A stretch of 64,000 bases of DNA from Microbotryum violaceum (taxonomy: Eukaryota): the NCBI GenBank assembly GCA_001244265.2, contig CDLV01000019.1, forward strand, positions 434,001 through 498,000, written 5' to 3'. Positions within the stretch are counted from its first letter, which is position 1. Every line of letters starts with the position of its first letter. Positions 1 through 64,000 of the stretch are shown here, piece by piece. A program made the position numbers and the translations under genes. The notes beneath the pieces are model-generated. The model worked only from the letters and a program-made list of their open reading frames with translations, did no database searches and was not told the origin of the DNA.

Positions 1-1001
1 TCCAAGACAGCTCTAGTCGTTGGTGGATCGCGGTGAGATGAACCTTGAAAAAGTTCCATCTCCCATCCTCCGATGACTGACTGTAGATCCGTGTTTTCCC
101 GGTGGAGCTCAGCGGTCTCGGATTGTCCCTCCTCGAGCACCTCCATTCCGAAGGCTACGAAGTCGTGACGACCGTCCGTTCCCTCCCCGAGTCCCCTCTC
201 GAATCCATTCGATACATCCCCAACGTCGACCTATCCCTTCCCGGCGCATCCGCCTCCACGCTCACCTCCGCCCTGCGCCCTTCAACCGAGTTCGATCTCG
301 TCATCGTCTCCGCTGGCTACTTTAAGGATGATACCTTGCAGACGTTGGATTGGGAAGAGATGAACAAGATGTTTCAGATTTGTGCGATTGCTCCGGCGTT
401 CATCGTGGGCGAGTTGGTGAAGCAGGGGTCGATTCGTCAAGGGGGAAAGGTTGTGCTAGTGACGACTGAGGGAGGATCGATTAGACTTAGGACCAGGGAG
501 GAAGGCGGAGGCAATTACGGTCATCATGCTTCCAAGGTGAGCTAAAGGAACCCTCTTTATCTCAGCTGAGAATCGTGCTCACGGCCCACGACCCACCCGC
601 CCTCTCTCAACCCAAAAGGCCGCCGCCAACATGGTTGGCAAACTCCTCTCGATCGACCTAGCCAAGCAAGGCATCACCCTCGTCAACATCCATCCAGGAT
701 TCATGAAGACCGAAATGACTGCCAACATTGGGTACGACAAGTTCTACGACGAAGGTGGGGCCGTTGAACCGGAGGAAGCGGCAAAAAGCTTGATCGAATT
801 TGTCGAGAAGCATGTTGATGACTCCAAGAATGGCTCGTTTTGGGCGCCGAGGGGACCAAGGTGAGCTTCGTACATCTTTTCCGAGGGAGCAAGAGTGTGA
901 ACTGACTTGTGCTTTCTGTCGTGGCCCGACGAAGGGACGTGGGTGAAGCTGAACGAGTGCTCGGAAAGGATCTGCCCACTCCACTCGAACTTCCCTGGTA
1001 G
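1..1001 (+). CDS. Short-chain dehydrogenase/reductase (5' partial, at least 4 exons)
   Basis: Spliced exons (<1-32, 113-536, ~620-860, 935-1001) give the Rossmann motif ALVVGGSRGLG, the catalytic YxxxK-like YGHHASK, IHPGFMKTEM and C-terminal LELPW*. Confidence 0.85.
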
Positions 1002-1251
1002 CAAGTGGCCCTTCAATCATGCAGTACCCTCTGCAACTCTACGAACGTGTTCCTGCTTTTTCTTCGCCCTACAAGTCTGTATCCAAAGCCGGTCCTCACA
1101 TCAAGTGTTGCCATATCATTGCCATATCATACACCGTCAAATTCCTTCGTACGCGACCAGCTTTAGTTTCCCTTGAGAGCGAATCATCACACCGTTCCCG
1201 ATCATTACCAATCTACACGCTTCCAATCCAATCCTCGGACACAAAGCTACA

Positions 1252-4200
1252 TTACTTCTTTCTTTCCTCATTCTCCATAACCGTAGCTCCCGCTGGCCCA
1301 CCCCCACCCGTCGCCTGAGCCATCGCCAACGCCTCCCTCTGAGCCCTCCTCGCCTTCTTGGACTCATACTCATGCCATTCCCCTTTGACCAACCTCAACA
1401 CATCCGGGAATTCAGCCCTCGGTTCTTCGGTTGTGAAATACCTCATCTCCAACGCTTCCTCGGCAGTAGGTCTTGTCGAAGGGTTGAGACTCAATAGTCC
1501 TTCGGCCAATTCGAAAGCTCCTTCCGTGAGATGATGAGAAGCGAAGGTTTCACGAAGCGTAGAGGGTAGTGTTTGGGAGGGCTTTACGAGTTCGTACCAG
1601 GAAAGTTCTTGGACTTGGGGCCAGAGTGTGGGGGAGGGGGTGCCGAGGATGGAGAATATTGCTTCGAGTTGATGGATCTCGTCTTGGCCTTGGAAGACGG
1701 GACGGCGGGCGAAGAGCTCGAGGAAGATGCATCTGAAGGGGGTTGGAAAGCAAGAGATTAGCCTCAGAAGCATGTGTAGATCAAAGTAGCACCTTGACAG
1801 GACCGATCACTTACCCTGCAGACCATACATCGACCTCCGCACCATAAATAGTCGCACCAAATAGCAATTCAGGCGGTTTGTACCACTGCGTAATGACCCG
1901 ATTCGTATAATCGTTGCCCCTCCCTTGGGCATAGAACCTCGCGAGTCCGAAATCGGCAATCTTGAGCTCGCCATCTTTGCTGATGAGCAAGTTGGAGCCT
2001 TTGAGATCGCGGTGTAGAACGCCTCGACGATGAACGAAGGCGAGACCCGTGAGAAGTTGGTGCATGAGATGCTTGAGATGTGCGGGGGTGAAGGTGATGG
2101 AAGGGTGAAGCAGAACCCCCGTAAGATCGTGGTCCATGTATTCGAACACCATGTATACATGACCTACAGATCAAAAATTCGTTTGGTCAGCCCCAGTTCG
2201 TTCCACTCGCAGCGCATCAATGAGATAGTCCAACGTGCTTTTCGAAACCATCATCTCCAACAGATTGACGACATTGGCGTGCCTCAAGCTCTGTAGCAGC
2301 TTGATCTCCCTCACGGCCGTGATGGGGAACCCATCCTTTTCCGCCTCCATTCTAATCCTCTTTAAAGCGACCAAAGCGCCAGTCTCAGTGTTTCTCGCCT
2401 TGTACACCTTTCCGTACGTCCCTTCGCCGACTTGGACCAGGCATTCGTAGATTTCCGTGGGTGGTGGAGCGGCTGGAACGACGGGAACATCAGGAACGGC
2501 GGCTATCTTGAGGTCGTTGCCAGTCGATGGTTCCTCCACTTCAGCGAGTGTCGACGCCGTTGGAGGCGTCGTCGCTCGCGAGCTGCGTTGATCCGTCGAA
2601 GGCGGACGATGTCTTCTTGAATCGTCATCATTCCTCCGGTAGTAGTCGTCTCGCCTCTTGTAATCATCCCCGTCGTCGCGTCGAGAAGAGTAGCGATAGC
2701 CCGTATCCGATCTATCGTTGTACGACATCGACGGCCGATCCTCGGAGCCGACATCGGTCCTACGGTCTCGCGAACGATCCATGTCCTTGTCCTCATGCGA
2801 CGATGCTCCTTTCCTCTCCACCCCACGTTTGTTATAGTCACGATAGTCATCTTGGCCGCGTCCACCAAACGAGCCCCTTCCTCTTCCTCGTCCCCTCCCT
2901 CGCGCGTATACGAACTCGCGATCCTCCGTCCGTCGTCGAGTCTCGAAATTCTTCTTCGACGTCGTCGTACTCGATCGATCATCATCGTCATACCTCCCTT
3001 CTTTTCGATCATCAAACTTGCTTCGCTCACGGTCCCGATCATGATCACGGCCGCGGGCCCGATCCCTGTCGTGGTCTTGTTCGCGTTCACGATCGTCGTA
3101 TCGCGACGTCCTCGACGTCATTGGAGACGTTCTCGAATCGGTCTTGCCGCCTCGTGCAGGGCCCCACGACCTGGTCTTGGTCGATCGATCCTTGTCGTAC
3201 CCATCGTCCCTTTCGGTTTCCCTTTCCCTCTCCCTCGAAGTGAACGATGCTCTCCGGCCCTTGGACTCGTTCCCACTCCATCGCTTTCTTCCATCCTCCT
3301 CCTCCTCGTCACTTTCCCGATCCTTCGGTTCCCTCCTTCTATCTTTCACACTCCTCTTATCCTCTTCATCATCATACTTCCTCCTCTTCTCCTTCATATG
3401 CCTTGCGCCCCACCCATTATCCCTTCCTCTTTCCCTCTCCCTTTCTCTCCCTTGGATCCTGTCATCCTCTTCCTCCTTCCTCCTCCGTTCCTTCTTCTCC
3501 CTCTGCGCACCCACATCGTCCCTTATGCGTCTCGAACTCGTCGTTGAATCCGCATCGCTCGGGCGTCGTCGTCTTGCACCCGCATCTCTCTCCCGTTCGC
3601 GCTCCCGTTCTCGCTCCCATCGGTCCCTGTCCCTCTCTCTTTCCTTCTCCTTCTCTCTCTCGCGCTCCCTCTCCCGGATCCTTTCGCCGTCCCGCTCATC
3701 ATCCGCGCCTCTCGCTGCTTCATCATCACCTCTCTTCGTCCTCTTCCCTTCCCAAATTTCGTCCTCCGAATCCGCGGGAAAGAACCTCTTGACCTGCCCC
3801 GCTTTGGTCACCGAACCCATTCCCGTCGCGGCTCCCGTCGCGGCCGCACTCATCCCACTTCCAACACCGTTCAAAGCCAAAATCGACCCTGCTCCATTCG
3901 AAGCTTGGAAAGTATTGGTCGGGGAAGCAACTTTGAGTGAAAGCGATTGACGATGGGTCGTTTGTAATGGTTCGCGAGAGGGGGTGCGCTGCATCGATGT
4001 TGAGGGTGACGAGGTACTGGGGTGAAGAGGTTCAATGTTCATGGAGTCGGGGATGGCCGACCTACTCCTCGTTGTCGTTGTCGTCGTCGTCGTCGTCGAA
4101 GGAAGAGGATCGGATTCCCTCGACCTCTCTTCCCACTTGGGCTCGACAGACCTCTGCTCCCTCACCGTACGATCCGTCTGCCTCCTCTCCCTCTCTTCTT

Positions 4201-5653
4201 CGTCTTTCGTTCCCTCCCTCTCCCTCTCCCTTTCCCTTTCCCTTTCCCTTTCCTTCTCCCTCTCCCTCCAACTCCCATTCTGCGTCCTCGCCCCCGCCCA
4301 TCCCTTATCCAACCCCGCCCCCGAACCCTCAACACCACTCTTGAACCCCCTCTCACTCTTCAAACTCGACCCATGCTGATCCCTTCCATACCCCTTACTA
4401 ATCGACGAACCATTCGATCTCGAATTTAAGTTCGCGTTCGTGTTCCGAGCATGATGAATCATTTTCGGCCTAGGTGCTGCAAAGAAAGCTTTAGGTTCGG
4501 AGGAAGGGACGTTTTTTTCCAATTCCGTACCAGTTAAAGTGGTTTCATTTTCCGTTGGTTGGGCTTGGGTAAAGTTCGGATTTATACGTCGAGAAGGATG
4601 GTGATGATCGTATCGTTTTGATGAAGAGGAAGAAGCGGGGGAAAGGGAACGTCTTTTAGGTGCGTTCGAAGAAGTCGTTGATTTGGGAGGTGGAGGAGGT
4701 CGAGATGGTGGAGATCGTTCAGGACTGGGGCTGGAGGAAGGTGAGCGAGATGAATCGCGTAAATCTCGACGGGAGCGAAGAGGTGGGGAAATAGGTCGGG
4801 CTGGTGGTGGTGGTCGGCCACTGTAAGGATTTACCAGCAACGATCAGTCCTTCCTGCGGGGAGGGAAAAGGCCAGAGATGCGAGAACACAACTTACGAGT
4901 CGGATCCGTTCGGTCGGGATACGTTCTGCTCTGGATCAGCTTCCTTCCGACGTTGCACAGGATAAAAGGGCCTCGAAGTCAAAGTCGACGAAGCCGGATC
5001 GCCGGGGTAAGTTTTCCTTGAGGCCGGGTTGAAGTTGTTGTGGCTCGAAAACGTTGGCGGCTGACGATTCGGACGGGTCGGAGGGGGCGCATCGAGTGAT
5101 CTTGGTCGATCGTGCTTGTCATAGTCGTGGTGGTGCTTGGAAGCGTGAGCGCGGGTAGGTGAGGTATCGTAGCGTCTAGAAGACGTGACGAGTGCTCGAT
5201 TCGAGAAATTGGAGTCACGCTCGTCGTCGTCGCGGACGCGTTTGGACGAGTCATACTGAGCGGCTGCGGTCGAACGAGACGTCGACGAACAGCGTCGATC
5301 GTCGTTCGTGGCTACACCTCGACAGGCACTGCTACTCGTCTCTCGATCATGCCTTCGCTCAGAATCACGATCCTCATTCGTCGAAGTCACCACCCTCCAT
5401 TTCGCCGACCCGCCGAGGCAGAGGCTGAACCCGTCTTGGAGTCACGCGCACTAATCAAATGCTCTTCGTACCTCTTGCCTCGATCGTGAGACGAAAAGTG
5501 ACGAGCTTTATCAAGCACCGTCGAAGACGATGAGAACGACTTGTAAGTCGAGCTGGTCGTAGCAGTGGTCGCGGTGGCGTGGGCGTTGGCGGTGGAGCGT
5601 TCTTGCCGCGTTGCCCAACCTCGATCTTGCGAAGGTCGGTCGAACGAGAACAT
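1252..5653 (-). CDS. CTK1: RNA Pol II CTD kinase (CTK1/Lsk1/CDK12-like) with a long R/D/E/S-rich N-terminus
   Basis: VGEGTYGKVYKA, ALKRIRMEAEKDGFPITAVREIKLL, HRDLKGSN, DFGLAR, YTNRVITQWYKPPELL. Introns 4821-4896, 2164-2238 (GC-AG) and 1733-1814. The 5' end (ATG at 5653) is uncertain because of a frame discontinuity near 5390. Confidence 0.9.
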
Positions 5654-6183
5654 GTTTTTATTGAGCCTAGAGGGTCGAGGCTGGGCCTGGTTCGGACTAC
5701 GGGTGGTGCAAGAAACGGGGGTTGGAGGTGGAGGGACGATCTGCGATGGGAGAAGGAGAGCGCGCGAGTCAGCTAGGAGGGGAGGATGCGGTGTGGGTCG
5801 TGAGGGAAGGGATGTACCTGATAAAAGCTCCAAAAAAGATCTGCAACGCGTGATGTGAAATTGTAAGGCGACGTGAGGTGAAAGTGGCTCGACCTGAGTC
5901 GGAGGCTAGGAGGGGTGGATGAAGGTGATGGTGATGGTGGGATGGATCAACTTTTTCGAGGATGGTCCAAGCTCGTAATGCGCACCAGCCTAGGTGGTGG
6001 ACACGTAGACAGTCGATCCAGACTGCTTCAGTCACCGTTCCTGGGTGAACAGACAGGAGATGCACGAACAGGCCTCTCGAACGAGGCAGCTGCGGGCTGA
6101 ACCGAGGGGAACGATCGGGAAGAGAAAGACGGAGATGGAGCGCGCTCGTGCTCTCTCCTCCTTATTAGCAGCACCGATACGAC

Positions 6184-7369
6184 ATGTCCGCTCTGGTCGG
6201 GTATGCGTTCTCTTCGGAGGCGAGCAGTGATCACGAGGAGGAGATGCAGCAAGTCTCCGTGCAAGTACAAGTAGACGTACCAGTATCCGCTCAACCACCA
6301 GTAGGCCCAGCAGCACCAGCACCGGCACCAACACCGGCAGATGCCCCACTTGAACAAGCTGCTCCTACACCATCTTCAGCACCACCAGTCGTAGCATCAG
6401 AACCGCCTCAAGCTGAAAAAGATGTCAAAGATGATCAAGACGGGGATCAAGATGACGATGAGGATGAGGATCACGACGACGACGACCTTACGCCCGAACC
6501 GGACTATTCGTTCGCCTCGCCACCACCTCCACTACTCGACACCAACGGTCACGGTCACGCCGAGGACGTTGAGCAGGAGCACGAGCACAAGCACGAGCAC
6601 GAGCCACCACAAGACAACAACCACGACTACGAAGAACAAGCAAAAGAGCCTACAAAGCTAAAAGCCACCACAAGAATACACGAACTCGATATCGTACAAC
6701 AGGTCCGCTTCTTCACCTTCTGAGAACTCTCGGACCACCAAGCTGACCCTCTCACGCACGCCCCGAATAGGACATTGCCAAGCTACTTCATCTCGCCGGG
6801 TGCACCTTGGCCAGTCTCGACCCCGAACCCAATCCAAATCTGGACCTGTCGAACGAGAAGCATACGCCCATTCCCGAGGACAAGAACGAACGCTTTGATC
6901 ACTTTGCTCAAGCCTACTTCACAACTCTCAATGTCCGTCTGTCGGCAAAAAAAAAAAAAAAAAGACCCTCTTGGCATTTCAGCACTCTGACGGGCTGTTC
7001 AACTCCTTTCCTCTACAGGACATCCAACTGTCTCTTCGGACGAGCATCCGCCATCTCGCTTTATCGAAACCTTCCCTACAAGCTCTGCTCGATCCCAACT
7101 ATGCCTCGCTCCTACCGACTCAGGCATTGGAACCAGGTCAATCGAGCATCGCCGCGGGGGGGATCGCCCATCGGTCGCGTATTAACCCTCTACCGTTGAC
7201 CAAGTCGATTCCCAAATGGACCACACGGGACGCGCAGGCAACGAGTGCGGGTGGTGTCGAGGAGGATGGTTCGATGAGATTGAGCGTCGCGGCGAGGGGG
7301 TTACAGGCTGAGGCTTGGCGTGATTTGGCCCGAATTGCCAGCGCGGCCCAGGACCCAATGAAAGAGTGA
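6184..7369 (+). CDS. MED11: Mediator subunit Med11-like
   Basis: Three exons join to RIHELDIVQQ|DIAKLLHLAGCTLASL...FAQAYFTTLN|DIQLSLRTSIRHL, the two-helix Med11 pattern. Long acidic/Pro-rich N-terminal extension. Confidence 0.7.
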
Positions 7370-7690
7370 AGGAATTGATGATGCCTTTTTTAGTAGTACA
7401 TGTTGTGAACGGAGCAGACCTGATGGCTGCCAACAAATTCCTTCCTGCCGAGCTCATATGATGAAGACTGGCAGGCCGGTCGAGTCAGATTTCTGGGGCG
7501 CTTACGGCCAAAGGCGCATTGCGTTGTCTCGCCCTCATTCCAAATCGAGCGTCCTGCGCTGTGCGCTCGTCGAAGGTCGTCGATGACCACACTCTACCAC
7601 ACTACTTGCCGCGCCACCCCGCCGGACAGCTCTTAGCTCTCCCCCCTCTACATCCATCCCCTTTCCCTCCAGCTCACCACTACACCCATC

Positions 7691-9498
<1,808 letters not shown>

Positions 9499-9951
9499 GC
9501 TTCGAACGCGAAAGCTCGCTCTTTTTTCTGAGCACCCACCTCACACATCATCACCTTTCGCAACCCCGGCTCTTCGTAGTTTCGTGCACTTTGGGGGAGG
9601 ATGGCAAAAGTAAGCCCACCAGATCCAAATCCAAGGGCAACGATGCTGGTTGGGGGCCGGTCTGGACAAGGTGAAGGGGGTTGGTTCGTTTGGTGCCTGG
9701 AGGCGGATGCGGATGTCGAAGAGGTGGCGTGTGAAGCAGCCGTCCGGGGCCCGGAGCTGGAAGACCTTCCTTTCCTGTTGATCTCTTCTCACCAAATCAG
9801 ACCTTCTTGAAACCCCTTTTCACTGCTCATTCTGCATAGTCCATGCCCCAAGCAGCCACGTCAACCGAGAGATTGAAATCCTTCCCTTCCCTTCCCAAAC
9901 CCTGAACCCTCAACAGTGAAAGCAATCCCACCACCCCCTGACGCGGAACCA

Positions 9952-12250
9952 CTAAAAGAACCCTCTCACCTCCGAAGCGATTCCCTTCAATTCGTTCCAA
10001 CCCACCAACCAATCTTCCTCGAACTTATCCACCCCAAACTTCCCCGCAGCTTCCCTAGCCCTTTTCCTCATCTCTTTCCTCTCCTCCTCCTTCATGGAAA
10101 GGATTTTGAATAATTGGGAGGCGAATTCTTGGGCTGATTTAGCGTGAAATCCGGTTGGTTGACCGGTCGGAGAGGCGGTTACGATGTCTAGTAAAGGACC
10201 GGCGGAGGCGTGTACGAGGGGGATCAGGCCGGCCGCCTGAAACAGACACACACACACACACACACACAAACACATTTACAGGGGAGAGAAGAAATGATTA
10301 GTTTCGTCTTCGTGAAGAGAACGTCAGGATTCAAGTCAAAGGAAGGGGTCAGATAAAACGTACCATGAATTCAACCACCGTGATCCCAAAATGCTCATCG
10401 ACCATCGTATGTAAACCCATACCGGCCTTAGCCAAATAATCCCTCTTCAACACATCATAAGAAGCGTTCACCACGAATTCTACATTCCTTTCCGCACCGA
10501 GTTTTTTCGCGAGATCGCGGAGCGTTTCAACGCGTTCCTGGTCGGATGTGTGGCGTACTGAACCGGCCATGATGAGTTTTATGGTTGAGCGAAGGCAGGG
10601 GTCGAGTTGGAAGAGATGGGATAGCGTTTCGAGTTGCACGGGATGATCTTTCTCTGGTCTGATGGGAGAGAAGTGTTGAGAGGGTTAGATCGGGCTCACA
10701 AGGGCCACAAAATATCCGTGGTGGGAAAGAAGGGGGGGCGGGACCGACCGGAATTGAGCTAGGGAAAGAATCATGTGCGGTTCTCTCGGTTCCAAAGGTA
10801 GCGAAGAGAGGGAAATGGTATCACACGGTGGGTACACGATCCGACTTGTCCGGAACCGTTTCGGAAAAGGGACAGAAGTCGACATCGTGGTTGTCGTCGA
10901 GGGAACTGTTCGCGTTCGTATCTTCGTTGTCGCATCGGTTCCCGTTGATGTCGTTGAAGCGACAACCGAGTCGTTTGGAGGCAATTCGGGCTCGACGTCG
11001 TCCCGATACCCGAACGGCTTCAGGAGATGATCGATGTGATTCTTCGTCCAGGTCGAGTTGACCATCAGCACCGTCGACTGCCTAAGACAGATCGAGTAAA
11101 GTTCGGCGAAAATGACATAGTATCTATCAAAAAGAAAAGGGAGGTTAATAAGAGGAAGAGGGCCCTGAGAAGTCGGAGAGTAGCAACGTACAAAAGTTTA
11201 AGGTTTGTCAAGACAGCACTAGAAGCAACGAAGCTTGTATTCGTATGCCCTTGCTTTCGCTCCGAGACCCGTCGAAGCATATCGGTGCTGATCGTAGGAT
11301 AGTGGGTGTACGACCCGACTGGTATCCTTCCGAGGTGCCTAATTAGAGGGTAGGTGAAGGCGTAGCCCATCGTGTCTGGTGGATAAAGCGCGTGTGAGCT
11401 CGGGTTAAACAACTCGGCTCGGATTCCCGGCGAACTGACCTATCCAAATATCGGGTATCAACCCACCCGTCCCTAGTCCCTGCCACGCGAGGATGACGGA
11501 CCCCAAGGATTGGCCCAAGAGCGTGAAGCGAGGCCAAGTCGAGTCCTCGACCAAATGTCGGGAACCGAGTCGGACAAAGATCAAAGTTTTGGGTTCCAAG
11601 GCGATCCCGAAACGAACCTGTTGGCAAACGATCGAACGTTAGCGTCAGCGTCATCACGAACGTTACTTTTCGGCGTCCAAAGTTGGATATCCTGACCGCG
11701 ATGAGATGTTAACTGACCTTGACTTTAGAAATCATCGAATCCTTGGTCACCCGTTCCAGCCTTGCTTTGTGCCCGGCTCCCGTAGTCGGAGCATCTTCAT
11801 CCTCAGCCGTCAGATCACCCGTATACACCACACAGATCAAGTCGGGCTCCTCCCTCTGTAAACAAGCGACTGCGGTCCATAACACCCTTTCGCCTCCCCC
11901 ACCGGCGTTACTGATGGGTCGCAAGGAGAGAGGCCACGTCATAGGCAAAATCAAGGATCAGCTCCCGGACGCCCTAGGTGCTTCTTGGTTATTCGCATGA
12001 CATACCAATAAGGATGAAAGAACCCCACAATTCTCGTCTTTTTCACGACCTCAAGATCGACGATCCCTATCGTAGCCAGTGCAATCCTCCGTCTCCGTTC
12101 ATTCGTCGCTCTCAATCGCAGACCGTACACTCTCACGAGGATGTACAGCAAGGACGACAAGATTGGGACGGAGAGGAAGGCGGTGATGAGGAGGAGGATG
12201 AGCTTGAGGTGTGGCGGGAGGGAGAGCACTACGCGTAGGAAGGGGTTCAT
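9952..12250 (-). CDS. ALG11: GDP-Man:Man3GlcNAc2-PP-Dol alpha-1,2-mannosyltransferase
   Basis: N-terminal TM segment, GFFHPY(C)[74 protein letters not shown]. Multi-exon. Confidence 0.93.
10246..10268. repeat. (CA)n microsatellite in the last ALG11 intron
   Basis: Uninterrupted acaca... run next to the acceptor site. Confidence 0.9.
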
Positions 12251-12455
12251 CGCGGTCCCGGCGTCGACGCTCGCTTTCGAGGTGACCGGGACCGAGGAGA
12301 CAGAGCAGCATTGACCAAAATCCGGACCGGCACCTGGCCGAACCTGGCCCGTGCGCGCCGCAGGTTCATTCTCAATTTTTGGATGAAGTTAACAACAACT
12401 TACTGCTAAGTTTGCTTCGGACAGTCGGATACAAGCACTATACAATATAATTTCA

Positions 12456-13603
12456 CTATCGCACTGCCAGGATGGCTGCAAACGTGGCGATCACGATAGC
12501 CGCTGTGATTTCAAAAAGTTGGATCGCTCAGCATCTCGCACGTGATCCTATGAAGTGCCACTTTGGACGCAGGCCTCTGTACTGACCAACACAAAACGAT
12601 GTGAGAATGACCGTTCTCCGAGAAGGTGGGAACATAGATTTGGGTTCCTTCATCAACGCCGATTGCACGGAAAAGTACCGGTTTGCGCCTGCAAAAATAT
12701 CCATTCAAGATGTTAGTTGGGCGGGGGGGCGCAGCCGGTGTCGCTACATTGCGCCTCATAGCGACTCACCCAATAGTAGGAACAGCAGGGCGAGGCCGAT
12801 AAACGTCCCACCCTGTATTTGAAGCGCTGTCAGTAAGCAGAAGCGATGAACCGCCAAGTATGCAAACTCACGATCGGCTTGCCCAGATGGCGATACTTGA
12901 GCGGATTGCCATTGGTCTGACCTTGCAGAAGCAGAATCTGCTGGGCTTGTTCAAGCACGAGTTGGCGGATAATTTGGAGTTCCTCAGATGCTGCGATGTA
13001 GCTTTCATTGCTACTGGCATTTTGCACGACCGCTCGTTCGAGCAGCGAGCGCAAATGTTGAGTCGAATTGGGCACGATCGAAGTCGAGCCGGTCGTGTCG
13101 GTGCTTGTCCCAGTCGGGACAGATGTCGACGCCAACCTGAACAGCTGCGTGATGGCGATCCCGATCGACGCCATACTCAAACTCGTCCTCAACCAAGCCA
13201 AGAACGTCCTCTCGTTCGCCAGATGATCTCTTGCAACCGAGCCTTTGTTCTCCAACATGTGCGTCAATCGCCAGTGGGAGCTCTTCGATGGGTGCTCGCC
13301 TCCGCTTCGGCCGGCGCCATCGTCCCCTTCCCCTTGGGCCCGCCGCCTGCGAGTCAACTTGGACATGAATGATCGAGCACCACCCGGCGTTGCTGTCGCT
13401 GACTGGGAGGGGTGGGTAGGAGGGCCGTCGCCATTGAGTTCTACAGCGTGGTCGGTCTTGCTATTAGTGACTTGCATCGTGTTGGACATGTTGGCGTCAC
13501 GTGCGAAGGAACCGTAGGATGGGTGTTGGTCAGAACCGGTCGATCGCTTAACCAGCCCCTCGCGCAATTCATCTTTCAGCGCGCACGGCTCGGAGGTGCT
13601 CAT
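12456..13603 (-). CDS. DUF202 (YidH-like) membrane protein
   Basis: LENKGSVARDHLANERTFLAWLRTSLS signature. Downstream exons give GKPI|GGTFIGLALLFLLL|GANRYFSVQSAL...FPPSR...|AAIVIATFAAILAVR*. Confidence 0.85.
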
Positions 13604-14782
13604 ACCCGAAGAAAAATGTGGTCGAGAGATCGGAGAGATTTCGTTAAAGCTGAGCAGGTGGATAGCTGATAATGAGAGGAGACAGACACAGGTTCCCGGG
13701 CTCTCTTACTTCAGATTCTATTAGTATCACCCGACCACTACAATGATGCTGGCGGCGGCATGACGTGCTCAAAAAAGCAGCGTGTATGCACTTATTACGT
13801 TTTCGCGCCCCGCGGCGTCCGCACCTAATAATCCGGGGAAAGATCGAAATCGCGTGCAGCAGCTTGCTCGGTATATATTGAACTTCCCAACATGATCGTC
13901 ACCGTTCTTACAAGCGGAGTGAGGGAGGGCTGAACAATGAGACCAGCCAGAGTACAATCTCTTTCCCTCATAACCCTTTCCGAGTTTTGGCAGAGTCATC
14001 AACAGTCACTGTTCGAGGAGGTGCAGGCGATGAGACAACAATTGCAACAACACACGAACTTTTACCTTGCGCGTTTGGGCACTGACTTTTGCAGATTGTA
14101 TCGTCAAGTTGGGAGACCCTGAAGGCCTAGAAGGCACACACGCCAAAAAGAGGCATTTGCAATGGAAGCTTCCAGCGCCAGCCCTTAGTACATAGGCAAC
14201 GCGACCGCAGTTGACCGGGTTGAACCGCGCGCCCCGCCGCTGCCAAAGTCGACTGCAGTCGCGACTTCGTGCCCGCGGTTGTTCGAGGCTAACGGTCGTG
14301 ACATCGAGACGATGATCCGAACCAAAGTGGGCGGCGCGCCGCCGCCAGCGAGCCGGTGCAAATGCAAACGGTGTACATAATCGGAAGCGTGGATGGGGAA
14401 AAGGTTGAAACACACAGCTCACGGAACAAACAAGTGGGGTCACGAAAGAGGGTTGCAAGGAGTCGAGCGGTCAAACCCCTTAACGAGACGATCGGGAGAC
14501 GGAGGCCGTGGGCCTGGCCGACGCGCAAACGGGCCCCGGGGGGAAGGTCGCCCCCTTGCGGAGGGGTTTGTTTCTTGGCTCGGGGTAGCTAACCCGAAAC
14601 CGAATCCCAACTGAGGGCCGCCACCCGTGTTCGGGGGCGCTGGCGGTGAGCTTGAGGCCCGTTGGCGACCCGCTTAGGCAATGAAGTTCGCGAAGTTGGC
14701 AGAGGCGTAGGGGAAGTTGGTGGAAAGGTGGGGGACGCACCTGGGGGGACGTCTGCGGCCTTCGAATCCACACGATTTAGTT

Positions 14783-15249
14783 TGTCACGTCACCGCGAAA
14801 TCCGCTTCCAATCGTTGATCCGATCCGATGCCGTTCAGCTTGACTTGAAGCGGATCGAGACGATTTGGCGCGTTCAGCAGGCTTGGGCAAGACACGTGAC
14901 CTAGCACATCTCTCTTACACTCTCTCTACTTTAGGAGAGAGATCTACTACAACCAGAGTAAAATCCATACCCGAAGGCGGTACCGTGCGCAACAAAGGCT
15001 GTGCCTACGGGAGAGCCATTCCTTTGTTGAGAAGTGCATGGCTGAGGCAGTGTAGTGTATTCGGATGAGGGTAGCCCGGTGTAGGGACTACAAGAGGGTC
15101 CGAAGAGGAGGCGGTGCCAATGCCGATGCAAAGTTTTATCCCGAGGTCGCGTTGAAGGGGAATCGCCCCTTTGATCCCGGCCGCGGCGCCTTGTTCGGAG
15201 GGAGCGCAAAATCTTGGCGGCGCTGTTGAACAATTTGGTGACCATGACA
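14783..15249 (-). mobile_element. Probable LTR of a decayed LTR retrotransposon (3' LTR with upstream PPT)
   Basis: On the minus strand, purine tract AAAGCAAAAGAGAGGAGGGAG is followed directly by TGTCATGGTCA at 15249. A candidate matching terminus ...GTGACA lies at 14783. Confidence 0.45.
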
Positions 15250-15553
15250 CTCCCTCCTCTCTTTTGCTTTTGAACGTCTCGGTCGAAAACAACATCATGT
15301 CGATGAACAACTTGCCGAAATGTGTGAAGGTCGAGGACGCCGCGGCCGAGGGTCAAGGCGGGGACTCGGAGCCCGAAGCCGGAAATGTTCGAGGTCCTGG
15401 GTCGGCGGCGATGGGTGCGACGCGTGTTCGGAGGCTGAACTTGATGGCGTCGAGGGTACCCATTGGTCCACCGGTGTCCCATCTGGTTGACTACGTAGAA
15501 TTAGTGGGGGGAACCTTTGGTAGCTTCTCTCGCTTTCTTTCTTCGGCGCTTCT

Positions 15554-15700
15554 GCAAAAAGAAAGGGGGGGGGGAGTGTCATAGTCAGGGGCCTATGTCA
15601 GCTAAAGGGCTTAGTTCGTAATCAAAGCTACATCTTGATTACTGTTCCCTTTTGGTGGCCATGTGGCTCGAGCCCCAGACTTAATTAGGTTCTCAGCCGC
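15554..15700 (+). mobile_element. PPT plus start of a second LTR remnant
   Basis: Purine tract GCAAAAAGAAA-poly(G)-AG followed by TGTCATAGTCA at 15577. Right end not identified. Confidence 0.35.
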
Positions 15701-16322
15701 GCGCGCACGCCCCGATCTTTCCCCCTCCCCACCCAACCCCCCCCCCACGGTCCGGGAGGTGGGTGCACTAGTATTAGAAGATCGCACCACAAAACACCTC
15801 CATATAACTCCACGAATTAAGGTTCTCAGGAGCGCGCGCGTGCCGATCTTGTTTTCTCCCCCTCACGGTGACTGCAGGGAGGTGCGGACCGCGCTCGCAA
15901 CGACCTTGAATCAGGCAGTGGGCACGAGCCCTACTACTAGCCGCAGAGCCCTACTAGTTATACCAGCAAGAACTACTATATCCTCAATGATTGCCAAAAA
16001 TAGGAGCGGAAATACATAAAAACCTTGCCTAAAAAACAGAGTTGCACCCAGGTATTTTCTACCTTACTCGTCTGGTGACCACTTCAAAGTTCAAGGTCGG
16101 TTCTGGATTGACTGGACGCGTCGATCCCTCGGCGAGGCCCTGCGAGGCCTGCTGCCCGGCGCTCAGGCTCAGGTTTCTGGTGCGATCGACTCTCAGCTCG
16201 AGTTCCTCACCTCCTCGCTCCACTGACTCAGGACTGTAGACCATTCTTAGCCTGGCGCTGCGTTGACGGGTGTGTGCATCTGTGCGTGTGCTTGCGAGTG
16301 TGTGTGCCAACGAATGCGTGTT

Positions 16323-19300
16323 ATGAACCCGAGGGCCTCGACTGCTCGCGGCGACGACTCTCGAACTCGACTCTCAACGATCTCAACGCCCGTGCCAGCA
16401 GCGGCAGCACCGACAGCGGCAGCGGCAGCGGCTGCGACTGCACCGTCGTCAATGTCGTCGTACGACAGTCCAGCAGTGATGCACATCGTATCGCACACCC
16501 ACACACCCTCACTTGCATCCGATAGTCGGCGTGGTTCTTCGTCCGGCGCAGCAAGCGGATCCGAAGACTCGTACACGATGCCCGCCTCGGTGCCCATCGC
16601 GGATTCCAGCAGCATGACGATCCCGTCGTCGCCTCCGCTCGCTGATTCGCAGGCATGGAGCGACTGGTACGGAGAAGGCAACTGGCACCCCTCAATCGCG
16701 CCTTCCATCCCCGCCAGTCTGCACGACCTCATCCACAACCCCGATACGTTCCCTACAACGCCTCAGCTTGATTTCGACGATGTACTCGGTCCCGAGGTCG
16801 ACCCAGCCGCTGCAGTTTCGACAGGTTCACACGCTCGGGAGCAAGTGTCTCCGGCGGGCACCGCGCCGCGATCCCGACACCACGACGGCGGCGGCGGCGG
16901 CGAAGTTGATGTTAACCCTGACATTCAAGAGGGAAAGGACGTCTTGGTCGGTCCGAATGCTTCGATAGGAGCAGGGATGGCAAGGACCGGTAGCTACAAC
17001 GATGACGACCCCCACCCTGGTTCGTCGCTGTCTATCGTAGCCAGCTCTCCTTCCCTGTCTACGGACGACAGTCGGTCAAGTTTATCGTCGTTCGGCGTCA
17101 ACTCGATAGCGTCGGGCGATGTGGCCGACATCATCAAGCAGTTCCGGACTCGGGGTTACTTGCCGGGCCCGAAAAGTCGGCACGAGGAGGAGCGCATGCG
17201 CATCGTCCAAAGGTACGATCTCGAGTCGCCGAAACGACGAGCCGCGGTCGACCGCATCTGTCGCATCGCCAAAGCCTACTTCAACACACATACCATCGTC
17301 ATCACCCTGGTCTTTGAGGGCCACACTGTCTTTGCGGCCGAAGCAGGGTTTGACCCTGATGGGGACCCGAGTCTCGAAACGCCCGTGCGCAAGATGCCGA
17401 TCGACACCTCGCTGTGCACGCACAACCTGGCTCGGATCAAGGACCGGGAAGTTATGATTGTACCGGACCTAAGTAAGGATTGGCGCTTCCGCAACAACGT
17501 CAGTCACCAGGCATTGAGAGTGATCTTGTGGCGGGACGAGACCGACCCTAGAGCCCAAAATGCTGACTCGGATATGCCCTGCATCCACACAGCCTCAATC
17601 GATTGCCTCTGGTGGTAGACTGGCCTTTTACGCGGGTGCCGCCATTCATTTGCCGACGACCTCAGACTCCCCGGATGCACCTCGAACCATCCCTGTCGGA
17701 TCGATCTGCGTCTTGTCCGACAAGCCACGGGCGGCGAATGACTTCAGCGAGGACGACCAGCAGGTCTTGAAAGACCTCAGTTCGCTCGTTGCCGAACAGT
17801 TCACTTTGGGTTATGAACAGCTCCGTCGCGATCGAGAACGCCAGCAGACCGAGTTCCTGGGCACCTTCCTCGAGACCACGCTCGTGCAACCCCTCAACTC
17901 GAGTGAACGATTGCGCGCCGCAGACGCCTCATCCTCGGCGCCGGTAACCGTCGCATCACTGCCTTCGGCCGCCGCACAGACACTTGGGCGGTCCTTCCAA
18001 ATGGCGGCTCACGAGATGCGAGGCTTGACGGGGGCGACATGCACGGCCATTGTTGACTTGAGGACATTTCGGCTGCCGCACCCGCAGCAAATGGTTGATG
18101 TCTCCGACTTGGATGATGATGCCGTCGACGCGCTGGGCAGCATTTGCATGTTCGCTAGCGATGGGGACGTCGATTGGGACGAACTAGTCGCCAACCAACA
18201 CCTCGAAGTGGCACGGGCGGCGATCAAGACCGTGCGAGTTTGGCGACAAGACGGCCCGACCAACTTCATTGGTGCCGAGCAATCGCCTTTTGCCCCCCTG
18301 CTGCCTAAAAACGTGACGGCCACCACGATCGTACCTGTGGCCGAACTCGATGGTATCGTTGCATTCATGCTTATCTTCACATCATCGAGCCCGCATTTCG
18401 TATTTGAAAAGGCCGACCGGAAGTTTGCTTGCAACGTGGGCTCGGTTCTCGCGTCGGCCCTGCTGCGGGAACGGGCGCTCTTGGCCGATCGAGCCAAACT
18501 GGCGTTCGTCTCCCAAGTCTCGCACGAGCTTCGAACGCCACTCTTCGCCGTGGCCTCCCAACTCGAGCTGCTGCGCGAATTCTCGACCCCCCAAGAGCTG
18601 AAGAAGATCAGCCCCATGCTCGACGTGGCCGACGTTTGTCTCGAATCACTGCGAGACGTGCTCGACGATACCTTGGACGTGGCCAAATTCTCCAACTCGA
18701 CGAGCGAGATGACGGCGCACCAACGCTCGGCCCTGGCCCGAACGGATTTGGCACGACTGGCCGCAGAGGTTTCGCAGGCGTGCTTCATCCGCAAGCGGCG
18801 CTCCGATTATGTTACAAAGGATCAGATCCTGGTCCAGAACGACCCGACTCAACGGCGGCCAGACATCGCCTCGACGACGGTCGAACTGATCCTCGAGGTC
18901 GAAGAACGCGAGGCGGGGTGGGAGGCGATGATCGACGTCGGCGGCTTGAAGCGCGTGCTGTTGAATCTTTTGGGCAACTCGCTCAAGTTTACCGAGGAAG
19001 GCTATGTCAAAATCTCGCTTCGAGAAGTGAGCAGTCCGCCTGTGCGGGCCAATGACGATGACTCGAAGAGCGTGGTCGTCATTAAGGTAGAGGACACTGG
19101 CTGCGGCATGAGCGAGGAGTTCGTGCGATCGGGCTCCATCTTCACACCATTTGTACAAGAGAACCCGTTTCGCAGTGGCGCTGGACTGGGCATGTCGATT
19201 TGCGAGACCATCATCAAGAGGATGGGCGGTAAGATCGACGTCGTCTCTGCGCTTGGACAGGGCACGAGCATCCGCATCACGTTGCCCGTCGACTTTGCCT

Positions 19301-20474
19301 CGACCACGACCAATCCTGGTTCGCCGACGACGCCTCGGTCCAAGCTCAATTTTGCCGAGACCCCCTTGGCGTCTCGCTTCATCACAAACCCTTTCGCTCC
19401 TCGATCTCGGCCCGCATCTAGTCGCACGTCCCCGACGATAACATCCGGTTCGGCCCGCTTCGATGTGGAACCGTTGACGTTACATTCAGACGCGACCAGC
19501 GGGCATGATTCCGATTCGACGAAGCCGATGCGCAGACGGGTCATCAGTGAAGAGTTGTTAGCGTTGTTCAACCCCGGTTCGCAACTTGCAGCGACGCCAT
19601 TCGAGGAACGCCCCGAATACGACTTTTCTGCGGCCGTCAGCGCAGCGCAACAAGCGCTCAGTCAGACGGCATTAAAACGGATACCGTCGATGAAACGGAA
19701 AACGACGACCTCGTCGGTAACAGCGGACAAGTCGACGAGTATCGACCTCGTCGACGAGGTGGCCAAGTTGTCGATCGCGGCGCAGACACCGCCACCGAAG
19801 GAGGAGAGCAAATCGTCTTTGTTTTTCAATGACACGAGGCTGAATGCACCGTCGGTCACCGATGACGATGGACAACGACGGCGGACCGAGTCGGCGGCGG
19901 CAACCACGTCGCTGGACCAGACCGTGCCGGCGATGCAGGGCCCCAAGTTGAAGGTTCTGTACGCCGACGATAATGTCATCGCGAGGAACATCTTGTCCAA
20001 GCTCTTGTCTGGTAAGGGCGTTGCTCACGTCGCGGCCGTCGACGGACTGGACGCGGTGCAAAAGTTTGAAACGGAGGGGCCGTTCCACCTGGTGCTCTTG
20101 GACGTGCAGGTAATTTAGCTTTAGATGGCCCTCTACATCTCTTGGGTGATCCTGAGCTGACATGCGTTCGGACGATGTAGATGCCCAACAAAGACGGGAT
20201 TGAAGCCGCTTTTGACATCCGTCGAATCGAAAAGGAGCAAGCGCTCGCGCCAAGCCGGATTATCGCCTTGTCCGGTCTGTCGAACGAAGCTGACATGAGG
20301 AAGGCGGGCTGCTTGGACAACGTTGCGGGTCCGGTCGACCATTGGATCGTCAAGGGGAATCGATCGTTGAGGCAGGTCATGACGGAGGTGATGGCGCAGA
20401 AGGAGGTGATCGAGGAAGGTGCGGTCCCTTCACCTACGATCTCGGATCCTTCCAGTTCGAGGTCACCATCATGA
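16323..20474 (+). CDS. Hybrid sensor histidine kinase (GAF-HisKA-HATPase-REC)
   Basis: GAF (SLCTH, DLSKDWRFRNN|P, FYAGA, PVGSICV), H-box SQVSHELRTPL, N-box LLGNSLKFT, G1 DTGCGM, G2 GAGLGMSI, receiver YADDN...LLDVQ|MP. Introns ~17499-17591 and 20110-20180. Confidence 0.93.
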
Positions 20475-20991
20475 TCCGGGGTCATCAGCGTTGTGTGCTT
20501 TCTTCCGGACCCCGAGATGTTTAACGTGTCGTAAAGAGTGGATTTCAATTCCACCGTTGTGTTTCCATCATTTCCCAGCAGAACGAATCGTTCCCTCACC
20601 AGCAAACCATATCATACTCTTTGTTTTTCCTCTTCTTTAACCCTAGTAGTCTTTTGATGTTTGTACCACGCTCGACGACTGGTCCCGGAACCTTGTAGGA
20701 TTGTGTAATCGTGCGGGTACATTTTTGTTTTTGCCTTATCTTTTTTTGATAACTTTTCGTGTTCGTTTGGTAGTTGGAACTTGCGTTATTGCCTCGATGC
20801 GACTTTGTGCTTGAAGGTGATGTTGTGAGTGGCGTGGCAAACTTAGCGCGCGTTGCCGTGTCGGATCTTGTCTGATCCTGTCTGATCCTGTCGGCTCAGT
20901 GTCGGCTCGTCCCGGATGCGCGCGTGCCCGAGTGCCAACCGAGGTCGCTGTGGCTCTTCCACTCGCCTTCCCCACCCCAGGCTCGCCCAAG

Positions 20992-23351
20992 ATGAACTGG
21001 CTCGCTGACCAAGTCGAAGGGCTGGCCAAGCAGGCTAGCGTAAGTCGTGTGCCTAGACTGTGCCTCACTCGTTGCGTCGATTGTGTCCAGTGAGGTGACC
21101 GGTGGTGGTGGTGCGACGTGGAGCGCAGTCAGCCAGCCAGCGCGGGTGGTGTCGCCGACGCCGTGTCGCGCTACGATACGTTGATCGTGGCGGACGACGC
21201 GCCCGTGCTGCCTGAATTCTGAATTGGGTTTGGCGTGGTTCGAGCCAAGTGTGGCTGATGGAGCCTGAACCTATTACTGTGTATAGGAGATCACCATGTA
21301 CGACATCAAGAGCGTCGTCAACCAGGTCAGTGCTCAGCATCCCATGGGGGGGGTGGGAACGCGCCTCGCGTACGGATCGGCCACGAACGACCAGCTAAAC
21401 CCGACCCTCATCGCTCATCATCAGGCCAAGAACATCGTCATGAACTTTACCGAGATGGAAGCCAAAGTCAGGGACGCGACCAACGATGATGCATGGTTCG
21501 TCGGGCTTCCTTCTCTGGTGGAGGTCTCGTTCGTGCCATCGACTTGAGGCGACTGACGCGTGCGGTCTGACGCCGTCCTTCTCGCTTCCTCTCTTTCTTC
21601 GTCGGGTTTCTTAAATCGTCTCTAGGGGTGCAAGCTCGACCTTGATGCAAGACATCGCGCAAGGGTAGGTCATCCCGTCGAGAGGATCCGGTCTGCTCGG
21701 CCTAATTGCTGATCCGCATCGCGTGGGCTTGGGACCGGTGGTTGTTACAGGACCTTCAACTTGTGAGCAACGATCAATCTACAGCTTCACTCGTAAAAGA
21801 GCGCACACGGCTAATGCGAGTGAATCAACCCACACGTAGTCAACTCTTCAACGAGATCATGCCTACGATCTACGCTCGGTTCACCGAGAAGGAGGCTCGG
21901 CAATGGCGTCAGATATACAAGGCGCTCGTACTCTTGGAGTTAGTTGAATGGGTTCCTCGGACTCGTGAAACAGACGTTTGACCTGTACCTTCACGGAACA
22001 CTAGATACCTGGTCAAAAACGGCTCCGAGCGCGTGATCGACGATGCCCGAACCCACCTCAGTCTGATCAAGGTCCTGCGCAACTTCCACTACACCGATGA
22101 GAACGGCAAGGACCAAGGCATCAACGTGCGCAACCGCTCCAAGGAACTGGCCGAACTATTGGGCGACCTCGACCGCGTGCGTCAAGAGCGTCGCAAGGCG
22201 AAAGCCAACAGGAACAAGTACACCGGTGTCAGCAGTGATGGGTTCGGTGGTGGAGGCGGAGGCGGAGGAGGCCCTAGCTTCACCTCGGCGACAGGGTCGA
22301 GGTATGGCGGTTTCGGCAGTGACTCAATGGGCAGTGGCTCGGGCGGAGGTCGAGAAGGGGGTGACCATGGAGGCTTTTCCGACTCCCGTGCCCCGGCTGG
22401 TGATTTCGAAGAGTACGATGCCGGGGACTGGGAGGACAAGCCAAGTCGTTCCAACTCGGCGCCGACGCGAGCCTCGGGCTCTGGCTCCGGATCCCATTCA
22501 CGAGCATCAGCGAGTGTCAAGCCAACGCCGCCTGCTCCCAAGCCCGCGCCGCCCAAGGCCGAAGTCAACCTTTTTGACTTTGACGATGAAGACGACCAGC
22601 CCACGCCTCCGCCAAAGGCGAGCTCATTTGCTGCTCCGGCCTCTGCTGCCGCTTCCCTAGATGGTTCGTCCTTGTGACTAGATACAAGAAGCCCTGCCCT
22701 GTTCGATATCGTGGGCTTATCCGGGCTTCTCGTACAAACAGATGACTTTGACGATTTCCAATCCGCCGCACCCACTCCTTCCGTCCCCTCGCTCCCCATC
22801 TCCCCCGTCTCTGCCGCTCCCAAGCAAAACGCCTTTGCGATGCTCAACGCGCAACCTTCGACCCAGATCCGACCACCGCAATCGAGCCCCAACTCGGGTA
22901 TGATGGGGTCGTTCGCGCCTATGCAAGCCCAGTCCGCGATCCGACCCAACCCTCCCTCCCAGACCAACTCGACCACCTCGGTATTTAGTCAAAACTCGAC
23001 CTCGGCCTCGGCCGCCGCTGCTGCGCAAGTCAAGCCTAAAGCGGCTGCGGCAGATTTCTCGGATCTGTTCGGCTCGTTCGGTGGGGCCATTGCGCCGGCT
23101 GCTAAGAGTGGTTCGGCGAATGGTGGGATGACGATCGCTCAGATTGCGGAGAAGAAGCGACAAGAGTCCTTGTTCAATATGAGTAATGGTGAATTGATTA
23201 TCACGCTCCGAAATCTTAATTCAAAGAGATGGGAAGCTGATGAGTAGTGTTTCTGCGTGCGCTCAACTTCACAGCCGGTGTCAAGACACAATCCTATGGT
23301 GACGGAGGAGCATCGAGCACCGACGACAACGGATGGGGCTCGTTGCTTTGA
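20992..23351 (+). CDS. ENT3: ENTH-domain epsin-related protein (Ent3/epsinR-like)
   Basis: Spliced MYDIKSVVNQ|AKNIVMNFTEMEAKVRDATNDDAW|GASSTLMQDIAQG|TFNF|QLFNEIM...WRQIYKAL..LE|YLVKNGSERV...GKDQGINVR. Tail carries LFDF and DDFDDF motifs. Confidence 0.88.
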
Positions 23352-24001
23352 AGATGGGGCCCTGACATTTGGGAACACGAAGTCCTGACTTTATTCCGTT
23401 GTATCACCATACCTCCTTACGACTGCTACCTGTGATCACCTAGTTTGGGTTATCGCTGTACATGGCCGATCGCATAGGAACACCTCGTGAGAATGCGAGG
23501 ATGTGGACACCTCGGATCTCGCACACAGGGGCGTGACACAACGTGAGATAGCACTTTCGATGTCTCACTTTGCCTCTCGGCGGTTGTATTGAGCTGCGCA
23601 CCAACGGTGCTGAAACGGACAGTCGAATCTCCTGTCCGCACGTTCAGGGCCATGTCTTAGATATCTGAGCTTAGCGCTCAGCGTCCTCGAGATACTGGTC
23701 TCATGTTTTTTCGTGCTCCTGAGACTCGAGAGCAACATTGACCTGCAGGCTTTCTCTCTTTCTTGTTTCCCCCCCTCTCTCTCTCTGTCCATCTCCATCT
23801 CTGCACCCCTTTGCATTGCCTTGACGGCACCTTCGTCTTCAGCTCACTGCCCCACCACTTCTTTAAACCTCCTTTCCTCCCTGCGAACACGCTCCAAGCC
23901 CACACCACTCCCTACACACCAGTCCCTACATACCACCCAGTTCGGCCGTCGTTCACTCAGCCCCTTCGTTTATATTTGCGAATCTAATCTAGCTGGTCGC
24001 C

Positions 24002-26150
24002 ATGTTCTTCCGTGCCAGCACCGTGTTCACCTCCCTGCTACTGGTTGCGCCCGCTTTGGCGGAAGCTCCGAGCCCCGACAAGCGCGGGTTCAAGCTCGAG
24101 CTCCATTCGCGAGCTTCACACAATCCGCAGCATGCGGGTAAGGCCCCTAAATCAGGGTAAGTGTTTGTGTTTAAATATCTGGTATCTTGCGCGTGGGAAC
24201 ACTCCTCAGATCCTGCTGTGAGGGCAAGGAGGCGAATTTTGTTGTCCTCGAGGGGTCTGTACCGTGTCTCCTTTCCGGTTCGCCACGTAAGCGCGGCGGC
24301 CGCTTTCCTGTTCGGCTTCCCTGCGACAATCGGACACAAGCAATATCGAACAGAATGTATACCCAATATATCCGGACTTCTCACTGAGCTGAGCCATTAC
24401 TGCCACTGTTTCCCTCCCAGTCACGCCCAACCCTACGCAAAAAGGCTCAAGCATGGCCCGGCTCATCCCCGTCGCGGTGGGGCAAAGGCTCACCAAGGAC
24501 ACCCTCCCTTCCTCGCGGCGACGAAGGCGGGATCCAGGCAGTCCTTCGCCAACTTGGCGAACGTCGAGAGTGAGTCAACCGCTGACGAAAAAAAAAAAAA
24601 AAAAAAAAGTTTGGCGTTTCCCAGAGAGCTGATCCGTGCACGAGGCTGTCCAAAAAGACATCGATTGGAGCGTTGAGGTTACTTTCGGAAGTCCTCCGCA
24701 ACGCGTGCCCCTCTTCCTCTCGATGGGGTCCTCACTGTGAGTGAGACTTTAAACAAATGGAGCCTCCTGGAATTAGTTGATCGTCTGAGTGTGGTTCTCG
24801 GTCTGGGGTTCTCGGTCTTGGATGCACAGATCTAGCGTAGCCGACCAAAATATCAAGAGCGATGCCAAAACCAGATACAACCCCAGCAAGTCCTTGACCG
24901 CTCGCAATATGACCAAAGCCCAAGTGGACCCCAACAGTGAGGCGTTGCATCCTTTTGGAGGAGTGAAAGACCAAGTTGAGCTGATCCCACACATGCTCTT
25001 ACTGCACAGCTGGCGTCACCTTCATAACCTACAAGGACAAGATCTCCATTGGTGGTTTCGAGGTTTCCGACCAAACTTTTGCGGTCATGACCTCGACGCC
25101 GAATGGGGACCCTTTGGAGCGCGTTTATGATAGCCCTGTACCCTGGGCGGGAGCTTTGGCTCTAGGTCGTACTAGTAAAGGAACGCCGAGCTTGTCGTTC
25201 CTCGAGAATTTGATCCGATCGAAGGTTATTGATAACGCGGTCTGTGGTATTTCCCTCACCGTGGAAGGAGGCGCACTCTTTTTCGGCGGAATCGACTCTC
25301 ACTCTTTCAAAGGCAAGATCGTGTGGAGTCCTGTCGAAACCCACTACATGGAAGGTTTCTGGACGATCAAGACGGGCGGATGGGGCTGGAAAGGGAAAGT
25401 CGCTACTGGTACCGCTGGTCTTTTGCAATTCGCGCCCGAGAACACGTGAGCTGCTCCCGAAGTTCAATCCCCTGTCTTCGGGTTGTGCAGTAATACTGAT
25501 ATCAGCGTACTATCCTTAGGTACACCTATATTTCCGCGATCCTTGGCAACAAACTCTTCGCGGGCATCAAACATCATGTTGATTCCAAAACGCAGCGTTA
25601 CCTGCTGCCCTGCAATTCGAACGCGTCCGACACGATTGGGTTCTTCATCCACAACCGCATGTTTCCCGTTCCCATTCCCGACTTGATCTTGTTCCGTGAG
25701 TAATAGTATCTCAAAAGGGCCTTGGTTGCTGTATCGATAATAGTGTTCGAAAGAAGCAAGAAGGCGCTGACCAACCGCACATTGCTGTCGGCGTTTCCAC
25801 TTTGCAGCCTCGGATTCCGACCCTACCATGTGCCATACGGCTCTGCTTCAGGTTACTAACAAGCATATCCTGGACGATTATACCGTCGTCATGGGTGCGC
25901 TTCATATGAGGGTTAGTCCAATTGGATGAACTTTCTTCGCCGATGCGATGAGGCGGGCTATCGCTTTCGCTTCCCACGCTGACGAGTTTTTCGCATGGTA
26001 CTCCTCTTACTGCTTCACACGAATATTCAGTCCTTCTACACCATTCTCTCTTACGAAAAGGAACACGGCGGTCCCGCTATTGGGCTGGCGGAATCTTCCA
26101 TCAAAGTCATGGGCGGCGACCCCGGTCCCGGTGGTCATTCGGAGAAATAG
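24002..26150 (+). CDS. Secreted pepsin-fold (A1) protein lacking both catalytic aspartates (pseudo-peptidase)
   Basis: Signal peptide MFFRASTVFTSLLLVAPALA. Eight phase-compatible exons: 24002-24156, 24421-24569, 24658-24736, 24830-24936, 25010-25445, 25520-25695, 25808-25911, 26031-26150. Pepsin landmarks VTFGSPPQ, YNPSKS, DKISIGG, LFFGGID..FKGKIVW, YLLPC and AIGLA are present. The DTG positions read LSMGSS and FAPENT. Confidence 0.8.
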
Positions 26151-26428
26151 CGCAGCGTCTTAACGACCGGCGGCCTGGTGCCGTCGATGAGGAGGGAGTC
26201 ACTCGCACGGATTCCTTCCTTGTCTTTCTGATTTCAGCTATTTCAATTTATCCGAATTTTTCCTTCTTTTTGATGTGTTCCCCCCGGTGCTTTGTTCCCC
26301 TTATACCAACTATACTACGTTCGTCTCTTCAACTTCCTCGAAGCGAATACACATCTTTGATTTGCAATTCCATCCAGGATCCAAAAAGATCTACAAGAGT
26401 TCATTCCCCCCACCTGGCACCACGAAAC

Positions 26429-29400
26429 TCACCAACCTAACCTCCCCCTAAATCGAGTCAAGACCTCCTCGATCCTCAACAAAACACCCGCGGCGGCCCT
26501 TCCCGCTTTACCCTCATCTAACCCAACCTCCCCTCCATCGAGTCGTTCAAATACCTCCGTCGCCCATCCTTGACTCTCCCCAATCAAGTTCGAACCACCT
26601 TCGACGCGGCTCATCAGCGCTCGACCTCCGTCGAAAGAGACAATCGCGTCAAAGACGACGAGGAGGAGCGTCATTTCCTTCTCCAAAACCTGAGGGTGAT
26701 CTTCACTTCCGCCCGTCGTCCTGAGCGCGAGAACGAGATGTAAAACTTCCGGTGCCAACACGTCCGAAAAATTCGGTGTCAATCGGGCTGCGTGAAGTAG
26801 TAGTGCGAGGGTGGAGAGGTATTGCGTTAAGATTAAGGGATCGAGTAGGATGGCAGATCCTGATCCTCCCGCATAAGGACCTTGTTGTGTTATGGGCATG
26901 GAAGCGACTTCGCGGAGGTAGAGCCAAAAACGATTGATCAGAGGCATCACGAAATAATCCGAAGCGAGCAAGATAAAAGAACTCGTCGTCGAGCTTGTTC
27001 CGGAATGCAGTGATTTGGCCGAAGCGAAGCGTCGGACTCGAACTAGTTTTTCTTTTGACGCTTCGGGGATCGTCGATTCGGCTTCTTCCCTTACGGAAGA
27101 AAGGGTGATCCTCGTGACGTCCTCCGTCAAAACATCCAGTGCAGTCGGTCGAGAAGCCTCCAATAATCGCTTATGCATCGTAGGTGAGAGTTGTTTCGAG
27201 GGAAAGGTCGCGAGGTCGGGGACAACGGCTGGTTGTGCTAGAGCGAGCGACCCGTCTTTGATCTCAGCGGAGAGACCGGCGAGTTCGCGTGCGCCGAGTG
27301 CGAGGGCCGTTAGCATCGTGTATCTCTGAACGACCGAGTACGAAGGGGTAAAGTATTGTTCGATGATGCATCTGTTGAAGTTTACGAGACGGTTGACGAA
27401 TCAGTATCGTGCGATCTTGGCTTCGGATGAGTACAGCAACGTACGGAGCGACTTTGGTCGGACACGCAGCGACAAGCGCGATAATGATCTTGCGTTTCGA
27501 GTGTTCGAAGCCCTCAATATCGTATTGATCTTGAAGTCCCATCAGAGCGAACGCCAAATCCACCGCATTCTCCTCTGCAAGCTCACCAAAACCCAATCCA
27601 TCAGTCCCGATCGAATACCTCCGCAACGTTCAAACTGACCTAATTCCCCACCCCACCCCTTCTTCCTCCTCACCAACCCTTCCCCTTCCCTCAAACCCAC
27701 CTCGACCCTTTCCACCTCCTGATCAACCTCTTCCTTCTTCCCTTCTGGATCCAAACCTTTCAAATAGGCCGTCAACTCAGCGACATACACAGGCGGCCTT
27801 AACCTCCCGCCTCTTTTTCGGGTTGATGTTGAAGGGAGGGAGGAGGAGGGTATGGCTGTGGCGTAGAGTGAGGGGTCGGGGGAGCTGAGTGCGGCGAGTG
27901 TTGAGAGGGATGGTCCGGGGGCGATTGGGTAACGAGGAAGTTCGGAGGGGTCGGATTCGGAGGAGGAGTCGGATGAGATAGTGGAGATTACCGATATCAG
28001 GGGAAGTTTCTTGTCCTTCTCGACGGGGACGACGGGTGCAGGCGACGATCTGGTCGGAACGCGGTCCAGCTGAGCCTTGAGAGCCTCCTCTCTGTCGTCA
28101 AAGAAAGCGATCCCTAACACCTCTTGCCACCCCTTCGTATCCTCCGCATTACCCTTCTCGACCCCTCTCAAGAACCGACACAACCCCTTTCCCTCCCCAT
28201 CGCCCTCCCAAATCTCTTCCCCAAAGCTCAAAGCTTTCATCCCACTTCCCTCTGGTAATGCTTTGGCCGAAACGATCTCGGCGATCAACATGCCTAAAAG
28301 ACGGACGGTGCTTTGGAGGAGAGTGAGATGAGTTGAAATGGCTTGGATAAAGGTGGTGCAACGGGAGAGTGAGATTAGGGAGGGGTGAGCTGGGGGTAGG
28401 GAGGAAATGAGGAGGATGAGGAGGGTGGAGAGGACTGCGGAGAGGGGGCAAATTAGCTATGTACGATGTGGTAAATGAGGCGGTCAAGTTCGACCGTGTG
28501 CCTTACAAATTCGATTCGAAGCACCAGCATTTTGAATACTTGACGCATCACACCAAACTTTCATCACCAGATCCAAAGCTGCGATTCGCGTCTTCTCCTC
28601 CGTCCCGAGGAACCCCAACACGATACGAGCCATCTCCACTTCCTTGCCATTCCAAACCTTTGTCCGATCAGTGATCAGCTCGAACGCAAGATTCCACGTT
28701 TCTTCTCGTTCGGGTCCCAGAGGCCCAAAGAGTTCAGACAGGAGCCACGAAGCGGCGTGACAGCGGGCTATCGTCGTCGTCGAAGGATCTGGGACGTCGA
28801 AGAGCCGTTTTTGCACCTCGGACAGGGTCAATCGGAGCGAACGCGCGATGTGTCGATCGGACATGTCGAGGATGACTTCTTGCCATGATCCAGCAAGACG
28901 TTGGCGCGAGAGGAGAAGGTCAGCAGCAACGGGGAAGGTTGTAGGAGGTAAGAGATGGTACACGGTCGAGTTGAGTAAAGTGGGGATGGCGTCGGGGTAT
29001 GGGAGGAGGGTCGAGAGGGTCGTTGAGAGTGAGATGATCGAGTAGGACCGCTCGTCGGTCGTTTTGGACAAGGTGTGTAAGAGATCGGAGAAGGATCGAG
29101 CCCAGTGCTTGGTTTGATAACTGTGAGATGAGATGGGATTACTGAAATTAGGTGCAATGTCTTCGTGATGGGACGTCCACTTGGAAGAAATTCGGCTCTG
29201 ACCTGAGGTGCAAATTCTGCGGAACGTTTTGTCCTAGGGTCCCTTTTCCGACGGTCAACTCGCCCATCCTATTGGCGACCAAGATGGGCATCCCCATCAA
29301 AGTCTTGAAGATCCTCTCCCATCGATCTTCCCTGACTTGCATCGACACCCCCTCTTTGGCGAAAATGATGCGATATATCCGCTCGAGGGAGAATTGGTCG

Positions 29401-30008
29401 ACCCATTCGGATAAAAGTTGGACGACGAGATGAATAGACCGAGTATGGAGGGTTGTTTGAGCCGACGATGACTTGTGGGTTGATAAACACGAGCAGAGAA
29501 CTTGGAGTGCTGAAAGGGCGATCTCGTTGGAGAGGGAGGAAGCGTCGGTGTAGGCTAGGTTCGGGTCGGGAATGAACCAGCTCGAGAGGAGTTGACGGGC
29601 GATTATGGGTGAGCCTTGTAGCTCGGTAGATAGGGCGTGTTCCCAATCTGGCCAGATGCGTTCGAGGATGACCCTTTGTACGAGTGCGAGTTGACGCTTG
29701 ATGAACTTGGCCGGGTCCTGCGGTGGTGCAGCTACAGAAGAGGACGAGCCGGTCGAGGAAAGAAGAGAAGAAACCAGCTCTTGAGGGAGTGCACCTAGCT
29801 GAACCAACGGCGGGACAAGTAATTCAAGCAATTGATCGGTCGAAGTGATGGGGGCTGCCAAGCGTGTGTGTAGTGGAGGCGCAGAGAGGGTGGGAGCCCC
29901 TGAGTTGGAGTGGGAACTCGAGCTCGAGCTGGGGTCGACACTGACTTGTGTAGCACCCAGCTGCTTGGTGCTGGAGGAGACAACGTCGGTGCTGAAGATT
30001 ATGGCCAT
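26429..30008 (-). CDS. TEL2: Telomere length regulation protein TEL2 (TTT co-chaperone)
   Basis: GMLIAEIVS, RPPVYVAELTAYLK, ALMGLQDQYDIEGFEHSKRKIIIALVAACP, MLTALALGARELA and FPSKQL. Multi-exon. Confidence 0.85.
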
Positions 30009-30221
30009 AGTGTGGGAAGTAGGGTTTGCATCCCGTTGGAAGGAATGTACCGAGTGCAAGAGCCGTGCACGCGAGGCACGCGCACACCCTCGCACGCGCG
30101 CCCGGGAACGACAGGGAACGACGTCACTCTACGTCAACTCGGGCGCGTACGTTCTACTGTCGCTCTGTCTTTTCCTCTTGCGCTCGCACTTGCGATATCA
30201 AAGTCTACCTCTCCTCGAGAA

Positions 30222-31631
30222 ATGAAGCTCACCTACTTCCCCATCCGAGGTAAGCACACACAGTTTCAGGGCCCCAAGGTCTCCACTGATCCCACCAAAA
30301 ACCTCCGGCCTCCGCATCCCGACCTCGTTGCGAAACCCCCACATCTCCTCGATCGTCTTCACCCTCTCTCGCTCCGATTCTACAGGTCGAGCCGAACCGA
30401 TCCTCCTCCTCCTTATCGATTCCGGAACCGAGTTTGAACACGAGATTATTCAATACAAGGTGCGCAACTCCTACCGAGGCACTCTGCTCTCGTGATCTTC
30501 TCTCCATGACGGACGATATGACGTCGATTACACGTAGACTTGGGGTGATCTGAAAGCCAGAGGCGAGAATGGGCCGCCCAGTACGTTTGCTCTTCTCTTC
30601 AAGGATGCAGCTGTTCCAGATCACTGATTTTTTTTATTTTATTTTTTATTTTTTATTTTTTTATTTTATTTTATTTTATTTTCACTTTTACATAGACTTC
30701 CCCTTTGCGGCCTTGCCCGTGCTTACCTTTGGCCACGGAGCTCGGGGAGGCAATGATACCAAACTCGCCGAGACGGGCGCGATCCTCATGTTCCTTGAAG
30801 GTCAGTCGGGGAGTTGATTCCGAGGTGGAATAAATGCAAGGATGCTGATGTTTACTTTTATGAATAGGCAAATTCGCGGCTGCTGGAACGTCGCCGGTAA
30901 GCTTCCGAATAGAGAAAGATTTTTTGACCTCCGAGCGAACCTGATCCGACACCTACTCTTGTTCCCACACAGAGTCCACCCGACGCCAAAGCCGTACGTT
31001 CCAATCATCACCACTCTCCTCCACGCTCTCCACTGCTAACCTCCCCCGCCCCTCCTCCCCACAGCGCCTCGAAATGATACGCTGTGCCTCGTCCTTCCTT
31101 CTGACCCGTCTCTTCTCCCTCGTCTCCCCCACCTGGCTCGAACCCGCCTCACGAACGCACCTGCTACGTTCCTTGATCCACCCCTTCCTGTCCTCGCTCT
31201 CGCACCACCTCAGTTCAAGTTTCTTCCCGCCTCTCCTAACCCGTCCCTTGACGAATGGTCAACCAGGCACTTCATTGAGTCCTGCGGCGGCGACGGCATA
31301 TACTACCTTGTGCTTGATTCAAGAACTATTCCCTCATTCACTGGGACCGGGTCAGGGTGGGGGTATGATGAAGTATTTTCCACGATGTGAGCAATTACGG
31401 ACCTCGGTCGAGCAAAGACCTAGGATAAAGGATTGGATCGAGAGTGGGAAAAGGGAGGTCGAATGGACGACTCGTCGTGGAGGGGAGTTGAAAGTGATCA
31501 AGAAGATGGCGGATAAGTATGATCGGGTCGAAGAGGTGGAGGAGTTGTTTGGCCACGGTAAGAAGGGCAGAGGGGAGAGGGTCGGGATGGAGGGGGTGAG
31601 GGAGGAGGTCGAGTTGGATACGGGTGTATAG
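30222..31631 (+). CDS. Glutathione S-transferase
   Basis: Exons give MKLTYFPIR|GRAEPILLLLIDSG...FPFAALPVL...KLAETGAILMFLE and a C-terminal FP...RPRIKDWIESGKR. Confidence 0.8.
30627..30682. repeat. (TTTTA)n AT-rich microsatellite in a GST intron
   Basis: Imperfect tandem ttttta/tttta run directly upstream of the acceptor. Confidence 0.85.
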
Positions 31632-31697
31632 GGATCGAGCCAGCGGTTCACGTCGTATCTTACAATACTTTTTAGACGCAAATTCAGCCTTGCCATG

Positions 31698-32986
31698 TCA
31701 TTCCTCGTCACTACTTTCACTAGACCCAATCGAATCATCCTCCTCCTCCTCCTCGTCACTCTCCTCCTCTTGGACCTTGCCAACATCCCAAGCCCTCTCA
31801 TCACCTCGCTTACCCCAAATCACCTCCTCTTCTTCTTCTTGATCAGCACCCTTTCTCCGTTTCTTCTCCAACGAAGGTTTCTGACCCCAAGTCGAAGAAC
31901 GTTTCTTCACCCCCTCCATCCCAGCAGGTTTACGGAACCCCGACCCAAACTCCAAGTCGACCCCTCCGGAAAAGTTCATCCCTTCCCCCCCATCCTCATC
32001 CTCATCCTCGTCCTCGTCAGCTTCACCCATCATCCGAGCCTCGACTTTTCCAAACGCGTTATTCTTCCCCTTCCCCTTCCCTTTCGAATCGGAATCCTTT
32101 CTCCGAATCAAACTCGTTGCGGTGATCGACTTGGCGAGGTGATTAGGCGAGGCTTTCTTTTTGGAAGGTTTTGAATCATCCTTCGACGTCTTGTCCTTGG
32201 TGGATCCTTCTTCGGTTTTGACTTTGGAGGTACGAGCGAGGGAAATTTGTGGGTTCGTCAAGAGCTATTTCAAAAAAAAAAAACGAACCCAAAATCAGGA
32301 TCATTAGAATTCTTTTCATCGTCTTGCGGAGTAAGCGGCGGGATAGCGTAACGCTTTTGAAAACGTACCTCAATTTCCTCATTCGCACCGCCGTAAGAAT
32401 ACCTTGCCATCAATGGGAATTGAGAGGTCGAGGTAGAAGAAGCGGAGTTTAGGTTCGAGTTATTAGGTGCTGTCGTTGGGGAGTAGGTTTGTTGAATGGA
32501 AGGGAAGTGGAGTAAGGATTGACTGGTGGTGATCAGACGACGTTTCTTGCGCCTTTTTTTAAAGGGGTCACGTGCGATTAGTTAAAGAGTCCGCTCCGAT
32601 CTCTCTCGGAATAAGCGAGATGCGAGAGAGTTCAAAGGAGCCCAATGATTCAAAACGTACCCATTGTTCCCGTTCCCGTTCCCGTTCCCGTTCCCGTTCC
32701 CGTTCCCGTTCCCGTTCCCGTTCCCCTGCCCCAATCTCGTACCCAAAGTCGTCGTCGCGCCTCTCCAAACTTGCCCATCTTGTTCCTGCAAAGTAGTAGA
32801 ACTTGCTACCACCACCGGTTCTTGTTCCTCACTCTTCACCTCCTTCTTCACCCCCTCCTCCTTCGTACTAGTAGGAACGTGATTAGGTGGGGTTGGCTGC
32901 GAAGCGACGACCCTTTGCATGAACTTGAGGCCCATCGTGCCTTTGGAGAAGGTTCGGGGAGGAGCTGCTGGTGGACCGGAAGGCAT
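31698..32986 (-). CDS. MPP6: Mpp6-like nuclear exosome cofactor
   Basis: N-terminal FSKGTMGLKFMQR, second-exon ARYSYGGANEEIE (GRxSFGGFNxEIE-like) and FRKP motif. Three exons. Confidence 0.65.
32666..32725. repeat. (GTTCCC)10 hexanucleotide repeat encoding poly-(GN) in MPP6 exon 1
   Basis: Ten perfect copies counted. Donor GTACGT follows ...GNNG on the minus strand. Confidence 0.9.
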
Positions 32987-33400
32987 GGCTTTTTATTCTT
33001 TGGGAGGGGAGAAACAGGTGGGTGGGGGCGGTTGAGGGTGTGGGGCGGGAGGTCAAGGTGAGTTGGGTTGGTGTGGGTGGGGTGGGGGAAGAGGATGAAC
33101 GGGATTTGAGCCAAAGAGCGCGCGGGTGGGCTTTCGACGGATCCGGGCTGGGTTGAGAATGATCCGGGTCATCCAAGTCCATTTCGAGAGCTGCGCACAT
33201 CTTCTTCGAGTCCGTTATCGCAATGAAAACAAATCCCCATCACAAGATATATACAACACAAAGCACCCATTGGAAACCCCCCCCCCCCTTCGAAGCGAAC
33301 AAGCCCAAAGCCGGATTCTCGGACAAAAAGATTCCTCCTCCATCCTCATTATCCTTCAGCGTCCTCCCCCAATACGACTTGCGCCTATCCCAACATCCCC

Positions 33401-34780
33401 CTATGCTCCTGTTCCTTCTCCTTCTACATCCGAACCCCCTTCCATGACCTTTCCCGTTCCCGTTTCCTTCCCCGTTACCGAAACGGTTTCCTTTGATTTC
33501 TTCGGTTCCATCCTCAATACCACACCACGTAAGGCCCTTCCCCACTGTACAAAAAGAAACAACCGCGCTCGAAATCAGTTTTCAAGGAAAATAAATAAAT
33601 AAGAAATCACCACTCTTTCCGATCGTACTGGACTGACCCCACCCCTCAAAGGTTTCCTACACACCGGACAATGTTTATCCAGTTCACCCGGTGGTGGTGG
33701 TGGTGGAAGAGGAGGAGGAACTTGTTGCCTGTTCCTATTCGGTGGATGATAAATCTCGTAATCATCCAATTCTTCTTCCTCGTTGTCGTCGTTTTCGATT
33801 CGTTCGTCCCAAGGTGGTGTTGGATGATGCGCATAAGTTGATGCTCCTCCTCCATAGGATGATCGACTTCGATTATTCGTAGTAGTTGGTCCTACCCTTG
33901 ACCGATTCCGTCCTCGAGAGGGGTTAAAAATTCCTCCTCCTCCTCCTGCTGGATTTATTCGCCTACCGAAACCATTCGCTCCATAATTTCTTTCGACCTC
34001 TGCTGCGACTCGAGGAGGTGGAGGGGTTAATTCAGGACCTGCTAATAAAGCGGCGTGTAAACAGGGTGCGCAGAAAACGTGTCCGCAGGAAGTGGCGGCG
34101 ATGGGTACGGGAGGTCCGAAACAGATTGGACAGGTTAGGTTCGATAGAGAAGTAGGTTGGGAAGGTGATCGAGATCGAGATCGAGATCGAGAGTGAGAAC
34201 TGGAGCGGGAGCGGGAGCGGAGACGTTTACGTTTGGATGGGACAGGGGCGGTGGTTTGAGGTTGGGAAGAGTGGAGGATGAGCAACGATTCGTCGTCTTG
34301 TGCGGCGGGGGACGATCGTTCGGCTTGATCGTCGGTCAAGTCCAAAACGGGCGTTTCGGCTCGACTAAAAGTGCTGGTCGTCGCTTGATCCCGATTCTGA
34401 CGACTGCTCTGCAGCGTTCGTTGGGGGTGGGCGCGGAATTGGGTACGAGTAGTAGTAGTAGTAGTAGTAGTAGCTGCTCCCGCGATGGCAACGGCGACTC
34501 TGGAAGCGGGTCTCATCCTCACTGGAGGAGGCAGGCCGCGCTCGTCATCGGTATCCGGTTCGCTATCGGACTGTACAGCATGGTCAGCGGTCGGTCGTGG
34601 GTGGGTGGTGGGGGCAGGTGCACTCTCGGCTGGTGAGGAAGCCAAGTTGAATCGAGTCGAGTCAAGTGGAGGCGTGGCGCGAGCTGCAACGGATGGCAAC
34701 ACAGGACTCGAGTGCAGAGCTGAGGTGGAGGTGGATGCTGATGCTAATGCTAATGCTGATGCAGAAGAGGTCGATGCCAT
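33401..34780 (-). CDS. C3HC4 RING E3 ligase with SIM-like motifs (Slx8/Rfp/RNF4-like STUbL)
   Basis: PVLDLTDD and ESLLIL (SIM-like); CPIC...CGHVFCAPC...CPVCR. Last exon WGRALRGVVLRM...*. Confidence 0.7.
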
Positions 34781-34988
34781 TCGTCACGGGCCTGATGGAG
34801 ACACGCAAAAAGTGGCGGTGGTCAAAACAAAGTTTTCACGCGTCGACGCGAGAGGCCAAGACTGAAATTGAGAAATTGACGAATAGCCGGGAATGGCTGA
34901 CTGATTAGTAAAACGGAAACCACGGGCAAGCTTAATCCAAGTCACGCTCCCTTCCACTCCGTCTCTCCTCGCGGCTACCATCCACAAG

Positions 34989-37900
34989 ATGGATCCAGAC
35001 GAACCGCTCTCTGCACCGATCATCAAACGACGCAACCTCAAAGGCGTACGACCGTCGTCTTCGTCGTCGTCACTTCGTTCTTGGGGCGCTCACGTGCCTG
35101 ACCCGCTGCGTCCGGAGCAGGCTGACTCCGATACGACCTCGGCACCCGGCACTCCTTGTACGGGTAGCACAAACGGGGTCGGTACTAGTACGCTGGAGGA
35201 TGGGCAGGAGGACGCGGTCGTGTTTCGGAGGACCAAGAACAAGAAAACGCCTCGAGGTGCAGTCTTGGCAGCTTCGACCAAGCCGCGGCCGATCAAGTCG
35301 AGTTTGAGTATAGGACTCTCCCTCCCAGACGAGGTACGTTCACACACCCCCAAGTCCCCCCCCAAGTAGCTCAAAGTAGCTCAATCATCCTTGGCTGATT
35401 CGTGCTTGCCTTTTTCTAGGATGAAGCCGATTCGTTCGTGCTCACCAAACGAACGTCTTTACCCGCCCGAAAACTCCTCTCCGTACCCGACCATCACACC
35501 ACCACCCAAGCAATCCCCCCTCCAACTTCGACCCTCTCCCCGCAGAAATCATCCCTGTCCTCGGTCTATTCGAGCGAATACCTCCAAGAATTGAAGAGCG
35601 CCACCTTGTCGACCCCACCACCACCACCAATCACGACGACCTCCACGACCTCGCACGACGGTTTAACCCTTTCCAAATTCGCTTCCCGTTTCGCCACTTT
35701 AGACGATCGTCAGTCCACCTCAATTCTCACTTCCCCCACGCGCGCCCTTGACCTGACTTTTAGCAACTCCTTCCTCCTCACAGCCACAGCCCAACCCGAA
35801 TCTTCACCGATCCCGACCACAGCAGCGATCGCCTCTGCCAAAGCCCGACGAGAACGTATTCGTACCCAAGGACCACCCAATGATTTCATTTCCCTAGAAA
35901 TCGCTCCCTCGAAATCTGGATCCCAATCTCGCCTGGTTAGAGAAGACGATGATTTAGGTGATGATGGCATGGACCGAAGGGCTGATTTTGAAAGTTCTTT
36001 GCCTTTGGGTAAGAAGGCTACGATGGTCAAGAGGAGGGAGGAGAAGGAAGGTATGATGAGGTTGATTGATGAGGCCGAGGAGGAGATGGAGGAAGAGGAC
36101 GATGAGGAGGTGAGGGAGTGGGAGGAGAGACAGTTGGCGAGGGTGAACGAGAGGAGGGGAGCGGAAGAGCAGGTGCGTTTGTTTTTCTGTTTTCGGACTT
36201 AGTTTTGGGGTGGTTCGGTGGTGTTGATGGCCTTGTTGATGTACAGACCTCCGCTCAACCGACTTATGTCCCTACGCCGATCCCACAAACTTCAACCCTC
36301 CCAACCCTATCCAACGTCCAAGCCCGCCTCTCAGCAGGTCTAAACACCCTCGAATCATCCCGAACACTCGACGTCGCCGCATTGAACCATTTCGAAAAAG
36401 AGAGGAACGAATTGGATACACAAGAAGGGGAATTGCGCTCCGAGGCGACAAGGATCGAGGAGAAGAATAGATGGTTCAACGATTTCAAGAACTTCATTGA
36501 AGACGTGGCCGCGTTCTTGGATGAGAAGGTCCGTTTCGGGGAAGTTTTGGTTTTCGTACGTGCAGTGCTGAGATTCGTTTCTGTTTTTTTTATATAAAAA
36601 AACAGTTTCCGGCTTTGGAAAAGATTGAAAAGGAAAACTTGGCGATTCAGAAAGAACGTTACGAGATCGTTTCGAGGCGGAGGTTCGAGGACGATTCGGA
36701 TGACGTTGCGCTCTTCACTGGAGCGAGCGTACCTTCGGTTTTCAGTTTGGATCCCCAGGCCTCCCCAGAAGATGATGAGGACAAGGATGGGGAAGAGGAA
36801 GAAGTGGATGAAATGGGTCGATCGACACGGAGAACGGAAGATCGATTCGGACCGAGATCAGGAGCTCGTGTAGCTCGTCGCTCAGCTCGAGAACGACGAC
36901 TCGAAAGTCGAAAAGCGCTTTATCAACCCAACGGGATTGTCTCAACAGCCGAAGAAGACTCCGCAATGTGGACCGATGACGATCTCATCTCCGCCGATTC
37001 AGCCGACTTGGCAGACGCCTTGACCTTCCTTCAAGACCTCCGTAAAGCGCTCTTCGAGGATGTCAGAGTCGACGATTTCAGGGATCCGAATTTGGGAATC
37101 AGGAAGAAATTCGAAGAGTGGAGGAGTACGTATAGAGAGGATTATGAGAATGCTTACGGGGGACTGGCCTTGGTCGGTGTTTGGGAATTTTGGGCAAGGG
37201 TCGAGATGGCGTTATGGAATCCCTTTGGGGTGCGTCCACTGCGGATCTTTGGGGAAGTTTCAAGATCATTCGCTGACGTTCTGTTGGCGTGCGTTGATCT
37301 AGATTGATCAATTGGCCAGAACCCCGAGCGGACTAGATTCCTACCATTGGCACTCGAGTCTCACAGCCTTCGGCCACGCCTCCCACCCCAACGGCGGAGC
37401 AGACGACGATTCCCACATGGACGAAGACGATGCCCCTCCAGACGAATCTGCCGAAGTCGTTAATGCGTTGGTCACGTCGGTCGTGATACCGAGATTGATC
37501 GCTTTGGCGAAAGCTTCGTATGATCCGTGGTCCAAGAAACAAACGATGAAGGCGTTGGCGTTGGTTGATGAGGTTTCTTATTGCGTGGAGACGACGAGTC
37601 CAAAATTTGAAGTAAGAATCGCGACCTTTCTCTGGGGTTCGGGAAAGAACCAGAGAATTCTGACTCCCCCAGATATTTCAATTGCGCAGTCCCTCGTCCA
37701 AGCCTTTCTCACCCGTCTTCAACTCGGCATAATCCAAGCCTCGACGCTCATCCTCCCGCATCTGAACCAACTCAGTCTTCCCTCCAACGCCTTCGACCCC
37801 TCGACTTTTCTCGCTCGAGAACGCTTCCTCCTACGCCAACTCAAGCTCTTACAAAACGCTCATAAATGGAGGAGGTACGCGAGGAATTATAGATTACCCC

Positions 37901-38136
37901 TTTCGACCGTGCCTTCAACTCCAACGACGACTCCGCATCAATTCACCGAGATCGGTTCAGGCGCGAGCTTTGATGAATTACTTCAACGTGATTTGGTAGC
38001 GAAGGTGATGTTACCCGTTATTGAGGCGAGTTGGTCGACGGGGGGTGAGAAAATCGCGGGGAAGGTGTTGATGGTTTTTCAGGAGGCGGATTGGATTCCG
38101 GCGTTGAGGAGGAGGTTGGAAGGGGGAGGAGAATAG
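34989..38136 (+). CDS. NTR2/GCFC (PAXBP1-like) spliceosome disassembly factor
   Basis: YSSEYLQELKSAT, IPTTAAIASAKARRER, DFISL, SRLVREDDD, LFEDV..DF...IRKKFEEWR..Y..DY.NAY and YDPWS. About six exons. Confidence 0.8.
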
Positions 38137-39912
38137 GGTTGGAAGGGGATGAGGTGGTCGTCTTCGTCGTCGTCGGGGGGTGGATATGAAATATATCGTG
38201 AAATCTAACCCATATGGGAGATGTTCGACGCAGATAACCCGATTAACAGTTGCAGTACGCCTAGCATCGTTGCTTTTCCTCAAGCGAGGCGGCGTGAGCA
38301 TCTCTGCTCAATCATGAGTAGAAGGTGCTCTAGCTTTTTAGTTGAGCTACGAGTTCAATGAGTCCGGTGAATCGTGACGATATCCTGACCGATTGTCGGC
38401 CCAAGTGTGAACAAAGGAAAAAAAGCGTGACACAGTTCAAGGCGCTCTTCCGCGACATGAGTGTGTTGGCGACGGGATGTCAATGAACTTGCAACACCCA
38501 GATCGGAACTTCGCGCGCCAAGCTAACAGGTCGCAATTCCGCTCGAAGCTCAGATCTGCAAGAACCATTTGAAGCACCAGTCAGAATGAATGAGCAAAAA
38601 AAGGAGGTCCTTCCGCGAGCAGCCTCCAGCCCAGGTTCTCGAGCACCGTCCGGCAAAAAAAAAGGAGAGCGAACTCGAATTTGGGAGACGAATTCGCGGG
38701 CGCTAGTATTGCAAGTAATACGCCGAACAGTCTCCGACTGGACGAAGTTTGTGCCGATCTCTATTGAATCTGAGTAGTGAATATATTAGTTCCTTTGGTC
38801 TGGGCTTAGGTGCGAATTTCCCCGCGACACTGCACAGCCTCGCGAAGAAACTGGCGGGGCCGCGCAAGCAAGGGAAGGCAAAACCGGGAAGGCGGCAAAG
38901 CAAAAAAATGAGTGAGCGACAGGCGATGTTGCGAGTGAAGATGGCTGGTTTCTAGCAAGAAGGAACAATTGCCTTCGACTCAACTCGCTTGGGGCGCACC
39001 TTGGTCGCATTTGGCAATCGGCTGCAACCGGAGGCAACCGGAGGCAACCGGCGGCAGGATGAGAAACGTTCTCTAAAGTTCGGCGTCTCCTGTGGGTCTC
39101 CCTCTTGCCACGTAGCCCGCTGGATCACCTCCAGCTGTCCAGGTGCCAACATCGCAACCGCAGGGTACCTCGACAACACCACAACGTAAGTAGAAGCTGT
39201 ACATGAATCACGCCGAAGTTGATGCCCATGCCCAAGTCACCGAAGTTGACTTCGCTGGTCGTCGATTTTCGTCCCCGTCGCGTCAGCAGCCTCTCCTGAC
39301 CGAACGACGCGAGCGTCGAGCAAGCGCCGATCGTCCCTTACTCCCCAAGGTAGCGCAAAGCGTGACAAAATGTAGAATATTAGCATCATTGGTGAGCTGT
39401 TTCCAGCACTACTTCCCCTTGCTCCGTCGCGACGTCTGCCGCACTGCCAGGCGACACTTGGCGGCCGACCACGCTCCTAAATGGGGATTTATCTCCTCTT
39501 AGTTCAGAGAGCTAATGAAGCGTCTTGTCGTCCACGGCCGATCAACGCCCCGGCTGAAGTCCACAAAAAGACACCGAAGCCCTTGACAAATGAACATGAC
39601 GAAACTACCGAACAAAACAGCAACCTCAACGGGGATCTCACCGAGGATCGGCAGTTTCGTCTACGGGACGACGATGCAGTGAGGACTGCAACGGTTCTGG
39701 CGATGACTCTGAAGAGTCCGGCGGCGATGGTGATGTCGACCCCTTTGCCGAACAAAAATAATTGACCAACCGTCATTGAAGGTAAGCGGATATGCGCAGT
39801 GATTCTGGTCGGATTTTGCACGTGCTAAATGCTAGCCTTCATGATCTCCAGCACTTCTTTCCTACGTACGCCAAAGCCGTCGTTGCGCTCCCAAAGCCGG
39901 GGCTATGCTATG

Positions 39913-40571
39913 CAGATTCCCCAAGGCGGCGCAGGATGCAGTCGAGAAGCTCGTCCGGGAGGAGCGGGTGTTCGTTTGTGAGCTCGAAGGAACTCCGAAG
40001 ATCCACGGTCGAATGGCCAAAGATGCGCTCACTCAAGGACTCTCGCCTGACGAATTTAGTCCTTCTCGCATCAGAAATCGATGGAGCTCGCCTCATCCGA
40101 TCGTCTTGGTCGGACGATTCCGTCAACTGTCGAACGTTGTTCCTCGTCAAACTCGGAAGGAGCACCACAACTCGCTCTATGCGTCCGCTATCAAGATTCT
40201 CTAGGATGTCGCCGAGCCAGACGAGCGCCTTGTCTGGCAAGCGCCTTGTATCAGCGTCGTACAAGGCGCTCGTCTGGCTCGGCGACATCCTCGAGAATCT
40301 TGATAGCGGGCGCATACAGCTAGTTGTGGTCTTCTTTCTCGAGTTTGTCGAGGAACAACGTTCGACATTCGACGGTGTCGTGCGACCAAGACAATCGGGT
40401 GAGGCGAGCTCAATCCATGGCTGATGGGAAGAAGGCCTAAATTTGAGTGAGCGCAACTTTGGTCGTTCGGTCTTAGACCTTCGAGGTTCTTTCGAGTTTA
40501 GAGTCGAGCAACCGCAGCGTTCCTCCCGGACGAGCTTCTCGACGGCACCCTGCGCCGCCTTGTGGAATCTG
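39913..40571. repeat. Long imperfect inverted repeat (hairpin A): arms 39913-40233 and 40261-40571, 27-nt loop
   Basis: AGGATGTCGCCGAGCCAGACGAGCGCCTTGT (40203-40233) is the exact reverse complement of 40261-40291. Similarity extends to CAGATTCC/GGAATCTG. The ORF track shows MRPLSRFSRMSPSQTSAL on both strands. Confidence 0.95.
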
Positions 40572-40849
40572 TCAGAACCCAATCATATCTGATTCTCTTC
40601 TAGTCCTATTCACTTCTCATGCCTCTACTTCGCTCCTACTTTTCACTCCTTCTTTAACTTATTACCCCCTACGCCGGATCCCAGCGCCTGATTGAGACTC
40701 GGTTGACAAGCTGGCTTGGGTTGAAGTCGCGCGCCTCGCGGGCGCTCGTCTCTCTTACTTCTTCATCTAACTTCCATCCTCGATCTTGCACTCGTACTCA
40801 ACCCCTCGAGTCGAGATCCAGTCCTCTATACTACTAATAGGTTATGAGC
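40570..40849 (+). mobile_element. Copia-type 5' LTR (~270 bp) with PBS; internal region lost
   Basis: Starts TGTCAGAA at 40570, pyrimidine-rich, ends ...ACTAATA, followed by GGTTATGAGC (40840-40849), the typical copia half-tRNA-Met primer site. Confidence 0.7.
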
Positions 40850-40883
40850 GTCTTTATCGCCTTTTTTTTAATCAATCTGGCAG

Positions 40884-43800
40884 AGAGAGATAGGCGCGCG
40901 CGCAGAATAAGGAATTAACCAAGACGAATAGCAATGAGTTAGGCTCTCAGAACCTACTTCTAGAACTCCCACCGATCAAAAAGACTAACGAGACCATTCC
41001 AAAGTAGCGCACGAAGTTGGGTCAAAGCGTTAAAACCCCAAAGGCTTCGTCATAATATCCGCGGCATTGACGTGGCTAGCTGAGGGCAGTACTCAAGTTC
41101 GACCTCGCCAGAAGCAACCCGTTCTCAAACAAACAAGTGAGCGGTGTCGAAGTGCTTGGTTCGCATGTGATCGACCGGATCCTTGGCGATCTGGATGCAC
41201 GCGGCGTTGTCCTCTGGAATGATATATAATGATAGTAGGGTGTGCTTGCGGAATGCCGACATCACCAGCCAAACGACGGAGCCAGATTGCTTCACGAGTG
41301 GCCGAGGACGCAGGGAAGATTTCGGCTTCGGTAGTGGATGTCGCGATCATGAATTGTTGCTTTGACTGCCAGGAGATGATGCCGCCAGCGAGAATCGATG
41401 CATAGGCTCCCAACGATCTGCGAGATTCCGGATCGTCCGCAAACGAGGCATCGGAGTAGCCATCAATTGAGCTGTAGAACTGTTGCGATAAAGAATTTCC
41501 AAATCGATGGTGCTGTTGAGGTAGCGAAATATACACTTGACCGCAGACCAATCGTCGACAGCCGGACAGGAGTTCTTTTAAGCAACAGCACAAACAGCAA
41601 TCGCGATATCGGGTCGACATCGAGTAAACGCGTATTGGAGGGAACCGACAGCCAATTGGTAGAATGAAACATCGGCAAACGGAGTAGCGCGAGGGGCGAT
41701 CGTCCATGGCCGTGACTTCACGGCGCTTGGATGGAGAAGCGAAATCGAACTTCTCGAGCATAGTGCAGACATATTTGCTTTGGTGGACGAGGGTGTGATC
41801 CTTGGTGCGATGGATTTCGAAGCCCAAAAAGTAGGAGACGGGTCCGAGACGTTTGAACTTGAAGGCCTTGTGAAGCGATGCGAGCTCGGAGTCCAAGAAG
41901 GACCGACTGTTGGACGCAATGAGACCATCTTCAACATAGAGAATGATGACTGCAAACGAATTGCCCGAATGTCTGAGGTAGAGGCAAGCATCGGCAGTTG
42001 CCCTCATGTAGCCTCGAGACACTATGAAATCGTTGGCAGCTCGATACCATTCATGAGGCGCCTGCTTGGTGCCATACATCGAGCCAACGAGATTGAGGCA
42101 TTTGCCAGGTGATTGAGAATCATTTCATCCTTTTGGGTATCGAACATAGACATTCTCGGCCATCTTGCCGTTGAGAAAGGCGCAGTCGAAATCGAACGGT
42201 TCAAGATACGGACCTGAGCAGCAGCTAGAGCAATCAAGAACAGAATCGTCGAAGGACGAGCGACAGGAGCGTAGTTGTTATGATAGTCCATGCCTGGGCG
42301 TTGAGCAAATCCTTGAGAAACGAGACGAGCTGTGAAACGAATGATGTTGCCCCTTGCGTCGCCCTTGATACAGATCGTGCCGAGTACCCAAATGCCTTCG
42401 TGCCACTTACTTCCTGACAGACTCCATGATGATCGAATTGTAGAAGTTCTGAGACCATTGCCGCACTCCAATGGTTGCGATAGGGTGACTTCATGGCTTC
42501 CTCGAATATCTTGGGTATCTCGTTGTCTTCTTCGGCGAACATGGCGGCACTGCACAGTAGGCATCGTAGGAGAGCTTGTCGTGGAACATGGGTGGAGTAT
42601 CGAAGTCGACCGTGATAGCTGCAATGATAGGAAGGATAACTTCCGGAGGTTGAGGTCGGTGACAAGAACCAGCAGGAAGGACGTTGGAAGGGTTGACATT
42701 CTCGAGCTGGCCAGGATTTGGACCAGTGCGAACAATGGGATAATCTTCACGAGGAGCGAGAGCGACTTTCGCCTCGCTGTCGAGTAGTTCTGCTGCGTCA
42801 TGATAGTCATCAGGTCCATCGTCAGGTCCAACGTTGTCGTCATTGTCGTCATCCTTTCGAGGAACGACTGCAAGAGCCGCCCCTGTGGGTCCGGCAAAGT
42901 TGGATCCATAACAGGCGAAGCCGGTGTAAACGGCAACACATCTGGCGGATGAGGTTGAGAATGATGAACGGGAACGGAAGCTTCCCGTAGTTGTATTCAA
43001 CGGAGTACCCGAGTAAAACTCCCTGACTGGAGGGAGGTGCAAGCTTGGTTCGACGCTCCTCGGGTACGTGGACAAACGCCGTAGATCCGAATGGCTGCAA
43101 ATGAGCAAGACTAAGCTTCTTGCCGAGAAGGACTTCGATTGCCGTTTTGCCTTGGATACGAGGATGTGGTCGACGATTCAGGACAAATGTCGCGACGGCC
43201 AGACCAGAAGCGCATGGGAGGACCGGAGTCGAGAAGCATCGATCGAACGAGACCCATGAGAGGTCCTTTGAGTCGCTCTACTTGAACATTTTGCTCCGGA
43301 GTATAGGGGGACGTGAATTCCACGATGATGCCCTGCTTTATTAGAAGATCCCGGAACAATGAGTGATCGAATTCACGACCATTGTCCGATCTGTAACCCA
43401 AGGTCGCGGAATCTCGCGAACGGGCCATCCGCCGCAACGATTTGGCATGCAAATACATCGCCAATTCGATCTCTGAGGAACAGACGTCCCACTTAATTCA
43501 TCTTACCTCGGCGTACGAGATGTGGGACACCTTCCGAGGCCTCCACTCGAGTCTCGATCTCACGGTCGCCCGAGTCGCACTATGGACCTCCTGAACACTC
43601 TGGCGCAACCCTACGCTGCGGATATTCCTCTCAAGGAATTCGTCAACAAGGTCAAGATCGCCATGACCGATTTTCAGGAGCTCGTTGACGAATTCTCCGG
43701 AAGGGATACCCCCAGTGTAGGTTTGTGCCAGTGTTCAAGAGGTCCATAGTACGACTAGGGCGACCGCGAGGACGGAAGGTGTCCCACATCTCGTACGCCA

Positions 43801-44047
43801 AGGTAGGATGTATTAAATGAGACATCTGTTCCTCAGAGATCGAATTGGCGATGCATTTACCTGCCAAACCGTGGCGGCGGATGGCCCGTTCGCGATGTTC
43901 CGCAACCTTCAAGTCCGCAACTTGGAAGCTGGTGAGCCCGGGCGGAGTGCGCAGAACCACTCAGCCCGTTAGTAAGAGATAGGTGCGCGCGCAGAATAAG
44001 GAATCAACCAAGACGAATCTAATAGCAATGAGGTAGGCTCTCAGACA
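40884..44047 (-). mobile_element. Degenerate Ty1/copia retrotransposon
   Basis: Copia domain order: gag (IANSISEEQ...AYEMWDTF), integrase (RSDNGREF, SPYTPEQN..ERL, FGSTAFVHVP), RT (ARLV.QGFAQRPG.DY, MYGTKQAP, LYVED), RNase H (GYSDASFA..RRS, STTEAE, ADIMTKPL). Many frameshifts. A ~70-bp direct repeat at 40886-40951 and 43975-44045 marks LTR remnants; PPT-like GGTGGGAG precedes the 3' copy. Confidence 0.93.
43400..43909. repeat. Inverted duplication of copia gag (hairpin B): arms 43400-43650 and 43681-43909
   Basis: CATCGCCAATTCGATCTCTGAGGAACAGA, GGCGTACGAGATGTGGGACACCTTCCG and GAATTCGTCAAC each recur as reverse complements. About 30-nt loop. Confidence 0.95.
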
Positions 44048-44071
44048 CACACCACACACAGCTCACGAAAC

Positions 44072-45553
44072 ATGTCGTCCAAAGAAGGAGCCAAGCTCAA
44101 AGCCGAGTGAGTGAACGTCAACGCGTGATCACTCGGTTCGTCGCTGACCACTGCGCTCGCATCTCGTGTACCCAGAGCCGAGAAGGCGCTCAAGCCGTCG
44201 GTCAGTCCTATCGCGCCTCCTGCCGTCGTACATGGAGATCACTGACGTGTGCTCCGTTGCCAATCACATCAGTGGTTTGGTAGTCAGAAATCGAGAAACA
44301 CTGCCGCCGAGGAGCTGTACGAGCAAGCCGGTAATCGTTACAAGGTCGGTCGCACGAGGCTGCACCACGTCATCGAGCCTCCGTTCGGCCGGGGGGCAAG
44401 ACCGTAGTGACCAGCATGCCCGCCCTGCGCCCCGCTAGACCAACCACCTTGCTGACCCAATGATCTGATGTTATGCACAGGGTGAAGGCTACTTGAACGA
44501 TGCTGGGTTCTGCTACGTCAAGGCCGGCGAGCTGGCACGCACCAACGACGAACGCGCCTCCGCGGCCAACCACTTTTGGAACGCATGCAAGGTCTACAAG
44601 AAGCAGGATCCTCATCGTAAGCAGACCAGTCTCATCTGGAGCCTATTCATTCGGTTGCATGGCCGCAACTCGGTTCGGATCCATCTGCCCGTTCCTATCG
44701 CCGACTAACCCCATACGATTCAACCCCCACTTTGGCCCAGTCGCCGTGGGCGCACTGCAGAACGCGATCGAGTTGTACAAGTCCGACAACAAGTTCCGAC
44801 AAGCTGCCGATCGGGAGAAGGAGATGGCTGCCATATGGCAGGCCGAAGGAGGCAATCTGAACGAGGCTTTGAATGCGTACGAGCGAGCGGCGAGGCTCTA
44901 CGAAGCCGAGGATGCGCAGGCGTGAGTTGAAAGTGATCCCTACCTATACACAGTCAATAACTGAAGAGAACACTCGATTCCCATTAGCACTGCGAACGCA
45001 TGCCTCAAGGAAGCCGCCGAGCTTGCCGCTTCGGTCGGCGAGTACCCTCGAGCGGTCACCCACTTTGAAGCTGTGGCCAAGCATTCCTTGACCTCGGCAC
45101 TGACGCGCTACAGCGTCAAAGAGTACTACCTCAAGGCTGCGCTTTGTTGGCTCGCGACAGGGGTGAGTACTTGCGTAGACTTGGTGTGCGTCTGATGATC
45201 CAGCTGACGGAGTGATTGATCGACTTGACAGGATGTCGTCTCGACCCAACGCAAGCTCGAGGAATACTGCTCACAGGATCCTAGCTTTGGCGCAACACGC
45301 GAAGCCAAATTTATCCACGACATCGCGGATGCCTTCGAGGGTGGGGATACAGAAGGGTTCACGGCTGCCGTGGCCGACTTTGATCGGTACATCGCTCAGC
45401 ACTCGTTCGTTCGCCCATGGAGTGGCACAAAGACTGATTTCACAACCCTTGGTCGTCTTTTCTGAGAGCAGCTTGACACGACTCGACAACTGGAAGACGA
45501 CGATCTTACTGGCCATCAAGCGACAAATCTCCGAGGAGCCGAGCCTGTCGTAG
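44072..45553 (+). CDS. SEC17: Alpha-SNAP (vesicular fusion protein Sec17)
   Basis: Spliced MSSKEGAKLKAE|AEKALKPS|WFGS...AAEELYEQAGNRYK|...AANHFWNACKVYKKQDP|...FRQAA...|SALTRYSVKEYYLKAALCWLA|...DPSFGATREAKFI...|LTRLDNWKTTILLAIK. Confidence 0.92.
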
Positions 45554-45797
45554 AAAGGCCTCGGCTTTCTCTCATGTGGCACAGCCCATCCCTCTCCGCT
45601 GGGTTACGGAGAGGGAAGAAGGAACCACCCTATTGTATGCTTTTCACATTTCGTTTGTAATAACTAATTTGATCCGTATCCTGCCATACGTGCGGCATTG
45701 CCTTCTTCCCCTTCTCCCACTCTTGACAATTCACGTCCGTCTGCTTCGCCATTGCGAGACAACCCTTTCTGCTCGTCCCCCCAAGGTAAGGAGCGGC

Positions 45798-46200
45798 CTA
45801 CCCTTCGGCTTCTGCCCTCAATTCGAGGTGGAGATTCTTCTGCTCGCAGACTGGACGCAACTTTGTCCACCGCGGGTAAGAGAACGGTCGATCGCTCTCC
45901 TCATCGGACCAAATGGGCGATTCTGCTGGGAGCCATTTTCTTACTTCTTGAACGGCGACAATGACGACAGTCAACGACTTGAGCGCAGGGAGCTCAGTGG
46001 TCTGGTTTCCAAGCCTGCAGAACCCAGTCACAACTTGTTGGTACAGTTGGCGTTGGAAGGGCTCTCGCCACGTTCGGCACGTCGCAGACGCATGGCACAA
46101 ATTGCCCTTTGTGCCTCTCGCCCTCCACCACTCCCCACCACGAACATCGGTGAATCACGCGATGATGCATAGTAGCTCGGGTGGTGTTCGCCGTTGCCAA
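45798..46200 (-). pseudogene. F-box protein pseudogene (paralog of the adjacent F-box gene)
   Basis: RRTPPELLCIIA*F (in-frame TGA)...NLCHASATCRTWREPFQRQL joined almost directly to C-terminal RWTKLRPVCEQKNLHLEL. Matches both ends of the 46674-47970 product, with the middle missing. Confidence 0.7.
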
Positions 46201-46673
46201 CACGACCCCAATGGCAGGAGTGTCATCGATTCCAGAACCTCCGCCGGTGATGGCTCGACGCTTCGGACGACTGACGCTCGAAGAGCTGCGATCGATCGCA
46301 ACTCGGCTGCTCTTGATCTTTACGCCCAAGATGATCTGACATCTGCCTTCGGATCGGACTCCGGGTATCGACCCGTGTTTGGACGCGTCGCAAAACCAGT
46401 GACTTGACTCATAGAAAGCTTTTCCATGTGAGTTTGAATAAACGGAGGTTGATAAAGTCATAAAGTCTGGTCAAGGGTTTTCTTTCAGTTCTGTATCCCC
46501 ACCCACCCAGTCGCAGAAAAGATGAAAGTCTCCCCGAGAGAAACCATATTTGGGAGTATCAGACCCATGGAATTTCAAACATCTCAAGCATCGGTGACAG
46601 ATTCACGTCTAAGCAATTATCAAAGGAAAGGTTTGACATGATCATCCAGAGAGGAGTCGTTGTGGCCTTTGTT

Positions 46674-47970
46674 CTATTCGTTGGACTTAGTCAAGGGGCC
46701 TACCACATTGAGATCAATGGTCACATTTTGCTTGTCACACCAGCTCTTCAGCTCATCCCAATTGGTTTCGTTCAACTGCGAGTCGATTTTGGTCTTCGAC
46801 CAAACGACGGCTTCCTTCTGGCCGACCCGAGCGTTGGACATGTGGAACCAAACTTGAATGTTGACGAGCCGAGGAAGTTCGCTCGTCTGAAGGCTCTTGA
46901 GTAGAGCGACTAAGCAGACCTCGAAGCCCAGCTTGGCGTAAACTGAAAAGTTGATGCACAGCGTGTGGAAAGGCGCATACGAAGGGATTGCCGCCACGAG
47001 GGGTCGAACGGAATTGAGCTCTTGGGCGTGATTGCGGCCGTGACACCCCGCGTAGGACAAAACACTCAAGCGGAAGACCCGGAGCGATATGCACGCTTGA
47101 AGACCCTCTACGAAAAGCTTGATGATTGTAGAGCTTGCATCGAGTCCATCGTCCTCGAGGATGAGAGAGAATTCCTTTAGTCGCACGCCTTTGCAGGTCA
47201 GGAGCTCGACCTCGAGCGCTTTGCGCGTCGGCGATTCATGGTCAAAGAGCACATCGTACCCGCATGTCAACTCGATCTTGACGAGTGCGGGCGTGCTCAC
47301 GCCCCGTGCAAATAGGGAGAGGGCACGTAAGCGCACTTTGCGGCATTTGAGAAAAGTGAGCTTCGGGAGCACCGGTCGCATGTGTCCCAACCGCTCGAGG
47401 CGGCAAGATTTGACGCCGCTCAACTCGAGCCGTTCAAGATCTGCGGGGAGGGGGGTTGGGGTCAGTGTCTCGGATCGCTATCATGTATTACACAAATGAA
47501 GCGGGTAAGTTTGTACTTTGAAGATCATACTTGATGGCGAAGAGATCCAGCACCAACTCTTCTTGCGACACGCAAAGCGCCTTGACCGACGATCGCGTCA
47601 GGCTCAGTAGGTCGAAGAGGAACTTGGCGGCGGCGGTCTTGTCCCGAACGAGCGAAACGAGGAGGCGGTGGATCGGGTACTGCCTCGCCAGACTGAGGTC
47701 ACGTGCCTCGTGCTCGATTCCACGCCCGATCGCAACATGCAGCTCCTGCATCAGCTGGCGCGAAAAGGGACCGCGCCATGCTCGACAGGTTGCAGCCGCG
47801 TTGCGAAGGTCTTGGAAAACCGACTTGGTTCGCCATTCGATATCGCCGTCATCCCTGTCGTCGTCGTCGTCGCTGCGACGCTGATCGACAAAGGCCGCAA
47901 TGTCACCGAGGAGCTCGGGCGGCAGGCGGCGAACTGCTTTACCACTCGCTTGTGCGTGTAAAGGCGCCAT
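46674..47970 (-). CDS. F-box protein with LRR-like C-terminal region (lineage-specific)
   Basis: RRLPPELLGDIAAF...LRNAAATCRAWR F-box. Phase-1 intron 47441-47516. Repeats such as LERLEL, LPKLTFL, LKEFSL, LRVFRL and LPRLVNI. Confidence 0.7.
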
Positions 47971-48403
47971 GTTTGTATTGAGGGGGCGAGGGTCGACAAC
48001 GAGGCGCCCGGTCAATCTGCTATCACGAGTGGGCAAACCCTGCTGGCGGAGCGCACCGAGCACGCGCGGGGGCGCGTCCGAGTCGCGACGAGAGCAAGAC
48101 GCTATGCCCTGCTACACCTGTCCTGCCTACGCCTCGGCGCGTGACGCGTGACGCGTACGTCACGTCACGTCAGCGTTTCACCCCTGAGCGCCTCAGCGCT
48201 CAGCGTGAAACTGCGTGACGCGTGAGGCAAGGCATCGCCTTGCACAGCTCCCTCCGCATTCTCGCTCCTTTTCCTCAACGCCGCCAGATTCCCCAGTGAA
48301 CATTTGCCCATTTTAGCAGTGAGTGGGTTCCTGAATCGACCTGAGCAATCTGAAACCAAGTCGACGATGGTGTTGAGCCTGATACTACTGTCATGTCGTT
48401 GCA

Positions 48404-49550
48404 GTGAATCGGACATCCATCGTCGCCGGGCCGTCGTCCTCCACTTCCACTTCCCCCGATCAACGCTCGCAAAGTGGCGAATACCGAGATCAACTAGACG
48501 AGCTCGAGTCCGACTCTGAAGCCGGTACGGACGTCAACGATGCGGAGAATGACTCGGACTCCTGGAGCATCGCCTCGTCACGTTCTTCATTGATCGTGTT
48601 CGAAGAAAGCATGGGTTGGTCGGATGGAGATTCGCTCACGGAGGAGGACAGGCACGCCACCAAAGTCGACCAGGAGTTTGCGAAACATGTCCAGGATCGA
48701 GAGCGCGAGTCTCAAACAATGAAAAATCACTTCATCAAACCTCGTCCCGAGGACGATTCGCGCCACGTTAGCTGGACCGGTCGCTTGGGATCGAGAAGGT
48801 CCGTTGAGGAGATCGAGGAAGCGATTAGGTTGGCAACGGTGAGTGCGGACAGCCCCCATTGCAACTCATTCAGGGTTAAGCAGTGGAACTGATTTGATCG
48901 AGCGAAACCGCACGTCCTGGCACGTAGGGGGGACAATCTCGGCTCGTCGTATGCCATAATGAAAATCGGCCCTGCGCAGAGTGTCGCTTCGAGCCGACCA
49001 GCGAGGGGCCTTCGCTCGATGAGACGCCCGACGTCGTCATTCTTCCTCTCGAGGTCGTCAACGACAAGGACTCGGACTATGTGGGGGCTTGGAGTCGTCT
49101 CAGGGAAGGCGAGAGGGATATCCGTGACTGGATTCAGGTCACAAGCGTCGGCATCGTACAACATAGCGACAGCTCGCGACATGCCCGTCGCGCCGTGCCC
49201 CGCCTCAAGCGCCAGCTCCTGCGGATGTTGAACACGCCGATTCGTGACTTTGCTCTCGGGTTCACCCTGTTGGGGTCGGCTCTGACCATTTACACCCTCA
49301 CGAATCAAGGTCTGTACTACTCCCCACCCATCGAGTGTACGCTCGAGAATGGCAACCTCTCGACGTTCCTCTTCCGTCTACTCGACATGAGCAATATCGA
49401 ACTCGGTGTCCGGCTGTCGTACAATGGGAGCTTCAGCCTGGAGGGACTCAAAGAAATCCCTTTAGGCTGATCCCTGAGGCGGAGAAACACTTCACGTCGA
49501 TCATCCGGGGGCCCCCTTTGGTTATCGCAACTCCACCTGTCCATGACCGA
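48404..49550 (+). pseudogene. FunK1 (Pkinase_fungal) family N-terminal part, truncated or frameshifted
   Basis: TPDVVI...W..V.SVG...QLLRMLNTPIRDFALGFTLLGSALTIY...G.YYS...FLFRLLDMSNIELG resembles the FunK1 N-terminal region. Stop or frameshift at ~49468; no in-frame catalytic core; no clear start ATG. Confidence 0.6.
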
Positions 49551-49665
49551 GTTTTAGTATTGAAGTCCGGTTTCATAGTTGATGATTGTATAGTGCAACA
49601 TGAGTACAAGCATTTGGAGTGCTTCTCCCCAAGTTCCCATTCCAAAATAACACGTTCACCCCGTT

Positions 49666-49940
49666 TCAGGCTCGGTGCAAGACACTGAGGGGGAGTGCAG
49701 CCTCAGCCGAGCTACGGGAGGGCCTCGCTCGGAAAATGCCGCGGTGGTCGAGCTCGAGCAGGTGTAGAAGAACTTTCGTGAGGAGGTTCTTGTTCGCGTC
49801 TATGCGACAGTCCCGGGTCTCAGTCGCGAACACACCGCAGGCGTTGACCAGGTACACACGAAGCATCTCGCCGCAGAGCGTGAATCTGATCGCATGGGAG
49901 CGGGTCGGCGTGGTCAATAACATGTGGAGTGGACGCAGGA
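49666..49940 (-). pseudogene. Second FunK1 N-terminal fragment in the opposite orientation
   Basis: MLLTTPTRSHAIRFTLCGEMLRVYLVNACGVFAT...LTKVLLHLLELD aligns by eye to MLNTPIRDFALGFTLLGSALTIYTLTNQGLYYS...LSTFLFRLLDM. Confidence 0.55.
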
Positions 49941-50097
49941 GTTGCGGCTTCGTCTCCTTGACTTCGCCGCATTCAGCTTCTTCAGTTCACCGACAGCTCC
50001 AACTTGGGGGAAAAGGCGCCTCGAGCGCCAATCCTGCGTCGACTCCACATGTTGTTGACCACACCGATCCGCTCCCCGCCCCACGCGCGGAGACCCA

Positions 50098-50950
50098 GGG
50101 GCTCAGCCGGATCGTCGGCGTTCACCGCGGCGCTTTCCGGATTCTCCCCGACTTCCTTTCCGACGACGAGGTGTTCGAAGGCATCGAACCCCGTGCACTT
50201 GAAGTCGTCTTCTCCGAAGAGTGTTACACCACACTAGACTCGGTCCAGGATACCGAAGCCATGGCTCGCGTCGTGTTGGGCGTCATTCACGGGGAGCATC
50301 CCACGACGAGTGCGGCTCTTGGGGGTTGTCCCTGATCGAACCCCGCTCATGATAAGGTCACTGGAGCCTACACCGACTCGGCTTTCTCCACCGTGACGTC
50401 TCGACCAACAACGTCATGGTCGATCGCCCCGGGCACGGGGTGCTGATCGACTATCATTTGGCGGTGGCGTAAGATCGACCTGTCCATGACCTCATTTTCA
50501 AGACACGCTCCATCGCTAGAGACGTATACCGGAGGGTTGGAGCGTGTCTTGAAGATAAGGTCATAATCTGGCAAATCGTGCGCCTCCGCCAGCTGAGTCG
50601 ATCAGCACCCGTACCGAGTGCGATCGACCATGACGTCGTTACGTCACGGTGGAGGAAGCCGAGTTGATGCAGGCTCCAGTAGCCCTGACATGAGCAAGGG
50701 ACACTCACTCCCCAAGGGCCGCAATCGTCGTCTTGGGATGCTTACCGTGAATGACGTCCAACACGATGCGAGCCATGGCTTCGGTATTTTGGACCGAGTC
50801 TAGTGTGGAGTAACACTGTTCGAAGAAGCCGACTTCTAGCGCACGGACTTCGATGCCGTCGAAGACATCGTCATGGGGAAGGAAATCGGGGAGGATCCGA
50901 ACAACGCCGCGGTGAACGCCGCGGCCGAGCCGACGATTCGGCAGAGCCCC
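50098..50950. repeat. Inverted duplication of a FunK1 kinase catalytic-core pseudogene (hairpin C): arms 50098-50512 and 50538-50950, 25-nt loop
   Basis: The plus arm encodes RALEVVFSEECYTTL...VIHG|HWSLHRLGFLHRDVSTNNVMVDRPGHGVLIDYHLAVA*. The minus arm encodes the homologous RALEVGFFEQCYSTL...YWSLHQLGFLHRDV. TTCAAGACACGCTCCA/TGGAGCGTGTCTTGAA closes the loop. Confidence 0.95.
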
Positions 50951-51045
50951 CCGGATCTGGGCGAGCACCACTGGAAACTGAGAGCGAGGATGGGGCGTGA
51001 GTCAACTGAATCGCTGGTTTCGACGCGTTCGATGTGTTGCAGAAA

Positions 51046-51298
51046 TGTTCTCAAGTGGAAACTGATGATGACCACGACTCAGTCCAATGAACAGGGACGA
51101 GAACAGAGTAAGGTAAGATTCCAAAGAGCTCACCTGATGATGACCACGACTCAGTCCAATGAACAGGGACGGGAACAGAGTGGCCAGAGACTAAGAGACA
51201 GACTCGCGGAAGGCTAGAAAGTGAAGCGTAAAGATAATAAGGAAAGAGATTAGAGACTAGTAAAGTAAGGAGATTGAGTGACTAAGGAGTGAATGACA
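51046..51298 (-). mobile_element. Probable solo or decayed LTR containing a 48-bp tandem duplication
   Basis: The minus strand starts TGTCATTCACTCC at 51298 and is pyrimidine-rich like the 40570 LTR; a possible ...GAACA end lies at 51046. CTGATGATGACCACGACTCAGTCCAATGAACAGGGACGRGAACAGAGT occurs at 51062 and 51134. Confidence 0.45.
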
Positions 51299-52565
51299 CG
51301 CCGCTAGGCTCAATGCCAAGTACCATAATAGGAACGATAACCAGATGAAGGACGGAACAACCCATATGACCATATACGAATGACACGATGGACACGGTAG
51401 GAGGGAGGCAGACGCGGTCGACAAGCTAGGAGTCAGGCATGGACGGCGGACAGAACTTCTACCTTGCGCATGGAGATTGGGGGAGCTTCAATCACGGTGG
51501 TTTTCTTGTCGGTGGGATCGACGATGAAGACGATTCGGGTAGACAGGATTTTGGAGGTGGGATTTGGGGGGGAGGAACACCCGGAAGGGCATGACAACGC
51601 CCAAGACGACTCATCGGAAATCTGGGTGGGGTCGGAAATCCGGGTGGGGTCGGAAATGGGGCGTTCAACCTCTTTCAAGCCAATTTAGACTGTGACATCA
51701 TCAAGGAGGACACGGACGATACGAGCGAGCCAAATTCTTTCCATCAGTCTGCTGCTGCGACTTCTCTCGTTCGGTTTGCGAAAACGATTTCTCGAGCTTC
51801 TGTACGGGTTTCAGGTATCGGAATTGTACGTTTATAGGAAGGGGGCACAGAAGGAGATCAGAGGGAAGGGGAAGAAGGGGGCGAAGGTCGAAGATTCTAG
51901 TGGGCCGGGGAAAAAAAATCCTTGTCGAGGGGGAGACAGGGATCAGGATCTCAGGAACCGGAGAAGCGGAAGAAACGGAGGACACGGAGAAGGCGGAGGG
52001 AGCGGAAGAACTGGCGGACGCAGTCACAACACACGAACCTGAAATGGCGACGGAAACAGACTCCTTAAACTTGAGGCATCGATCGGCTTCGGTTTGTAGT
52101 ACTTTAATTTGCCGGAGGCCTTCGACTCCAGGAAAAGTCAACACGGGCGCGCGTTTCTGGGAATTGCTGCGGGGTGCTCAAGCGGCAAAAGATGAGCAGT
52201 CAGATGAGTCGGAGCGGTCGGTCTTCAAGGTGTCCTGGACGGCCATGACGGTGGGAAGGAGAAAAACGAGGATTGGGAGCTCGAGGTCGAGAAAGGAGAG
52301 GAAATGATGACAATGACTGCGTACAAGGAGGTTGGGGTCAGGTTGACCGACGAGAACATGGCGGTGATTGATTACGGCGGGGAGCGAGTGCTGATGTAAG
52401 GTATACGCCTCTGATGTGCATAAAACACAATTTGTCGTTCTTGACCGCTACGCTAAAAGCAAGTCGTAACTAGAACTCGATAGTTCTAGCTACTCTACTT
52501 ATGGGGCTGTTCCTCTAAGGCATCCCCTTACACGGGGTGGGCCTCCTGTCGTTAGTACCTTATCT

Positions 52566-52568
<3 letters not shown>

Positions 52569-52598
<30 letters not shown>
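52569..52598. repeat. (TC)15 microsatellite
   Basis: Perfect dinucleotide run. Confidence 0.9.
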
Positions 52599-52602
<4 letters not shown>

Positions 52603-53494
52603 ACATTAGTCTCCTCGGGGGGAGCAACCGCTTGGCTGGGGCACTTGACTCCCGTTATTGGATTGGTGGACACTGGTTCGTTTCTCGCACTTTGGCGGGC
52701 GGTTTGTGTTATCATCGTCGACTTCCTTCTGGTCTTTCCATAGGCCAATGAGGGGGAACAGGAATTGGGGGCAATATAATGAGCAGTTTCTACAAGAAGA
52801 AAAAAACCCTTGCATAAAGGGCTTCCGGAACGGTGAGGAGCTCATGGTCGAGCATTTCGTGTGCGTGCGCGATCGTCATGGTTGGTGAGAGATGGAAAGG
52901 TGAGGGAGTGAGAGGGTAGTACCCGAGGTGCGTCAGACGTGAACAAGTTGCGCGTGACGGGGACCGGCGCGCTCCTGGCTCACCAGCTCGATCTGACCCC
53001 TCGGAATCACTCCGAACCATGGAGGGGCAAGACAAGTAATGAATCCTTCGGACTTAGAGTAGTACGAGCAGATGCGTTAAGATACAAGTGTCATTTACAA
53101 CCATCAAGAACACTGCTTTTTTCATTGTTGCTGCTACATATCAGGTCGACTGGGTGACTGAGGGTGACTGAGGGGTCTCCTTTCGGAAGACCGCAGCGCC
53201 GAGGGAGCTGCGATACCGAGCGGCGGCGGCGCGGGCTCGCGTCATTGGCACGGATGAAGCAAGCTCGTAGAGGTGGCGACTCGCTGTACTATGTGCTTTT
53301 CTCATTAATTTTTTTTCTCACTTGCACGTATCAGGCCGCGTTGCACAGCGACTCCGTCTGGTGTCCTATTCTCTGTTTTCTCATTGTTTAGGTAGAACAG
53401 AGTCTGAGGATTAACCGTAATGGAATGCGATGATCCAAAGCCTCTTATGCACAAAAATGATCCTATTCCAAAGGTCCGGTCCGGTCCGCCTCCT

Positions 53495-56045
53495 TTATTC
53501 CAGCTCATCCGCACGCATCAATTCCTCGTCCTCCCTCTTGCTGTCTCCGAAAACCTCCTCCTCATGCACCGGCACCAACTCCACCGACTTCTTACCCCCT
53601 TCTTCCTTGAGCCTAAATCTCGCCGTGTCCCCATCCCTAATGGTCCCTTTCAAAATTCCCGACGCCAACTGCTGTCTCACCACTTTATTCAACAACCGAT
53701 TCACCTCCCTGGCTCCCCAACGAGGTTGATACGCTTCTTTCGCCAACCAGTCCCTCGCCTCTGGGTCAATAGATAAGTGGATCTTGCGTTCGCTGGTATT
53801 GAGCATCTGTTGAATTTCGGAAAGGCGCATGTCGATGATGGATGCGACATGAGTGGGCGAGAGGGAATTGAAAACGATTTGTTCGTCGAGTCGATTGAGG
53901 AGTTCAGGTGGGTAGAGCGAACGAACGCGTTCGAGAACGAGGTCCCGAGCTACAGGGGTCACTTCACCATTGGGTGAAATGGATTCGGGTCGCATGAGGA
54001 TATCGGAGCCAATGTTGGAGGTGAGGATAATGGTCGTGTTCTTAAAGTCGAGTTTACGACCATGAGAGTCCGTCAGAGCGCCTTCGTCGAGGATTTGAAG
54101 GAGTATGTTGGCGACGGAGGGATGCGCCTTTTCGAATTCGTCGAAGAGGATCACCGAGTGGGGATGACGACGAACGACCGACAATTCGCCTCCGTCTTCG
54201 TAACCTACGAAACCGGGGGGTGCACCGATCAGTCTTGCGGCGGTATGTTTGTCGTGATATTCGGACATGTTGAGGGTGACTAGTCGATCGGTGCCCGTCA
54301 ATTCGGCGGCAAGCGCTTTCGAAAGCTCCGTCTTGCCTACGCCCGTGGGACCGAGGAAGAGGAAAGAAGCGACGGGCCGATTGGGGTTGTGTAGACCGGC
54401 ACGGGAGAGTCGAACGGCTTCGGCGACGGCGTGGAGAGCGGGCTCTTGGCCCACGACACGTTGGCGAAGGATCGACTCGAGGTCGACCAATCGAGCACGG
54501 TCACCACGCATCAAGGCCGAGACGGGGACGCCCGTTGCTTTGGCAACGACGCGAGCAACGTCCGAAGCAGTGACCCGCGCTTGACCCGCTTGAGCGGCTT
54601 CTTGACCATCCTTGGGGACCTGTGCTTCGAGCTTGGGGATTGTCGAATACCTCAACTCGGACGCCTTGTCGAATTGCCCGGTCCGAACGGCTTCCTCCAA
54701 TTCGAAGCGTTTCCTCTCCAATTCTTCTTTGGCCTGTCGGATCTTCTCTCCTCGCTCCCTCTCGTCCCTCCACTCCTTCTCCATCTTGGACGCCTTGTTC
54801 TTGAGCCGGGCGATCTCGTCGACCAAGACCTCACGACGTGATCGACTGGCCTCGTCTTGGTCCTTGCCCAAGCTCGACAACTCGATCTGCAACGTCGTCA
54901 AGTGTTGTTCGAGCGCCTCGAGTTGCTCCGGCTTGGATTCCCTCGCGAGGCGCAACGCCGCCGCCGCTTCGTCGATCAGATCAATGGCCTTGTCCGGTAA
55001 TTGTCGATCGGTGATGTAGCGTTGCGAGTAGGTGACGGCGGCGATTATAGCGGCATCAGAAACGATCACGCCATGATGAACTTCCATGCGCGACTTGCCA
55101 CCTCGCAACATGGTGATGGCTTGTTCGGCCGAAGGTTCTTCGATCGTCACTTTTTGGAAGCGGCGCAGCAAAGCGGCATCCTTTTCGAGTTCGCGAAATT
55201 CGTTCCAGGTCGTTGCACCGGCGAGTTGAAGACCCCTTGCGAGAGCGGGCTTGAGCATGTTACTTCCCGTGAGACTGCCTTCGGCTTTTCCGAGTCCGAG
55301 TAGTTGGTGAATCTCGTCTGTGGGGCATGAGGTAGTTAGCGTCGGGCTCATGGAAGAAAAAGTTGAGCGTGTTCCACTCACCGATGAAGACGATGATCTG
55401 CCCCTTGGCATCCTCGATATCGGCAATAAGATCCTTGAGCTTGCCTTCGAACGATCCCCTGACGGCGGTACCACTCATGATGGACGCCAAGTCGATCGAG
55501 ATCAATTTCTTCCCCTTGAGTGACTCGGGCACCTCGCCCGCGACCAATCGTTGCGCAAGAGATTCAATGATGGCCGTCTTGCCTACACCCGCTGCACCAA
55601 CCAGGACAGGGTTGTTTTTGGTGCGCCGGGAAAGGATCTGTATCGTGCGTCGCACTTCGTCGTCTCTTGCAATGACGGGGTCAAGTTTCCCCTGGCGCGC
55701 GAGCTCGGTCAAATCAACGCCGTGTTCTTTCAGAGCGGCACCCGGTTCGCGCTTGGGTTGACTGTTGAAGATGTTGCCGATTGGGAAACCACCACCGCCG
55801 CCGCCCGCGTTGTTGTGGTTGTTGTTATTACCGCCGGGTGGCGGTGGGTGTTGGGCTGGGGCTCGAGGAGGGGACGAATGTGAGAAGGAGCGAGCTTGAA
55901 GTGAGGACCTCCTCAGCGTCGGCTGGGTGGTGGTGACTTGGATCGTCGGTCGCCACAGCAGCTGGCCATGACGGTGTGCAGGACGGAGTAAACGAGGAGC
56001 AGTAGATGCAGAGGTGAGCGAGCGCAAAGAGCTTCTCTGGAGCAT
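53495..56045 (-). CDS. HSP78: Mitochondrial ClpB-family disaggregase Hsp78
   Basis: R/S-rich presequence MLQRSSLRSL and no Clp N-domain; GKLDPVI, KNNPVLVGAAGVGKT, FI|DEIH (one intron ~55318-55381), LPDKAIDL, GPTGVGKT and GAPPGFVGY. Confidence 0.95.
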
Positions 56046-56370
56046 AAAGATACCAAGTATGGGCTGTGTAGAGTGCGTTCGAGTGTGAGTATGTGCGTGG
56101 TGTGTATGGGAGAAGGGCAAGGAACTGATCGAGCTGGGATGTGGGGGTGGACCCGGTGACTCGCGCGCGGGAAATTGAAAATGCTTCGATTGGATTCTGG
56201 TAAATTCCATTAGCTTCCGGGCCGTTCCTGGCCCAGTCCGACCTCGCCGCACGGGGGCACGTGATCTGCTCCACCGTCCCTGCTCCGTCATCATCGATCA
56301 GAATCCGCCCTCGCCCATCGCCATACGGCGTTGAACGACCCCCGTCCGGTTGGGTTGCACTACAGTCGGA

Positions 56371-59300
56371 ATGGCCGTAGCATCAACATCGACCCTTCGA
56401 CCATTGGACGGCCAAGACGATGCGACTTCTTCCGCCGAATCATCACTGCTCGTCCTGCCGAGTTTGCCCACGCTCGTCGTCCAGGCCTTGCCATGGCTCC
56501 ACACGCAGTGGATCAAGCTGGATCAAGCTCAGTTACAAGGCTATCAGGTGTGGGCTGTTGAGCAGAGGTAGGTGTCCTACCTCGGCTGGGGTCTTGGGAT
56601 TGGGGCAGGGAGTGTCCGCTGACGACGACTCGCACTCGAGTGCTGCATTGAATGAAATGAATAGGGTCACCGATCGAACGGCCCTGTTACCCGTCATCAC
56701 CGTCGCAACAGGGATAGACGAACATGTGGTATGAAGTCTCACCTCTACTCTGGAATCCCGAATTCCACCTTACTAATCACCTATTACCTCACAACAGATT
56801 ACCGTCGACCGCTACCAATTGAACTCGGCCCTCCACCTCACTCCGGACCAACACCGCCAAGCATGGAACAAGGCTAAATCTCTGCTCAAAGCTTCCAATG
56901 CGAGGCTAGCCACCGTATGCGCACCACTCACTTTCTGATTTCTCTGTGGTTCGGAGCTGACGCGTATTCGACGCCACACCCAGACCCACCTTGGCTCGGT
57001 CCCCGTCACAGCGTTACCTTCCCTCAAGGCGATGAACCTCTCTTTGGTCCAACTACCCGATGCGGTAGATTACGCCAGCGTCATGGATGTGCTCTATCAG
57101 AACATCAACTTGAGGAGGTCGGTGCTATGTTCGCACCCAGTCGGAGCAAACAACGTTCGCTCACAGTTTTCGCACTTCTTGCTTTTGCCCACAGACTCGG
57201 TATGGGAGCGAGAAGTAGTCTCGGTTTCGCACCGGCAACGCAAGTCTTGCTTAATTCCATCATCACTGATTCTCGTCAAACTAATGCCCCCGTCCCTTAA
57301 CCCACCCCAATAGATATCCTCAGCTCCTCCACTTCCGGCAAACTTTCCCCCTCCCCCCCCCCACGCCCCGTTCCCACTCCCACCCCTCCACTCCCACGCC
57401 CCGTTCCCACTCCCACCCCTCCACAATCACATCGAACTCAACCCTCTCTCAACCCTCCTCGAACCACATCATCATCGACCTCCTCAAACTGGTGCAACAC
57501 GCCCTCTCTCTCTTCAACCTAGGTCCGGTGTATACACCTTCACCCCGAGGCACGTTGACGACGACGACAGACGATCCTGAACGACCATTGAGGAATCGAG
57601 AAGGGGATGGGTTATTGTGCGATACGACCCTTTCTGCGCTCGTCAAATTTCAAAAAGAATTTGCTTACCCATTCGTAGGAATGGAGTTGAAAACCTCGGG
57701 ATCGACTTGGTCGTTGGGGAACGAAAGGGGAGGTGAAAGCATTCTTACTTCTACACTTTTGGCTGCCCTTTTATCCCTAAGTTTGGCGACTCGTACACGT
57801 ATGGTCCTTCAAGGCGCTCAGAACGTACCCAAGGATCCTTTTGAAAGAAGAAGGAAATTCGTTCGTTCTGTAGCGGCGTTCAAGCAGGAGCATAGGATCG
57901 AAGAAGAGCCGGAAGGGAATGGGTGGATCACGACGTCTTTTTTGGAACGGTTGAGAAGGGAGGGGAGGAAGGGGAGGGGTAAAGAAGGGGAGACGGCTGG
58001 GAGGAGGAAAGTCGTAGGAAAGGTTTTGAGTGTCGTTCCTGGAGTCGGTGCAGGGAAAGGGGGGGACATGCATGACGATGGTCAGGAGCGAGGGTCGATC
58101 AAGGACGATTCGCATAGAGATCATCGCGTGTTGACGAGACGACTACACAAACCACGCATAGGCGATCTCGAAACGACTGAATTGGAGGCGTTGGTCGAAC
58201 ACATGAAGAAAGGCAGGGTTGGGGGTGTATTGACGGCGCACCTTTGGGATTTGTCGAGAACTCGGAAGGAGAGGAGGGAGGAAGAGAGGGAACGGAAGAG
58301 GGAGGAAGTGGAAGAGGGGAGCGCGACGGATGGAATCAGTGGAACCGGGGGAGGTGCGGGTGGGGGTACTACGAGCGGTGAGGGAGAGGCATTTGGGTTT
58401 GGGAGAGGGGTCCTCAAAGGAGTTAGGCAGCGGGCGGGGAGAGCGGTGGGCAAGATTGGGGATGGGTTGGGCTTCAATGATGCGAGTTCGGCAGCGGCGG
58501 GTAGTCATGGAAGGGAGACGCCGAGTGTCGTCATTTCTGCGTGAGTCAGATTGGGTCTCAGAGGTCCGTTGGAGGACTAAGCGCTGATCTGATGCCCCAT
58601 GTATGATCTCAGACCCACGGGTTATGACCTCCGTCATTCCTCAACCGGCGATTCGACATCTCTCAATTCTCAATCCCTCGCCTCGCGTATCGCCTCAGCC
58701 CTCACAACCGAACACAGCATGAACCCTCTCCCTTCCGTCGTCCGTAATCGATTCACCAACAGTCAATCACCTCCTACTGTCTCTCGATCAAGTAACTCTA
58801 TAGCGACGCCAGGGAATGGGTCTATCAAGAGTCGTGATAGGGAGGATGGTGGGGTAATGTTGCCGAGTTCGTTGAGGTCCGAGACTTCTTCGGTGGTGCA
58901 TTTGGGGGTGGGGGCGTTGGATTTGAAGTTGCCGAGGAGGACGGTTAGTGCTTCGAACATGGGGCATGGGGGCAATTCGCCGTCGTCTTCTTTGGGAATG
59001 GGAGGGTTGCATGGGATGACCGACGACGATGAGGAAGAGGAAGCGATCAAACGTGACGAACAAGGTTTAAGGCGTCGTCACTCGTTCCATACCCTCTTCA
59101 CCCTCGAAGAACCTTTTCAACACCTATCCCGACGTCGTCTCGAACTTGACGTCAAATTACGCTACGCCGCATGGTCCCTCAAAAGGAAGGAGAAGAACCT
59201 CCTCAAGATGAAAATTGCTCTAAGGAACGTATTGCAAGCGTATGGGAAGGCGATTGAGCAGTTTGAGAAAGGGGATCAGGTGGAGGTGGCTGATGAGTTG

Positions 59301-59759
59301 GTGGAGAAGTGTGAAGCGCTTTTGGATCGGTTCGATTGGTTCACGAGATCGAAATCGTCGACGCTGGGGGAATTGGTCGACTCGACGAAAGAAGCGTTAT
59401 ATGGTGCCGATCGATTGAGGAAACGCGTTGACGAGATTGAGAGTATGGAAGTTTCTCTTGCGGATTCGTTGGGGAAGAAGAAGGTGGGTGTAGGGATGAG
59501 GACAGGGAGAAGTGGACTAGAGGATTTGGTGGAGAAGGCTCGAGGGCAAACGGGCGGGTTGATGAGGAAAGTTGTGCAAGGGTTGGAGAAATGGGGGGTG
59601 GACGGATGGTTGGAGTGGTTTAGGGATGAGTTGGACGTGCCTGCTTGGATTGGGGAGGACGCCATGGGTTTCGAGCACGACGAGGCGGGGTCACAGGTAG
59701 AGGACGAGAAATTGAAGGGGGAGATGGTAAGGGTGCTGAATGGGGGGGGGACAAACTGA
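56371..59759 (+). CDS. STB6 (Sin3-binding protein)-like
   Basis: GYQVWAVEQ, VITVATG, NINLRR, LLKLVQHALSLF, DGLLCDTT, LLAALL and VPKDPF fit the STB6 N-terminal pattern. Multi-exon with a coiled-coil C-terminus. Confidence 0.6.
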
Positions 59760-59980
59760 CGAAGAATTTGAGGATCCGGAGTAGGCCAAGGCTTTGGAGT
59801 GGGAGGCGGAGAGGGCGAATGAAGGGGAAGCAAGAAGAGAGGTGGAGCAACGGGAAAGGCGTCGACTGTGCAATCAGTACGATGATGATTTCGAGTAGGG
59901 CTGAGACATCTTCGTGTCATAGCGTACATTCATTGAACACTTGTAACATTAACAACTTCGAATGTCATCAATCGCTCACT

Positions 59981-62900
59981 CTAGAAGCAATCCCTACTCT
60001 CTACTCCGTAAACGGTGCCATCCAAGCCCCTGCAAACCAACGCGAACTCATTGACCGCTGTTCTAACCTGTTTGCCCGTCCTCGCTGTCTTGGAGGCCTT
60101 CTCAAACTTCTCCTTCACACTGTCCTTCGCCCTTGGAGACGGCCAATTCGAATCTTGGGTAAAGAGCTCGCGCAGAATCGTCTGAGTTTGAACTCCATAG
60201 CGTAGAAGAAGGGCATGGTAGACCTCCGAAAGGGAAGCGAGATGCGAACGCGGTACTTTACCCGCAATAGACTCGATCAAACCCTTGATCAAATCCCTCA
60301 AGTGGCCTTGCAAAATTTGAGCGAACAAGTTCGACGAAGTTGAAGCCATTCGAGTTTGTTGCACGATCGAAATGAGCACCTCGAGAGTCGCTTTGAGGGA
60401 AAAGCGTTCTTGGAGGGACAAGCCTTGGATGGAGAACTGGAGCAGGGTGGAGAGGTGCTGTGGGAGGAGGAGAAAGATGCGGGGAAAGTGCCGGATTAGG
60501 GATGCGTTGAAGGAGAGAAAGGCGGAGACGAGGTCCGGGTTCTCGCTCATTGCGCTTGGGGTGGATAAGTGGGTCAGGGTTGTTGTGAGGGAGGTTTCGA
60601 TCGGCTTGGAGAGGTTGACGAGATCCTCATCCGTAAGTTGTGCATCCGATTTGGTTCGTGCCAATCGAGCTAGGAGACTCGTCTGGACCGAGACCCAGAC
60701 GCTCGAGATGGAAGTTGACAAAGCCCTCGAAGCTAACCTGAGCAGATTGAACGGATCCAATGTCAATGGACCGACGATCGAGTCAGTTGTTGTCGCTCGG
60801 ATATAGTCGGATAATGCTTGTACGACTTCGGCATCATGGGTCAGGAGGACGCAACTCGCTTCGATCGCCTGAGAAAGTTCTTGCCGCATCGCTGCAATGC
60901 GAGGGTCGTACAGGAGTCGCGAGGAGGCGTCTCTATGGCGTTGTTGGTTATCATCAAAGGACGAATCGAGTTCGAGAAGATCGTCTTCGGGATCCGAGAG
61001 CCCTTTGGCGCATGAAGTGAGGTAGTTAAATTGTTGAACGGTCACTTCACGAGAATCCGCAGTCGGAGTAGCACCGGACAGAGATTCCCGGAGTTTGCGA
61101 ATTATGGGTGTCGCAAGGCCCTGTGGGTTCAAGAGCTCACAATCAGCTCTGGTAATGTATAAGGTATCTGATTGATTTTTGGGGTGAGCCAGACGCACCA
61201 ACAGAGGCTCCACGATTTGTTCCTCCGGTAGGGCCTGTATCACACTCGCGACGCTTTCCAACACTTTGCTCAACTCGACATCCTGTGCAAGCCAAACCCT
61301 TTCGATCAATTCCACTCTCAAGCTTGATCTTCATCAACAGGCAAAAGCTTACCTCAATCTTCCCCTCCAACCCTCCCAAAACCGCCACGAAACTTGCGAC
61401 ATGGTCCCTAAATTCATGACGGTTCTGATCGCACAACAACCTCAAACTCCTTGCTGCCCAACTCGTCACACCTCGTTGGGGTTCCTGCAAACAGCTTACG
61501 ATGAAGCTAACTGCTGCCAAGAGGGCTGGCTTTCGATCACTCGAGTCGGAGTCGGTGGAAGGGGAGGTGGAGAACCATGAAGCGTACGCCCCGATGAGAC
61601 GCAAAGCCGTCGTTTGAAGGGTCGGATGATTCGTCGTTGGCAGTGCGGCGATGAAGCCAGGTTCGAATAGCTTGCTCAACGCAAGGGAGGAAGTCTCGAT
61701 CGAGACATCCTCCTGTATAGTATAAAGAAGGAACAAGCTCGCTTCGAGGTCCTCGAACCCGTCTGCTGAGGTCGGCGCCAGTGTGATTTGTGATCTTGAC
61801 AATTCGACGAGTTGGTCCAACATCCCTTCCCGAAGTGTGTAGTAGGTGTATCGTGCGACTTCACTAAGGTTCGTCGAGCGGTAGGTCCTAAAGTCTTCCT
61901 TGGCATCTGAAGATTTTTATACCACCCTAGACTTAATTTAGCGCCGATTACGATCATCGGTTCGGGGCAGAAATAAGAGACCGACCTTTAGCCCAGCCTT
62001 GATAAAGCTCCTGGTCGTCCCTCCTGGCCCTTCCTCTCAAGCCGTCCAAGAGCGCTCTAAATACCCCACTGACGACTTCCCAATCCGCCTCCCTCCCTCT
62101 TCTCCCTTCCCTCCCTTCTCCCTCTCCAAATACCAACCCTACATCGCTGGCTTCCTCTTGTAATGCCATCCAACACCCTTCGGTCAATTCGTTGATCTTG
62201 TGCACCTCCATCGAATGACCGGGGTATAAAGTGATGGTAATGAGAAGATGGAAGAACGTCTGAACTTCGGGCGATTGTAGCGTCAAAGCGGGTATGTTGG
62301 ATGCTGGAGGAAGTGGGGAGAAGAGGAAGCCGATGAAGTGTTCTCCCAAAGTAGAGAGTAGTCGAAGGATGGAGAAAAAGTCATCTTCTTCCGCATAGGC
62401 TAGGGCGGTATCTTGGTCGACTAACGCTTGTTGAATCGTGTTGATTACGCTGGTTGAACATGCCCATTCGGTCAAGAGGTGTTGGGTCTTGATGCGGGAC
62501 ATGTACCGACTGATGCCGACGGAGGACGAGGTGCCCGAGGAGCGATCGATCAATTCTTCGACTTGGGTGATGGCGTTGTTTCGGGTCGATGGGTGATGGA
62601 GATGAGGGAGGATGAGAGGGTATAGTACGTCGAGGTCGGTGTGAGTGAATTGCGAGGCGAGGAGGAAGGAATGGAAGCATTGGAGCGCCGAGTTGAGTTC
62701 GGAGAAAGTGGTGGGTGAGGGCGGGAGGGACAACGAACTGGACAGTGTGGAGACGATCATTGGAGTTGACGAGCTCAAGGAGCCGATATAACTGGATCTG
62801 TGCTCGACAATACCTGTTAGCTACATGTTGGCCGGCTGGCTGGCCTCTGCTAGGTACATGTCCCGGACACACTTTTTGGTCCCCGACAATTCTGCTCTGG

Positions 62901-63524
62901 CGACTTGTTCAATCACGACACTGAGCACCTGCAACACGCCTTCGGTGCTTGTACCAGCCGCTACGACGCGGGTGATGATCTCTAACAACCAGTGATCCCA
63001 TCCCTGATCGAATAGCCTCAGACTGAGACTCGTCAAGGCACTGGCAAGTTTTCTCAAGACGATCCTTTCGCCGACATTGGCCGGTGCTGCTGAGCTACTT
63101 GATGAAGTTGTTGCTGCTGCTGATGATCGCGGATAACTTGCTGCCGCTGATCGGGAAGACCACTCGAGTACTTGTTCTTGGATAAGCTGATGCTGTTCCT
63201 CCGGTAAGGAATCCCAAGCTCGAGCGATTTTGAGTTGAAGTGTCGAAGCAGCGAAGAAACGGACTTGAGTTGGATATGTAGACGACGAGGAGGTTAAGAT
63301 GGGGGAGATCAAGGACCACGAATCGGGGTTGGATTGAATTGTTTGCAGTTGGGCTTGCAGGGAGGTTTGTAAGGACGGTGGGGTGTGGGGTGAGTAGAGT
63401 GTCTCGATCAACTGGGTCGCTTTCACAAGGGAGGGTGAGCGAAGGAGATCGGGCTGAGGATGAGCCGAGGTGCGGTGAGGTATGGACTTGCCTGGCCCAG
63501 CTGCTGGAGGTCATTTTGGGACAT
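59981..63524 (-). CDS. Importin-beta family karyopherin (importin-13/KAP122/transportin-SR-like)
   Basis: IETLYSP...LQTIQSNPDSW...QVRFFAASTLQLKI..WDSLP (IBN_N) followed by HEAT repeats (DLEASLFLL, TALRLIGAYASWF, ENPDLV..F); C-terminal EFALVCRG. Confidence 0.8.
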
Positions 63525-64000
63525 GGTGTGCGGCTGGTCGGGAGAGAGCCAACTCGGTCTAGGGGTGCTCACTGCTCCCTGTGGGGTAAGGGAGAAAGGA
63601 GACAAGAGCGAAGGTCGGCCGGGAGCTGCTCGTGCGACGCGACTCTACGCGACACGCCTGGTGACGTCGGTCGCACCAATCATGTTCGCACCGCAGTCAC
63701 ACCGGAGATACAACTCGGCCAGTGTTAACATCGAGGACCTTGATCGTAGAACTTATTCCCGCTCCCTCTGGCCACCACAGATAGCTGCTTCAGGAAACAA
63801 GTCCCATTTTGGGATTGCACAAAACACACACACCCCTACTCCCTCCTCTCTTCCGAGAAATGCATTAAAAAGGCTCAGCACTCCATCCTCTATCACTCTA
63901 GTCCTTGCACCCGTGTGATCGTTCAATGGTGGTTGCTGAGAGAGAAAGAGAAAGGAGACGGCCTCCGGAGTCAGGATCCACTAGGTCGTACGGAGGGAGC

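Follow-up and report, generated by a model that had tools for sequence, protein, structure and literature searches.

Short-spacer palindromes are known from Tetrahymena rDNA and from yeast, fold-back inversions occur in cancer genomes, and related rearrangements are described as FoSTeS/MMBIR. Bacterial and yeast genetics have also established palindrome-stimulated deletion, in which short direct repeats at the base of the stem undergo slipped mispairing. Other inverted duplications are connected to RNA silencing. The hpRNA genes of Drosophila undergo rapid evolutionary turnover, and some of them, e.g. Nmy and Tmy, are reportedly suppressors of Dox-family drivers. The maize locus Mu killer, in which part of a transposon is duplicated in inverted orientation, reportedly silences its family in trans; a promoter in the flank drives its transcription, and it is genetically proven. 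TE-derived hairpins have been linked to the birth of MIRNA and proto-miRNA genes, and Allen et al. in 2004 reportedly described that young plant MIRNA loci arise by inverted duplication of their target genes.

The window analysed here, i.e. the whole stretch of 64,000 nucleotides of Microbotryum violaceum DNA, contains three large inverted repeats, H1 (39913-40571), H2 (43400-43909) and H3 (50098-50950), and a small one, H4 (49896-50076). Local self-alignment reproduced exactly the four positions given by an earlier sequence-only reading, and the common architecture that it described for the large hairpins was borne out by the measured values (arms of 232-415 nt, loops of 24-27 nt, arm identity of 86-88%). 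The aligned arms comprise 262 matches, 42 mismatches and 4 gap events in H1 (86.2%), 203, 28 and 5 in H2 (87.9%) and 339, 55 and 10 in H3 (86.0%); the arms of H4 (49896-49946 and 50026-50076) match at 45 of 51 positions. A scan for inverted-repeat pairs with a minimum length of 50 nt and a maximum distance of 3 kb yielded ten, all of which fall in H1-H4, and no inverted repeat was found outside them in the 64-kb window, which includes the conserved genes that had been described as free of such structures. Self-blastn of the window returned six non-self pairs, namely the four hairpins, a 71-column LTR piece and a 48-nt direct repeat. In RNA folding, the three large hairpins reach z-scores of -27, -32 and -42 relative to shuffles, and they contain perfect Watson-Crick runs of at least 19 bp (31, 23 and 19 bp in H1; 29, 27 and 22 bp in H2; 20 and 19 bp in H3). 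With regard to the proposed sources, copia gag is supported for H2 and FunK1 is confirmed for H3, and the H1 ORF is still without a named family (Table 1).

Table 1. Features of the hairpin-bearing part of the window
Feature	Position	Strand	Description
H1 left arm	39913..40233		in M. saponariae homologue, continuous with left flank
H1 loop	40234..40260		27 nt; second copy of 10-nt word from left-arm end
H1 right arm	40261..40571		stops ~19 nt short of copia LTR
copia 3' LTR	40590..40952	-	~363 nt; inferred extent
copia pol remnant	41093..43399	-	C-terminal part of integrase core, SH3-like, RVT_2; frameshifts
H2 left arm	43400..43653	+	copia gag, plus sense; outer end is breakpoint against integrase
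7-nt direct repeat, copy 1	43432..43438	+	bounds 483-nt deletion; 32 nt inside left arm
H2 loop	43654..43677	+	24 nt; gag, plus sense
H2 right arm	43678..43909	-	copia gag, minus sense; flank 43910-43945 is the family's upstream gag
7-nt direct repeat, copy 2	43915..43921	+	bounds 483-nt deletion; 6 nt outside right arm
copia 5' LTR remnant	43975..44045	-	63/71 columns identical to 40886-40951; remaining LTR and leader absent
FunK1 N-terminal fragment	49741..49923	-	aa 1-61 of M. saponariae protein, 80% identity; overlaps H4 left arm
H4	49896..50076		51-nt arms, 79-nt loop; head-to-head joint of two N-terminal FunK1 pieces
H3 left arm	50098..50512	+	FunK1, plus sense, aa 171-256 at 90.7%, on to HRD-type motif; frameshifts
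H3 loop	50513..50537		25 nt
H3 right arm	50538..50950	-	FunK1, minus sense, aa 184-254 at 80.3%
high-depth repeated element	51069..51356		adjoins H3; contains candidate LTR position 51298

H1-H4 are genuine inverted duplications, each at a single locus. A contig of run X1 spans 43824-51068, including H3 and H4, with no differences and at single-copy depth. The junction 43399/43400 at the left outer end of H2 is bridged by an X1 contig that is also at single-copy depth, and H2 is therefore unique to this locus and not a propagated element. A contig of X13, from another study and a differently labelled organism, spans 39000-40599 with all of H1 and 13 differences, and a second X13 contig spans 43915-50949, taking in H4 and H3.

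Judged by the translated matches, one gene zig-zags through the FunK1 region, with aa 1-61 on the minus strand, aa 171-256 on the plus strand and aa 254-184 on the minus strand. The M. saponariae reference protein carries PF17667. A plus-strand N-terminal LHMLLTTP motif is found approximately 20 nt before aa 171-256 (frames read by eye), and this proximity points to an internal deletion in the FunK1 piece; aa 62-170 have no match in the window at E<=1. A crude pN/pS of 0.62 was obtained between the H3 arms. The repeated element next to H3 has a depth of 3586-7117, compared to approximately 214 for the surroundings, and the single-copy contigs on either side of it end at 51068 and begin again at 51357.

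The H1 ORF has a sole match among 1.84 billion representatives searched, the M. saponariae gene Chr10-2g03004, which carries translations of both H1 arms and shares a 743,737-nt contig with the Hsp78 orthologue g03019. Since this single match is its own orthologue, the ORF does not belong to a multicopy family. The extent of the neighbouring copia 3' LTR is based on the stop of single-copy contigs, the shared piece 40886-40951 and a purine-rich tract adjoining 40953. On the minus strand, H1 lies directly downstream of this complete LTR.

The assignment of H2 to copia is based on the pol domains on the minus strand and on arms that are colinear with multicopy copia contigs; the gag Pfam match is weak (E 0.035). 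The left arm and loop follow the copia family as far as 43684, where the family contigs diverge. The left outer end abuts the integrase core, and thus the gag C-terminus, the protease and the integrase N-terminus are missing. The outer flank of the right arm, which continues the upstream gag of the family, agrees with the loose X13 end at 43399 at 27 of 30 bases (by-eye count). This anatomy of H2, inside a rearranged copia, would be expected if a strand had switched and come back; against it, the microhomology at the switch point amounts to only 4 of 6 bases in our own reading. The LTR pieces of this copia differ at 3 of 66 aligned bases and by one 5-nt gap, a difference that hints at a younger insertion and whose 95% interval reaches approximately 12%. 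The family has many near-identical copies, with a summed depth approximately 40-70 times that of the flanks, depth not being equal to copy number.

H2 is dispensable, as it is absent from two other labelled organisms. In contigs of X13 (side 252) and of X16 (side 73), position 43431 is followed directly by 43915, with 483 nt missing and 7 shared letters. Because the deletion allele retains 32 nt of inverted gag, the change was probably a loss rather than a gain. With its 7-nt direct repeats at the two ends of the lost 483 nt, the allele resembles a product of palindrome-stimulated deletion, which is represented here by a natural variant only. Like Mu killer, H2 is an inverted duplicate of a transposon part (copia gag) whose family is present at high depth; in contrast to Mu killer, H2 has an LTR stump, is followed at a distance of at least 25 nt by a SNAP gene downstream and has been lost from related organisms.

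The four duplications have similar arm distances (0.138±0.020, 0.121±0.021, 0.140±0.017 and 0.118±0.045 for H1-H4). Transitions and transversions between the arms number 21 and 21 in H1, 19 and 9 in H2 and 32 and 23 in H3. The transitions that fall at CpG are 3 of 21, 8 of 19 and 8 of 32, respectively, and the observed/expected ratio of CpG is 1.1-1.3. No RIP-like bias of the arm differences was seen in the mutation spectrum or in the CpG share of transitions. Among 71 aligned FunK1 residues, the left arm agrees with M. saponariae only at 12 sites and the right arm at 5, and there are 0 sites at which the two arms agree with each other against M. saponariae, which indicates that the FunK1 duplication is not younger than the species split. 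Likewise, M. saponariae has H1 and the FunK1 structure in conserved synteny, and both are thus older than that split. The head-to-head FunK1 copies of M. saponariae have at least 147 identical residues in common.

We lean towards the explanation that the hairpins are old fold-back or template-switch scars in an unconstrained, gene-poor island, with an incidental potential for dsRNA formation; we infer both the template-switch mechanism and the absence of a selected function. A growing DNA strand would have quit its template, re-primed approximately 25 nt back on the complementary strand (its own or that of the sister), copied 50-415 nt in reverse and rejoined elsewhere, with loss of the intervening DNA. 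The hairpins would have survived, and their arms would have drifted to approximately 13% divergence. Their persistence is probably due to their position, since no other stretch of the window is under such low constraint; this one is composed of a FunK1 pseudogene, an unassigned ORF and the decayed copia. The clustering of the hairpins would then reflect where scars are tolerated and not a dedicated locus. Known fold-back and template-switch duplications share with this locus the short spacer, one arm native to each side, little microhomology, a loss of sequence where the strand returns (H2, H3) and serial turns (the FunK1 zig-zag). However, they usually have much longer arms or terminal duplications, and four small ones in 11 kb, three with uniform 24-27-nt loops, are unusual. 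This regularity, together with the similar arm identity, is striking and is not required by neutrality. The persistence of at least two hairpins since before the M. saponariae split, the expression of RNAi genes in the genus, the complete LTR adjoining H1 and the match of H2 to a high-depth copia family also speak against scars.

It appears unlikely, although several observations are in its favour, that the hairpins are kept by selection because they are transcribed (H1 from the adjacent LTR, the others by read-through) and diced into siRNAs that would act in trans, against copia in the case of H2 and against FunK1 or other paralogues in the case of H3 and H1. In its favour, each large hairpin folds into a long duplex with perfect runs of at least 19 bp, M. 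saponariae has kept H1 and the FunK1 structure in synteny, and the 3' LTR ends approximately 19 nt from H1. The sequence-only reading had placed a certain or probable minus-strand LTR upstream of each large hairpin; this is correct for H1, with a real copia 3' LTR near 40952, but at H2 the LTR at 44047 is reduced to a stump of approximately 70 nt, which makes a promoter function of this LTR doubtful. The third, at 51298, falls in the high-depth element beside H3 and is no more than a putative LTR. The single block envisaged by the same reading is broken up by ordinary genes, since a SNAP gene and an F-box-like ORF separate H2 from H3. Targets elsewhere are evident as many near-identical copia copies for H2, but not for FunK1: among the contigs of run X1 there are no further copies of H1 or H3 at 90% likeness or more, and both have single-copy depth (213.7-253.5). 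The absence of H2 from two organisms and the single match of the H1 ORF also argue against selection for silencing. Moreover, we detected no tendency of the arm differences to preserve pairing, within what the arm alignments allow, and G:U-compatible transitions favour opposite strands (15 to 6 for the plus strand in H1, 5 to 14 for the plus strand in H2). H3 shares with Drosophila hpRNA genes the inverted duplication of a gene-family fragment, arms of a few hundred nt and a short loop, but it differs in its fungal host, its frameshifted arms with approximately 14% mismatches and the lack of a target at 90% or more in one genome-wide contig set (X1). For plant proto-miRNA loci a comparable birth route has been proposed, in which a target gene is duplicated in inverted orientation and the arms then decay by mutation, but a miRNA foldback is much shorter than the arms of these hairpins. 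As to the machinery, PMC4469406 reports one Dicer gene, two Argonaute genes and one RdRP gene for M. lychnidis-dioicae, all expressed, so that the Dicer and Argonaute genes presupposed by the sequence-only reading are on record for the genus.

A similarly low probability is assigned to a common origin of all four duplications, in which templates were switched serially during a single, complex event of replication-based repair. The arm distances (0.12-0.14) are statistically indistinguishable, the large loops measure 24, 25 and 27 nt, the FunK1 region alone contains at least two turns of one gene and all four hairpins lie inside 11 kb. Nonetheless, the SNAP gene and the F-box-like ORF between H2 and H3 look intact, the LTR pieces around H2 hint at a younger insertion, and the head-to-head FunK1 copies of M. 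saponariae point to separate later histories.

Reverse transcriptases switch templates readily. For H2 alone, it is conceivable but improbable that the copia reverse transcriptase switched to the complementary strand and back before the defective element integrated; the order of sense gag, inverted gag and integrase would correspond to two switches on one template family. However, no target-site duplication was found in the flanks (read by eye), the truncated 5' LTR requires a later DNA-level rearrangement anyway, and H1, H3 and H4 have the same architecture without being retroelement sequence.

False palindromes made by chimeric fold-back reads are very nearly discounted, since H1 and H3/H4 are spanned by contigs of other studies and differently labelled organisms, the arm differences are mainly substitutions and not gaps, and both H1 arms are present in M. 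saponariae gene models, although X1 and X10 contigs end at 40232 in the H1 loop. A contig end at the centre of a near-perfect palindrome is also usual behaviour of k-mer graphs.

Under the favoured explanation of old fold-back or template-switch scars, any hairpin that is transcribed would yield a long imperfect dsRNA, which in this RNAi-competent genus would probably be diced as a by-product.

Local self-alignment of each region against its reverse complement returned exactly the positions that the sequence-only reading had assigned to three large inverted repeats (H1, H2 and H3) and one small inverted repeat (H4). Across the whole 64 kb, every inverted-repeat pair with a length of 50 nt or more within 3 kb derives from H1-H4 (10 of 10), and self-blastn of the window yielded only six non-self pairs: one for each hairpin, one for an LTR piece and one for a 48-nt direct repeat. 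The two copies of this direct repeat are identical at 47 of 48 positions, are spaced 72 nt apart and lie at the edge of a high-depth element. Each of the three large hairpins consists of a long inverted repeat around a short loop, and a single strand of each is predicted to fold with z-scores of -27, -32 and -42, which is the form of a hairpin RNA. An Rfam search over 38500-52500 gave no match.

Features of the hairpin block and its surroundings in window coordinates (matches, mismatches and gap events from arm-by-arm alignment; identity to the M. saponariae FunK1 protein)
Feature	Position	Strand	Arms	Arm lengths (nt)	Loop (nt)	Matches/mismatches	Gap events	Identity
H1	39913-40571		39913-40233/40261-40571	321/311	27	262/42	4	
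Copia LTR	40590-40952	-						
H2	43400-43909		43400-43653/43678-43909	254/232	24	203/28	5	
LTR stump	43975-44045	-						
SNAP/Sec17-type gene	44072-44925	+						
Pfam SNAP match	44497-44925	+						
Long ORF	46674-47477	-						
Adjoining long ORF (upstream)	47488-48111	-						
ORF with second FunK1-like stretch	48928-49470							
Second FunK1-like stretch	49225-49419	+						34%
FunK1 aa 1-61	49923-49741	-						80%
H4	49896-50076		49896-49946/50026-50076	51/51	79	45/6	0	
FunK1 aa 171-256	50078-50332	+						90.7%
H3	50098-50950		50098-50512/50538-50950	415/413	25	339/55	10	
FunK1 aa 184-254	50920-50708	-						80.3%
Direct repeat	51062-51109 and 51134-51181							
High-depth element	51069-51356							
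Hsp78 ORF	53495-55474							

The stretch is contained in 19 of 23 public sequencing runs from eight studies, none of which is on record as RNA, and the contigs of four runs (X1, X10, X13 and X16) were compared with the window. In X1, which may be the source sample, a 7245-nt contig over 43824-51068 shows 0 differences at a depth of 213.7, which equals flank depth, and H3 and H4 are thus spanned. X13 carries a different organism label from X1 and belongs to a separate study; one of its contigs covers 39000-40599 and takes in all of H1 with 13 differences, while a second, over 43915-50949, includes H4 and H3 and shows 25 differences and 11 gaps. These spanning contigs, together with the differences between the arms, which are mostly substitutions with few indels, effectively exclude an assembly artefact as the source of the palindromes. 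Nor do the hairpins fit a transposon of the Foldback or MITE type, in which the hairpin itself would be repeated in the genome: H1, H3, H4 and the H2 junctions are all found at single-copy depth. The contigs of X1 and X10 both end at the base that precedes the H1 loop (40232), at a point where the stem pairs perfectly over approx. 28-31 bp; this probably reflects a break of the k-mer graph at the palindrome centre rather than biology. An X13 contig joins 50949 to 50994, with 44 nt skipped or replaced, precisely where the H3 right arm ends on its outer side, and this boundary coincides with a structural difference between the labelled organisms. X16 was considered as a possible RNA run, but its cover is low and even across genes and spacers and looks like low-depth DNA.

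H2 resides in a copia element in minus orientation: between 43497 and 41093, the minus strand encodes an integrase core, an SH3-like domain and RVT_2 (Pfam: rve, E 8e-4, below cut-off; SH3_retrovirus, E 2e-13; RVT_2, E 8.5e-22), and the pol domains thus run from integrase to reverse transcriptase in order on one strand, as in Ty1/copia. An ORF over the H2 right arm shows a weak gag match (E 0.035). Depth over 40.7-43.8 kb is 8,242-14,980 compared to approx. 214 in the flanks, which places the copia family of H2 at 40-70 times flank depth, although depth does not equal copy number. The anatomy of the hairpin was read from the loose ends of the high-depth family contigs against the window sequence. 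The family contigs stay colinear with the left arm and the loop as far as 43684 and diverge beyond, and outside the right arm, over 43910-43945, the sequence continues the family's upstream gag, with 27 of 30 bases agreeing by eye. At 43400, the left arm adjoins the integrase core with its outer end, and therefore the gag C-terminus, the protease and the integrase N-terminus are missing. In element sense, the order is LTR stump, upstream gag, gag positions 1 to approx. 249, the complement from approx. 285 back to 1, and integrase. With a loop and one arm that follow the parent sequence, another arm that is native on its outer side and a deletion at the return junction, H2 has the anatomy of a fold-back, probably generated by a strand switch approx. 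25-36 nt ahead on the complementary strand and a return with a deletion. At the turn, 4 of 6 bases could pair as microhomology (by-eye reading). An X1 contig crosses the junction 43399/43400 at a single-copy depth of 242.6, which indicates that the hairpin occurs at this locus only and is not a defective element that has propagated. The ends of the copia element have only 71 alignment columns in common, 63 of them identical, and neither two full LTRs nor a target-site duplication were found, the flanks being without a matching 5-nt sequence by eye. The copia element holding H2 is a rearranged remnant.

H2 is polymorphic. In X13 (depth 21.6; shorter side 252 letters) and X16 (depth 4.2; shorter side 73 letters), contigs pass directly from 43431 to 43915 and lack the 483 nt between, with 7 letters shared at the joint. 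This joint was not seen in the contigs of X1 or X10. An identical 7-nt word is located at 43432-43438 and 43915-43921, and such a deletion is what slipped mispairing at a palindrome base classically produces. The deletion allele retains 32 nt of inverted gag beside the upstream gag, which can only be a remnant of the hairpin; the H2 hairpin is therefore ancestral and was subsequently lost.

H3 and H4 belong to a decayed gene of the FunK1 type (Pkinase_fungal, PF17667). Their homology was recognized with a 256-aa M. saponariae protein annotated with PF17667, which was found through the N-terminal piece and mapped onto the window. Pfam by itself reported PF17667 only for the N-terminal piece (E 9.7e-4, below cut-off) and found no family in the H3 arms, although matches up to E 10 were allowed. 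Aa 62-170 of the M. saponariae protein were not found anywhere in the window, and with frameshifts and stops in both arms an intact kinase frame is absent. A 243-aa ORF over the H3 left arm did not match longer proteins, and its frame is mostly non-coding. The + strand of the H4 right arm codes for the N-terminal 'LHMLLTTP' motif, and aa 171 onward follow approx. 20 nt beyond, as judged by reading the frames by eye. The position of this motif and the fragment map show the locus to be a zig-zag of one gene, which runs on the + strand from the antisense N-terminus through the H4 turn into the sense N-terminus, and then via an internal deletion into the sense middle up to an HRD-type motif, the H3 turn and the antisense middle. 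H3 thus also displays the internal deletion of a fold-back, comprising approx. aa 10-170. A second, distant stretch resembling the FunK1 N-terminus (E 4e-6) is located within the ORF 48928-49470, and FunK1-like sequences are therefore locally clustered.

The sequence folded in H1 gave no Pfam family for its ORFs at E up to 10; a HopA1 match among the arm ORFs was at chance level (E 0.23). An F-box identity was considered due to a 'LLPDELL...'-type motif that is seen, in outward reading, at the outer ends of the arms; Pfam returned 0 families for this frame when its two stops were set to X, and the F-box is retained only as a lead. A search of 1.84 billion representative proteins with the H1 ORF gave a single match, M. 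saponariae Chr10-2g03004.

This match and its neighbourhood bear on the age of H1 and H3. The Hsp78 ORF of the window is 98% identical to the M. saponariae protein, while the next matches, from other Microbotryomycetes, reach at most 68%, which assigns the window to a Microbotryum species closely related to M. saponariae but distinct from it. The Hsp78 orthologue g03019 is located on the same 743,737-nt M. saponariae contig as g03004. In a tblastn search against the window, g03004 matched H1 from its left flank through the left arm and the loop into the start of the right arm, and in addition the right arm on the other strand. The protein thus contains a peptide followed by the peptide of its reverse complement, which indicates that the H1 hairpin is present in M. 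saponariae, too. The FunK1 sequences are syntenic with an M. saponariae pair, g03014 (152 aa) and g03015 (256 aa), which is also duplicated on Chr3-3. Within this pair on Chr10-2 and Chr3-3 (proteins P0122-P0124), the first 147 residues are identical between the 152-aa and the 256-aa members, and the structure either took part in a recent segmental duplication in that species or exists in copies that are being homogenised. Over 71 aligned H3 residues, 12 are shared only by the left arm and M. saponariae, 5 only by the right arm and M. saponariae, and 0 by the two arms against M. saponariae. A duplication younger than the split would have left differences shared by the arms, and H3 is therefore at least as old as the split.

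The arms of the four hairpins have diverged to an indistinguishable extent, with p-distances of 0.138±0.020 (H1), 0.121±0.021 (H2), 0.140±0.017 (H3) and 0.118±0.045 (H4). Transitions and transversions number 21:21 in H1, 19:9 in H2 and 32:23 in H3. RIP-like hypermutation at TCG/CpG is described for retrotransposons of M. lychnidis-dioicae in passages of PMC4469406. It does not account for the arm divergence, because few transitions fall at CpG (3 of 21 in H1, 8 of 19 in H2, 8 of 32 in H3) and CpG is not depleted (observed/expected 1.1-1.3). A crude pN/pS of 0.62 between the H3 arms argues for relaxed constraint. In H1, G:U-compatible transitions are biased towards the + transcript (15:6), in H2 towards the minus transcript (14:5) and in H3 towards neither (14:18), and the three hairpins have no strand signal in common.

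The sequence-only reading had suggested that the block may act as an LTR-driven dsRNA cluster against copia elements and the FunK1 family, with a certain or probable LTR beside each large hairpin. For H1, such an LTR exists: a complete minus-oriented copy ends approx. 19 nt away, which makes read-out transcription into H1 conceivable. For H2, however, the proposed LTR at 44047 is a stump of approx. 70 nt. The element taken as a putative third LTR has a high depth in the contigs; a common family with the copia LTR was rejected, as no meaningful alignment was obtained (best score 26). H2 lies directly upstream of a SNAP/Sec17-type gene (Pfam SNAP, E 1.2e-12; ATG at 44072 by eye), which appears to start 25 nt from the LTR stump. 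H2 and the stump fill the immediate upstream region of this gene, and strains with the 483-nt deletion consequently have an altered upstream sequence. Two adjoining long ORFs are also present between H2 and H3; the upstream one shows a weak F-box-like Pfam match (E 0.0023, below cut-off) and is probably a lineage-specific F-box-type gene. The SNAP gene and the F-box-like ORF separate H2 from H3, and the block is thus not one transcription unit. At a likeness of at least 90% in X1, H1 and H3 were matched by the single-copy contig alone, bearing in mind that depth is not copy number and that some records were filtered out, and near-identical targets in trans are evident only for H2.

The most economical explanation is that the hairpins are old fold-back/template-switch duplications that survive in the window's one damage-tolerant stretch. 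RNAi machinery, on which the sequence-only reading depends, is reported at the genus level: passages of PMC4469406 list one Dicer, two Argonautes and one RdRP in M. lychnidis-dioicae, all of them expressed. The formation of dsRNA as a by-product in an RNAi-competent fungus is therefore possible. A selected hairpin-RNA function appears unlikely, but is kept in consideration by the RNAi genes, by loops of uniform size, by the equal divergence of the arms and by the fact that H1 and H3 are conserved between species. A more far-reaching proposal, which we consider even slightly less probable, is that H1-H3 are bona fide hpRNA genes that arose by inverted duplication and were kept for millions of years across Microbotryum; H2 would then act against active copia elements, H3 and H1 would regulate FunK1 or other lineage-specific paralogues, and the loops of approx. 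25 nt would reflect a common birth mechanism. As such, they would represent the first description of endogenous hpRNA genes in Pucciniomycotina and would parallel, in a fungus, the hpRNA arms race of Drosophila. A literature search retrieved no account of such hairpin loci in Microbotryum, nothing on FunK1 in this genus and, judged by title and abstract, nothing on its small RNAs, and what it retrieved on hairpin RNA and siRNAs from inverted duplications in fungi dealt with meiotic drive; TE or small-RNA tables in supplements may bear on this.

Natural presence/absence alleles of H2 already exist for comparison. If the hairpins are diced, they would offer a testable case of trans-silencing triggers in RNAi-competent basidiomycete pathogens, directed against an abundant copia family and a fast-evolving kinase family. 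If, as the fold-back reading holds, they are only scars, they would caution that hairpin clusters mark DNA under low constraint rather than function, and they would preserve, in the genome of a fungus, natural traces of template switching by fold-back and of a palindrome lost through slipped mispairing.

Follow-up and report, generated by a model that had tools for sequence, protein, structure and literature searches.

Fold-back (palindromic) inverted duplications arise by break repair or replication template switching, and palindromes with a short loop are also a known class of assembly artefact. For plants, an inverted-duplication model for the emergence of new MIRNA genes is outlined in excerpted text of PMC3237417. 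An excerpt of PMC3530498 maps miR1 and miR2 of the basidiomycete Cryptococcus neoformans to transposable elements and pseudogenes, and for Microbotryum lychnidis-dioicae, a section of PMC4469406 reports a set of one Dicer, two Argonautes, and one RdRP, each of them expressed. Here, we describe a hairpin locus from Microbotryum violaceum, located in a stretch of 64,000 nucleotides that is referred to below as the window. The hairpin consists of the following parts:

50085-50517, plus strand: left arm, a FunK1 fragment in sense orientation, corresponding to about residues 348-495 of the relative P0003
50138-50293, plus strand: first exon block of the left arm, from translation
50292-50356, plus strand: intron-like stretch of the left arm, with the donor mutated to GGGAGC
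50357-50469, plus strand: second exon of the left arm with the HRD...VLID motifs, from translation
50470-50472, plus strand: stop codon TAA of the left arm, at a site where relatives carry histidine
50513-50537, no strand: loop of 25 nt between the innermost perfectly paired stems, 50500-50512 and 50538-50550
50533-50965, minus strand: right arm, the matching FunK1 fragment in antisense orientation, more decayed than the left arm

A repeat search revealed four collinear inverted pairs between positions 50116 and 50921, with complementarity ranging from 75 to 87%, and the same pairs were recovered in a scan of the region 44000-54000:

50116-50309 with 50728-50921: inverted pair of 194 nt, 87% complementarity
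50345-50405 with 50635-50695: inverted pair, 82%
50407-50439 with 50608-50640: inverted pair, 85%
50454-50517 with 50533-50596: inverted pair, 75%

Gapped alignment of 50085-50517 with the reverse complement of 50533-50965 gave an identity of 84.3%; the alignment comprises 453 columns, of which 348 are matches, 65 are mismatches, and 40 are gap columns belonging to 10 indel events. The two-armed inverted repeat announced in the original prediction is borne out by both approaches. Its extent had been given there as 50098..50950; the hairpin is real, but similarity between the arms can be detected over a slightly wider interval, about 50085-50965. Beyond these limits, no extension of the palindrome into the N-terminal remnant of the gene was found, local alignment being no better than that of shuffled sequences (P 0.46). 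The palindrome axis lies near 50525. The innermost stems reach 50512 and 50538, in agreement with the predicted 25-nt loop and with arms that end at one homologous point, and the arms approach each other to within 15 nt when mismatches are allowed.

The longest perfect Watson-Crick run between the arms is 20 bp, while a plus-strand RNA would contain an uninterrupted helix of 64 bp if G:U pairs are allowed. Folding of an 886-nt RNA yielded -659.4 kcal/mol for the plus strand (z -40; shuffles about -341) and -660.9 kcal/mol for the minus strand (z -35; shuffles about -346); for both strands, all 20 shuffles folded less stably than the real sequence. The locus is a long inverted repeat that can fold as one RNA, forming an imperfect duplex of about 430 bp, from either strand.

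Six translations derived from the arms were compared with Pfam. Only the second exon of the left arm (50356-50469) matched, hitting profile positions 298-340 of 387 of Pkinase_fungal (PF17667) with 27.0 bits and an E-value of 2.4e-6, above the gathering score of 24.1 bits. None of the three right-arm translations matched on its own; membership of this arm in the FunK1 family rests on homology, with 80% identity (E 1.3e-28) to P0002, a protein that carries PF17667. The assignment of both arms to FunK1 is thereby upheld, and the peptides quoted earlier for them were found as exact matches at 50138-50293 (plus strand) and 50744-50899 (minus strand). Both arms align by tblastn to Microbotryum FunK1 proteins of 630-778 aa, and neither has a match past residue about 495 of the 649-aa relative P0003, to which they align as follows:

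50078-50299, plus strand: tblastn match to P0003 residues 348-421
50356-50493, plus strand: tblastn match to P0003 residues 444-489
50929-50738, minus strand: tblastn match to P0003 residues 358-421
50684-50637, minus strand: tblastn match to P0003 residues 444-459

FLHRDV can be read in each arm (50359-50400, plus strand; 50640-50681, minus strand). An HRDV...GVLID core had been ascribed to each arm; the motifs are indeed present in both, but HRDV and VLID of the right arm lie in different reading frames. Three frameshifting deletions, of 7, 1, and 2 nt, in the HRD...VLID block of the second exon, between and after the two motifs, distinguish the right arm from the left one, as does an insertion of 11 nt close to the outer end of the right arm. 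The lengths of the relatives assign all four of these indels to the right arm, and the left arm has the length typical of the family in the HRD...VLID block. In the first exon block (156 nt), on the other hand, none of the 10 indel events is located, and neither arm has an indel or a stop there. A complete kinase domain in an open frame was not found at the locus: about 150 of roughly 650 residues are represented, and the C-terminal 160 or so residues are absent.

The arms also share an intron-like stretch. Direct reading of the sequence confirmed the predicted state of the donor sites, GGGAGC in the left arm (50292-50297, plus strand) and GTAAGC in the right arm (50745-50740, minus strand). 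In the left arm, GT of the donor has become GG, and the acceptor would restore the frame; the right arm has kept the donor, but its frame is off by one base at the acceptor. Among the relatives, the gene models of P0007 (M. lychnidis-dioicae) and P0011 join ...VVKG directly to HRNLY... and omit the homologous 25 codons, while the models of P0003, P0004, P0005, P0006, and P0008 read through them. The possibility that the stretch is plain coding sequence was considered and dropped, since it is spliced out in P0007 and P0011. An intron shared by both arms at the same place is thus plausible. Given that the intron-like stretch is found in both arms, the copy appears to have been made from DNA rather than from mRNA.

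Outside the hairpin, three further pieces of FunK1 sequence were detected on its left side:

48928-49467, plus strand: "gene A", an N-terminal piece of a different, more distant FunK1 copy, matching Pkinase_fungal positions 18-117 only
49741-50010, minus strand: inverted copy of the FunK1 N-terminal block, matching P0003 residues 144-218 by tblastn
50015-50076, plus strand: short sense copy of the FunK1 N-terminal start (..LHMLLTTPIRS), from translation, directly adjoining the left arm

Gene A matched the profile with an E-value of 4.1e-8 (32.8 bits); it is 32% identical to P0002, residues 2-81 of which align by tblastn to 49225-49440. The inverted N-terminal block matched residues 1-61 of P0002 at 49923-49741 on the minus strand with 80% identity (tblastn), and its match to Pkinase_fungal (positions 41-108, E 9.7e-4) scored 18.4 bits, below the cut-off of 24.1. 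Together with the short sense copy it forms a second hairpin, in which 49896-49946 pairs with 50026-50076 (51 nt, 88%) across 79 nt, with a folding energy of -118.7 kcal/mol (z -10.4). A Pfam comparison of all 289 stop-to-stop ORFs that reach 90 aa in the window, and of the 85 ORFs that reach 24 aa in 48300-51400, yielded no other FunK1 piece and no transposase or helicase.

The normal order of these parts is seen in P0002, where an N-terminal block (residues 1-61) is followed by a middle block (62-170) and the core (171-256). The middle block had no tblastn match anywhere in the window, so that about 110 codons are missing from the locus, and the outer ends of both arms roughly coincide with the deletion junction at 50077. 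With this arrangement and the lesions of the arms, the locus is a scrambled FunK1 pseudogene rather than a kinase gene.

A word-based search with the left-arm ORF matched only two proteins among 236 candidates: P0001, a 195-aa protein of M. silenes-dioicae that is 97% identical to the left arm, and P0002, a 256-aa protein of M. saponariae that is 90% identical to the left-arm ORF. Such matches put the source of the window in the anther-smut genus Microbotryum, probably as a close relative of M. silenes-dioicae. For the right-arm ORF, an exhaustive HMMER search returned eight proteins at E<=1e-3, three of them close, namely P0009, a 95-aa gene model located on the right arm in a relative (98% identity), P0002 (80%), and P0001 (75%); the remaining matches were at most 44% identical. 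A search with P0002 revealed FunK1 proteins of 630-778 aa at 55-57% identity (four matches among 2166 candidates) and two more FunK1 proteins of 262 and 420 aa at 56-58% identity. Since the left-arm search gave two proteins and the right-arm search three close ones, these results point to one locus per genome and not to a repeat family. The related genomes carry convergent gene models on the two arms, and P0002 has the left-arm sequence in a normal collinear gene context.

The phylogenetic position of the arms was analysed in a protein tree of 14 rows and 62 columns. A single clade (support 82/89) unites the left arm and P0001, the right arm and P0009, as well as P0002, and it is split from eight other FunK1 proteins with a support of 98/96. 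Whichever order holds inside this clade, the arms appear to derive from one small lineage and not from two distinct paralog lineages.

We consider it reasonably probable that the decaying FunK1 pseudogene contains an old fold-back palindrome, which is confined to a single locus and kept by descent in the sister genomes. A segment of the catalytic core, introns included, would have been duplicated in inverted orientation at the DNA level, likely through a fold-back or template-switch event with its axis near 50525, and a mirror copy of codons about 348-495 would thereby have taken the place of the last 160 or so codons. The left arm, which is contiguous with the rest of the parental gene, would be the parental copy, and the right arm the inverted one. 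The gene would have been scrambled further when its N-terminal block underwent a second, smaller fold-back and about 110 internal codons were lost. Fold-back is favoured over a fusion of paralogs because the arms and P0002 make up a single small clade and the arms share their end point; a common homologous end point is inherent in fold-back, while two independent truncations at that point would be a coincidence. We infer a fold-back mechanism with the left arm as the parental copy, and no selected function of the locus today.

The hairpin could alternatively be a selected hairpin-RNA locus, which is transcribed, diced into siRNAs, and restrains FunK1 relatives in trans; we regard this as unlikely, although several observations are compatible with it. 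This reading corresponds to the original prediction that the stem, which covers the most conserved part of the family, suits family-wide silencing, a proposal that is so far unsupported; it would be analogous to Drosophila hpRNAs or to young plant MIRNA genes that arise when their targets are duplicated in inverted orientation. A transcript of either strand folds as a long hairpin, with the 64-bp helix including G:U pairs on the plus strand, and because the RNAi machinery of Dicer, Argonautes, and RdRP is reported as expressed in M. lychnidis-dioicae (in the section of PMC4469406 cited above), a transcript through the locus would be a plausible Dicer substrate. In related genomes with convergent gene models, the two arms have been retained at 97-98% protein identity, but these models may stem from ab initio prediction. 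Two 8-residue runs of the stem (PRALEVVF and LIDYHLAV) are identical to other family members, and they are the only long stretches shared with other FunK1 proteins. The nearest full-length or long relatives found share only 55-58% protein identity with P0002 and 44-53% with the arms. Within the 64 kb of the window, no target was found for the 21-24-mers of the stem, the longest outside match to the hairpin being 14 nt. The perfect Watson-Crick pairing of the arms does not exceed 20 bp, and substitutions between them show no preference for preserving pairing, with no wobble-preserving (G:U) transition bias on either transcript (16 vs 21). Rfam produced no matches over the whole window. A literature search yielded no small-RNA study of Microbotryum, and none of the literature matches listed joins FunK1 and Microbotryum.

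A narrower version of the same proposal is that a young hairpin-RNA gene has arisen from the inverted duplication of FunK1 and is kept in sister species as its siRNAs restrain a FunK1 copy or subfamily, which we find rather doubtful. If it were true, the convergent gene models on the arms would reflect real transcription, the 8-residue stretches shared with a multi-copy FunK1 subfamily would be the contact points, and the locus would represent a fungal counterpart of the Drosophila hpRNAs and of the inverted-duplication route to plant miRNAs. Under the fold-back palindrome without selected function that we prefer, the hairpin would be, if transcribed, an incidental substrate of Dicer and Argonaute.

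According to the original prediction, the arms may come from two paralogs that diverged while coding and were fused later. In this scenario, two diverged FunK1 paralogs would have been arranged tail-to-tail, and a later deletion would have removed both 3' parts and joined what was left. We consider such an origin improbable. It would need independent truncations within a few bases of one homologous position, and the tree did not bear it out, since both arms fall into the one small clade described above and no other paralog is closer to either of them. The order of branches within the clade leaves it some room. Trees in which the arms were held together cost 1.08 log-likelihood units and were borderline disfavoured (AU P 0.045), while holding the left arm with P0002 cost 0.68 units (AU P 0.34). 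In the free tree, the right arm joined weakly with P0002 (66/67). At two sites (FEG vs FDG, EEC vs EQC), the left arm agrees with P0002 and differs from the right arm and the outgroups, and no site unites the arms. The right-arm lineage in the protein tree is about six times as long as the left-arm lineage (stem 0.30 vs about 0.05). However, this asymmetry is equally explained by a duplication that predates the split from the M. saponariae copy. In that case, polarisation with outgroups gives about 5 changes in the left arm and 7-8 in the right over 62 residues, which is roughly clock-like; a duplication after that split would mean that the right arm has evolved about six times faster.

The divergence between the arms also bears on the fusion of paralogs. 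The omega value calculated by the method of Nei and Gojobori (NG86) was 0.46 for a block of 52 codons, in which 8 synonymous and 13 nonsynonymous differences were counted, and 0.33 for the 66 codons obtained by adding the 14 codons up to HRDV (12 and 15 differences, binomial P 0.02), in a test that is biased as these blocks were picked because they are still translatable. The arms differ at 14 amino acids, against 18.1-18.4 expected upon random placement of 27 substitutions (P 0.026-0.039). Such values, together with a first exon block free of indels and stops in either arm, are what diverging coding paralogs could have left behind. On the other hand, the intron, with a substitution level of 7/52, matches the two exon blocks, with 21/156 and 14/104, at 13.5% throughout; this equality resembles neutral decay and is not the look of a long divergence under coding constraint. 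In addition, the second exon of the right arm is interrupted by frameshifts. The earlier statement that many of the differences are synonymous or conservative is supported to the extent of a modest synonymous excess. Taken together, the values are a weak sign of past protein-level constraint on the arms, and weak evidence that one copy, probably the left parental one, may have been under some constraint part of the time.

Signals of constraint such as these omega values of 0.33-0.46 and the indel-free first exon block would not be expected for a gene killed at duplication. The ratio of transitions to transversions was 37:28 over the arms and 16:11 in the coding blocks. RIP-like hypermutation was considered as a cause of arm divergence and rejected, the ratio over the arms being only 37:28.

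It is very unlikely that a mobile element, for instance one of the foldback type, or a Helitron or other DNA transposon that captured a gene fragment, carried the palindrome as cargo or left it as a by-product. Helitrons make up 10% of the transposable element sequence in M. lychnidis-dioicae, as given in an excerpt of PMC4469406, a degraded copia-like element is located at 41096-43497, about 7 kb away, and the outer arm ends roughly coincide with the junction at 50077. However, apart from the arms themselves, the region 44000-54000 showed no flanking terminal repeats of at least 20 nt, whether inverted or direct, and none of the 85 short ORFs between 48300 and 51400 showed a transposase or helicase domain. 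The apparent presence of one copy per genome and the collinear context of the left-arm sequence in P0002 also argue against mobility. Finally, an assembly artefact, e.g., a chimeric long read folded onto itself, is effectively refuted by the 65 mismatched positions and 10 indel events between the arms and by the separate, near-identical counterparts of each arm in the protein sets of other genomes (P0001, 97%, and P0009, 98%).

If the locus is only a scar, it provides a clean, dated example of fold-back rearrangement in a fungal kinase family with fast turnover, and also a warning for annotation, as the short "hypothetical proteins" annotated on the arms in relatives (195 and 95 aa) are very likely pieces of a pseudogene. 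If it is transcribed and diced, it would be a gene-derived hairpin-RNA locus arising in a basidiomycete plant pathogen, and a tractable case for the question of whether endogenous RNAi in Microbotryum regulates genes besides transposons.

Compared with FunK1 kinases (Pkinase_fungal, PF17667), the locus has a left-arm second exon that scores above the gathering threshold, an HRD catalytic loop, and a VLID motif; unlike these kinases, neither arm is an intact reading frame, and the locus as a whole is a rearranged pseudogene. It resembles the hpRNA loci of Drosophila, as far as they are described in excerpts of PMC10317233 and PMC10292708, in that a protein-coding gene family has given rise to a long inverted repeat in an organism that probably has RNAi. 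However, the similarity between arms and family is far below that of a working pair of hpRNA and target, and the locus is known from DNA alone; of the characters of an hpRNA locus, it displays the foldback only. The likeness to the plant MIRNA model, in the form outlined in the excerpt of PMC3237417, is that an inverted fragment of a gene or pseudogene gives rise to a foldback with extended similarity to the parent family. The plant and C. neoformans cases are backed by small RNAs that were cloned or sequenced and by the silencing of reporters, while the locus described here is defined by DNA anatomy, and its stem, at about 430 bp, far exceeds the length of a typical miRNA precursor. From other fold-back duplications it differs in the age of the event, the arms now being 84% identical with 10 indel events between them; it shares with them the inverted arms, the short asymmetric spacer of 25 nt, the common homologous end, one arm that continues into the rest of the parental gene, and a second small fold-back in the same locus.

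Roughly 5 kb of sequence around the FunK1 relic contains no other domain matches; this stretch is bordered on one side by a pair of open reading frames and on the other by a chaperone gene. The features of the neighbourhood are as follows.

41096-43497, minus strand: copia-type retroelement in a degraded state, recognised by matches to RVT_2, SH3_retrovirus and an integrase core
46677-48111, minus strand: pair of open reading frames without Pfam matches, one border of the stretch
48928-49467, plus strand: gene A, N-terminal piece of a FunK1 copy other than that of the palindrome (Pkinase_fungal profile positions 18-117; E 4.1e-8)
49896-49946 and 50026-50076, both orientations: second hairpin, smaller than the main one, with 51-nt arms that are 88% complementary and lie 79 nt apart
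51062-51181: 48-nt unit present twice, with 98% identity between the copies and 72-nt spacing
53498-56297, minus strand: ClpB/Hsp78-type AAA chaperone gene, the other border

The domain matches of the copia-type element are spread over several reading frames.

Gene A shares only 32% identity with the M. saponariae FunK1 protein P0002, and no kinase core matching it was found downstream of the fragment. Since the fragment is not followed by a core, dead FunK1 genes are suggested to form a small cluster here. A 24-nt direct similarity (83%) was observed between the gene A region (49532-49555) and the left arm of the palindrome shortly past its stop codon (50475-50498). Either chance or descent from one and the same FunK1 segment may account for this match.

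In the second hairpin, the opening part of the FunK1 N-terminal block occurs once in each orientation and forms the two arms; the main palindrome follows directly downstream. The 48-nt unit pair is located immediately outside the right arm.

In related genomes, each arm is covered by one short "hypothetical protein" model, P0001 for the left and P0009 for the right, in convergent orientation; the first exon of P0009, encoding 7 residues, is placed farther to the right, at about 51370 (minus strand). Both models are probably annotated pseudogene fragments.

The closest full-length FunK1 subfamily, found in the relatives and not in the window (P0003-P0008, P0011 and P0012), is multi-copy, and within the aligned block its members are nearly identical to one another across species; P0005, whose cluster comprises 20 member sequences, is identical to P0006 over 62 residues. 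Because of this copy number and cross-species near-identity, the subfamily looks like a recently amplified one.
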